A stretch of DNA of 64,000 nt from Takakia lepidozioides (lineage: Eukaryota > Plantae > Bryophyta). The position numbers were made by a program, and so were the translations under genes. Numbering within the stretch: position 1 is the stretch's first letter; the number at the start of each line of letters is the position of its first letter. Positions 1 to 64,000 of the stretch are shown here, piece after piece. Location: assembly GCA_030704615.1 (NCBI GenBank), contig CM060733.1, forward strand, positions 25,978,001 to 26,042,000, written 5' to 3'. The notes under the pieces are model-generated. The model ran no database searches. It saw nothing but the letters and a program-made list of their open reading frames with translations, and had not been told where the DNA came from.

Positions 1-2472
1 GAGGTGTCGGCGCTGTATCCTCAGTAGTCAAACACACTGGACCTCCCGAGAGCCGATGAAACGTGCAAGGAAACACACGCACCCGCCGTCAAAAGTGTTG
101 GTGGTGGAAAAGGTAGCTCTTCCCAGCCTTTTGGACCACCAATCAGCCATGCTCACATCGTCACAGTTGTTTGTTCGTCCCTAATAATAAGAAGACAGCA
201 GCGCTAGCATGGTACACTTGGATCTGGATCTCAGTGCATTTGTCTTCAATCCCTTATATCGCGCACTAAAAGTCGGCTCAAGAGCCGGACACTTTATAGA
301 GCAGATTCAATGACTGGGCACAGGGAATCCTGCGGCAGCTGATTCCTTACGATGTTCCAAACAACGTTCCAAAAAGTCGGGAAGGAATTAGCACTTCTAT
401 TGCTTGGCTTTTGTGACGGTTTTTCATCGTGGGGGGACCAGAGGGAGAGATGAAGGAGACATACTGATACCCAGGCCACACCTACTTGCCTCAAAGCAGG
501 GCCCTTCGCGGGCAGTCAGGCCGAGGCCGTTCCTACGCTGCCCGGCCGGGCGTCCGCTTGACTTAGTTTAACGCAATAGAAACTACGTTATGGAGATGGT
601 AGTGCGTTCCTCGAATGCTGTAGCCTGTAGTAGGGCGCCACCAATGTGTGAAGGCCCCATGGGAGCAGGAAAGGATGATAGAACTCTACCATGACATCAC
701 CCTTTGCCTTGCTGGATCTTAGCTACCATTCCCTGTTCTTCAAACTGGGTCCCGCCAAGGCAAGGATGTGGGTGTGGCCGCTTGCCTTGCAGTGAAGACG
801 CCGTTTCCGACTAGCCTCCTGCTAACTGAGGCAAATGCATTGTGTGGCCTGGCTATGAGACTGGCAGCTGGGCAATAGAGTTTACTTTATTTGTTAGATG
901 ATATACATGTCACCCATGCTCAGATTGGACCAGTTCACCTACTTCAATTGGGGTCAATCACATAGAGTACCTTATGAAGAGTATCTTAGATATACATTAG
1001 TAACAAGAAGGTTTCTTCAAACTCAGACCTGGAATTCCAAGTGCTCTCTTTGAAGAACTCATACTCAGGTCACTTGCAGGGGCCAGGGAGCAAAGTAGGG
1101 CCACTTTATACACGCCACAAGCGAGCCCCACAAAATGTGGTGGTGGTTGGTCATTGGAGTATGTAATTTGGCCTTTGGGCGGATACTTCACAAATGGGAT
1201 TTCAATGGAAAACTTAATGTCCATGTGGCAGTGTAATTGAAGTTTCAGCAACTTCAAATGTATTGAAGGTGTTCTTTCCTTGCTCTGTAATTCACTGGAC
1301 GTTAAAGAAACTTTATCCTTTCCTTGCCATTCATTAACCCCCACCTACCAATACCTAAATTAGACTTGGTGAAGGGAGTTTCCTTTCTCAATAGCCGTGA
1401 GGCAAAGCATTGCAGAGAAAGGAAATTCTTTATTGCCCAAAAGGGCTTTTGATCTTTTTGAGAAGACAATTGCACCATCATGGTTTGGTTGGACTCTCGA
1501 AGCATAATTAATTAGCAAGTGAAACCTACGTCTGCTACAAAAACACAGCATGATTGACTGGTCCCCTCAATGAGTGACTCAGATTATATACACAATCAAA
1601 TGCTGGAAAAGGGCTAGAGGCTGCCCATTAAGTTACCCATGTCGAGAGAGTCACAAATTGAGTCAATTCGACCTATACAAGCGAGAAAAATATTCTTGTA
1701 CATTCTACATTCTTGTACATTTCAGCATCAATGTCAAAATCCTGTTACTCCCATACTCCCATACATTAAAAATATTTAAAACAAAATCTTGTTGTTGGAC
1801 TCATGTAATGAACTCTACAATATAAGTCATTGAATTAACATCATATAAATCGAATCATAGGTAGCTGTAGAGGATAATCCTATTAGAAAGAGCCCCACCA
1901 AAATCACATTCCTTAAGAAAACCCCTAAAATGTCGCCTTAAAACAAGACAGAGAAATAAAAGTGCTGGTTCCTACTAGGGTCAAACTTGGCCAGCCAGAT
2001 CCCACCAACAAAACGTTTTGTCCAACAGACCGGAAGCCACACTCTAGCCAGCACAATTATGCAATGCTCAATGTGATGTGGGGGGCTTGTGCCGTGAGTT
2101 GGTCAAGTTCAAGGTGGCTCTCTCCATAGGATAGAAGGTATTTTGATCCTCTGATGCACATGATTGAGAGTGGGGCACTATTCTCTGTGGGAGGATCCAA
2201 GCTCACAGATCAGCTGTTAGGACACACTGGGCAGGCTGAGTACGCTCATTGGCAGATAAGAATGTCGCCTACTCACAGGTTTTTACTACCCATATAGAAA
2301 TCGAATACTGTGTACAGTTCATACCCACTCTCTGATTTGGGGGTGGTTGGCACAGCTTAACATGTATCCTGTGACATTATCAACAAAGGTATTGGTGATA
2401 ATAAACTATCTGTGAGGAAACCCCCATGTTGCCGCATGTGAAAGGAATGCTGGGGCAGGGGTAGAGGGTGAC

Positions 2473-5400
2473 TTATGGACGGTAGTCAAGGCCAGCACCA
2501 TATTGCCATGCTTCAAAGCGGCGTCTCCACACATACTGCTCCTTCTTGGGTAGACCATTCACCCATGATCTGAATACCCACAAATAGTCAGAAAGTGTTT
2601 TCCAATCTAGTTTTGTTCATCCTGACAGGGCCATTTTCTATGGTAAGATATGGCTGAAATACCTGATATTCAAAGATCCTTTGATAGTGGGCATCTGAGT
2701 ATGTAAAGTGGCTTAAAGTAGCTTTATAAGATACAGCTAGCTACTTTCAAAACTGTTGTTGAATGTGTGATCCACCGTTTGCAATTTACATTGCACTTTA
2801 GGACTTGGGCGTCAATAGCACAGCCCTGGCAACCACCAGTTCATAGGAGCCATCTCGTTAATCACTGGGAGTCTGGCATGCACTTACATCACATCCACAT
2901 TTTTGCTCAAGTAGAGTGACTAAAGAAGACTGTGGCCCACTTACAGTGCTTGGTTTCCAACACCACATAGCAATAGACCCCAATCAGTCTAGACATGCTC
3001 TCAGTCTGTCACACACTGAATGAGTTGCAATGGCTACCTAGCCTACTTGATGTATCCAAAATTCCAGATATATGAATAAGCCCCCTTTTCTCCCATATTT
3101 GGCACTACATGTCCTCAAGCAGGTTACTCACTGCACAGCTCATTGAATCTCGCATTGAAACACTGTCATGTAGTTGCATTTCACATGCTTCTAGTCTAGC
3201 ATCATCATTATGTTGAAGGCTCCACTTCAAGCAAGTTCAATGGCCAAGGTATATACCAGACAGACAAGTTTGATGAAAAGTACACGTGAAAGAGAAACTC
3301 ACAAGAGAGATTTCGCGATAACCAACCAAAGTATGCTGTACATCGCAAGTGCTATGAAGTGACGTGTCCAGTCCAAGAGTGGCAAAAAGCCCACCTAAGC
3401 ATGCCGCATAAAACATAAGCTGTTATATTTACTCACTCTATGTTGGAAGTAATTAAACATATCTAGAAGACTAAGAGTCTTGAAGGCCAAAGGTTTAGAA
3501 GTCTAAGAGACTATCTTGTTTAACTCACCTTTGGAAGGTGAATGGCTAGAAGGTGGATGTTCACCATAGTGGAAGTGGAAGTGACCAAGTAGGACTTTCT
3601 AGAGACCTTCTTGTACAAGCTCGGGGGTGAAGCCACTAGTCTAAGGGTAAGAGTATGATGGTGGCTTCTATGGTTGGGAGGAGAGCTTTAGTTTTAGCTT
3701 TAGTCTAAGACTTTAGTTCTTATTCATGTTCTTGCTCAATTCTAACACTCTACTGGATAGCAGGAGTCATTCTCTATCACTGTTTAGCTGTCATATACAC
3801 CGTCACCATCAAAAGATACTAGCACAACATTCTCAAAAATTATTTACTTACAGTAAGCTGATCATCAGTTGGGAGTCAGTTCAGGTGCTTAAAATGCACT
3901 AATGTTGCACATAGAGCATCTAATGTGACCCTCACAACATCAGTGCTGTAAGAACTCCGCACCTGTCGTAAAATTTGTGGTATAAAGAGAGGCTTGGACA
4001 ACATGATAGTAGTCAACAACCGCACTTGAGGTCCAAACTGAACAACATCCTGCTTGTCCAAGACCACACAAAGGCACACATCCGTCACTGCTAATTCAGA
4101 GAATCCGCCAAAATTGGTAAAGACTTGTCATGGCTCCAAAACAATTCAACAGATAATGGCAGGAAAGGGTGTCAATCCCACGCACCTGAAGGAAAGGACG
4201 CAAGACTGGATCACCAAGCCTCTGCAGGTAAAAGAAAACGATGTGCTTGTTAGACTTAGCATGCCGTAAGCTTTTGAGCACTAACCTTCCACCCAGTTTA
4301 GAGACAGCAGTAAAAGGGGTGCGGGGGGAGAGATGAAGGAAGGAGTTTCACAAACCTTCATGCACTGGAAGTTGATCGAAAGTAACTCATTGATAAACCG
4401 TGGCGATGACTGAATGTCAAGCCGTGCAGACATAGCTCGCTGATACATCCAAACTACACTCAAATTGGGCTGAATAGCACAAGAACAGTGCCAAGTATTA
4501 GCCTAAAAATCAGTTGCAGCACAAAAGCCGCTGCCACTTATCACTGCCGGAAGCTCTACCAATGCACACTAAAACTGATAGCTACAAGCAACTCTGCAGC
4601 ATCCAGCAAGCCAAACAGTGACTTGATAACTTACTCTATGGGTCTCTCAAAGAATGTCCAAACAAAACTAAGTTAGGCGTAACACTTCCCTGAACTTGTT
4701 TCCACTTTGTGACATGGGTGAACTTATGGATGATCTGAAGGGCCTACCTACCCTGACTGAAATTTAAACTCGGGGCAGGGAGTCTACCTTTGAACAATAA
4801 ACAGATGCAGAGAGGAAAGGGACATTGTCAAAGCCCCGTGAGTGGGCGGCCTGAAGACAAGTATCTGATACAATGTCCGGGGTATTCTCATCAGAGAGCG
4901 ACCCTCTTTCAGGACCATCAAGAACATGGCCACGAGGCTACGGCAAACAACGTCTCATGGGTACATTTTTTCCTATAGATCTCTCCTACCTATAATCAAG
5001 ACTGGGACACAAGAAAGAACCACACCAGATAGGGGTTGAGGAGACCCAGACTCCTCTTATCCAGAAGATCTGCCTCCAGCGCATCCACCAACCCTGCATA
5101 CCAAGAGGTTCAAAGTCACATCAAAACTTAAGTGACAACCTGAGCTGGCTTCCAAGACGTCATACCAGAACGAGAGGCCCCCTTCAGAGCGCGAGCATGA
5201 ATGTATGTCTATACAAACTTCATTTTGTCCTGCTGACACGACTATAGCTGGCAGTTCTATGGCCACAATCTGGGATCAGCTTCTTGCCCTGCCTCCAAAG
5301 TGTGTGGTGAGGTTTGCTGTGTTTTAGCTGTCTTCCTCTGGACATGAAGTTTATTTCAACATAGCCTCTCTGTCTCATCCCTCCTGCCTCACACTCCAGA

Positions 5401-8400
5401 AGGTCTGGAAATTTCTTCAAGCATGACCGCAACAAGCTGACATGAAACTTCACATAGAGTGGACCTGGACATCAGAGAACCCCCTTACAACAAAGCCGGA
5501 GTTCTTTCCTTGTACTCCACAATGATCAACGATTACAGCCCAATTATTATTGCACAGCTCTCTCTCCTTGTCTTCTACGAGCATTATCGTGGGTGTGTAA
5601 GGACAAGGATGAAGGGACCACCAGTTGAGAGGCGACGCAGGTGCCGTGTTATGGCTCCAAAACCACCAAAGGAGATTGGTGATTGGATGCCACTCGCATC
5701 ACCCACCTGCAACCATCATCTTACCAAGGTCATTGTGTTATGGAGAGAAAGGCTGTCATGCCATTACATGCACTATTTTGGCACAAAAAACTCAAAAGAA
5801 AAATCTATGAACAAAGCACTATAAGTCATTTGGGTCTCATGGCCCAGTGCAAGAACACCCCAACAAGCTGCTTCGTTGAAAGTGATCATCCCCTACTTCA
5901 ATGCAGGCCCGACGGACCACTCCTTATCAGGCAGGGATTTGGGAATGCAGCATCACTGCTTTAAACCTGGGGAAATCTACAACAAAACTTCCTAAGACAA
6001 CTCACATTCCTAAGACAACTCACATCTTAGTGTGCCAGACCTCAATTTATTCCTGACTGTCGGTGATAGGTCACACTGCCTTAGAAGATCAGTGAAGACC
6101 AGACACTCGCTATTGTCAGTGCTTCCTAAACCTCTATTATGCGACATAAACTTGTGCAATGAATGGTACCTGCAAGACCCGGTCAAATGCTGCAGGTAAT
6201 GGGCTGTGCACAATGAGGCCCACAACATTGTTTAGCCATCCAACCTCACAATGGTAAGTACAAAAGCCCAGACAAAGCTGTCACATACTTGTGCTTTGCC
6301 ATTATGCTGGTTCCAGGGCCTCAATAAATGAGCCTTTCCCATGGGTGAAGTAGCCTACATTATTGAGCTAGGTCTCTCCCTCATCAAGCTTTTCTGTGTA
6401 CGTGAAAGCGATCTTCTGCACGAATTTCGTGGTCTGTACTTGCTAAATACACTTTGGCTTCACAGCCTCTTCAACAAACCTGAACTACAGACAGCTGTTC
6501 TCAGCAAATAGACCAGCTAAAATAAAGTACATACGGACCTGGATCGGTAAGTAGGGAAACAACCAAAAAGCACCCGCAATATCTGCAAGTCCTCCAGCTT
6601 GACCCCCTGCCCAACCCAAGAACACACTCTCAGTAAGGAGCGGACCACACTTCAATGTTCAGAACTAAAAGTCCAAAAGCGCATTTCTGCCATAATACTA
6701 GTTTATACCGAAAGAGATTAGGCATTGAACTCGCACCAAAACAACTTTGCCTTGTCAGAAAACAAATTGTGCTTTAGATTGTCCGATTATTTGTCCAAAG
6801 TTCTGCAAAGACTAAACTAGGGCCTATGCTACAGTCCTTCTCCAAGCCTAGCCAAACAGAATTACACCCCACAACAAATTCATGTGTTGCCTACCACCTG
6901 GGGATTCGGTAATCAAAAAATGACCATTGGAAGAGAGAAGAGGTGTGATGTGACTCCCAGGTTTAGGGAGATATTAAGGCATGCACAGATCTTCATATTA
7001 GACGTTGGCCACGTCTGACCAGTGTCTACTTGCCCCTATCTGTACTGCACACATAACTTTAGCCACCTCAAGTGCCCCATGCACCTATCAAGAGATGCTT
7101 CTGCAATAAGCTGTGACCACACCATCTTACTTTTATTCAGTCTTGCCCTAGTGAGCTTGTGGCCCAGGGGTAAGCAATGGCTGCAAGTGGAAGGGCCCCA
7201 GGGCAACAGCACCTGATTATGAGCTGACGCTCACATTTTGCATCAGTGGCACTAGAGTTGACAGGCGCAGAGAGAAGGTGATGATGCATCATTGTACTTG
7301 GCTTCCATTTCACAAAGTCTACACTGGTGAGGACGAGGATGGAAACAAGAAACTGGGAGGATTGAACAGAAGGACCAAAACAGCCCAATACAACAAGTGA
7401 TCCCTCCAGTAGTGGAACCAGTCCTTGTGGGTAAACAACTTTTACAACTCTTACATCCATGGGAAGCCAAGAGAGATCAATCCCCGAAAAGGAGATAAAC
7501 AGAGAGAAGAAGCAACAGCCGAGACCTGGTAAGGTGGCATGAGATCCCAGTAATCCTCTAACACTTGCTCAAGGGAAGGGCGAGTTGGAGTGGCATCCAT
7601 GTACGTGAACATATACGTAGTCCGGTCCCTGGGCCCCGAGCCAGCTGGAAAAGCCTGCTTTCACATACCAATGGCCATTCTACATCAAAAACCTTCAATT
7701 CCAGCATGCAATGCAGAACTACTAAGTAGATGCTGTCTCCTTCTAAAGCAGCCTTCTTCCAAATGTTTCTCAATTCTGGTTACCCTTCAGAAGTGGTCAT
7801 ATTTTGCATGGACACGTACCAATACTTAAGAACCTGGCAATCAAAAGAGTGGATTGAGAATAGAGATGGATAAATGGTTACTGACCATCACAGAATGTAC
7901 TCATGAGACATTGTTTGCCATAGCCTTGTGGCCACTGACCATCACAGAGACAGTGACTTTGGTCCCCCACTTAAAGCTCTGTCAACATACACCCCGTTAC
8001 ACGCAAAACAGTGGACGGGAAGTAGTAGTACCTCCCAGAAATACTGTGTTTTGGAGCAGCCAACTTCCGTCACAGGGGTGTTGGTATAAATGAGATCGCT
8101 GTAAGAATTATTGTCAAACCCACGAGCACAAGTGCCCACAACGAGGCATACCCCATCGGGGTGGACTCCCCACCGTATCTGCTCCCCGCCATGCCATGCC
8201 ACCCACAGCCTGCAAAATTGAAGACCCCATCTCATGTGGGTGGTTGGATATTGCTATGGCCAGTGTAACATGCACACTCAGTGCTCTCACTCATGTCTAG
8301 TGCAGAACATGTAGACTAAAAGATAACAAATATGTGTGCTTTAAGGTGTCTATGCCTCCATCATGCAATCAGCAATCATTGCAGTCTGTAGGAGCCAATT

Positions 8401-11383
8401 CACAAAGCAAAAAAGAAAGAAAAAACCAGCACTCACCTGGCGCACAATAGGAGATGAATTTCCCATGACATCAAGAAGGAGCCGAGACACCATCGACCGT
8501 TTATTATCTAGTGATAACACCTGCATCCAACTCCGGAAATTTCCAATTGTTTGGTTCCAACAGTTACACAAGTTCTATAACATTGACTGGTACGATTCAA
8601 AGCATGAATCCCTGGGATACGACATGCATGTGTGTTTCATTGCATTCTACAAATGCATGACCACAGCTTCACAGGGAATGTTATAAAATATTAGCACTCA
8701 AACATTAGTGTAGAGTGAGTATGATTACTCAATTTTATGTATGTAAGAATGAGTAAGAATGAGAGAGAAGAAGACAGGACAATGTCTCTTCAACAACTCA
8801 ACAGTCATACCTTAAAGGGTTGGAACCCTTCGTATAGACGTATCCATTCTATATGGATGTTAACTTACATAATCTAAATGTTGAATTACATCCAACAGGG
8901 AAAACAGCAGTGGAATGGAAAGAGGGAGCCTCTCACCGCAACATCATCAAAGACGTCAACATTTGAAAGGCCTATGTGTTCAAGCACCAAACCTCCCACA
9001 CTAAGAAATCGTTGCTTTACTGTTTCAATGAGTTTCTCCGGTCTGCCATTCAACACACCAACACAATGAAAAGTGAGAAGCTGTACACTCTGCATTTTCA
9101 GTCAAAAACATTCTAACCTTTAGTATCCCAGCAACAGCAAAACCTGACCTCGTTGACCACGGCAAAAAAAAAATGTCTCTGTGGAAGACCACCCTCACTG
9201 CTTGATTGCAGTCCTCTGTCAGAAGTAGCCAGGGAGCGAACTAAACGACCCTGCATGTGATAGCATAGTGGATAAGCTAACCAGGGCCCAGAGCTAGGTG
9301 GACAACCAACTTGTGAGATGAAAACACGACCTTTTCTGTTTCCCACCCTCCAAGGTTTTATGTTCCACATGGTGAATCTATGATTTCTCAGTACCAAGGT
9401 CTGGTAAAGATTATTGAAGGACCAGCGGAAAATAAGGATTGTTGGAAAAGATGGGCAGAAGAAAATGCTCCAGCTGTGAATCAAACAAACCACAGGGGTT
9501 TTGAAGATACAGTGGAAGACTTTCATCAAGCTCAGTCATCCGTCAAGGTGAGTGTTGCACAAAATTAAGTTCTTGTCTAGGAGAAAGCAGGTGCCAGGTA
9601 CAGTAAATAAAAGAGTAGGAGCAGAGGAAGGAAACACTCACGAGACCCCAAGGTTAAGGATGTCCTGGACCCACACATCTGTACCTCCTTCAAATCCCAC
9701 TCGGCTCTGCAACGACCCCAGACCATGGTTGAGTGACATGATCATCGCCAACAGTACAATGTAAGTATACAATAGGATTTTTAGCAGATTCAGAACTCAA
9801 GGGGGAAGTGGAGGAAAAGAAACAAAGAATATTTCCAGATGTTTTGGGAGCTGAATATGTTGATGTAAGGGAGTGGGTGGGAACTGAATTAAGGGATGAA
9901 GGCCCCCAACTGCAGCACACTTACAGGATTGAACTCAATCGAGATGACCTGATGAACCTCATCATGAGTCAGCACCCCTGCCTCCACAAGCTCCTGCAAT
10001 TCTTTCCTTGACACATTCCAGTCCTGCACACGCTGATGTCCCAAAACAATCTCCAACGTACATTGATTTTTTCCAGCTTAGAAGGCAAATGCGCAGAAAG
10101 AAAGTACAAACAAATGCTTCACTATTCTTGTGGCAATCCAGAACCGGATTTTGTAACAGGCAAGCCATCATAGAAGTTCAGATTTTGCATTAAAACTGTT
10201 TGATACAAAACATACAAGAACCAAAACAAGAGCAAGTCCATACCCCTCGAAGTGGTCCCCTTTCAACAATGGCCACCTTCATCCCTCGAAGTGCAAGAGC
10301 TGTAGCAAGGAATACACCAAGTGTGCCCCCGCAAACCACCACATCATACACCTCTTGGTTTTTCTCAATCCGTCCCGTCTTAAACCACTGACCCTGGTGC
10401 CGGCGCACTATGTCTGGTGCTGGCCCTGTCACTGCAATCACACCATCAGAAGCCTCTTGGGTATTGATAACCTTCCACTCGACAGAATCATGACAACCAA
10501 ATGTTGTAGCTGCAGGTATCTAAAATGCACATAGGAACATAAATCCGCAGTTTGGAAAGCTTTCAGCTGATCTCTAACTGTCACAGTTCAAAAACCATCC
10601 TTAATGCTCCAGGCACACAACCCTCTGAAGAACTGCAGCACTAAGCCCTTGACTAGCCAGCACTTTCAATTGGCCACATTATCCAAGAGGAAGGTATGCA
10701 ATGTCAAACCAGGCTTCATTGCTCGAGTCCGCAACCATTGCTCATCCATGCGCTTCAGTGCTTCATATGAAGACGCTCCTCCAGCCCCACCTGCCTCATG
10801 GCCGCCGGGTACACTCTCCATTATCCTCTGCACCCAACAATGTGAGCCTTCCTTCCAAGTCATAATGTGAGGGGCAATTTTGAACCACCCCTCGTTATGA
10901 CCAAGAACAAAAAGTACAAGAGATTCCTACTTTGTATGTCAATCTAAACACAACACGCCTGAGGAGGCTGAAGATTTGCACTTGCTGGGCATTTTTGGAA
11001 AAGCCAAAAACCCACTCGTGAAAACTAGGCTCAACGCAAGCACTCCGTCACAAAGATTACAACAATCATAAATTTGGTAAAAAACAATCTCTGTGAATCA
11101 GCGACGATGGGTAGTACAGAAGCGGTACACACGCGCCGTATCTCCGTACCATCGTGAAAGCAAGATAATTATCAAATTTTAATCGTTCTCTCTAAATTTG
11201 ATACCAGTTGCTTGGAAGGCCTACCTGAGTACGAGTTTTTGGACTCGTTGGGTTACTGGTGATTGGGGGAGCAGAGCATCGCCATTGATAAGCTGCCGGT
11301 CCAGGCACGAGGCCTGACACCGGATAGGGACTGTTGCACCAAAGACTGCTGAGGCGCAAGCCGGCCATGCCGTATAGGGACAT
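2473..11383 (-). CDS. CruP: CruP-type FAD-dependent oxidoreductase / lycopene cyclase family protein (At2g32640-like), plastid-targeted, 18 exons: 11383-11225, 10827-10710, 10431-10244, 10032-9925, 9706-9642, 9042-8937, 8520-8437, 8178-8032, 7654-7526, 6606-6539, 6203-6170, 5706-5622, 5093-5026, 4469-4356, 4221-4186, 4049-3963, 3394-3303, 2569-2473
   Basis: GT-AG exons splice in frame. They give a transit-peptide-like N-terminus, then RTQRIMES...EAGGAGGASSYEALKR, the Rossmann motif YDVVVCGGTLG..ERGPLRG, AFPAGSGPRDRTTYMFTY, VGDASGIQSPISFGGFG, RLGDPVLRPFLQDVVQFGP and the C-terminal EAWQYGAGLDYRP*. These match my recollection of plant CruP. Confidence 0.93.
3441..3747. mobile_element. Solo LTR (307 bp, Copia-like termini) in a CruP intron
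   Basis: Begins TGTTGG, ends CTAACA; perfect 5-bp TSD CTCTA at 3436-3440 and 3748-3752. Confidence 0.8.
8679..8897. mobile_element. Solo LTR (219 bp, Copia-like termini) in a CruP intron
   Basis: Begins TGTTA, ends CCAACA; perfect 5-bp TSD GGGAA at 8674-8678 and 8898-8902. Confidence 0.8.
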
Positions 11384-11829
11384 TGTAGACTCAAATACTC
11401 GAGAGGTAAGAGAGAAGCTCGTGGAATTCACAAAGAGAGAAGACAGGAGCTCATCCCTGCTCAGTAGACTGACAGCAAGCTAAAAACTCGCAACAATGAG
11501 GCATCGGGCATGAGGCCCACAAGAGGAAAAGGGCCCATGTAGAACGTGGACTGCTGCTTGCACTCCAAGCGTACACGCCACCAATGTCAAGTTGCCATGC
11601 TGCCATTGCCCAATTCTGCAAGTCACCTCCACAGGTTCTCTCTTTCTTTTCCAGCTTATGTATGTCCCTTGAGAAAGCAGGACCTCTGGATTCATGGTAA
11701 ATCAAAAACTTATTTTTAGATAGTGCTTGTGGCAGTTGACTGATTGGTAAAAGGTATGACCGGTGGAATGAGCCTAACTTATATGGGGCCTGCAGCTGAA
11801 CCAAGAGCGGCCATGTGTTTACTTGTGTC

Positions 11830-12710
11830 TTTTTTTTTTTTTCTTAAAGAAAGGGGAGGAAGCCCTTGAGAGCTTTATTGAAGATTATTGAAGGGAAAAA
11901 AATTAAAACCCTTACAAGCCGGAAGGCCGCCATGAGGCCTGAACACACTGGATGCCATTTTGGAGAGTGTCTTTTCGTTTCTCTTGAGTGTACATAATCA
12001 AGTGATGTTTACATTTTACACCATGGACGAAAACCTCCATGCCCTTGCAGGCTACCATAAGAGCCCAAAATTCTTTGGGAAGTTGTTTGCATGGCCTAGG
12101 AACAAGCTTCATGGCAATTTACAATGCACTCTGCGATTTACTCTTGCACTTGGAAAGAATGCATACATAATAATAGATGGGAGCAGGGTGGTTACATGTT
12201 TTGATCACTTTGAAAATATTTGAGCTGCACTTCTGAGCATGATTAGCGGGCAGCAATTTCTATTGTTCTATTTGTTGCTAGAATATTTTTTATTTTATTT
12301 TTTTGGTAAGGAAAGGGAGCAGGACCCTGGTAAAACTTTATTGAGAAGATGGAATTTGTGTTCAAAGATCATTTTTCAGAATAAGAGTTAAAGTTTCTCA
12401 GGGCCACTTTTCCCTAAAAGGAAAAAAAATAATAATAAGATAGTTTCTACCCCGACGGATAATCAAGAGATTCAACCTACTTTTTATACTTGTTGAGACC
12501 AAAGGTTTTTTTGGTGCACTCACAACACCAAAAATATCTATCCGAATATACTTTTTAGTTGATGAGGACAAACTTTGTGAATTTGTTGGTTGTTGTATTG
12601 GGTGGATCACAACATTGGATGTTGTGGAATTTCTGCAAGGTGTAGGTTCACAAACATCTCTCCAGCTTAGGTTGTTAGAGGATGGTCGCTTTGGTAGTGA
12701 GATATACACT
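11830..12710 (-). mobile_element. Two possible 5'-truncated non-LTR retroelement 3' ends
   Basis: Two similar 3' ends on the minus strand (near 11830-11885 and 12290-12350), each with AATAAA upstream of an A-rich tail. No TSD or RT motif recognised. Confidence 0.3.
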
Positions 12711-12713
12711 TAA

Positions 12714-13790
12714 GGCCAGGTTCCATGGGCACTCCCAAGTGTCCCCCCCAAGCAACCGCCCCTAAGAAGGAATCGCCCCTTACAAACGCCAAGGGGTGGT
12801 TCCATGGAGACCATCCCATCCGGCCCCCTTAATTCATGGCATTCAGTGCCATGTAGGCCAGTGACATAAAAAATGACAATTCATGAAATTACCAAAATTT
12901 CATCCAATGTTTCCCATCTTCGACTATTTCTTTTACACTGGACATTATCTTTTATATTATGTGTGTCTTTGATTTATTTAACTGTAGACTAGTCTCGCAT
13001 GTTTTCACGTCACGTAAGATTTTTCTCTCTCATCCCCCTCACATTGTGCTCTCTCACAACCTGATCATGGCCTTATCAAGACTTCGGATACATATCATTG
13101 TTTGATCAGTATGGATTATTATGATGCAAGCCATGAAGGATATTATTATGCAAATGCAGCTTTACAGTGGTGCTACCAATATCCAAGCAAAAGAATTATC
13201 ATTTGTACAGTTCTTTCCCATTTTCTCATAAATGTTTACTGTGTTACAGCTTTCAAAGCATGGACGTATTAGTTGTCCATGGTATATCAAACCGCGTTAT
13301 GTAGAAATCAAAAGCACTTGAGGTTGAGGAGTAAAACATACCTAAAGAACAATGAGTACCTTCTCCGTTTGAGTTACTCATCACAGAATTGATTGTTGTA
13401 GAATTCATAACATGCACATTCCATTGGGTCAACCTCCTCTCTTTGAGGAAGCCAATCTTCCATCTCCAAGTAAAGCTCTTCTAGAAAAGAAAATGGCAAT
13501 CCTTTCTTGAGTAGTCATCTCATAGTATGCAAGGTGACCAGATGGAACATCTTTGTCGTAGTCTTAGACCTTCTTCCAGTCACCAAATAACTTCTTTCGT
13601 TTTTTCTTACACACCCTTGGATCTCGGATCTGATTCACAACACCCTTGGTCTGAATCCATTTTGCAATCGATTTCCACTTCTCATTTCCCGATGCCATTT
13701 TCTTTTGCATGCTAATCCCATAGTGAATTTTTGTTCCCACTCATTCTTCTTTGCAGCAATTAATATTTCACTTTAGACAAGGTGCATTCA
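12714..13790 (-). mobile_element. PIF/Harbinger element A: left terminus plus degenerate Myb/SANT-like (trihelix) ORF at ~13460-13790
   Basis: TAA|GGCCAGGTTCCATG terminus, with the motif repeated ~80 bp inside. Frameshifted minus-strand translation reads EILIAAKKNE...EKWKSIAKWIQTKGV..RDPRVCKKK / KKLFGDWKKV*DY...YYEMTTQER, typical of the Harbinger Myb/SANT ORF. Confidence 0.65.
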
Positions 13791-13800
13791 CGCAACTCGT

Positions 13801-15060
13801 TGTTTCATGACAGTTTGACTATGCTTGAGGTTCAGGCCTCTAGTTTACTGTCAGCTCCTTCAATTGGGGCGCGTTATATGTTTTTAGAGCTCTAGTTGAA
13901 TTATCTACATGTGGGTCTTGTAATTAGGGAGATCCATTGTAAAATGAAAAGGCTATGACCCAAAACTTCAGCCTCTTCAATTGCAGATGTTTTTTTCATG
14001 TCAATTTGATTATGCTTCAGGTTCACGTCTCTAGTTTGGGGTCAGCTCCTTCAATTGGGGTGTGTGATGTGTTATTAGAGTGATACATTAATTATCTATC
14101 TATGTAATCAGGGAGATCCATTGTGAAATGAAAAATGCTATGACCCAAAACCTGAGCCCCTTCAACTGCAGATGCTTTCTCATGACAGTTTGACTATGCT
14201 TCGGGTTCAGGCATATAGTTTTAAGGAGTGCGTGATGTCTTATACATTAATGATTTACTTGTGGATCTTGTAGAAATCAATTGTGAAATGAAAATGCTAT
14301 GATCCAAAATCTGAGTCCTTTCCATTTCCGTGTGATCTCATATTTGGTGAGATTAGAACTAAAACTTGCTTTGTAACTCACGGTTTAGATTTTTCTACAT
14401 GGGATCTGCTGGAGAGGAATGTAAGAGGATTTTCGAATGCTTTGAGCAATCTCAAGCTTCAATTCAACCTCCTGCTCCTAAAGCAACAAAGGAAATGAAA
14501 GGGCTTAGGTTTTGGGTCATAGTATTTTCATTTCATAATGGATCTCCCTGATCATAAGACCCACAAATAGATCATTCCACTAGAGTTTTAAAAACATATA
14601 ACGCACCCCAATTGAAGGAGATGACAGTTAAGTAGAGGCCCGACCTCAAATATAGTCAAAATGTCATGAAACAACAAAAGAAGTGGAAAGGGCTCAAGTT
14701 TTGGGTCATAGCATTTTCATTTCAGAATGGATTCCCCTGAATCAAAGGCCACAAATAGATAATTAAACTACAATTCTAACAACATATCACCCACCCCAAT
14801 TGAAGGAGCTGACCCTAAACTACAGGCCTGAACCTTAAGCATAGTCAGACTGTCAAGAAACAACAAAGAAACTAGAAGGGGCTCAGGTTTTGGGTCATAG
14901 CATTTTCATTTCACAATGGATTTTCCTGAATATTCAAAGATCCACAGATAGAAAATTCAACTAGCTTTCTAACAAGATATCACACAGCCCAATTGAAATA
15001 GCGGACAATAAACTGCCATAAAACAACAGAGTTCATTAAAGTGGCTCTTGTTTTGGGCCA
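13801..15060. repeat. Foldback structure: about three ~190-bp direct repeats followed by about three inverted copies
   Basis: The unit (catgacagtttgactatgctt...cagctccttcaattgggg...gatccattgtgaaatgaaaa..ctatgacccaaaac) is repeated at 13801-14320 and appears as its reverse complement at 14500-15060. Confidence 0.85.
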
Positions 15061-15151
15061 TATTATTTGACAGCACACTAGACTAGAATGAACAACAAAT
15101 GAAGTAGCTCTTCACAGCCATATGACATTGTAAGATTGAAGGTGTTGATAG

Positions 15152-15561
15152 CAGGGCCACATTGGACACTAATAGCGTTGGCAGGACCTGTGTCGATTGA
15201 CGGCGGCCGGTTGACGGTGGTGGCTGTTGCGGCCACACTACCTGCGTTTTACGCTGGACATTCCTAGCTGGCACCATTTGGACGGGAGAGATGTGGCATA
15301 GAGTCGACGACTCAAATCCACCCGGGAGGTTCACCACACACGATACTTTTCACTCCCTGTCCTTTTTTGTGGAGTACTTGCATTGGCTGCGCAATGCAAG
15401 GGACGCGCGTTCACCTCCATAACGCAGAGCCCTCTGCGTTAGGAAACCTTGTCGAGCAGACGAGGTGGCGGCAGTGTAGGAACTGCTTGACACCGATGCG
15501 CGCCAAGGTCCCGCGTTATGGGAACCGACGTTGGCGAACGAAAAGAGCCAGTGTGGCCCTG
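15152..15561. mobile_element. MITE-like non-autonomous element (~410 bp, hAT-like CAGGG termini)
   Basis: 14-bp TIR CAGGGCCACATTGG / CCAGTGTGGCCCTG (1 mismatch) around a GC-rich island. No clean TSD. Confidence 0.55.
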
Positions 15562-16367
15562 GTATGACAAAGAGAAGCATGTGCAAATGCCATACAAGGT
15601 CAATTTGGCAAATATGCAAGAGAATATAAATCACCTCATAGTTTAAGGTATGTGTTTGACATCACCATGATGAATAAAAACACTAGAGATACGAGATTTC
15701 AGTATCTTTCCAACAACATATCACTCACCTACATTAAATGAGTTGATAATAAACTGAAGTCCACAAACTGAACCATAGTGTTGGAATGAAAACGGAAGGG
15801 AACTTGTTGCGCTCAAATCTGGGCTACAAAGCTAGCATATCACCTGGAATTTGAAACAACTCACAATGGTTGAAAATCACAATGTACCTTCACAAGATCT
15901 GTTTAAAGCAGCAGGATCCTCCTTAGTGAATAATTCAATCACTCCTAAAGTTGGTCATTTTATGTAATTTTCATCATCTTCTGGTCACATGTTTTTTATA
16001 TATGTTGTTTTTCATATAACCACGGAGGAGTACTCATAATAGAAATCAAATTGATTTTGACATTTTTTTTCCTAATAAAAGTGAACGACACTTATGCATA
16101 GAACTGAATCCAAGAATAACATATTTATTTATTTATTTAAATTGAATAAAAATTCAATATGAAAACAAATTTAAATGATTTTATTAAGTTTATTGTAGTA
16201 GATGTTTAGTAAATATTGATGTTCCCAGAGAATCCATACCCTGATCACATCCCTAATATGAGTTGAAATCCTAGTTTTCTACAGTTTCACGGGCAGAAGG
16301 GGAGCCCTCCTGTCAATCACAGTTGCTTCAATTTTTTAATATTAGCCTACAAAAAAGTGCCAAACAT

Positions 16368-17223
16368 TGTCACTCCAGAAGTACAGGAGAATTATGACTA
16401 TTCGACATCTCCACTGAGGCAAGGGAGATCTCTCGATCTATGATTAGAACATAGTAAGATAGAAAGACATCCCGTTGAGATACGTCCCAAAATGTCCAAA
16501 GTAATTTATTAGAGCATCATCAAACCAAATTTGTACAGCCATTGAGGTCCATGGCTATGGGCACTAATCAACCATCACCATCCCATAGGACCCAAAACCA
16601 TAGTCTTCGACGCAAACCAATCCTGAACATAGTCTCTATAGAAGCCAATTCATTCGAACAGTTCGGCTCCAATGCATCAGCCCTTCGACAGGACTGTCTT
16701 TCTCTGTCTATCATCGTCCTCGAGTCTCAGACCGGTTCCTCAAGAGCGTCATCCATAAAATAAGAACCACCTAGCGGATTCCAAGGTCACAAGCAAGGCC
16801 GTGAACCGATTATTCTTCATTCATGTAAGTCATAGCTCCACGCACAAAACACATGCGGACCAGGACAGACGGGAGGTCTCGCCTCCCAATTAGCGATACA
16901 CATCAGGAATAGTCAAATTAAATTGAGGGGTAAACATACACAAGTTACAACAACCCACCAAAGCCATAAGAGAATGACAGGTCTGACAGGAACAAGCACG
17001 AATAGAAAGGCAAAGAGGACGGGAGGTCTCTCGTCCTTACTCGTGCTCTCGAGTCTAAAAGAGTCTGACGGGTGTGATGACGAAACCAAAACATGCACAT
17101 AGTCAGGTAGGGGAGATCTCCCGTGGTGATACCTCTCATATCGACATGAGTAATGAATTCCAAAACCGAACAAAGAGTACACAGAGAACACGGAGCACAG
17201 CCATGATATCCATCGCTCTGACA
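16368..17223. mobile_element. Solo-LTR-like sequence
   Basis: TGTCA...TGACA termini and repeated variants of the hairpin GGACGGGAG-GT-CTCCCGTCC. The TGTCACTC start and the motif recur at 21681-21921. No TSD. Confidence 0.5.
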
Positions 17224-17758
17224 TGAAATGAATAAACCCTTGGCAGGAGGTCAAGCTGAAATAGTATCTGTTCTTGTGATTGCAAATTAAACTATTAGCA
17301 ACTTAAAGCTCTATGGTCTTTTCAAGTGCAACTTTGTCATGCTGGTGATTGGCAAGTCCCAAAACCAGACAGGCAAAATGCATGTGCTGAATTACCTACT
17401 GTTATTGATTTAACAGCCCTAGGTTTCTGAGAACTTGTAACATTATAGAACATAGCAATCGTCCCCTTGCTGCACAAGACAACATGATTACATGACCCCT
17501 GCCAAAACGGTCCAACTGCTGTTGTATACTAAACTGGCATGGTCAATGCCTGAAGAAGATTTGAAAATTTTATGTTCTGCCTCTAGTCACCACCAATTGG
17601 ATGCAGAGTAGTAGCATTGAGTAGAGCTCTAAAAGGCGTGGTATGGTGGAAGTGGCTCTCTACACAGTCCAAAGTCTACCTTGTCTAAGGCTGAATGTTA
17701 AAATCAACATTCTCCCAGTCACTATAACATTCATCATTCCAATATTTATCCTTGGCAG

Positions 17759-18264
17759 GTAGCAGATGCAGATCTTGTCCCCGTGAGTTCACTTGCACTC
17801 ACTGTATCGGAAGTGGTCCCAACAAGAGTGCTTTTGGCGGTTGGAAAAGGGTCAGGGAAAATTGCTGCGTGGGAATTTGACATGTCATGGTACTGTTGCC
17901 AAATGGCGAGCCACCTGCAGGCACATGATCGAGTGGTAAGAATCTACTGTCCATCGAGTGTGGTTAAGTTGACCGTAGTCTCTAGAGTCTGATCATCCTA
18001 GGTGAGATGATGAACCCTGTTATATTAGGAGATCCCTTTCTGACATCATACTGGACGAAATCAATTAGCAGTCAGAAAGCCAATACAGTGTCCATTGCCT
18101 GCACTCATTTCTGAGGAAATTTATCCATTAAAGTATGCTCCTGATGTAAATACTTTTATCTTCCATAAAACAAGCAGCACTCATCTGGGCTCATGGTTAT
18201 GGTGGTAGGTGATAGGACGGATATGGATGCATGATGGGCGACAACGCCTCATAATAGACATGTA
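17759..18264 (+). pseudogene. WD40-repeat gene fragment (resembles plant At3g49400 / TFIIIC-subunit-4-like protein); intact exon 17759-17935 and degenerate exon from 18209
   Basis: An AG/GT-bounded 177-nt exon encodes VADADLVPVSSLAL...LLAVGKGSGKIAAWEF...AHDRV. The next exon reads VIGRIWMHDGR (compare VTGLAWxxDGR) and then stops. No start or end of the gene is in the window. Confidence 0.6.
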
Positions 18265-18822
18265 GACACATAACTTTGCTTGCAACCCTTCTAGTAAGAA
18301 GGTGTGCTGCCAGGCATTGTTGCCAATTACTTCCTGGAATAAACTCTGGCTTTCCTCAGTCAATGATACTGCAGGTTCTAGAGAAAGATAAAGGTCTAGA
18401 GAAAGGTATCGATCATTGTTATGAACCTACTCAGGTTTCATGTACAGAGTGTCTAACTTCTGAGGGCAGGAACACAAACTTGCTTTTTTATCTCAGCCAC
18501 CAACATTTGCAAGGATGTCGTCTGAAAATGAAAGAGAATGAGAAAAAATGGAGGAAAAATGGAGTCGACCTACCATCACCCATTCACAAATCTCCAAAGC
18601 CTCCCTGCCATACCCAGTACATAAACAGAGTACACATTAGTTCCCCACTAATTCTGAATTTCATCTTCATGCTCAAGCAACACGGTCCCTCTTTCAAACT
18701 TCAGACCCTTGATTTCAGATTTGGAGAATGTGTTTGTGTGAAAGGTCATCATGCTCTCATATGGCCACAAAAGAATCCATGAAATGTAAAAAAAAAAAGA
18801 ATCCTCGAAAGCACTAACCTTA

Positions 18823-20177
18823 TCATGCGTGTAAAATGTGACGACAAACAATCTCTCGTAGCTCAGCACCTATATTCAGGCCCCTGTCAACAGCTGGCTC
18901 TTGATCATGAGCTAGGTGATCTCGCTCCCTGATTGCTTCAAGCGCATCCATCTCGTTGAATACATCCTCAAAATCCACTTCTTTGAAGTCCACAAGTATG
19001 TTGTAAAGGATGCAACATGCATGGACCACCTGTGGTAGAAATGTAATATCAAGGCCACTTCTCCAACCCACTTCTTTGAAGATACCTTTGAGCCGTCCAA
19101 ATGCAATCTCAGCATAAATCCTCGTTTTTGACAACTGATGGTTGAACACAGTCTTGGCTCTAGAGAGTGCTGGAGCATTGGCAGCTCTTTTGTAGCTAGG
19201 GATCAGCCAAGGAAGGCAGGGATATATGGCATCCCCGAGAAGGATAGGTGGGATAGTGTGGCCATTGTCCAAAATAACACTTTCTCCCCGCAATATAGTT
19301 CCTTGAGAAGCCGGATAGAAGAGTGGGGAGTTGCGCAACACTCTCGAGTCATTCATACTTCCCAGCTCCCCAACATAAATATCTACAAATTTGCACCAGG
19401 ATTGACAACACCCTGCAACACCATTGAGTAGTATCCAAGTCTATTGCGATAGTCGAGTTTGATATTGTTTGCAGGGGCTTGAATCCTGATTTGCGTACAA
19501 TCGATTACACCCACTACATTTGGAATTCCAGATCTACGTTCGTTTTCGAGCATGGATGTCTTTAGGGTATCACCAGCCTCCCATCGAAGGTGGTGACCTA
19601 ACACAGACACAATAGCAGGTACAACTTGACGTAAGAGCTCATATAGTGTCGTTGCACCAATTCCAAATGCTTCTGTCATTTCAGCAGTAGTTGCTGCCCA
19701 TATCAATTTGTACAATACAGCCCCGACCCGCATGGGAACAGATAAGCATTTGCGATAGTTAGTGTCTTGCAGAGATATCGAAGGAGCAAGAGCATTGCAT
19801 AGCCAGTTGAAGGTACCTGAACTCATTTTCATGATCATGAGCCATCGAACATCGTCATACTCCAATAGAAATTCCTGAAACCATGCTCGAGACCTATGCT
19901 TCACCCACATCCCAGATGAAATACAACCTCTAGGTTTGCAAAACTTGATAATGAAAAGTGTGTCAAGCGTCGAATGCCATTGTTGGATGCATTGGTCAAG
20001 GGAATCATCTTCGTCCACGTCCATTCCATGGACTTGGGAAAGTGACACATCCACATGCAAACTTGGTGTCTTGGACCCTAACCCAAAGAGCTCTGGAAAC
20101 TGATCCATCATGTATTGCATGAGGACAAGAATCTCAGCAAATGCTAAGAAGACATCTTTGTCCATCATGGGTTCCAT
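18823..20177 (-). pseudogene. PIF/Harbinger DDE transposase (DDE_Tnp_4/HARBI1-like), one frameshift near 19385
   Basis: Motifs VVGVIDCTQI, YYSMVLQGVV / FVDIYVGELGSMNDSRVLRNS, LLGDAIYPCLPWLI, FNHQLSKTRIYAEIAFGRLKG, ACCILYN. Confidence 0.92.
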
Positions 20178-21179
20178 CCTGTGAGTTAGGCCCCCACCTC
20201 TTGCTTGGAAAATAGAATATTATGACAGCCTTCTCGTCCCAAAATGTTCAACAGTTGCTCTCCAAATTCTTGTTTCCCAACACATTCCCGGTACCAACCC
20301 CATTTAAGTCTTCTAGTAAAAGAAGCCTGAGATGATGATTGACCCTTCACTCAGAGCTGCTTGATGGTAAATGCCATCAAATCTAAACTATTTGACCATG
20401 GATAGAGAAGTGGCTCAGGTTGGACTAATTAACCAACCCTCATATCCGAGCTTATCCATAACACTTGGGTAGACTGGAATCAGCGTGCTCCAATTGATTT
20501 CAAGAAGAAATGATCCAAACATGTAAGGTACACCAAGATCATTGACTCTGATTTCAATGGTATCTTTACCTGGTTTGGCATTCAAGAAGCAAACTTTTCA
20601 GATACGACATGGAGATTCCTTGCAAACAGAATCCTCCTACCAATTATGTAGTCCTGAAGGTGCTGTGCCTATGGCATTGGATTATACTTCATGCGTGCAG
20701 TGTATTTACCTGGGTAGGAACAAACAGCTGACGAGGGTTGATTTCAAACTTCTGACCCAAAGTCATGTCTTCAACATCTTGGCAGCTCACTCCATCAACG
20801 GCGAAGCTAAGCGGACGCTCCACGCACTGGTTCATCACAAAAATCAAGTTCAGAATCTGTGACACCTATCCTGAGTTGTTGAAATACCAAACTAACTCAT
20901 TCCTGCATTCAGAGTTCCAATAATCCGAATCAAGGCTTTGTGTCTGTGCATGTCCTAGAATGTATTGCTGGTCGAAATGTGCAATGGGGCTGTGCTGCCT
21001 ATGGCCACAATATACAGAGTCTACATCTCATGTTGTAAGTTTTGGGACTTCGGGAGCCCTGCATAAAAGCACTGGGATTACAAACACCATTGCCAACAAG
21101 TCTGCGCACCAAGGGTGTAGACCTGCGCCACCCACCATAGCATTATATTTATACATTGCAACTGACCAGGAGAGCAAAG

Positions 21180-21643
21180 ATCGAAAAGAGATCAAGGAAC
21201 TTCCGAGATTAAGTCAGAACCTTGTCTCTTGCAATTGGCAAAATGATACAACTGAAGTCGAAGCGACGAAGTGGCCTCTCTGACCCTTCCAACCCAAGTG
21301 ACTCCTCAGCTCGAGCTACCAAAAACCTGATCCAGCAGTGCTTGAAAGCCTCGAGTAATGTGCAACATCGTGCTCCTGGCCCAAATGTGCTCCTGGCTCG
21401 TGATCTTGTCTCGTCGTTGCTCCTTTGGCTATGGCGAAAAGGAAGGAGGCGTGAGAAAATGGCGAGAGGAAGTCGGGCAGGGGCAGGCGAATGCATGTTT
21501 AAAACTAACAATATGCACTTAAAACATGTTAAGCTAAAATGTTGGTGCGGCAGGGATATTGTTAGTTGCAGCAGCTGTTACGAAAACGGGGCTGCTAACC
21601 GTTAGCAAGTGTTCCACGCTAACAGCGCGGTGCGGCAGGGGCC
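21180..21643 (-). mobile_element. PIF/Harbinger element B: degenerate Myb/SANT-like ORF and terminus
   Basis: Terminus GGTGCGGCAGGGGCC|TTA, with the motif repeated ~88 bp inside. Frameshifted W..ST..TLLEAFKHCW...RDKV...RKF pattern lies upstream of the transposase. Confidence 0.55.
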
Positions 21644-21680
21644 TTAGAATGATTAACTTTCTTTGATCTCCAGAGGAGGC

Positions 21681-21921
21681 TGTCACTCGGTTCCAGCGCA
21701 AGAGATTTGCTGCCGCGCTCGCTCAAAAATGGTCATGACGCATCTGTCAAAATTCGACGGTTAGCTTTGGATGTGACCATCGGCAGCTATATTACTCATG
21801 TGTAGTAAAGTAGGAGATGAATCTAGAATTTATGGCGACTTAAACAAAACCGAGTCTGTGCTTAGGGATATAAGTCAAAATGTTGTAAGTGGGAAGGAAG
21901 GGACGGGAGGTCTCCCGTCCA
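21681..21921. mobile_element. Truncated LTR-like fragment related to 16368-17223
   Basis: TGTCACTC start and a perfect GGACGGGAG-GT-CTCCCGTCC hairpin at 21901-21920, abutting the cut end of the extra ORF. Confidence 0.4.
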
Positions 21922-23206
21922 AATACCTCTTTGTCAATTTCGGCGGCGGTCACCCAATGATCCCCACTGGAATAACTCAGAGATCGTGATTGTATCTTCT
22001 GCTGCTCAATGTGATAACGTGCCATGAAACAAGCAACATAATATACTCCACAGCCCATGACAATACTAGATACCTCTTTGGTCTTGGTATAGATGTACCC
22101 ATGTACAACCTGAAAGGCAATTAATTCCTTGAGCATGGTGCTTGCCTCAGATCAGTACCTTGCAAAGTGATAATCCTCAATGGGTCGATTGTTCGGAAGA
22201 ACCTTAGTCCGAGTTGCCACTGGCAACCAAATGCGCATGATCTGGTAGTAATGTGCCAACGACTGCGGAGGACTAAATTCCTTCCAAGCCAAATCCAGCA
22301 CAAGGAGAATTTGGTTGAAGGACATAATCATAGTCCGACTGTACTCCCGTGCAGCATGAGTCCTAGGTGGGTTAAAAGCAGCATCCCCCCATACCTCAGG
22401 CTGTGGTTTTGCTGTAGTAGCAACAGGGTCAGCTACCTGCACAGGCACCTGTTGTGGTATTGGCACCACTGGCCCTTCTACCACTGGCATCTCCTGCACC
22501 CCCTGCGAAGAAGACTGAAAAATTAAAGTCCTGGCATGCAAATAAGTAGCCATCAGCTGCTCCTCAGGAACAAAGACTCTCTTGTCAATATTTGAACTCA
22601 GGTCATCCACTTGAGTCTGCAGGCCTTCCACATCCTCATGTAGCTCCGCTATCCTACTATAGACATTGTCTATAGTAATTGTGGCAATGTTCTGCACCTG
22701 CAATCTGAGCTCATTCATCTCGCCCTGGGTGAGCTTCCTTGGTGCTTTGTCTTCTACCGGCCCTTGTGCTAATCATACCTGCATAAGGTGATTATCCTCC
22801 AAGTCATGTGTGGCACCCCTGAGAGTCTGCTCCTCCTTGAGTCTGTACACATCTAATTGCTGCTATAAAGCCTCCATGTACTTCGCATGGGTTCAACCAG
22901 GCCCGCATAGGCAGCAGCCAGATTATTGGCTTCCTTCCAAGCCTTGTTAGCCACAGAGAGTTCATTTCTATTGACCATGAGTGTTTGCTGCAACTCCAGG
23001 ATGTACCTCTCCTGGTCAGTCTCAACCTGACTGTACTGTTGGAAAGTATTCTCATTGCGACAGATTGTAGCCTTCAAATCAACAATGAGTTTCCCTTGCT
23101 CTATTATCTCAGCTTCTGCCATCATACATCTCTCCCCTTGTCTGTTAACTTCTAATGCAGTTTGCTCCAGAGCAGTTGTTAGTGTGGCACACTGTATGGT
23201 CATTCT
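21922..23206 (-). pseudogene. Extra 3' ORF of the Gypsy element, C-terminal piece (coiled-coil; frameshifted)
   Basis: Heptad-rich RMTIQCATLTTALEQTALEVNRQ...LELQQTL and RIAELHEDVEGLQTQVDDL. It continues in frame from 37183 once the inversion is undone. Confidence 0.7.
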
Positions 23207-25263
23207 CGTGCATAAATTGGAGTTATGTTTGGCCAGATGCAGGATGAGAGGTCTGGGTCTGAATCCAGAGAAGTGTACTTTCTGTGTGAACTCAAGGGTA
23301 CTTTTAGGACACATAGTGTGTAAGAGGGGACTTCTTGTGGATCCCAGAAAGACAGAGGCCATTAAAGCCTCTCCACCACCAGTAAATGTTAAGAGTCTAA
23401 GGAGATTCCTTGGACAAACCAGTTATTACAGAAGTTTTGTCAGACGGTATGCACAGATAGCAGCACCATTGAGCAAGCTTTTGAAGAAAGATGCAGTGTT
23501 TGCATGGACAGTTGAATGTCAACAGGCTTTTGAGGAACTTACCTTGTCAGTAACAACTACAACTGTGTTGATTAACCCTCACTGGCATGTAGTATTTCAT
23601 GTTCACTGTGATGCCTCAGGAGAAGCGTTGGGAGCAGTGTTAGCCCAAAATGTTACAGGAAACATAGATTCACCTGTGTACTATGCTTAGCAGGTTGATG
23701 AACAGTGCTGAAAAGAACTATAGCACAACTGAAAGATAAGCATTGGCAATGATTTATGCAGTCAAGAAATTCAGGCATTACCTATTGGGAAGGAAGTTTA
23801 TGTTTTATGTGGATCATCAGGCTTTGATATATCTGGTGAACAAACCTTTGATAAGTGAACGGATAGCAAGGTGGTTAATAATCTTGCACGAGTTTGAGTT
23901 CAAAGTTGTTTACAAGCCTGGCCGTTTGCATCTTGTGGCAGATCACTTGTCACGCCTATCAACAGGAGAGCCTGCCACAGGAGTAGACGACCAACTACCT
24001 GATGCGAGTTTATTTGCAGTAGAGGTGCAGGGAAGTGCAGATGACTAGTTAGATTGGCAGTGGTCAATCAGATACTACCTTACTCATGGTCAATGCCCAC
24101 CTAGTTATGGGAAGGAGCAGAGGAAGTGAATCGCTATCAAGGCTTTACCTTACACTATGGTAGGGGACATAATGTATAAGCTAGGACCTAATGGAGTACT
24201 TAAACGATGCTTATACCACCATAAAGTAAATAAAGTTTTGGAGGAAGTTCATAAAGGAGTGGCTGGAGGACATTTTGGAGAAGAGACTACCAGTAGAAAG
24301 ATCCTACTTACAGGGTACTGGTGGCCTACTTTGTTCAAGGATGTACACAAGTATTGTAAGAGTTGTGATGAGTGTCAAAGGCTAGGACCATTGCAGAGAT
24401 CTGGAAAGATGGTTTTGCATCCTACGATGCCTACTGAACCATTTCAGAAATGGGGACTAGACTTTGTTGGACCAATTAACCCACTAGCCAGAAATACACA
24501 AAACAAGTACATAATCACAGCCACTGATTATACTACAAAGTGGGTGGAAGCTAAAGCTCTGAGGGACAACACATCTAAGTCCACAGCAAGGTTCATGTAT
24601 GAGAACATACTTACAAGATTTGGCTGCCCCCTGGAATTTATCAGTGACCAGGGAAGTCACTTCATTAATGAGACCATAGAATTATTGACTAAAGAATTCA
24701 TGATTGTGCATAGAAAAAGTACAACCTATTACCCACAGGGTAATGGGCAGGCAGAAGCCACCAACAAAATACTATGTATTATCTTGGCTAAAATAGTCAA
24801 TGCGAACAGAACAGATTGGGATACAAAGCTGCTGACAGCTTTGTGGTCATACAGGACTTCATATAAAGTCACCACTAAGTATACACCATTTCAATTAGTT
24901 TATGGTATGGAAGCTTTATTTCCAGTGGAATTCTTGTTACCTACTATGAGAACTGAATGGGGAAGGAGAATGGAATTGGAAGATTTAATTAAAGTCAGGA
25001 AACATGAATTATATCATGTGGAGGAAGTATGTGCTGATGCAGCAGATAACATGACCAGAATTTAGATGAAGAGGAAGGATCAGTTTGATGAAGGTAAATT
25101 AAAGACTTTTAAGATGGGAGATTTGGTACTATGGTCGCAGAAGAAGGGAAAGATTAAAGCTTCTAAGCTTAAATCACCAGGCAGAAGATGTATGATAATA
25201 ACATTGTCATGTTACAAACAATTAACAAAGAAATGCTGGGGAGAGTCAATGCCAATAAGTTGA
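23207..25263 (+). pseudogene. Gypsy pol C-terminal part: RT end, RNase H, integrase (frameshift and stops)
   Basis: LNPEKC..LLGHIV, HCDASGEALGAVL, AVKKFRHYLLG..DHQAL, HHCC zinc finger (H..GGHFG..CDECQ), WGLDFVGP, ISDQGSHF, PQGNGQAE. Confidence 0.93.
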
Positions 25264-25422
25264 AGGGATACAGTGGTATCCATGACAAACCATTGCAGCA
25301 CGATTTGCATGTTGAAACACAAAAACAGTCACGGGCGGCACCGGTGATACCAACGGAGTATGGAGCATTTGTCGCTAAGCCGAGCGTGTACGACCAGGGC
25401 GGGAAGTACAGGTGTTTGCATA

Positions 25423-25615
25423 GCTATCACAGTCCATCCCAGTGTGACACAGCCTATCACAACCCATCACAGTGTGACACATCCTATCACAGCCCAACAC
25501 AGTGTGACACAACTTACCACAGTCCACCACAGGGTCACACAGCCTATCACAGTTCACCACAGTCAGACACAGCCTGTCACAGCCCAACACAGCCCACGCG
25601 GGTTACACAGTCCAT
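25423..25615 (+). repeat. 30-bp tandem repeat built from 10-bp CACAG-core subunits, downstream of integrase
   Basis: tatcacagtccatcccagtgtgacacagcc-type units, about 6 copies; same core as the LTR minisatellite at 42325-42566. Confidence 0.85.
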
Positions 25616-25956
25616 AGGGTCAGTGACAGGTGGACGCGGGTTAACGTCAGAAAAGGGGCCATCAAGTGAAAGAGAAGTTTGGAAGTCAAACTCGGAGGAT
25701 GTGCCACTGTAGTGTGAATGCAGGGGGTAAAAATTCAAGTTTGGCATCAGGTTTCGGCACTACTACAAAGGGAGTGCCCTTCGTGCTAATAAAGGGGAGG
25801 AATTGTCCATAACTTGAGGTAATTCCATGGAAAAACTATGCTATTGATCTGCCAAGAACAAAATATGGCTAAGTTATGACATGCACCTTTTTCATCCCTA
25901 GGATGAATGATTTTCATCCATGATGTTGAACCCTAGAAGCAGGATGTGAAATTCGA

Positions 25957-26590
25957 AGGGGAAGAGTGCGTGCATCTTTTCGCAGCTGCTGCAGTGGTGT
26001 TGGCAGCACAGGATATCTGAGAAAGTTCCACCTACGCAAAGGGTATCAGCTTGCTTTAAAGAGAAACGTTAAGAGCTCCTGCTTGGCTTTCTATGCAAGA
26101 AGAAGCGGTGTCGCCTTCTTCGTAAGCAATGATCAAACCTGAGGGATCAGGTTTGTGATAAGGGCGGTGCACCACTGCTGTCGCCATTGTCTTGATGAGC
26201 ACATTAATGAGGAGATGGAGTGGCTCAGCAGGTGTTGGGGGATGAGAAGTGCAGGCTGGTGTGTATAGCGCCTTAGGTTGTCTGTGATCAAATCTTGTAG
26301 CTGCTGTCTGTTTTAGAGCTTTAGGACCAGATCATTTTGTAAGGGAAGAGTGTAAGCATCTTTTCGCAGCTGCTGCAGTGGTGTTGGCAGTACAACATAT
26401 CTTAGGAAGTTCCACCTACGCAAAGGGAATCAGCTTGCCTTAAAGAGCGACGTTAAGGGATCTGGCTTGGCATTCTGTGCAAGAGGAAGCGGTGCCGCCT
26501 TCTGGTGTGTATGGCGCTTAAGCTATCTATAATTAAGTTTTGTATCTGCTCTCTGTCTTAAGGGCTGTAGGACCAGATCACTTCATAGGG
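25957..26590 (+). repeat. Imperfect tandem duplication (~380-bp period) in the IN-extra ORF spacer
   Basis: gggaagagtg..catcttttcgcagctgctgcagtggtgttggcag..gttccacctacgcaaaggg occurs at ~25958 and ~26343. Confidence 0.8.
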
Positions 26591-28707
26591 AAGAAATGCA
26601 CATGTAGAAGGATAGGGTAGAGGTTGGCAGGCACAAGGATGTGCCAGCAGCTGAAGCAGAGCCGTCATGCCTTAATGAGGACTGAAATCACGATAAGAAG
26701 AAACGTCAGAAATGGCTGAGGAGGGAGATGACAAGGTGCCTTCTTGACAGGCAGACCCACCGCTTCAATGAGTATAAGACAGATAAGTTCGAAGAGTGTT
26801 GGCTTCCTTTTTTTGGCACTTAGGAATGACTGTGTGAAGTTTTTGGAACTGTCTCTTGTTTCTATAGAAAGGGACAGAAATGTGAGGAGTAGTGGGCTTT
26901 TTGAGAATGGAATGAAGGCACTGGAATTCAAACCAGGATGGTGTGGAGATGGATGCACCTGTTGTTTCACTGTCATTAGGAAAATGAGAGGGGACAGGGA
27001 TATCTCATCTCAGGGTTAGGATGGTTGCTGTTGTTGTGTTCCTTTTCCTTATTTTTTGTGTCTTCAGCCAGCAACACAAGGCGGCCCTGGATGCTAGAAC
27101 CTTGAGAAGGGATGATGTGGATGGGAAGGAAGGTCAATACTATTTTGGGGTGTGGATCTGATTTGTAGAGGTGTTCCAAACATATGAATGACTGAAGTTC
27201 GCAGTTGAGGAGAAAAAGAGAGCTGACAGGGGGTGTGATTTGAGATCTGTAGAAGGGTTGTGAAGCACCTTGGCCAAATGCATCCACTGAGAGAAGGGCA
27301 GAGCAAGGACCAGTCATTGGAGAGAGAGAGAGAGAAGGACGGAAGGGCAGATCATATCTCGTGTGACAGAGGTTGACTTCAATGATGGAAGCACTGGATG
27401 CCTGGCTAGATGTGCATTGCATTGCATTGTAGACGTGTTTGTTGTGGAAAAGTGAGGGAATCAACACACAAAGGAGAAAAAGAGAGTGAGAGAAAGAAAA
27501 AGTGAAAGAGGAAGAAAGGGTTGAGAGATGGATAAAAGGAGAGGTAAGGTCAAGAAGACATGAACCCTGAATGGTCAAACTAGTGGGCCTGCAGTCCTGG
27601 CAGATCTGAGTTGCCCATCCACCTAGACCGAGCTCTCATTACAAATTGAAAGGGGCTTCCGACGTGTTGCTGACTAAGGGAACTGCCCACAAGGGCAGTG
27701 TTTCATCACTGACATAGGGCTGATTGCATCGCTGAATACATCATGGCAGCAGGGCTGGTGCTGTATCCGCAGGTAGAGGATGTTGAGTAAAAGGTGAAAC
27801 CAAGAGTGAACGTACAACATTGGCTCCCCATCCATGTCTTCTCTCCGCTGCGGCGTGGATGAGGATTGCTTGAACTCTGATCACGAAGGAGCTGAGGAAA
27901 CCCACAGCCAAGTGACGACAGTTGGACAGACTAGAACAACGTTTCTTTCTTTTGCTCCGCTTAGAATGGAGGGGAGCACAATTAGAATTATACAGAAGGG
28001 GATTCACGCCCCTTCTTTTTCACACTACACCACGCGGACAGGGGAAGTCGGGGGCATGTCTAAAATCGAACACGTGGCCACTAGGGCGAAACACACCGCA
28101 TCGCATATATTGCAAAAGTGAGTATCATCATGCAAGAGGACAAACCGGGCCGTCAAAGTACCTACCCGATACATCAGCCAAGACTATTTGTGGGCCCATT
28201 AATGCATTCAGGGCAGGGGTAATGGAACCCTTTTCGAGTACAGAAAAGAAGGACTTTTACCACATGTGCTGTCCTACTGGACATTCCAGGTGGGAATGTC
28301 CACGGAGGGGGATAGAATTAAAAAGTTACCTAAGCAGACAACAGCCAATCAGGAGCGAGAATTACATGCAGGTGGTTCCCTCCAAGAAACAAGAACAAGA
28401 AATTGGAAGAGTTATGAGTGGAAGAGTCGGGATGGCTCCGAATAGCCTGTGTCTCAACGGGAGGGGCAATCAAAGCTATAGCTTTGTAGCTATGGGGGAT
28501 ATAACGGATTACACGCTCGCTTTACTTCTCACGCAGTGGCGCAAGGACGAATGAATTGAGAGTACATTCTCTCTCACTCGATACTTGCAAGCCCCACAGG
28601 CTTACACGCTCTTACCTGTTCCATTCTGTGTCAATCATACCTTTATGCTCTGTGTCCTACAAGCTTTCCTACAGCTATTTCAAACAAGACCTTTTTGTTT
28701 GTCTAGA

Positions 28708-29379
28708 ATGAAGAGAGTGAGGGGAATGGAGGATATCAGGGTGAAGAGCACCACGATTATGCAGAAGCAAACATTGCAGCAAGTGCAGCTGCTGAGGGAG
28801 TTGCGATTGGAGGGGCTGCTACGCAAAGACTGGTCCTTGCATCATCGGCAGTATATGATTCAATTTCTTCAGAACTTTGAGCCTAGGACGGGAGTAACCC
28901 AGGTGAGGGGAGTAGATATAGAATTTACTCCCCAGTACTTGCAACAACTGTTCGAATTGCCATCGGGTCATGTGGATGTGGATGAGCACAGGGCAAGATT
29001 GCAGATAGGGAATTTGTTCCAAGAAGGGAGTTTCTTTAAGACTCAAGGTTACGCTTGCACCAAAGCCGAGTACCCAGGGCTCAGAGAAGTTGGCCAAATC
29101 TTGAACGTTGTGTTCGTCATGAAACAGAACCAACAGTATTTGAGCAGGTCATTCACAGAGGAGATACTGAAAGCTTTGAGGGGAGAGGATGTAGCTTGGG
29201 CAGAGTTAATGTACAATGGTCTGGTGGAAGAGATGAAGAGGTTACAGGGCACTGCTGCTAAGTCTCCGATCATCGTGTCTGGCCCAGTCATTGCTCAGAT
29301 TATTCTTGACTCTTACATACTTGATGCGCGAGAACGTAAGGAGATGGGAGTGTTTGAGACAACAACCACTGCAATGGAG
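28708..29379 (+). pseudogene. Extra 3' ORF, N-terminal piece (resembles the 'putative plant transposon protein' domain of Athila/Tat extra ORFs)
   Basis: FLQNF...VRGVDIEFTPQYLQQLFELP...VAWAELMY pattern, interrupted by the MULE at the AME codons. Confidence 0.65.
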
Positions 29380-29779
29380 GAGGTTTGCTATTTCATGAGC
29401 ATGAGTGGCATGAGCGGCATGAGCAGAGTAGTAAGACAATCGGTTTTCATGAGCAGAAGTACAAATTTCGAAAATAAAAAACAATAAAAATAATTTAATG
29501 CAATGTGTCAGGAAAAACAAATATATTATTCGGCCCCTTGAAGGGAAAATTGCAATTTTGACAGTTGTGCTCATGATATTTCGTCTTCCGCTCATGCCAA
29601 TTCCCAGCGACATGTGCAAATATGGCGCCGAATTTCGCGGTAATAGGGTCCGTAACCTGAAAAAACGGCGACGTATTTCGCGGTAATAGGTCTCCCTGGC
29701 GAAAAATGGTGCCGAATTCCGCGGCTATAGGTCCCCACATGACAGGTAATTCGGCGCCATTTTTCCAGTGCATGTTCGG

Positions 29780-31579
29780 ACTTAGCCAGTTTTCGGCGCC
29801 CGTACACCCTTCGGATGGCAGCCCAATTTGCTTGTGCGTTGTCCGCCATGAAACCACGGAAATTGGGAGGGGCAATCCGCCTTGGCCATCTGTTCGTTTA
29901 TTCCCTGCCAAAGAAGCATCTCCGATTGTGTGTCCTCTCCTTTCATCTCACAAATAGCAATTGTCATTAGCATCCTGCAGTGGGTGTCGTAGACATGTGC
30001 ACCCATTGTTACCCACTGGTGATTGTAATTCGTTTGATATGGTCGAACATGACCCAACTGTTTGACAAGTTCCCACTCGTCATCCTGTCGACCAGTTCGA
30101 CGCCCGCTGCCAGGTCCCACGTGACATTTTGAATACGAAAAACGATCTGCCTCAGTCCCTTGTCCTGGAAACCTACTTCCATGAATGTAGTCATATCCAC
30201 ATCGTCGCTTCACCTCCAGAATGGACTGCATATCCGAGCCACGCCCAATTTTCTGTTTGCATGAGACAATGTGGTTTCGGACATTCGGTGAACATACGTG
30301 GGACACCGACTCCAGCAATGCCTCCATTTCCTTCTCGTCGAGAGGAACTCTATATCGGAGCCGTCTTCCGACATAATTCTGGCCAATGCCATCTTATGGG
30401 CGGCTTGGAGCTGTATCTGTTTGGGTTTGGCACCCGGTCTCAACTTAACCTCCTCCTGAACGAGCTGCTCTGCTTCGTGGGCAGCCCCCCGAGTTCCCCT
30501 CGCCAATTTGTGACAATGGGAACCCACGTGTATGCAAGCTCGGGTGAGGTCAGGGAAACGGTGCAACACATAGAACTGCTTGGCATTACAAACAGACATG
30601 CAGTGGTGGTTCTTTCTTTGCAATGTGCACACTTATGTGGAGTTCAGAACCTTCTCCTGAGCTCGAAATGGTTGATGAGCTGTGCCTGTCCAATCGGTCT
30701 CGTTCCTGTGACCTCTGGATTTAAAGTGGAAGCAAGTTGGGGAGAAACACCGCAACGCGCCCTCACAAACAACGTAGCGCACCCGCACACCATCGAGCAT
30801 CTTCATGCTGGTGGTTTTGGTAGCACCAAGGATGACCGTCATGTTTTCTATCCATATCTGTCAACATTCCGGACGCCCTCGAGTAGTCCGCCCGAGGAGG
30901 GAACTCAAAGAAGATATTACCGTCGACGTCGGCGGGAAGGCATGTAACCGATTTAATTGCAAACTTGCTGTAGTCCAGCCCGGCCAGCTCCGACCGGTGT
31001 CCCTCCAGGTGAAGCCCTCGTAGAATTTCAAGAATAGATCGAACTGCGGTGCTCGTGCTGGGAATATGACTCCCTCCTCCACTGACGTCCATTGAGCTTG
31101 CCTGATCTCCAGGACGACCTCGGAACTTCCATGACCTCGTCTGAGTCGGACAGGTTGTGAACAACCCGGTTCTCGCTCGTCTTCATGGATGGGTTCGGCT
31201 CTGGATGTACTTCGTTGCGGACTTCTCTCTTTGAGGTAGCCACTCTCTGATTCGCGGATTGTTTCGTGGAAGGCGCCAGGATAGAAGGTGCATTTGGTGG
31301 GCAAATGAAGTCCCCAACAGCCCTGTATATGACGCTGTCCGATGGTGGAACTCGCCATTCCCTGCCATCGCCGAAATCATCGTGGAGCACAACAATACTC
31401 TCGACAACAAGGCCGTTTGAGTCCTTCCTTTCCTCCTCCAAAAAAGCCGACCCCGGTTTCAGGTGGTATCGAACGCACAGATATTTCTCCATCACCCGGC
31501 AGATGTCCCCTCTGCACGGAAATGAAGCTCTATGCTCGTGAGGAGGGCAGTACACTGTAGCGCTCGGGTTCTCCGCCAT
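29780..31579 (-). pseudogene. MULE transposase with GCM/WRKY-like zinc finger; frameshifted and C-terminally truncated
   Basis: C/H cluster (CEGALRC..C; CNAKQFYVLH..RACIHVGSHCH), then WVMFDHIKR..MGAHVYD..MTIAICEMKGED and FMADNAQANWAAIRRVYG (first two catalytic Asp motifs). Confidence 0.75.
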
Positions 31580-31877
31580 GGGAGATGTGCACACAAGACT
31601 GCCAGGATGGCGTGCGGGAAGCTCCCTGGTAGAAGGGGGATGCAGCGATGGGAAGGAATGCGGTGCCGATTTGTCCAAGCGACGAAGCCTGATCCAAATC
31701 CAGGGAGCCAACTATCTCAAAATCCAGAGTCAGAGTGTTAATGAACCTTGTCTCCGGAATGCGGCCCCTGGTCTTTGCAATATAACTGCCAATGGTATGC
31801 AGTCAGAAAGTGGGGGGCCGTCCGGATGATGACGGCTGAAGGGAGAGAAGCCGGCACCGTGTCGTCACATTACTACC

Positions 31878-33520
31878 CCCGAATGGAAATTCGGCACCCA
31901 ATATCCAACAGGGGAAGCCCGGATGAAGTTGCCTCGGCGCAGAGGCCGGCGCGTGTGCGACAGAGAACATCCCCTGGATGGAGATTCGGCGCCGAATTTC
32001 CATCCGGGCCCCCCCAAAGGAAGTCGTGTCGGGGGGTCAGGCCGAAAACTGGCCGGCATAAAAACATCCCCAGATGGAAAAACGGCGCCGAATTTCCATC
32101 CGGGGCGGTTCGGATGCACTCGGGGAGGGGGAGAGGCCGCACTTGGCCGTCACATTTTCAACCCCGGACGGAAATTCGGCACCGAATATCGAATAGGGGA
32201 CGCCCGGATGAAGTCGCCTCGGGCGTAGAGGTCGGCACGTGTTCGACAGAGAGCATCCCCTGGATGGAGATTCGGCACTGAATTTCCATCCGGGCCCTCC
32301 CAAAGGAAGTCGTGTCGGGGGGTCAGACCGAAAATTGGCCGACATAAAAACCTCCCCAGATGGGAAAACGGCGCCGAATTTCAATCCGGGCCGTTCCAAT
32401 GCAGTCGGGGAGGGGGGAGAGGTCGGCACCTGGCCGTCATATTTCAACCCCCGGACGGAAATTCGGCACCGAATATCCAACAGAGCGGCGGAGAGGCCGG
32501 CATCTCTCCGACAGAGACCATCCCCCGGATGCAGGTAAGTGGAATCCCGGATGGATGGAAATCCGGCGCCGCATTTCCATCCTGCAGGTAATTCGAATCC
32601 CCGATGGATGAAATCCCGCCGAATTTCCATCCTGCAGGGAATCCCGATGGATGGAAATTCATTTCCATGCAGGTAAGTGGAATCCATGGAAATCCGGCGC
32701 CGAATTTCCATCCAGCAGGTAAGTGGAATCCCGGATGGATGAAATCCGGCGCCGAATTTCCATCCAGCAGGTAAGTCGGATCGCTGGCGTATGGATATTC
32801 GGCGCCGAATTTCCATTCACCAGGTATTTCAGCTCAGAATTACCTTCCTGCAGGTAATTCTGATCGATGAAGGTAGAAGGTAATTCCTCGCTCAGAATTA
32901 CTTGCACGAAGGTAATCCATCGATCAGAATTACCTGCAGGAAGGTAATTCATCGATCAGAATACCTGCAGGAAGGTAATTCTGAGCGATGAAATACCTGG
33001 TGAATGGAAATTCGGCCGAATATCCATACGCCAGCGATCCGACTTACCTGCTGGATGGAAATTCGGCGCCGGATTTCCATCCATCCGGGATTCGAATTAC
33101 CTGCAGGATGGAAATCGCGCCGGATTTCCATCCATCCGGGATTCGAATTACCTGCAGGATGGAAATTCGGCGCCGGATTTCCATCCATCCGGGATTCCAC
33201 TTACCTGCTGGATGGAAATTCGGCGCCGGATTTCCATCCATCCGCTCGGATTACCTGCGTGAGGGAAATTTGGCGCGCCGCCCTACCTGCGCGGATGGAA
33301 ATCCGGCCGGATTTCCATCCATCCGCTTCCGAATTACCTGCGTGAGGGAAATTTGGCGCGCCGCCCTACCGAATTTGCAGCGCCGACTTACCTGGAGGAT
33401 GGAAATCCGGCGCCGGATTTCCATCCATCCGCGCTCCGAATTACCTGCATGATAGAAATTTTGCGCGCCGAAGTACCTGGCGGATGGAAATCCGGCCCGG
33501 ATTTCCATCCATCCGCTCTT
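31878..33520. repeat. Palindrome-rich repeat array inside the MULE, including a ~700-bp inverted repeat centred near 32900
   Basis: Many variants of the 22-bp palindrome GGAAATTCGGCGCCGAATTTCC; ~290-bp tandem units at 31878-32480; 32530-32870 mirrors 32950-33240. Confidence 0.88.
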
Positions 33521-33529
33521 CGAATTACC

Positions 33530-33984
33530 TGCAAGACTGGAAAAATGGCGCCGAATTTCCGATTTTGGTGCCAGTCAGATCTGGGACTTAGCCATTTTCG
33601 GCCCCGAACTGGAAAAATGGCGCCAAAAAAAAAAAAAAAAAAAAAAAAACGCCTTTTTCCTTGTTCGGAGCTGAAAACGGCTAAGTCCCAGATCTGACTG
33701 TCACCAACATCGGAAATTCGGCGCCATTTTTCCAGTCATGGAGGTAATTCGAAGAGCGGATTGGATCCGGCGACGGATTTCCGTCCATCCGCGCTCCGAT
33801 TACCTGCATGATGGAAATTTTGCGCGCCGACCTACCTGGCGGATGGAAATCCGGTGCTGGATTTCCATCCATCTGCTCTTCGAATTACCTGCATGACTGG
33901 AAAAATGGCGCCGAATTTCCGATTTTGGTGCCAGTCAGATCTGGGACTTGGCCGCCCCGAACTGGAAAAATGGCGCCGAAAAAG

Positions 33985-34024
<40 letters not shown>

Positions 34025-35456
34025 GTTATTTTTCCAGTTCTGGGCCGAAAACAGCTAAGTCCCAGATCTGACTGGCACCAAAATCGGAAATTCGGCGCCA
34101 TTTTTCCAGTCATGGAGGTAATTCGAAGAGCGGATGGATGGAAATCCGGCGCCGGATTTCCATCCGTCCGCGCTCCGAATTACCTGCATGATGGAAATTT
34201 TGCGCGCCGACGTACCTGGCGGATGGAAATCCGACGCGGGATTTCCATTCATCCGCTCTTCGAATTACCTGCATGACTGGAAAAATGGCGCCGAATTTCC
34301 GATTTTGGTGCCAGTCAGATCTGGGACTTGGCCATTTTCGGCCCCGAACTGGAAAAATGGCCACGAAAAAAAAAACAAAAAAAAAAAAAAACGCCATTTT
34401 TCCAGTTTGAGGGCCGATAACGGCTAAGTCCCAGATCTGACTAGCACCCAAAATCGGAAATTCGTCGCCATTTTTCCAGTTGTGGGCCCAGTCAGATCTG
34501 GACTTAGCCGTTTTCGGGCCCGAACTGGAAAAATGGCGCCGAAAAAAAAAAAAAAAAAAAAAAAAAACGCCATTTTTTCCAGTTCGGGGCCGAAAACGGC
34601 TAAGTCCCAGATCTGACTGGCACCAAAATCGGAAATTCGGCGCCATTTTTCCAGTCATGGAGGTAATTCGAAGAGCGGATGGATGGAAATCCGGCGCCGG
34701 ATTTCCATCCATCCGCTCTTCGAATTACCTCCATGACGGAAATTTTGCGCGCTGACTTACCTGGCGGATGGAAATCCGACGCCGGAATTCATCCATCCAT
34801 CCGCTCTTCGAATTACCTGCATGACTGGAAAAATGGCGCCGAATTTCCGATTTTGGTGCCAGTCAGATCTGGGACTTAGCCATTTTCGGCCCCCCGAACT
34901 GGAAAAATGGCGCCGAAGAAAAAAAAAAAAACAAAAAAAAAACACCATTTTCCCAGTTCGGGCCGAAAACGGCTAAGTCCCAGATCTGACTAGCACCAAA
35001 ATCGGAAATTCGGCGCCATTTTTTCAGTCATGGAGGTAATTCGAAGAGCGGATAGATGGAAATCCGGCGCCGGATTTCCATCCATCTGCGCTCCGAATTA
35101 CCTGCATGATGGAAATTTTGCGCGCCGACCTACCTGGCGGATGGAAATCCGGCGTCGGATTTCCATCCATCCGCTCTTCGAATTACCTCCATGACTGGAA
35201 AATGGCGCCGAATTTCCGATTTTGGTGCCAGTCAGATCTAGGACTTCGCCATTTTCGGCCCCAAACTGGAAAAATGGCGCCGAAAAACCAAAAAAAAAAA
35301 ACAAAACTCCATTTTTTCAGTTCGAGGATGAAAACGGCTAAGTCCTAGATCTGACTAGCACCCAAAATCGGAAATTCGGCGCCATTTTTCCAGTTCTGGG
35401 CCCAGTCAGATCTGGGACTTAGCCATTTTCGGCCCCGAACTAGAAAAATGGCGCCG

Positions 35457-35509
<53 letters not shown>

Positions 35510-35790
35510 GTCATTTTTCTTGTTTTGGGCCCAGTCAGATCTGGGACTTAGCCATTTTCGGCCCCGAAAATGGCTAAGTCCCTACGATGGCTGGAACCGC
35601 AACTGAAAATTCGACACCATTTTTCCAGTTCCGCTTAGCCATTTTCGGGGCCGAAAATGGCTAAGTCCCTAGGGTGGCTGGCACCAAAATCGGAAATTCG
35701 GCGCCATTTTTCCAGTCATGCAGGTAATTCGAAGAGCGGATGGATGGCGCCGGATTTCCATCCGCCAGGTAGGTCGGCGCGCAAAATTTG
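33530..35790. repeat. Tandem array of long hairpins with poly(A) loops
   Basis: Seven A-tracts (~33625, 33979, 34366, 34542, 34919, 35283, 35457), most flanked by ~50-100-bp inverted arms (...cagatctgggacttagccattttcggccccgaactggaaaaatggcg [An] cgccatttttccagttcggggccgaaaacggctaagtcccagatctg...). Confidence 0.9.
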
Positions 35791-36201
35791 GGGGAGAAGA
35801 TGGGGGAGAAGATGGAGAAGATTCCTAGGAGGTGAGGTGGACAGTCCCCCAAGAGGACGGGATTTTTGAGAGGCATAGTGGAACTGATGCATCACAAAGC
35901 TCGGAGGATGAGGGGGATGAGGGGGATGAGGGGGAAGGTGGGGCAAGTTCCTCGGAGGGTGTAGGAGAGTAGTGCCCATTCCGGCTATGACAGTTAGAAC
36001 ACACTTGTATAGACGTGGCTTGCCACAAAATTTGCAATAAAATGTTGCATTTCAAGTCCACTGGTGCCACATTCCAACTTCACATGACCCTATTTCCGTG
36101 CCTCCTAACCCTATTTCCGTGGACTCACAATGGTCTGCTCATGCTTTTTTTTTTTCCGCTCATGCTCATGCCGCTCACGAAATAGCAGCCCCCCAATGGA
36201 G

Positions 36202-37183
36202 GAGTAGGGTTCTTCACATAGTGAGGGTGGACTGGCAGGGCAACACCAGTCCAAGAGACAGAAGCGGGGTATGACTGTAGTGGCGGATCCACTGGCTTCA
36301 CGGAAACCGCAAGATGATGTTTCACAAGCTCTTGTGCGGGATGGGGCACAGCAGCACAGAGGGCTGTTATTATTGGAAGCACGGCCTTCGGAGAGGGAAG
36401 AAGAAGTCACTTCGGTACCACAGCCATCACAGCCAGCCAGTTGACTCAGTTGTCTCAGAGGTTCCACAGTTAGAACATGTTGTGACACCAGAGCCTATTG
36501 CTCTGGACAGAGAAAGGTTGGACATTCCCACTACAGAGCAGGTCGTGGCAGAAATTGAAAAGGGTGACCTTCTCTATGAAAACTCTGGCTTGGTCAGGGA
36601 ATCAGTGGTACCAGAGGTGCAGAGTATGTCCAGGGAAATCCCTGCTGAGCATGTAATATCCAAACCTGTGACGGAGGTACCAGGGGTAGAATGCAAGGAC
36701 ACTGCAGCACCTGTGGAGGAAGAGGTCGTTCAGGAAGAAGATCTGGTGGGACAATGGCCTGAATGGTTGGTGCAACATCACACTGTAGAGGATCAGGGAG
36801 AACAGCAACAAGTTCACTATGAAGACCCACAGCAGGCCATGCTTATGAGTTCCATAAGCAGGACACTCAATTTGTTGGGCACTTATGTGAAATCCCATGT
36901 TCCATCTACACAATTGGCAGCTTTGAGGGAGGAACTCAAGAAGGAGTTTGAGACTAGACTTGCCACCGAGTGTGCAAACAAGGTGGATGTGGAGGCCAAC
37001 CTCAAGTTGCAAAAAGAATGGGAGGACACAAAGGCTGCCTTGCAGTTGGCTAAGGGAGATTTGATTGAAGCAGGTCTCGAGCAGGACAAGTTGCATGAAG
37101 CACATAAGCAACAATTATACCAATTGCAGGTGAAGCATGAGGGCAAGTTGCAAGAGGTGAACGTGCTACATACAGAGTTAGAG
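36202..37183 (+). pseudogene. Extra 3' ORF, middle piece (acidic/low-complexity, then coiled coil)
   Basis: E/V/P-rich region, then ALREELKKEFETRL...KLQEVNVLHTELE, ending at the inversion breakpoint. Confidence 0.7.
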
Positions 37184-40100
37184 CTGTACACACTGAAATC
37201 ATCTAAGAACACCTGCATGAAATCATCCAGATACTCATGGAAAGATTCACTTATCACTCTCTGAAAAGTTGCTGGTGCATTACAAAGTCCAAAATGCATG
37301 ACTTTGTATGCATAAGCACCCCAGTCTGTGATGAAAGTTGTCTTTCCCTGGTCTTCCTCTGCCACTTGCACTTGGTTATACCCACTGAAGCCATCCATGA
37401 ATGAGTACATCTCCATGCCTGCCACAGTGTCCAGTACCGCTTCTGTGAATGGCAAAGGGAAAGGATCTTTCTTTGTACAAGCATTCAACTTCTTGTAGTT
37501 CACACAAACTCTCAGTTTACCATTCTTCTTGGGAACTATCACAATGGGTGACAACCAAGTTGTATACTCTACTATATATAAACTTAGCCTTAGCCAACTT
37601 CTTGATCTCTTCCCCAACCTTCTGTGCATAGTTGGGATTCATTCTGTACCTTGCCTATTTGATTGGTACTGACCCTGATTCTAGTTCAATCTTATGCTGA
37701 CAGATCTCAGGTGGTATCCCTTTCAGATCCTCATAGCTCCAAGCAAATACATCTTTGTATTTGATGAACAGACTCTTAGCTTCCTCAAAGAACTCTGGCT
37801 CCAAGTCAGCCCCTACTTTCACCATTCTTGGTTCCTCCTCAGTTCCCACATTCACTTCTCTTACCTGCTCATCAGCTGTGATTGTCCAACCAGTCTCTAC
37901 TTCATCCTGTAAACTCACAGTAGCTGGTTCTTCTAGGATTTCCATTTCTCCCTCTCTTTCTTCATAGAAATGTGGTGGGTAACTGCTTGTTTCACCCTCA
38001 ATTGGTGTTGCTGTCACTACACCACAACAGATACCTTTTAAACAACTTAGGCCCTCCAGTTGCATTTCTGCAACCTGCTCCCACTCCGGGTGTGCAACGA
38101 ACAGGGTACCTTCTTGCTCCTTATCAAGTCCTCTCCTCCAGTCATACTCTCTGACTCCCCGAGGTCTTCTCGTAGCAGGTAGTCTACTAGATTTCTTTGT
38201 GGTGATTTGTATCTTGTGCTTCCCATCATACACAGTTAGTAACTGGGAATTCCAGTCATGGAATACCCTGGCCTGTTTCAGCCATGGTTGACCCAGCAAT
38301 AATGAGTAAGCTTCCATGACATCATCCATTTTCAACACAGTCATTGTGATCTTAAAGATCATCTTTTGAATTTGTATCTTAACTCTTCTTATCAAACCCA
38401 ATGGCTGAACACTTCTTTGATCTGCCATTGCTACTGTGAATGGGGTTGGTTTCATGTTACTTAAACCAAGCCTCTGCCTTAATTGGTCAGTTATGATATT
38501 CACTCCAGAGCCTCCATCTATCAGTACATCAGTCAAGTCTGTACTTCTAATTCTCAATTGGATTACTGGCATAGAATCATCAAAGTCCATGACTGTTTCG
38601 TGCCCTTCCGGCTTCACAGTATAGCTTGTCACCTTGCTGTTCAGTCTTGTGTTCCCTGTCACATGAGCAATATGATTAATTGCTTGATACAGCCTGTGCC
38701 TACAATGAGGTGCCACAGCCAATAGTTGTCCAATGGTAATCTCCGCTTTGGACTGGCATATTACTTCGCCAAAAGTCCCTTCATTACTCTGCATTTCTGC
38801 AGCTTCTTTCTTCCCTTCATCCTCACTCACTTCCTCTTCTCTTTCAGAATCAGAGGAATCTGCCATAGGAATATCAGTACTCTTCTGCATTTCCCTTATG
38901 GTATCTGTCACTTTCTTGTGCAGTTCCTTCTCATCTCTCCAAGCCTCATCATCTTCAGGCACATCACTGCCATCTTCATTATCATCACCTTCCTCATCTA
39001 CTGGAGGTATTAATTTAGCTTTGTTTTTGGTTACTATCATTGTACTTACTTCTGCTACAACACATGGCCTAACCATGTGAGCTGCCACCACTGGGCCTTC
39101 ATTCACAGGAGCTCTCATCTCATTCTGGTATCTGATCCAGAATGGACAGGCTACCTTACGATGTCCTGCCTGATTACAATAGTAACACAGTTCTTCACCA
39201 TTGGGTCCTCGCCCTTGGTCTGCTCTGGGATTATTTCTGTAATCCTGATTCCCTAGCTGGTAATTCCCCCTTGGATTACTCTGATAGTTGCCTCTGGAAT
39301 TTCCTTGGTAATTCCCTCTTGGATTACCTCTCCCTTCCATACCATTGTTATAACCACCAGGCCTTCCATAGTGGTATTGATCACTGTTTCTTCTTGGCTG
39401 GGGCTGCACTTGATGCACCCTTACTTGCCTAGGTTCTCTCGCAGCTGTCCTTCTGTTGTAATAACAATTCTCAGTAGAATGGTTATCCATTTTACAGATA
39501 GTACAGTGTTTCTCCTTCATGTGGCATTCAGTGGTGGTATGGCCTTCATTCTGGCATTTTGCACAGTAAACACCCTTCCTCCAATGTGTTGCAGCCTCTG
39601 TAGCATACTTCTTCAAGATTTCTTCTAATCTTTTCTCATAGTTATCCCTCTTCAACTTTTCCTTCCTCTTACTCTTCCTCTTGAGCTCTTGCTTTTCTTC
39701 CTCATCTGACTCATCCTCAGAGTCATCATAATCTCTTTTCTCTCTCCTGAGCATTCCCAATTGCTCAATTCTGTTAGTTGTTTCAAATGCCTCCTCCACT
39801 GTATTATGGGGTAGCATATCCACTTTCTTTTGCAACTCTGGTCTTAGTCCACTCACAAACCAGGTCTTTTGTAACCCTGGTGCTGGTACAGCAGCCAATT
39901 TTTTCATCATCAATTCCATCTTTTCCATGTACTCCTCAACAGTTTCATGCTTCTTTTGCTTTAACTGTTGTAAACTTCCATACATTTCATCGTCAGTTTT
40001 ACTTGTCCTGAACCTATTTCGGAATGCTGTATTTAAGCCATTCCAGGTTATGAAATGATTATCAGGGAATCTTGCATACCATTCACTTGCTTTCTTTATA

Positions 40101-41086
40101 AGTGAACAAGGAAACAGTCTCATCTTGGCATCATCGTCATTCTCATTGTTCACAATACACATGTGCTCAAATTGGCTAATGTGTACATCAGGATCCCCTT
40201 TCCCTGAATATATTGGAAAATGTGGTTTTGCCCGTGTTGGTTGTAACGCCATCTGTGGCCCTATCCCCTGCCCACTGACAGGTGCTGGCCCCCTTGCTGG
40301 TGCTGGTCCTTGAGGACCTGTTGTAGTTGTGGTGGAACTTCCACCAAGTGCTGGCCCCTGAGCACTCTCTGCTACTGGCCCCACTATATTCATAGTATTC
40401 CCAGCTCCAGTTGCACTGCTTCCCATACTCCCTGTCCCCCCAGAGCCAGATCCAGGCTGCCGGACAGATCCCCCTGAGCCGACACCTTCGTTGGCCTGTG
40501 ATCCAAGTGCTCCACTTGATCCAGGTCCAACGAGTTGGGATGTCCTGGTTGTAGTCTCAACCTCAGCTGTTGGGTCTACTTCTTCATACTCTTCATCTTC
40601 CAATTTCTTCTCTCTGTTTTCATTTTCCAAGTTCTGCCCTTGGGTTTCTTCTTCTTCACTCATGTAACTCAATTGCAATGGTGTTGGAGAGTCTGAACTC
40701 TCCGTTGGCTCTGCCACATCCTCTCCTCCTTCTTCGTCTTCCGTTTCAGAAACTGGAGTTCCTGCTTTTGGTGTTCCATGCCAACTCTTATCAAAGATTT
40801 CTGTCAAATCTTTTATCCAGGGATGTACCTCAGATCTTTCACCTCGTGGTTGATCTTCTTCTTGTACCAATTCCCTTAATCTTTCTTGCAAAGAATAAAA
40901 AGGAGTGGCATCCAACTCTAGTTCTTCCGGTATGGGTGATGTACTCTCTGGTCTTAATGGTGTGAGAGGTCCAGATGATTCCCCTATGTCTATTCCTCTC
41001 TCCCAAAGATATGGATAATTAGCTTTTAGATAACTTTCTCTTTTTGCTGAATATCTCTGGAGTCTAGCTTCTCTTTCATCACTCAT
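37184..41086 (-). pseudogene. Gypsy gag-protease-RT (N-terminal part), premature TAG at 37655-37657, broken just after the RT LDD motif
   Basis: 1143-aa ORF with gag (YSGKGDPDVHI, QKKHETVEEY), three CCHC knuckles and protease LIDGGSGVN; then RT WLSPIVIVPKKNGKLRVC, MDGFSGYNQV, FGLCNAPATFQR, FLDDFSVYS. Confidence 0.95.
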
Positions 41087-41674
41087 GTCCCATGTCTTTC
41101 ATTTCTTTAATGAGGCAATAACCAAAACTCTCTTCTGTAGTATCTCTCGTATATGCCTGGGTTTCTTTCAAGCTTCAATTCAATCCCTGGCTATACTAGA
41201 AGTCTCTGTTACCATATAACCATATGGCAAACAAGTCCGAAAAGCTGTTCTTGGTGTGAGTTTGATCCACAGAATATCTTTAGGAATCCAATTCTTTACC
41301 AGTATAAGCTCTTCATGCATATGAGTGTAAACATTCACTTTCATTTCCTCCCAGCCTTCAAACTCTACTCGCTTAATGGATAGCAATGCTATCACATAAA
41401 CCAGTGTTGGTAACCAATGTGCTCTTCCTCTACAGGCCACCTAATAAATCTTTATCACTCCTTTCTCCAGACCCCACTAAGGGTCAGCATCATGCACTCT
41501 CTTAAGAATGCTTTCTTTACAACCGTCTGGCAATTCCAAGAACCTCGGAAAGAATTGTTGGACAATCTTTCCTTCTCAGTTCCACATGGAATTTGATTCA
41601 CATCAAATTCTTTAATTCTCCAACCACCATGATCCCACCAGATGCCTGTCACATCTGGTTGTTCATGACTTAGT

Positions 41675-41692
41675 TCCCCAGTATGGTCGCCA
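41675..41692 (-). promoter_or_regulatory. Primer-binding site (tRNA-Arg-like)
   Basis: TGGCGACCATACTGGGGA, 2 nt after the LTR-ending CA; resembles the complement of plant tRNA-Arg 3' ends. Confidence 0.75.
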
Positions 41693-41694
41693 AA

Positions 41695-42567
41695 TGTCGA
41701 GCGGCTTTTACTCACCCATCCCTTTGCTATCCGAGGTGGAAACTCCAAGATAGAAGAGTTGGATATCTCTAAGCACTCAGCCCGCTCAGAACAATCAGTC
41801 ATGACCTACAGCTAGTGAATCATGGTTGTGCTTCCTATTTGTATTCCTTCTTGCCTTCATGTTATCAATTTACCTTACTGTGTATATTGAAGCATCAGAT
41901 TGCTTCAGTATCTACCAAGTTCCAATTAATCATGCATTCATTCCACAGCTTCTCTCATGTCTCTCTACACAGTATGTTTGTACCGAATAAATATCAGATT
42001 AAGATTAATCAAGTATCAGGCCTATGCCATAGTGTCCCTAATCTACCCTACTGTATGATTCTACAGCTTGCATGAATTAAGCCTCAATCAAGTCATCATC
42101 TCCTCTTCACTGTTCCGCTCTCCGTTTCGTCACCTCCTCCCCTGACCAAGTTGCGCTCCTCCAGAAGTGATCCCCTTCCTGTTGTCGCCCTGCCTAATCT
42201 ACCCGCAAGCTGTTCTAACCACCTAACTAACTAACCGTCACCCTTGAAGTAACACGTTCCCTCTGCAGATGTCGTTCCCACACAGTCATTCCCTGTCAAG
42301 GATAACCGTTCCCCATGTACGCTGTGACAGGCTGTGCCGAGCTATGAATGGCTGTATAAAGCTGTGTCGGGCTGTGACTAGTTGTGCGAAGCTGTGTCGG
42401 GCTGTGTTAGACTGTGACGGGCTGTGACTGGCTGTGCGAAGCTGTGTCGGGCTGTGTCGGGTTGTGACTGGTTGTGCAAAGCTGTGTTTGGCTGTGTCGG
42501 ACTGTGTCTGGCTATGATAGACTGTGACGGGCTGTGACTGGTTGTGCGAAGCTGTGTCGGGCTGTCA
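41695..42567 (-). repeat. LTR (873 bp) with a 10-bp minisatellite at 42325-42566
   Basis: TGACA...CGACA termini on the minus strand, PBS downstream, and a PPT-like AGGGGGGG(T) directly upstream (42569-42576). Confidence 0.8.
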
Positions 42568-44262
42568 ACCCCCCCTAAAGCCTGCGCCCGCCACCCCTAA
42601 GGCTCCTATTGGTCTCAGTCTACCATCCGTAAGTCTGCGCAAAAATTAAGGGTACCCCATAGAACCCGTTAAAGCGTCTAAGTCCCAAGCAGCCCTCTAA
42701 CATGTATTGATGTACACATGGCATCGACTTGGGCTTGATCTCAACACTGCTGCTCTGGTCTTCTAGCTGAAGTGAAGGCTCAGAAGTCTATTATGTCCAT
42801 GAGGAGAGCAAGAATTGAAGTGAAATGATACTTTATGATGTCCGCGGGAAGCTCAAAGAGCTTATGTGACAAAGGAAGCATGAAACAAGAAAGAGATGGT
42901 GCCCACCACAAGCAGCCCGAAGACAACTACTGCTTAAGAGTCAAAGAGTCAAAGCCTCATGCAGATATGCTAAGCATTTCTGATCCTCTTAATGGAACAC
43001 CTCCTTGAGAGAAAGAAACTTTATTACATCGACAAGGGGGCTGAGGGCCCATTACTAAGAGAGAAAGAGGACTTATCAGTGCCGAGAAAGAGAAATGAAA
43101 TTAAATGAAATGGTGCTTTATAACGTCCGCGGAAAGCTCATAGAGCTTATGAGAGAGGTACATATCTGAACCCAAAAATTTGTCCTCGTCATATGATGAA
43201 ATGGCAGGAAACAAGACCAGATGTGGAAGGGGTTGGAAAACATGCAAAGAGCCCTACAGACAAACTTGGGGACTGGTCCAGAGGTTGGCCTGGCGGTGAG
43301 ACTGCTCTCATTGGCTGGGTGAGTTTAGTGAAAACGTTGGACTCCGTTTCCAAGCAGGAGGCAACTTGTCGAAGTCTTAGGGAACTGTGATTAGCAGATT
43401 GGCGAGGCCTTTCTTATTGTTGTACATGTTGTATCAGTACACTGACGCAAAGCCAATGTGCAATCATCATGACAAAGCTTAGAAACTAAAAAGAAGAGGG
43501 AAGCATCTAACAATTTGAAAGTAATTGGCTGTCTATACTTGCATTGAGTCTGTGTTGCAGGTTCTCCCCCTCTCCTTCTTTCTCCCTCACTAACTAAGAG
43601 ACATGCATTCAAAATCTCAAAATATGAAAGGAGGATTAAGGAACATTGAAGCTGCTTCAATACAAGTGCATCATGCCAAACCTTCATTTCGCCGCCTGGG
43701 ATCCCTAGGGGATCTTGTGGGAATCAAAGTCGCAGAGAAGCGGCGGACGCCAGGGAGATGAATTGAGATAGGCTTAGCTTGAAGGCTAGGGTTCAGTCCA
43801 TGGAAACTACGGTCAGGGTCCCTACTAAAAATTTCTCCCTTAGACCTTTGTAAGGACGATCTGCACCTGTACATTATTTGATCCTATGAGGCAGCCCACC
43901 ATCGTGAAGAAATTTGGGGCCAAGTCTGATGAGAGGTCAAAACAGGCTGAAATAGGTCGAAGAAGAAGGTGCCCTCACCACATTGTCCTCGACCTTGTGT
44001 CATGATCCATGGAGGATTTGACTGACCTTGAACCCAAGAGGACCTCTTGTGTCTGCAGCTTGTGTCTGTAGTCAGGTAATGTCGGATTGCTCTGTGAGAA
44101 CCACCACAGTGTAGCTGAGTGGGCGTCGATTGAAACACGGACTGCTAAGACCAAACTGACTCTCCCAAGAACCTTGTAAACATCAGGAAGAATACCAAAT
44201 CATGGTACTAACAGGAGCCAAGAGCCCACATTTGCGGTTGCGGTGCAGGTTGCGTTTTGCCC

Positions 44263-44778
44263 TGTCGTGCGCATTAAATGCTACACAACTACATCGTTGT
44301 CCAAACCACACCACACATATATGCACAATAAAGTAGTCTGCCACAATGATAAGAAACCCAAAGAACACACTGTTGACACAAAACATGAAAACCAAAACCA
44401 TCACTCTTTGAAATAGTAGTCGAGCCAGGGGCACCCCAAGCTATGGGGACTCCACCCCACAATAACCTACACTCCCATCATGAGTACACTAAGATCTAAA
44501 CGCATGCAGGAGCTCGGTCGCGCAGGCTCAACTCGAAGATGAGCCGCGCGACTGCCGCTCTCGTGAAGATAAGACGGACCAGGTGTCAAACTAAACTTGA
44601 CACCTGATTTAACACTTGACCTAAATCCAAGTGTTAAATACAAATAACTAGTTTTATTCTAGCTGTTTCACACTGTGCTTATTTAACTTGACAGCTGTCG
44701 TGCGCATACATATCGCTACACACCATCGCTGTCCAAACCACACCACACATATATGCACAATAAAGTAGTCTGCCACAA
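44263..44778 (-). repeat. 3' terminal repeat block B2 (44263-44346), A2 (44347-44693), GC, B1 (44696-44778)
   Basis: The B copies share tgtcgtgcgcat...tgtccaaaccacaccacacatatatgcacaataaagtagtctgccacaa. The palindrome GACAGCTGTC lies at 44690-44699. Confidence 0.92.
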
Positions 44779-44788
44779 TCGCCCCCCT
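44779..44788 (-). promoter_or_regulatory. Polypurine tract before repeat B1
   Basis: AGGGGGGCGA on the minus strand, immediately 5' of TTGTGGCAG (start of B1). Confidence 0.7.
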
Positions 44789-45037
44789 AGCTGGTGGATA
44801 GGTCCCTCTACCTCCAGATAGCTACAAGATGTAATAGCCACAGCCGTACTAAGTCCTCTATCACTGTCCCTATTGTACTCAAACTCTATAGACCAAGAGG
44901 CCGGGTACAAGAGTAGCCCCATCGTTAGTCGCCGTCTTGCAATCTGTGAACTTGAGCCAGGATCTCGTGTGTTCAAGGTCTCCTAGTAGCTGGGCCTTGC
45001 GTTTCTTGTTAGCCTTCCATGGTTGTATCCACTCCCA

Positions 45038-46320
45038 CTATCCAATGCAATGTGGACATAACCAATCCCCATCTGGAACCATCTCAAGAGGTGGAGTCAA
45101 GCATCCCATATGCCAACCTCTAGAGCATCGATCACACACCAGCATGGTGGCTGCCCCTTTAGCAGACCCACACAACATGCACCTCAAACCTGCAGATACC
45201 ACTGCCAGGTTTGGGTCAATCCTGCCATCGACATTCGGAAGGTGACATGGCGCACAATTACGCACATGGTCCTTCCAAGTTATGCCATCCCGACCCTCCA
45301 AGACCAAGACGCCTGAGGGCAAGACCTCTCGAACCCTCAAAATAACACGTCCTGCAGTCACATCCAGGGTCGTAGGAGCAGTCTGCTGCAGATAGACATA
45401 GTCACCAGGGTTGAATCTCCGAACCCCAGGACGATAGCCCCCACCACGTATGGTAGCATACCTCAACGTATCACGGTGTTGTGCAATGGCAAGGTTCTCG
45501 AAAGCCATGGGCATGACTCTCTTGAACAACTCTGCACGCTGCTCACATGCACGTGCCCACACGTCCGGATCGTCAAGGTTAAGAACTGTAGCAGCTTCTC
45601 TGCGAATGGATGTAGGCAAATCCGGCTCTCGGCCAAAGAGAAGAAAGTATGGTGAGAAGGAGGCAAGTGATGCTTGCTTGCTGAACCTGTAGCCCATGGC
45701 TAACCAGGGTAACTGAAGGTCCCAATCTCCTAGGTGTCCCTTCTGCAAGCCATACTTGCGCAAACCCCTCTTTACTGTCTGAACAACTCTCTCTGCCAAG
45801 CCATCGGCTTCAGGATGATCCCGAGAAGTGGTGCGGTGGTCTATCAAGGCCTTGTCACACAAAGCCTGAAACTCCCCCAAGAACTCTCTCCCTTGGTCCG
45901 TGAGTACCTCAGCTGGAGCACCGAATCGGCTAAGCACACAATCCAGGAATGCATACGCAGCTCCCTCACTAGCCTTATCAGGCAATGGAACCAATTCAAT
46001 CCACTTGGAGAAGTGCTCCACCATCACCAACACGTACTTGTTGTGCGCATGGTCAGTGGCAACGGCCCTGCGAAGTCAAGACTCCACCTGTAGCCCAATC
46101 CCATGATCGGAAGAGGGTGCAATTGTGGAGTAGGGGCGTTGAATGAAGCACGCACCCTGTCACACACCATGCACCTAGCCACAAATTGTTGCACCTCTGT
46201 GTGCATACCACGCCACCAATACTGCCCCTGCAGTAGACTATGAGTGCGTCGCACCCCAAATGCCCCAACTCCTCATGGGCATGCCGCACTAACCGTGCCC
46301 GCTGTGTTTGGGTGAGGCAC
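45038..46320 (-). pseudogene. DDE integrase with C-terminal PHD finger (frameshifted N-terminal part)
   Basis: HEELGH..CMVCDR, WSLDFAGPLP, EHFSKW, VLTDQGREF, HPEADGLAER; C4HC3 PHD CMLC..LVCDRCSRGWHMGCLTPPL..VPDGDWLCPHC. Confidence 0.92.
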
Positions 46321-46689
46321 AATCCTCACTCGACCATCCTCCCACACTCGGAGCAGGTGTGTCCCCTCCCACTTGAACCTCTTGGCTCGTTGTAGGATCC
46401 GATCCCTCTCCTTGGCAGTCACAGTGGCTGCCGTGTCTCCAGTGCGGAGGTAGTCCAACACAACTGAATCCTCATGTATATCTTTGGCGCCACCTTGCTC
46501 ATTGCTGGCCTCAGGGTCCTCAGACACTTGATCTACAGTCATCCCTGTTGCAGGTCCAACCTGGCCTTCCGCTGCCAAGATACACAAAATGCAGATGCAT
46601 GCCATCCGGGCACCATCTCCTCGTCCGTCTCACCATGCCACCGAGAGCTCCAGTGTCATCCTGCTGGCTCGTGCATGGATTGCGACTCA

Positions 46690-48003
46690 ACCCATCTGCA
46701 TTGCGATTGACCAAACCCGGTCGATGCACCACCTGAAAGTCATACTCTTGAAGGATGAGTGCCCACCGTGCAAGCTTCCCCGTAAGCTTGTCTGACTCCA
46801 TCAACCACTTGAGTGGTTGGTGATCCGTGACAAGGGTGAAGAGATTGCCGTATAGATAGCACCTGAAGTGTGCCACGGCCCACACTGCAGCTAAGCATTC
46901 TCCCTCATATGAGCTATACTTAGACTCTGCAGCATTGTTCGAGCGGCTAGCATAAGCCACTACGAACTCTCTTCCCTCATCATCCACCTGTGTGAGCACC
47001 GCTCCAAGCCCCAGCATGCTCCAATCTGTATGCTGAAAAGGACGCCCCCTGATAGGTCGTCTCAAGATGGGCGCCGAGGTCAACCTCGCCTTGAGCTCTT
47101 GAAAAGCTTGTTCTTGCTCATCTTCCCACTGCCACTCCTGGTCCACCTTGGTCAGCTTGGTTAGAGCCTTTGCAATGGCACTAAATCCCTTAACAAACCG
47201 TCTGTAATAGTTTGCTAACCCCATGAAAGCTCGAACTCGGCTCACATCGTGGGGCGTGGAACCTGTGCAATGGACTCTACCTTAGTCTGCTGTACCCCCC
47301 TCCAGGATATATCATGTGACCCAGATACTCAATCTGGTTGTGGAAAAACTTGCACTTGCCCGGATGTAACTTCAATCCGTGCGTCCTCAAGCGCTCAAAT
47401 ACCCCCTGAAGGTGTCTCTCATGCTCCTCCACCGTAGCACTAAAGAGATGATGTCATCTATGTAGCACCGAGCAAACTCCACCCCTGCTAGAATCCTGTC
47501 CATGACTCTTTGAAACTCAGCGGGAGCGTTTTTAAGCCCAAATGGTAAGAACCGCCACTGGTATAGGCAATCCTTCCCGTGCTCATTGATCCCCCAGAAT
47601 GCCGTCTTTTGCTTATCCGCCTCCTTGATCGGCAACTGGTGATATCCGGATCGTAAATCCAACGTGCTAAAGACCTTGGAATGCCCAATGGCATCAAAGA
47701 TCTCCTCTGGTGTTGGCATGGCATACCTATCGGACTTGGTCTGACGATTTACAGGCCGGTAATCACCGCACATACGTCTCTCCGTCCAATTGCCATAGAC
47801 ATCCTTCTTGCTGGCATCACTGTGGCTGAAGCATACTCTCCACCAGAGAGCTCCACCAAACCTGCCTCCCAGAGATCTTGAGTCCTCATCTGAATCAAAG
47901 ACCTCTCCATGTCACTGTATCTATAGGGTCTCCGAAAGATTGGCGTGTCAGTGGCCAACTCAATACGGATCTCTTGACCCTTCAGTGCTCCCAAGTCCTT
48001 CAA
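46690..48003 (-). pseudogene. Reverse transcriptase and RNase H (frameshifted)
   Basis: CGDYRPVN, LDLRSGYHQ, PFGLKNAP, YIDD; TDWSMLGLGAVL, YASRSNNAAESKYSSYEGECLA, TDHQPL, NADGLSR. Confidence 0.93.
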
Positions 48004-48469
48004 ACTGAAGGCAAAGCAATTCCTGTAAGCCCTCAGGAACCGCCGTATACGTCGTCTCTCTCCTCCGGTGACAATGGGTCCAATGTCAGGCTCCCAATTG
48101 TCCTCCGTAACTGCAACCTTAAGTCCAGTGGGCTTAGAGGTAGAGGACGCGTCCCGTGGTTGCTATGCTGCAACCTCTTGAGCAGTACTTCCCTTCCTGC
48201 TCAGTCAATGACAAGGCCTCATCCTGCCCCATCATCTCATCATTGAGAACCTCCTCATCCCGAGAAGAATCCCCAACCTCATCCATCACAGCTGCTTGGC
48301 TGCCAACTCCCTCTGAACCTCGAGCACCTCCCACGTGTGCCATGGATGTCTACACCCCGTGGTCCTCACCGGCTCGCCCCCACTCGCTGCCTGTACCGTC
48401 TCGGTAGGCAGAGAGACCGTCAAGGAAGTGCACTCCGCACTCTACGTTGCTCAGCCATAGCCAAGCTGA

Positions 48470-49403
48470 TAATCCAGGTCAAGCAATTGAGATCCATTGC
48501 TTGCCCCAACACCTGACGACGTGATGCCTCAGAAAGAGAAGGCACCCGTGGTCCAGTGGAAAACCCATAGCCCGCTCTCGCTCGTCGGCATTAGGCTCCA
48601 CTAACTGCTGCAACTGAGCATCCCACAGGAGGCCAGGTCCACCATCCCGAAAAGCATGGGATCCTGGGAAGCTGAGCAGTGTAGGTAATGCTGCTCGTGG
48701 TTGACCCACCCTGTTGACCACTGCCAAAGGCGAACGGTCATCGTGTCTCACACGTTGAGACTGCCTCCCTGTGTCCAAAATGCCATCCACGGTGAGGTGT
48801 GCTGGCCGCTGCACCCCATCAAATGCACGCTTGAGCAGTGCGGGTGGCATCAAGTTAGTCCACCATAGCCGTGGACGATGAGCCCGTGACCCCACTGCAG
48901 CTGCATCCAGCAACACTGCTGACCCAAGCCACGACCGGACTTGATGCACACTGGCCATCACCCTGGCCCGAGAATCACCCATCAGTGGCACATTCTCCAA
49001 GATGTATGCTGGAGATACAGCTTGATGAAGCTGCAAGTGGCGCAAAATCCGCACCATCTCCCAAAACAGACCCGTCCTCGAGTCTCGCAATCCATTGCCA
49101 TGCCCGGCTGATGAATGCCCTTGGCAGGGCCAACCTGCCACTACCAGATCAATGGAGCCAACCTGCTCCAAATCTTGCGCCCCCAACAACGAAATGTCTG
49201 CTGGCAAGGCTTGTTGGTATCCACGAACTGCAGACACTGGCAACAACAGGGTACTGCTGTACCAACTGAGCAACATGGCGCAGTGAGACGCGTCGTGCAG
49301 TCTCATCCCTCTCCACATACAGGTAACGCCTTACCCGCACACCTGCCTGTAGCACAGCAGCCAATCCGTGCTGATCCCGCCAAACAAGTCCAGAAGGCAA
49401 ATG
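48470..49403 (-). pseudogene. C5 cytosine DNA methyltransferase domain (DNMT3-like) inside the retrotransposon polyprotein
   Basis: Motif I LLDLFGGI; II YLYVE; III ADI; IV VAGWPCQG (catalytic PC); VI ILENV; VIII RAHRPRLWWTN; IX ERERAMGFP; X RRQVLGQAMD. Only small frameshifts. Confidence 0.93.
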
Positions 49404-49849
49404 CCTTCATCCGGCCTGCCACACAAGAGGTGTGGTGTCCAATGGCGACAACTGAGGTGGCCTGGTGCAATCACCGCACTCTCCTCCTCTCCTGACGGTA
49501 CAAAAGCCTCTACCCAGGCTTGTTGCACCCGTCGATCAGCAGCTGCAAATCCTTGCTCGTACCCCACGGAGTGTGAGCAACCATGGCAGGCAACTCCGCC
49601 GTACCATGCATGTCATCCTGCTCTGCTGGAGGTGGCACATCCTCTGCATGGGCATTGCCTTCCAGCAACTCTCCAGGCCAACTAACTGCAGCTGTAAAGG
49701 CGGCTAGTGTTGGCATCTTGCCCCGCTGGGCAGCCGCAATACCCCCAATGAATGTCACAGGGAGCTGTGCACGGCGACCATCCCCTGACTGCCATCCAGG
49801 CCTGTAGGATGCTGACTCCTCCCAAAATCCAGGGTGAAGCCCATGGGGT

Positions 49850-52300
49850 AAACACTGCCCCACCAACGAGGACATCGTAAGAGACCGCGTCTGTCACAAT
49901 GGCCTTGGCTCGCATCACTGAGCCATCTAGGATGATCCGGCTGCAGTCTAATGGCCAACTGATGTGTGTCATGCCCCGAGCCTGCTCTGATCCTCCCAGA
50001 GATGTCTGTATCTGGAAAGGACAAGGCTCCATATCCGCCTCCATGAGGCCCAAACCTGCAATAGCAGCTCTGCCCAACATCAGTGGCTGAGCTCCCGAGT
50101 CCAACAAGACCCGCAGTGGCCGGTACTTCTTGCCTGCCGGTCCACTCAAAGTGAAAATGCCTCCCTGGTTGTCTAACAAGACAACTCCAGGTGTCACCAT
50201 GGCGCGCTCAAAGGCTGGCCTAGCTGGCAGCTCCGTCAACCTGGCAGCTGCAGCTTGCCAGGGCGCAGCCGTGGCAGTCTTGACCCTCAAATCCGAGGAT
50301 CCCTCTGCCACTACACCTTCCACTAACTCCGCAGAAGATGAAGTGACCTCCCCACTCTCACAGAGTGTTGCTGCTAGTCTGAACACTGCAGCTGGTCTCA
50401 CCCCCGGCGTCGCAATCATGTTGCCGAGAACAGTGGGCTTGACACACAGAGGTGGCTGCCCCCAATAACACACCGGCTGCACTAGCCTTGGTAGCAGGTG
50501 TCAGTGCTGCACGTGTAGCTCTCCCCAATGGCATAGTACCTCCGCCTCGGTAACAGTCGGGCGAGAACTAGGTGCCATGGATGGCGTTGACACTGTCTCC
50601 GCCAATGTGAATGACTGAGGAAGCCTTGCCTGACGGCTTGCCTCCCCACGCTGTGGATCCAATTCCACCTCTGCACCTCGTGGCTCAGGAACTCGTGCTG
50701 CTCCTCGAGTCACGGCTGCAGCAGACTCCACCTGCTCTAGTGGTAGTGCTGCTCCCGCACATGAATCCCATGCCTCCCATATCTCCTCCCTCAGGAGCAG
50801 GAGGTGGACCATCCCGCCTGGGAGCCGGTACCGCCGAGCTGTAGCCATGGCAGCGAGCCTCTGCTCTAGCTGCTGAAGCCGATTGGCCATGCCTTGGTCA
50901 ACACCCTGACCTCCGCGTCCTTGGCCATGTTGGAGCTTGCCCTTGGCCTGCACCTCGTGCCCGACCACCTCGTCCTCTTTGGGCTGGTCCACCTCGCCCC
51001 CGGCCACCATTGTTCCCTTGGAACTGGCCTGGGCGCAACTCAGGATGCAAGTCATAACACTGGGCATCTCCATGCCCATACTTGCCACAATGCCCACACT
51101 GCAACTGTGGCAGGCTGTGCTTGTGCCGGCCTTCTGCCACTCTCTGGGCATCTCTCTTGACATGGGGTCCTCCACATGTCCAACATATCACCCCTGGTTG
51201 CTGTTGGCCTGCAAAAGATGCCACGGGCCTCTGCACCTGAGGTCCCCTGTAAGCTCCATGGAACTTGGGCTGGGCAACCTTGCCCCCCTGACCACGCTGT
51301 TGGGCAGTCCCTTGTGCCTGTGGGCTGACAGCTGTGCCCCGTGCAGGCATGTCCTTGCCAAATCCAAATGTAACAACTCGCTCCTCCACCATGTTGAGCT
51401 CAATCCGCTCAGCCAGCAGAAACACATCTGCTAATGTGGGTTGGGCTGCTTGTAACACAGGGTTGCATCTCGCACCCTTCTCTTGAGCTCCTTGTCCAGA
51501 ATTCCATACCAAACTGGATTGCCTGAGCTTCAGTAACCCCTTGGGTCACACTTATCAAGCGCCTCATACGAGTGTACGCTCTCGCAGGCTCTCACTGGGT
51601 TGCGCTGGAAGTCTTGCAAACTTCGCAGCTTCTCTGTCCGTACACCTTGGTAGTTCCTCCGCAACTCCTGGAAGAACTCCACCACCGGGTTGAATCTAGG
51701 CACATGTGTTGTAGTCGTGCAGGAGGAGTAGTAGCACCTTTTGAACTGGTACCACCTGCAGAAGTACCAGCACTACTTGCTCCAACTAGTGCTGGCCAGT
51801 GGGAGCTATTGGTACTGATGAAGTAATGGTCACGTGCGGGCTGGCTGTTGCCTGTGAGTAATGTGAGTCGTTAGTCTGTTTAGGGGGTGACCAATAAATC
51901 CTCCACTCCTCAATCTCTGCTTCATGTCCTCGCCTGAACTCGTGGTAATCGTCCATAGGCGGGCCTTCCAAATGCTGGAACAGTCCCTTCCATGCCATGA
52001 ATGGGGTGAATAACTGTGGATTGCGCATCTGCTGCAAATCACACCAGCTGTCGAAACTCCTGGATAAAGTCTCCAACTCAATTGTGCCCCAGCTCCAGAG
52101 TACCTACGAGGCCCCTGGTAGCTCCATACATCGACTCCATGTCGTCCCACAACAATGGCGTTGAAAGTGCACACCTGTTGATGAAGGCCTCCGAGTCTGT
52201 GTCTGACTCTACAGTAATTGAGGGTGGCGGTTGAAGGTGGTTGAACCGAATACCTCGTCTTGTGAACCCACTCTCACTGTTACTGCCTGTAGCCGTACCC
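49850..52300 (-). pseudogene. Gag (zinc knuckles) and aspartic protease (frameshifted; start approximate)
   Basis: CWTCGGPH and CGHCGKYGHGDAQC knuckles, RGRGG-rich linker, protease VLLDSGAQP...YDVLVG. Confidence 0.85.
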
Positions 52301-53106
52301 CCTCAAAACCCTTGGGTAACTCTTAATGACACTCACAATGTGCACCTCCTCCACGTGACACTATAAGGTCTAGTACTAATCTAATAGTGACACGGGTGGG
52401 CACCTGTTGCAGTCTAAGGGTCATATCCCAATGGCTCAGGGCACCTGCACCTGCATCCACCGCAAGAACTCCTATGGTTGGCTGGTCATCAACCCAGCCT
52501 CACCATAGAAGAAACACTGGTGGTCTTGCGGTGGTCATCATTCCAGCCTCACCACCGACAACATACTCTAGGATTGACCGGTGATCAAATCCGGCCTAAT
52601 CCCTATGAAAGCAAGCGCCCACACAAACCAGCATGGCGCACAGTCAAGCATGCAGGTGTTGGGGGGGATCCAAACACAAGAAATCAAAACATCAATACCC
52701 CCACACCAAAATCCAGCTGCAATGCTGATCCTGCAGAATATCTTAGCCCAAAACCCCGAACTGACTGGCCTCCACCAAGATAGGCTTTGGCAACTACGAG
52801 TACAAGGTAACGAAAATAGTACAGAGATGGAGGGGAAGAATAGAAGCCCGCCCAAGCAAGATCTAATCCTGATCTATGCTATCAACTTCCAGACTTCTTT
52901 CAAAGTGCCTCGCTCTGCTTGATGGTAAGGTGTAGGAGGTATATCTATGTCCAGAAGAAACTGCCACTAACCTTGTCCCAAGCTACAGTAGCTCGCTCTA
53001 ACCAACCCTCCTCCTCTTCTACCAGATAGAGACAAAGCAATACTCCCCTATCTCCCGCTCACTGAACTCTAAAGAAAACAAAGGTAGGGTCTGATAGTCT
53101 CTCAAC

Positions 53107-53622
53107 TCAAAAGCTTGAGATGGTTGCGGGTGTCCTCATTGCGAATGATTGCATCTCCTTCAAACAGAACAAACTTGTCCTCGGTAATGAACCCCCGCTC
53201 GTGGTTGCCTTGTGCAAAGCGTGTCCGGCTGCAACGCTGTCTGATTGCACAAACTTGTGTAGCTCCTGCTCCTCTACTCTAGTACACCACGCCTTGTGGC
53301 TGAACACCTTGGTCCCGGGGGCTGTATTTGGCTGTGTTCCAAGCCTAGCTTTCACCCACTTTGGTATTTCACCTACAGCTGCAGAACTGCTGGCTCCAAC
53401 AGAGTTCTGACTGTCCAAGGCGATATTGAGGCCCTCAATGCCAACTACAGCAGTCTGTTGTCTACTGCTAATGCCTGACTCCCAGTATGCAATCAACTCG
53501 TCCAACTGTTCTCCACTCAAATCAGTCTGAGTTCCTTGGGAAACATAAATCTTGTCCCCTTGTGTGCACAGGGTAAGAGAAAAGACCTGCCCTTCAATTA
53601 CGTCCTCATTTCCCCCAGCCAT
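53107..53622 (-). CDS. Uncharacterised 171-aa ORF in the 5' region of the DNMT retrotransposon
   Basis: Uninterrupted ATG-initiated ORF in the element's sense orientation; no recognised motif. Confidence 0.35.
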   Translation of the reverse strand: MAGGNEDVIEGQVFSLTLCTQGDKIYVSQGTQTDLSGEQLDELIAYWESGISSRQQTAVVGIEGLNIALDSQNSVGASSSAAVGEIPKWVKARLGTQPNTAPGTKVFSHKAWCTRVEEQELHKFVQSDSVAAGHALHKATTSGGSLPRTSLFCLKEMQSFAMRTPATISSF

Positions 53623-54019
53623 ACAAGGAGTACATCCACAGTTTGTCTCTCATATAGACCAGCACAGGGTTCTAGAAACATGATTGTGGATCTTTCGTGG
53701 CACACTCACACTCTAAAAATTCCATAGATTTTTAGCAGAGTCCCCAAAATAGAAAGTTTAGATAGGTAGATTTCCCCTTTCTGCAGCTATCCCCCCAAAA
53801 ACTGAGTCAAACAGAGTCCATTTGACAAAGATATGACCAATTGGCTCTAAAATCATTAAATTAGATCAAAAGACCAAATAAATACAAAAAAACCTCTTTT
53901 TAAAAAAAAAAAAATACTTGTCTTGGTTCCCTGTTCCCTGGTTATCTACGGGTTCCCAAACATGTTCATGTAGTTCTCACAGTCTGGATTCACACCTCCT
54001 CTCGTTCTGTGCTCTTATG

Positions 54020-54530
54020 CTGTGGCAGTGCGTGGGATGTGAAGGTCGGTGATGCGGGTCTTGGCCTTTCTGTCAAGGAGAACGTGAGAAGGCTTCAGAT
54101 TAGTACACCCTGTGCTCCGGGCACTCAGGATGCAGGTACGCCAACGCGCGTTTGTTACACCGATGGCAACGTTGAGTCGATCCCTTCAGCTCATATCTCG
54201 CTCATACACCAAGTGTCACCTGGTGAGTTCACTGTCTCCCACTCTCATGCTTTCCTGCAACAAACACGACCTTGAGGTTCAATCCTCCAAAACTTGAGGA
54301 TCGCCAGCCTGGGAGGTTGACACTGTCAGAAAGCGCCCCTCCCTTCCAGCAAATGGCCTAAGATCTGGTGACCTCGTCAATAATCCCCTGGACTGCTCTT
54401 GCTTGGTCTTTCTCACAGCTGCCTGCACCTGTCACTGTGTTTTTTGCCTGACATTTGACTACCCTCCCAAGAATGTAGAAGTCCTAAGATTCTCCGTCTG
54501 CCGCTGAAGCACTGCGGCAGTCAGGCTTTG
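54020..54530 (-). pseudogene. Degenerate RLK/Pelle kinase fragment inside the element
   Basis: Pieces read across frameshifts: LQRQTENL..FLG, AVRK, DEV, LVYE, S*RDRLNVAIGV, ALAYLHPEC, NLKPSHVLLD..RITD (kinase subdomains I-VII). Confidence 0.65.
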
Positions 54531-55843
54531 CCCTGGTGTCACCTTCACCTCCCCACCTTTCTTCATGGCTTCAATCACCTCTTTAAACTGCTCGTAGTTA
54601 TGGACAGTCCCAACAGGCTGAATGTGGTTAGTAATGGGGGTGTTTTCGGGGGTAGTGTGATGCTCAGGTCTCGCTTTGGGGAGCCTTGACTACTGATCGG
54701 GTTGCTGGTGCGGTCGTGACGGAATTCGCCTGGGAGGTGGACGTGGGCTGACCGTTGCATGTGGCTGTCGAAGAAAAGGAATTGGTCCGTGAGAAGCCTT
54801 CGAAGAAGCCGGTCTTACTTGCTGCACCAATACAAGTATTGCCCATTTAATGTCATTTCTCTTCCATCTCTCCCCACCTTAGCTCCCGGAAGAATTGTCC
54901 CCCAGTCTGTATGTCTTCTCTCCTTCTGTGCGTTAGCTACACGGTTTTTTTTTTTACGTACGGGGAAAGCAACCAACTGCACACTGCAGACTCTTTAAGA
55001 GAGAACAGACTAACAGGCGAAAAACTCAAGCCCGTGACGTTCTTCCTAGAGAAGCGACCCTGCCACCCATTCGCCAACACCAGGTCTTCTGCAAAGTAGC
55101 ATAAGGACGGACACTAGATGCCACAACAACTGTACTCAGCACTGGGCATGAGTTCCGCCTTCAACAACACGGAGACTCTTATTTCTCCAGCGTACTCCGA
55201 TACCATCGCTCCGACATCCACAGCCACTGCCTTTGCGCAGTCAAACACGGAAATTTCCCTCTACAAAACCCGCTCATCAGTGCATCTTCTCACGCTTCCC
55301 CGTCGTACACACGCCCCGGTCACACAAGAGAGGCTTCGCATGAGCTTCCTCCCGTCCGCCATCTCACTTGCGTGGTATGAACAAGACAACTGGCGCTGGC
55401 TAGTCTACAGTCTATTTCCTAAGTAGACACTGCTCATCCACACATGCCTGCTCGGGCACACCCTGCAAGACTTCAGAGCGAATCCCCTTGCGCAACAGTT
55501 CGGGATTTGACTAACACGTCGGTGCAGCAACAGCCGCCTGGCACCTTCAGTTATCAGAGGATTGCGTCGTCTCCATGCGCGCAGGCTGAAGTGTGAAGAA
55601 GCTTGAAAGTGGCAGGCAGCCATGGCCGAGCTGCTGCCGTGCTTCAACCACTCTACCTATACCCCCCGAGTCCCACCATTGCGACTGAGGATGTGAGACG
55701 AACTCCAGCTAGCGCCGTTCTATGCTCATTGCTTGAGCTGTGTACAAGACCATGACCATCTATATTATAATAGTGCTTAAAAAAACAAAAACATCATATC
55801 TAGCTTAGCACTGGAAAACTAGATAGAGCTCATCTCTCTCGAG

Positions 55844-56194
55844 TGATAAGAAAACCAAAGAACACACTGTTGACACAAAACATGAAAACCAAAACCATCA
55901 CTCTTTGAAATAGTAGTCGAGCCAGGGGCACCCCAAGCTATGGGGACTCCACCCCACAACAACCTACACTCCCATCATGAGTACACTAAGATCTAAACGC
56001 ATGCAGGAGCTCGGTCGCGCAGGCTCAACTCGAGAGAGATGAGCTGCGCGACTGCCGCTCTCGTGAAGATAAGACGGACCAAGTGTCAAACTAAACTTGA
56101 CACCTGATTTAACATTTGACCTAAATCCAAGTGTTAAATACAAATAACTAGTTTTATTCTAGCTGTTTTCTCACTGTGCTTATTTAACTTGACA
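55844..56194 (-). repeat. 5' repeat A1 (351 bp)
   Basis: Near-identical (roughly 7-8 differences) to 44347-44693; repeat B is absent here. Confidence 0.95.
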
Positions 56195-56268
56195 GCCCCT
56201 TCCTGCATCATTTGCTCTGCAAAGCCTCCACCCCACGCCTCTGCATATCCTTTGATCATCGCGTTCCA
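56195..56268 (-). pseudogene. Degenerate PPR-motif fragment, the insertion target of the DNMT element (continues at 44258 and below)
   Basis: WNAMIKGYA...EQMMQEG|AKRN reads through when the element and one GCCC copy are removed (compare WNAMIxGYA...QMQQEGVKPN). Confidence 0.5.
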
Positions 56269-56725
56269 TCTCTCATCTCTCGGCTCGATACTACTAAGAA
56301 AACGCTCAGGGAAAAAAAAAAAAAAACAAAAAAGAGGCCAAGTCCCAGCCCTCTAATTGGCAACCCTATAAGCAACTTTTTAATTTCTTAAACCTTTTGG
56401 TTACCAAGCTTGCACTAGAAGTCATTCCGGCGACTATTTGGTGGCAAGCTCGCGTTGGTCAACCACCCTTCCGTCTAGTGCGGAGCCATACAGTCATGAC
56501 GACGTCTACCAAAGTAGTCGCCCAGAGGACGACGTAGTCATTTCAACGACTACGTGAAGCCCCATTTGGTCCAAAAATACAGGGAAGTTTTGAAACTTTA
56601 GACCAAAATAAGCTTTTATCAAGCAATTCCAAAACAAAATTAGAGTGTGGTATGTGGAATTCTAACTTCCAAGCGTATTTGACTGTAGTGTGATATGTTT
56701 TAATAATTGTAATGTTCCCCATACG

Positions 56726-59700
56726 TCAAGTAAATCTATTCATATCACAATTTTCTTGTCGCCACCCAATCCGCTGAAGGTCGTTATCGAATACTATCAA
56801 GTGATCCTTCATCGCTAGAGCTATAACATCCCCAACATTTATACCTTTTAGTCCAACAATGTACCTCAATTTGAATTAATCAACCATGAACATCACATCT
56901 TTAATACCAAATGTCATATATTGTACATGTATATAGAAAACAATAATCAGATTGTACGTTTAATTTGGTAATTTTTAGTTTGATTTAATTAAACATCAAT
57001 TTCTATAACATATGTCCATGCAAGTCTATAATATTGATATTATATATGCGTACCACCAATGAGGCCAAAGCTTGTAAGATGGGGATGAGTCTGAATGTCT
57101 AAGCATAAATTTGCTTTATTTTCCCCTTCAAAAAACTACATTCACATTGTTGTATATTAATTTGTGAAGTGGTATGAAAGAAATGACAAACTATTTTGGT
57201 TTATCATCATACATATAACACCTAACTAGTAACTCGACAATCATTTGTTTTCAGCAGTATGAGTTTAATAATTGTTCATATCTATACCATAATAATAAAA
57301 AATTAAATATTTAATCATAATTTGCATCTTTAGTTAATAATTTTATACTTGATGCAGCTCATGCTATCTATATTTTAATATTTATTTCTTACGGTTTGAC
57401 ATAAAAATTTACGTACAGAACATTATATTCATTATAGAAGGAAAAATTAGAACTTACTTCCCAGCTCATATAGTTTTCAGGAAGAATCTCATACGTTGAA
57501 AATCTGTAATTCTGGTCATCTTCTTGTTGTGAACTTTCTTCAAACTCAAAAATCAAAGACTGAAATCTTTTTCTCAAATCAAAATTGGATGGATTACTAT
57601 TCATTCCCAAATCAAGTGAAATATAGTTAGTATTGGATACGTATTCTTAACCACTACCACCAGAACAAAAAAAAGAGTCGGCTATCATATTATGTACCTA
57701 AAAAGAGAAATCAAAATCAAATAAACATGACACATCAAGTAGATAGTCTCACATCGTAATAAAATTATCTTGAAAGTCATCGGGACTTTGGGCCCACTTT
57801 GGACCTCTACTTGGTGTTTCATCCCAGTTGGAGTGAAAACTGAAAGTAAGCAAAACTAGGAACCAGTAAGCTAAAACTCGTGCCACTAGATCTGATTCTC
57901 TGATAGCATAAGAAGCAGGGAGGGTAGCTTGGCAAAAGTAGAATCAGGGTGAAACTGCCTTGAAAGTTAACCCCCAGTTTTGGTGAAAAAATGAGTTTCA
58001 TATCCCAGTTGTTTTTTCCCTTTGTAATGATTTAGTCTTCCCCAATTTTGCAACTCGTCTCCAATTTTTGGGGGTACCCATTCCCAGTTTGTGGACTTTA
58101 CCGATAATTTTAATGTAAGAGAAAGTGTTATTTTTAACAGAGTGTGATTTATCTTAACACAGAATTTGCAATTCTGATGTTCAACAAATATGTTGTTATT
58201 ATATACACCAGTTGGTAGTAACGTTGGATTGTTCAATAAGTATCGTCCAAATGTCAAAACATATTACTAGTTGCATGTGCTATTATCTTCTCTACCTTAT
58301 CTTGGGCAGTATCCTATGAGCCATCTGCGCTTCATGGCGAGATTGCTTGAAAAATGTCATTTTCCCCTCTTAATATAATCAAGAGGCTTGATTATTTTCT
58401 TTTGAAAATGAGAAGAAAAAAGATTATGACCAAAATAAATGTATCGACTGTGCTTAAATAATATCAAACCAATATTAACAATTAATTTTATATTTATTTG
58501 TGATAATATGATATCAATATATGAATCGAGACATTTGTTTTGTTTGTTTGTTTTGTAGATTTGAGATGTCCCCAACCGTGAGGCCCCAGCCCTGGTGCTT
58601 AGTACCGTTGGAAAGCCCTCGATGAGGAGGGGTGCACGGGCTTGGTCTCATGATTTTTGGACCTGCGGTGTGGGAGATGTGGAATTTCAAGTACTTGGGG
58701 TCGTTGGAAATTCGAGAAAATTTAGCAAAGTGGGCTCTCCTGGGACAATGGTTGGAGCCTCGACGGGAGATATCATTAATGATTTGATGTATTACTACTC
58801 AAAAAAATAGCAAATTGGGCTTTTTTGGGACAATGATTGGATTACTCAATAAATTCATGGAAAACAATAAATCGAAGAGGAGATATGGAATTTCAAGTAG
58901 TTTTGGTTGCTGGAAATTCACAAAAAATAGCAAAGTGGGCTTTCCTGGGACAATGATTGGAGCCTCGACAGGAGAGATATCAAGGAAAAGGTCTCCAGTT
59001 CAAATCAGGTCGTAGGTTCTGTTAAAAATGATTAGACTTAGATGACTTAGATGACATTGGACACTTGGGCCAACGGCACAGGCTACCCTAGTAATATAGT
59101 ATAAAATATTTGTGGTTGAGGTCGAAGCCATATGTATGTGTTGAGTGTCACCCATTATAACCAACCCAACACGGGCACACACGTATATATATCATTGCAT
59201 AAACCGGTCACCTAATGTGTATTATAACTTGGGGGATTTTGAGTCATTGGGCCTGAAGGTTTGGGTACTCTTATTGCCTTGTCACAACCAATGTTGGTCG
59301 GTTATCATTTTTTTCAAAGCTCACGAGGTTCAGGTTATACAAGTTGACTCACGCAGTAATAACCTTTGGTTCTAGGTGAAATATGCACATTGAATGAAGG
59401 TTATTTGCAGGTTATGGTTATGAAAATTTGAACAATATGTGTGGTCAGGTTATTTGCCGATTCATAAGCAAATCATAACCTGGGGTGATATTTCAAGTCG
59501 GGTCTTTGTTGTAACCGAAATATAACCTACCTACCATCAGATATAATTGAAGTACTCTAGGCAGGCTGCAGAACCTATCGCTCAGGTTCAATGTGCCGTT
59601 TCAACTTCAATGTACATAATGAAAATAGGACACCAAAAGAAAACTACAATTTGCCGCGAAACCCTAGCTACTATAATCGCTTCCGTCCACTTACAAGATA

Positions 59701-62700
59701 TTCGGGTCGGTTCTATGTCTTCAGATGCTATTCACTCACAGGCTCAGGGTGTTTCACCGGGTATTTGAGTTGTGCAGTATCGGCGGTGTTCAGTGTCCAC
59801 AATTCTCTTTTATGCTCATAACCTCCAACTATAGTTACCCCTTACCCGGCAAATAACCTGTAATTAACCGGGTGGGTCCCTGATAACCCACTGATCACAA
59901 CCTTTAGAGGTGTCCACCTTCCCAACGGAAAGTAGTAGCGTCTTCCGGAGTGAAATGATACCATAATTTACGGCGCTTGTTTTGGCAAGAATCAACTTTC
60001 ATGTGCAACACAATTGTGGATTGACATTTATATAGAAATATGCTCTATAGAATCCCAGACATGGGCAGTAGTTGTGAGGTGAAGTGATTCTTAGTTATGC
60101 CGGCTGTCACCGGAGTCCTCTCAGTGCTCTAGAATTATGCATGATTGTTTTAAAAGTGAAAACAAGATCCTTACATTTGGTGTAGAGTTCTATGACTCCA
60201 ACAAGGACGACCATATCTCGATTTTGGACTGTCTATTTGCACCAATCTGTTCAGGTACGCAATCTGCTTTATCTGGTACCTAATCGTAAAACACATGAGA
60301 TGAATAATCATTGATGTATAATTCATAATGAAAAGATAAATCGACTGATAAAAAATAACAGCCTATATAAATAGAACATAGTTAGATTCACTAAATAACT
60401 TACCAATGAAAAAAATATTGTATACAATCTTGGTACCATATACGTAAGCTCGCCACCGGTATCAAACATCAGTTCGTTTTTGTCATTTAGATTTTGTTTG
60501 AGATCCATTATGAGAACATTTCCATATTTGAGATTGAGAAGTTTTGCCAAATAATGAGAACCACTGCATAAAATGATTAATTGTATGTAAGAATTATCTT
60601 GTTTGTTAAGTATATTTATCACAAGTACTAAAAATTGATGTAATAATTCAAAGAATAACTTATATCGATCATCTTATCTACATACTTGCTGAAGGAAATA
60701 AAATTTAAAACAAGTTTGAAAATATTTGATCACTTTCGTTGTCTATAGTATATACCATTGTTGTGCGTGTATATGATTTACCTTGATACCTGCAGGTATA
60801 TCAGGGTAAATGGATTTGTACATACCTAGACCCAGCCCCAGATTGTACCCAGATATTACCCTACCCTTAATGGTACATGAAAGACATATACTAGTACTTA
60901 GTATATAACCGGATGATGTATAAGTTCATAGATTTACCCTACCCTTTGGGGGATGTAACTAACATGAGGATATATTGGAAGGAAGGGTATATATATATAT
61001 ATATATCCCATGCATATTCATGCGTCGAGCATGAAAAATTTGTGACTACAGTGAACCATGGCTGTGCATTGGGGCCATAATCTGCTATATAGTACCCCTT
61101 ATGAATGTGTCATTTACCCAAGGGTATTAGACAGGGTATATAGTTTTTATTTATACCCTGTATTTATACCTACCCTTCATTCAAAAACTCAAAGATATTT
61201 GAATATACCCTTGCAAGTTAAAACAAGAGGTATTTACCCTACACTGAGGGTATATCTTTATCAAAATTGGCAATTTACCCTGACCGGAGGGTATATATTT
61301 TTACAATAACGTACACCCAGACCCGGAGGCTGTGCCTTAAACTATATACCTGCACAACAATGGTATAACCTCTTAAATTTCAACTCTATTGACATCTCTT
61401 CTTGTAATAAAATCATTTAATATCTTCTAGTTTCAAATTTAATTTTTGTCCAACATTTACAAACCTATAAAACATCTTGGTCCATGTCATAGTTCTTGTT
61501 GAAATAATTTCATGTTCTCCAAAAAAAAGATAGCCGGAATTAGGGTTTCTCCTATCATTGTTCAAGTTTATACCTAGACATAGTCCAACAATATTACGTG
61601 CGATAAGACCTTTCAATAGCAATTGTGATTGAAATGCCGGTGGGTGCATGCTTAGGCCTAATATTCCATCAGAGTTTACTTCTCCTCTTTCAGTGACTAT
61701 CATTTCATATCTTTCTTGTCCTGTTTGGTTGTAACCACATCTACCAAGCCATCATCACAATAAAACAATATTACTACAAATAGTTGTAAGTATCATAACC
61801 CTTTATTGCAATTGACATTTAGTAGATGGCCTAGTGGTTAGCAACAAACCCCCCACCCAACCCCCCCCCCCCCCCACATGCCCAAAAAGAAGGTACATGG
61901 GGGGGGGTGGGGAGGTGAAGGGGCTCTCTTCTATCTCTCTAGCTAAGTGGTAAAGGCAGAAGACCCCTTATAAGCAATCAGGGGTTGAAAGCCATATAGG
62001 TCTATGTTGGATGTCAATGGTGACCGTGGTTGTGAGGTCTACTTGTCACCTACATAAACGAATTTCCAAGTCCCCCATGGAGAAGGTTTGACCCGCGTTG
62101 TTACAAACAAGTCCACCTTTCGAACAGCAATTTATGGTGTAGTGATATCATGCTTTATGGTTGCTTCATCAGGATTAAGAGGTTTATTTATTTATTTATT
62201 ATTTATTATAAATAATTTTTTAAAAACAAAATGAACAGGGGACAGTGGCCTTGGATGAATGGTTTTCTTAAGAAAAAATCCAGCCTAAGTTAACACATGT
62301 TATTTTCAGATCATTTACCATCTAAAGATTTAGTCAAATTCTAAATAATATATAAATTTAAAAGATGACAAAAATACTAACCCAAATGCTAGTTGTGGGC
62401 GGCGAAGAATCTGTCCATTGCTAGATTTCATTGGAATATAGTCCAACATTATAATACCTTCTGAGGTCGTTGAATCAGCATATTCAATATAATACGGACA
62501 TTCAAACATATTATTATTTCTAGAACATTTATGCTTTCTACTTGTTTGAAATGCTTTACATATATGTTTTCGACAATTCAATCTCTTATCAAAGTTTGCT
62601 ATATACAAATCATTTGGTCCCTATAAAACAATGACAATGCAAACAATGAATACATAAATATTAGATAGTATACATGTTTTTGCTTTCTATATTATATTAC

Positions 62701-63735
62701 ATACACCATAATATGATTAATTATACATATAAATACGACTTAATACGATAATTAAAACTTGAGAGGGATATATAAAAACAGAAATAGGAATACAATTTTT
62801 GTACCATAAAAACAAAAAAAACAAAAAACAAAAAAAACATTGGAGAATGAAAGACATTGCACGAGATAATTATACAATGTCATGTTCTTATGAGGAAATT
62901 GTATCTATTCAATATTGCCTATCTATTCCGATGTGGACATGACCCACAAATATAATTTGTGCAAAAATTGACAAATATTAAGTATGTAATGTGCTTTATT
63001 GCAAAAGTGATCCAATGGCATATGACTGACTGAAGGAAGTTCAACTAAGCCGATCACATATGTTCCACCCTACCAACAATAACATCTTACCTTCTTAGGT
63101 ATTTTTCCTTGGAATTTGCAAGCAACCCATGTGATTTCGCTACCGGTATCCACATCCAAATGATAAACTTGAGGAGGGTCGCCAATCTCCAATTTTACAT
63201 AATATCCTGACAAAGAACTGACATGTTTCATCATAATTTACGTGAGTACTAATATAACGTCACATAACATATATTTTAAATTCAGAAAAAATATGAAAAT
63301 AACTATGCAATGTTTTAAATAATGACTCTTTGACGTACTCCAAAAAGATGATTATTGCTCGATTGTAACAATGTAATAATAGCCTAAATAAATTTTAGAA
63401 AAAATTTACCCATCCGTAGTCATAGCACGAGCTCCAATAAATGAGCCATAGAGGGGCCATTGAGGGACAGGCGATGGTCCCTGTTGCATGACATGCCTAT
63501 TATGATGTAGGGTTTCATTTTGCAATAGGCCCATGGAAATGTGATTTTCTTTTCTGTAATATAATTGAAGTAGAATTGACTGACGATGACGTGGGTCGGA
63601 ATAACTCATATAATTAAACAAACCATACAACATCAAGGTCAAAACTGAGATGATTATCAATAAGCTAGTGAGTCTGAGTTGGCGCAATCTGTAACGTAGT
63701 GACACCAACAAATTACAATGCTGTTGCTGGCCCAC
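56726..63735 (-). CDS. Nucellin/APCB1-like pepsin-family (A1) aspartic protease; exons approx. 63735?-63410, 63217-63091, 62620-62382, 61740-61465, 60563-60404, 60272-60175, ~57640-57458, 57135-57054, 56820-56726
   Basis: YYVKLEIGDPPQVYHLDVDTGSEITWVAC, CPYYIEYAD, AFGCGYNQ, DGILGL, GLCL..GYLFFG, second lobe MFDTGGELTY, PCW, EILPENY, CLDI..IG, HLIVFDNDLQRIGW..NC. The start codon and one internal splice junction are unresolved. Confidence 0.85.
60753..61365. mobile_element. MITE in an aspartic-protease intron (TA TSD, Tc1/mariner-type)
   Basis: TIR TACCATTGTTGTGC / GCACAACAATGGTA flanked by TA; internal TACCC/GGGTA subrepeats. Confidence 0.7.
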
Positions 63736-64000
63736 AAAGGTAATTGAATTGTTATTAATATATACCTCAATATATAAATAGACACAAAAGTCACATAGCT
63801 TTACTGAGAATGATATATATTCTTTCAGCTGTCATGATTAAACTAAGAAATAAATATTAGGATTTGTAATTGAAAATGTCTGCAGGTTTTAAGTGTTTTC
63901 ACGTATCTCTGACATTAACATCAGATTTTTTAGAGAATATCCACTTTGAAATCTTCATGATAAAGTTAAGATAATTATATACATTCATTATATACAAATC

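Follow-up and report, generated by a model that had tools for sequence, protein, structure and literature searches.

A high-copy gypsy-type retrotransposon carrying a DNMT3-like cytosine methyltransferase between protease and reverse transcriptase

Retrotransposons that bear a DNA methyltransferase have so far been described in dinoflagellates and in a single charophyte. The closest described system, KnitGypsy-Dnmt3 of Klebsormidium nitens, shares with the element analysed here its gypsy domains, an intronless DNMT3-related polyprotein domain, purifying selection and DIRS-like repeats, and is called an acquisition of the K. nitens lineage in the available portion of its description (PMC5890265). 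That portion also covers SymbioDIRS-Dnmt3, in which a DNMT3-type domain again occurs with A-coding-B-A-B repeats, and whose DNMT3 domains carry out de novo CG methylation when tested in yeast; SymbioDIRS, however, has a tyrosine recombinase, whereas our element encodes a DDE integrase and is flanked by target duplications of 4 bp. The Tf1/Sushi and Tcn1 elements, according to the accessible part of PMC6317226, have in common with our element the absence of a tRNA site, occurrence in non-seed plants and predicted self-priming, the last also for the Tcn1 elements of mosses. Those elements are chromoviruses, whereas here a PHD finger and a methyltransferase are present and a chromodomain has no match at E 0.1. 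Chlamydomonas Gypsy-7a_cRei, likewise a gypsy element of the green lineage, also has a PHD finger within its polyprotein, but its LTRs are ordinary, and a methyltransferase is absent from the domain list given in the available part of its source (10.1101/2022.06.16.496473).

The DNA analysed here is a stretch of 64,000 nucleotides, referred to throughout as the window. Its element resembles KnitGypsy-Dnmt3 in having a DNMT3-related domain upstream of the reverse transcriptase (RT) and repeats in the order A-coding-B-A-B. In contrast to KnitGypsy-Dnmt3, its close relatives are found in liverworts and mosses, with a sister arrangement RT-RNase H-DNMT-integrase in Haematococcus and Scenedesmus, and an in-frame stop parts DNMT from RT. 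The methyltransferase is thereby set apart from the Pol open frame, which makes the element a related variant. Self-priming, a junction palindrome and a PHD finger go unmentioned in the available text of PMC5890265, where 'PHD' has no matches, and 'Marchantia' has none in that text and three supplementary files, figures apart; the accessible part of PMC12344493 gives just 'streptophytes and dinoflagellates'. Across titles and the starts of abstracts, with subscription journals and Repbase outside the scope, we found no land-plant report of such elements and no gypsy element with such a stop or junction. The kind of element is known, and that this is a variant with a wider range is well supported; its stop, its probable self-priming and its permuted ends, none of them noted in the earlier sequence-only reading, are three features that we did not find described.

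The element and its methyltransferase domain

The gypsy-type element spans 56194-44263 (11.9 kb) on the minus strand, as do its features below unless noted. It starts with TGTC, ends with GACA and is flanked by duplications of GGGC, the 5′ copy (56195-56198) recurring as the same four bases after the 3′ end (44259-44262). Its order of protease, RT, RNase H and DDE integrase, its TG...CA ends, short target duplication and purine tract are those of Ty3/gypsy elements, but in place of two complete identical terminal LTRs the 5′ end consists of repeat A alone and the 3′ end of B-A-B. Promoter, R and U5 would lie in repeat A1 (55844-56194, 351 bp, TGTC...TCA). The leader holds a low-copy insertion of about 1.9 kb (53901-55826, ends approximate, strand not assigned), bridged by a contig from 53842 to 55832; lying after the primer site, it has no similarity elsewhere in the window or the loci. 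The high-copy part of the leader also contains a 180-codon open frame (53107-53649) of no known family, having no Pfam match and no counterpart in 80 metagenome loci. Gag (51036-52123, CCHC knuckle at 51098-51057) is frameshifted and was located by tblastn with the Marchantia proteins P0002 and P0004. It is followed by an aspartic protease (49844-50230, LLDSGA at 50107-50090) whose Pfam match is weak here (E 0.07) and significant in relatives, by the DNMT3-like C5 cytosine methyltransferase (48450-49420), by a frameshifted RT with RNase H (46646-48096, YIDD at 47464-47453; Pfam and tblastn) and by a DDE integrase with an HHCC zinc finger (45300-46272; Pfam). The C-terminus of the integrase carries a PHD finger (45047-45184; PF00628, E 8e-11), whose best solved matches are CHD4, PHF12, KDM5A/B and ATXR5.

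In one run, 90,746 contigs map to a 12.8-kb stretch. Their summed depth, which is not a copy number, is the same over methyltransferase, RT and integrase and about three orders of magnitude above that over the private 1.9-kb insertion. The element is high-copy, with tens of thousands of contigs, and the window copy is decayed. The rest of the window holds further repeats and genes. A second gypsy element without a methyltransferase (36883-41098, minus strand) has an open Gag-protease frame of 1147 codons and a CpG observed/expected (o/e) ratio of 0.16; a Harbinger-like DDE_Tnp_4 transposase lies in two frames at 18823-20219 (minus strand); dense GC-rich palindromic repeats, with many direct and inverted copies, alternate with poly-A tracts at 31800-35750; and tandem repeats with a 10-bp period (25395-25592 and 42321-42590) adjoin two other gypsy elements. 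Downstream of a gypsy integrase, an open frame of 310 codons without a Pfam match (28555-29487, plus strand) is possibly an extra frame of the adjoining gypsy element, and a multi-exon TAXi_N aspartic protease gene (about 56700-63240, minus strand) adjoins the 5′ end of our element. One sequencing run, perhaps of RNA but possibly of DNA, covers parts of the region and so counts neither for nor against expression. In transposon frames of the window, CG and CCG are scarcer than expected and CWG is enriched (o/e 1.5-1.8 in gypsy frames), and CWG is depleted (0.6) in the Sphagnum-type copies L034 and L079; these base patterns hint that the window host may have little CWG methylation.

A sequence-only reading of the window had listed C5-methyltransferase motifs I, IV with the catalytic PC, VI, VIII, IX and X in pol orientation between protease and RT, and all were confirmed on the minus strand. 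The motifs are in canonical, unpermuted order: I (LDLFGG, 49393-49376), II (YVE, 49319-49311), IV (GWPCQG with the catalytic PC, 49135-49118), VI (ENV, 48997-48989), VIII (HRPR, RxR, 48880-48869), IX (ERERAMG, 48583-48563) and X (LGQAMD, 48509-48492). The PF00145 search suggested by the same reading bore this out, with an E-value of 9e-14 and a score of 52 bits where the cut-off is 22. The window motifs are split over two frames, with frame changes near 49367, 49246 and 48550, and because of these three changes no enzyme can be made from the window copy. At the same three places, length differences or loose ends also occur in contigs from the same organism and from two others, which suggests that the breaks are due to decay or misassembly of the window copy and are not the state of the family. 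Open frames are present in relatives, L083 having two around one stop and L001 an open DNMT domain. The catalytic Cys is present in the window and is called in 78 of the 81 rows formed by the window together with the 80 loci (Trp in one, two uncalled), a count biased by the loci having been found with a pattern containing PC.

The family affinity of the domain, which had been put forward for comparison with DNMT3, DRM and charophyte enzymes, came out as DNMT3-like by both profile and fold. A profile of 68 diverse sequences ranks DNMT3A first (2e-27), followed by DNMT3B/C (2e-24), DRM (1e-14), M.HhaI (1e-9) and DNMT2 (1e-6). For the predicted structure of the open L001 domain (pLDDT 96.3), the best fold matches are DNMT3B and DNMT3A (Z 30.0-29.8; rmsd 2.4-2.5 over 271-272 residues), with 4dkj (Z 25.6) and M.HhaI (Z 24.3) lower. 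With the profile, DNMT3 proteins reach 78-99 bits and two phage methyltransferases 72-75, and in the atlas comparison phage clusters draw level; the best phage matches are about 30% identical. Animal and moss DNMT3 (PDB 6kda and 6f57; PpDNMT3b, available part of PMC6453930) are the best profile and fold matches and share the unpermuted motifs, but the element domain is only 23-26% identical to them and is without a PWWP, ADD or other accessory domain. No targeting domain fused to DNMT was found in the relatives' proteins or the L001 domain; one relative, P0073, has a G-patch domain after DNMT. By profile and predicted fold, the domain can safely be called DNMT3-related, descent from a host DNMT3 gene being a separate claim.

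Protein searches returned 86 longer and 219 near-length relatives, with taxa named from 120 listed. Among the matches listed, Marchantia polymorpha proteins are up to 73% identical over the whole query and 75% over about half of it, Calypogeia fissa reaches 72% and Sphagnum troendelagicum 70%, M. paleacea, Riccia sorocarpa and S. fallax are also named, and the liverwort and moss relatives together span 70-76% identity to the window domain. Haematococcus lacustris stands at 37% in the same matches, and a DNMT-RT-RNase H-integrase protein of K. nitens at 46%, which upholds the proposed kinship to charophyte transposon enzymes. No vascular plant is named among the matches listed, most of those rows carrying no name. 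The idea of a land-plant, probably bryophyte, member holds as far as its nearest named relatives, which are liverwort and moss proteins; a bryophyte host is likely, and both the multi-exon aspartic protease gene beside the element and the position in the tree are compatible with one. A search made with an aspartic-protease exon to identify the host gave no result.

From a metagenome scan, 80 of 132 loci were kept, each fetched through its DNMT domain. They are mostly Sphagnum-like, with many near-duplicates of one moss family and about four independent lineages, so that counts over loci are not counts of independent cases; along 141 residues, one of them (L007) has the same sequence as an S. 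fallax protein (100% identity). The window has 203 blastn matches to the 80 loci, all inside the element, with a best identity of 69-76%, and this DNA similarity speaks against Sphagnum as the host. Wherever neighbours are covered, protease lies upstream and RT downstream of DNMT; the exceptions are a small number of loci with nesting or deletions, for example L023, L026 and L068. The domain is thus a family trait, and the even depth and constant spacing from protease and RT across loci led us to reject a host retrogene and the one-off insertion that the sequence-only reading had named as a refutation.

The methyltransferase domain is under purifying selection. Between lineages its dN/dS is 0.06-0.20, with dS near saturation, and that of RT is 0.04-0.09; among Sphagnum-type copies both reach 0.4-1.1, as expected from decay after insertion. 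Over the 68 sequences the most conserved columns are catalytic and cofactor residues (C101, E144, R184 and R186). Together with the low dN/dS and the far lower scores of DNMT2-type proteins, this weighs against the notion that the domain persists as a mere passenger or for a role that is non-catalytic or RNA-directed, for example binding of nucleic acid inside the particle. That notion could draw on the missing CpG depletion signal (see below) and on the Klebsormidium enzyme, which had no activity in yeast, a result deemed inconclusive by its authors (PMC5890265, available text), and we consider it highly improbable. The enzyme is likely to be catalytically active.

A quick DNMT tree was built from 73 rows, namely 65 stored proteins picked for coverage and names, five loci, the window and two phage outgroups. 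The window falls within an 18-row clade (SH-aLRT 99), alongside liverwort and moss sequences, and a second clade of 27 rows (SH-aLRT 98), including Haematococcus and a Scenedesmus-named protein, has DNMT between RNase H and integrase. P0062, P0082, P0115 and relatives represent this large clade, and RT stands before DNMT in 55 of 370 proteins. RT and DNMT trees agree (Mantel rho 0.56, none of 999 permutations, 34 shared rows). Klebsormidium P0061 lies outside the starred clades of the window in both quick trees and has starred support as sister to neither group; deep nodes of these trees are unstarred and DNMT-free sisters unsampled. The simplest reading, from trees without DNMT-free sisters, is that the green lineage captured the domain once, long ago, and that its position within the element changed later. 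A prokaryotic or viral origin was rejected: two scans of viral contigs gave no relatives, and the sole locus in prokaryote genomes, L083, is a whole retrotransposon that we read as a stray eukaryotic contig. L083 (1-9285) comes from a cyanobacterial metagenome-assembled genome and has a 127-bp end overlap; its DNMT is about 50% identical to that of L001.

The stop codon between methyltransferase and reverse transcriptase

Many loci carry all domains in a single frame with one common stop, so that the frame reads Gag-protease-DNMT-TAG-CAA-YYN-RT-RNase H-integrase-PHD. In four lineages an in-frame stop with this TMV-type context splits Gag-protease-DNMT from RT-RNase H-integrase-PHD. The sequence-only reading had treated the methyltransferase as a part of pol; its place between protease and RT stands, but it ends the Gag-protease frame and is followed by the conserved stop. 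In the window the stop is TAG followed by CAA CCA (48157-48165, the TAG itself at 48165-48163), a CAR-YYA readthrough context, and L001 has the same TAG CAA CCA. Among 49 rows anchored on RT, out of the 80 loci and the window, a homologous stop followed by CARYYN is present in 43 (27 TAG, 16 TAA); the other six comprise one double stop, one Tyr codon and four rows interrupted by other sequence. Elsewhere, in-frame stops have this context in only 2 of 176 cases. The full CARYYA occurs in 3 of the 43 rows (the window, L001 and L032) and CAACCC in 38, most Sphagnum-type copies matching CAR-YYA at five of six bases.

L083 has two open frames, one with 1162 codons and the other with 1047, parted solely by TAG-CAA-TCA. 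Proteins from Marchantia (P0002, P0004 and P0013) and Calypogeia (P0005) have their C-terminus 124-126 residues past motif IX, as does a protein with the Sphagnum-type pre-stop sequence, and 18 stored proteins share the pre-stop C-terminus of L083. Other public gene models (P0006, P0011 and P0012 of Marchantia, P0070 of Sphagnum) join DNMT to RT or integrase and omit the junction; they probably reflect introns predicted over the stop, the 'genes' being transposon frames. Three folds of the RNA 3′ of the stop, run without a shuffle control, have no shared pattern.

The available parts of PMC2194720 and PMC2754532 describe CAR-YYA as sufficient for readthrough in TMV and plant viruses, and an in-frame UAG followed by CAR-YY(A) is common to our element and to type I (TMV) readthrough, MuLV, SIRE1 and Tca2. 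The position differs, as the stop here comes after protease and an enzyme domain and not where gag meets pol, or pol meets env, in MuLV, SIRE1 and Tca2. Judged by its context and conservation, the stop is probably leaky, with readthrough taking place. Against readthrough, the full CARYYA is confined to 3 of the 43 rows, and the Sphagnum-type copies have an in-frame ATG next after CAACCC, which could permit re-initiation instead; the ATG is not conserved in the window, L001 or L083. If the stop is leaky, most ribosomes would halt after DNMT and a minority would read through, and since DNMT would be made with every Gag, far more DNMT than RT and integrase would result. In several more distant relatives, including Klebsormidium P0061, a single protein holds both DNMT and RT, and dosage at the level of Gag is therefore not needed throughout the group.

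Split repeats, priming and integration

The repeats of the window copy are ordered A1, internal part, purine tract, B1, GC, A2, B2. The purine tract AGCTAGGGGGGCGA (44779-44792) is kept in 11 loci and L083, and B1 (44696-44778, 83 bp, ending ...CACGACA) begins directly 3′ of it. At the palindromic B1/A2 junction GACA-GC-TGTC (44690-44699, strand not assigned), a right end, a 2-bp spacer and a left end meet. A2 (44347-44693) differs from A1 by six substitutions and six gap columns and is abutted, without an extra base, by B2 (44263-44346), with which the element ends in ...GACA. The same A-internal-B-A-B order was found in L034, L049 and L079, and its 3′ portion in L012. Exact target duplications of 4 bp flank the element in the window and the copies L049, L079 and L015, while those of L034 and L032 each contain a single mismatch. 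All five A2/B2 joins are precise, and the junction palindrome GACAGCTGTC is an identical 10-mer in the window, L012, L049, L007 and L083. Split direct repeats, as used to recognise PAT, Ngaro and VIPER, are thus present, while in the frames scanned a tyrosine recombinase is absent and rve and HHCC were found.

No tRNA-type primer site, with its TGG, follows A1 in the window. Instead, the bases immediately 3′ of A1 (the primer-binding position, 55827-55843) are the exact complement of a 17-nt segment within A1 (56029-56045), a match met in none of 300 shuffles. A different complement of 16 nt at the same A position is present in L046, L049 and L068, and a third, of 12 nt, in L083 (none of 1000 shuffles); the remaining decayed loci have 5-11 complementary nucleotides, the pairing being eroded in L034 and L079. 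By sequence complementarity, a predicted self-priming site takes the place of the tRNA site, as in Tcn1 and Tf1. Three covarying complementary sequences at one A position indicate self-priming of the Tf1 type, which we hold to be very likely. The 17-nt segment would then be the 5′ end of the transcript, which would fold back onto the site after A and prime the minus strand as in Tf1, with the purine tract priming the plus strand at B.

Because A ends at the minus-strand primer and B begins at the purine tract, the reverse-transcribed LTR would be B+A. In that case the A2/B2 join would be an end-to-end join of linear cDNA, and the palindrome would be two integrase ends with a shared 2-bp spacer. 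Linear cDNA would close into a 2-LTR circle, the DDE integrase would make a 2-nt staggered cut at GACA-GC-TGTC in the upstream LTR, and insertion with a 4-bp duplication would leave the observed A-internal-B-A-B order. Cutting at a palindromic 2-LTR junction has a precedent in foamy virus integrase (PMC1180852, available part). Among 11 loci with the purine tract, four run on into A2 and seven stop after B1; the latter (L008, L014, L015, L023, L027, L032 and L038), with A-internal-B and without A2-B2, fit 1-LTR circles, recombination or assembly collapse. None of 16 5′ A copies is preceded by B, and a symmetric 2-LTR circle alone does not account for such upstream-only opening. Taken together, the repeat structure leans slightly towards integration via circles.

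Two other accounts bear on this layout. For the A1...B1-A2-B2 order of tyrosine-recombinase elements there is an annealing-based model of reverse transcription (available part of PMC6681497), on which another origin of the split repeats could draw. We regard it as improbable here, since the A2/B2 join coincides exactly with the two priming boundaries, primer site and purine tract, and since 7 of the 11 loci have the A-internal-B form expected from an opened 1-LTR circle, although recombination or assembly collapse could also produce it. The strict asymmetry of the layout could alternatively mean that the methyltransferase gates integration, methylating in or near GACAGCTGTC, which contains CAG/CTG, and so shielding one of two identical junctions. 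In some bacterial transposons the ends are under such control by methylation. The 10-bp palindrome is kept from the window to L083, and methyltransferases recur with DIRS-type repeats in SymbioDIRS-Dnmt3 and KnitGypsy-Dnmt3 (PMC5890265, available text). The junction is equally explicable as an integrase site, however, an end-to-end template jump of RT could yield the asymmetry without methylation, and Ngaro- and VIPER-like elements share the repeat order, with no methyltransferase given for VIPER in the accessible part of PMC6681497. Gating thus appears a remote prospect, on a par with the annealing account.

What the methyltransferase may act on

In the reading that we slightly prefer over its alternatives as a whole, DNMT is made ahead of a leaky stop, packaged at a Gag-like level and methylates the element's own cDNA before integration. 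Such an enzyme would act on extrachromosomal DNA, giving it a host-like look or letting it enter partly silenced, and the related enzymes suggest CG as a prior for its target context. That cDNA is the main substrate is, taken by itself, also marginally favoured. CpG depletion as a sign of self-methylation was not seen: the CpG o/e ratio is 0.50 in the element and 0.78 in L083, against 0.16 in DNMT-free gypsy neighbours. Being less CpG-depleted than its neighbours, the element runs contrary to heavy CG self-methylation and deamination; SymbioDIRS-Dnmt3, whose enzyme is active, is likewise without CG loss (PMC5890265, available text).

The lack of extra CpG loss would also suit a methyltransferase that acts on chromatin, at the target site or on other copies, and thereby limits copy number or, with the PHD finger, shapes insertion. 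It could be carried there by the pre-integration complex or be freed from abundant Gag-protease-DNMT. The PHD finger of the integrase is nearest to chromatin readers (CHD4, PHF12, KDM5 and ATXR5), and a high dosage set by the stop suits a role in trans. On the other hand, the DNMT is without a fused targeting domain, and in the chlorophyte-type clade it follows RNase H and precedes integrase, where its dosage is that of Pol. Gag-fused proteins are expected to end up in the particle, which also speaks against action on chromatin, and we judge this alternative unlikely.

Packaging with action on cDNA therefore stays our working reading. A broader picture, in which an ancient green-lineage clade of retrotransposons with DDE integrase, abundant to this day in liverworts and mosses, has self-primed 2-LTR circles opened at the LTR palindrome, DNMT at the level of Gag, methylation that it writes on itself and possibly a choice of junction made by it, is put forward tentatively, as rather unlikely in its entirety.

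The occurrence of the family in Marchantia and Sphagnum makes the question of what such enzymes do testable in a genetic model with methylation mutants, and the conserved stop is a dosage clue towards a particle-level job. The putative self-priming site and permuted ends suggest a circle route, an uncommon one for DDE integrases if true. Among the gene models of Marchantia and Sphagnum, several that carry the label 'hypothetical' or DNA methyltransferase are transposon frames, and land-plant methylomes may include a mobile writer.
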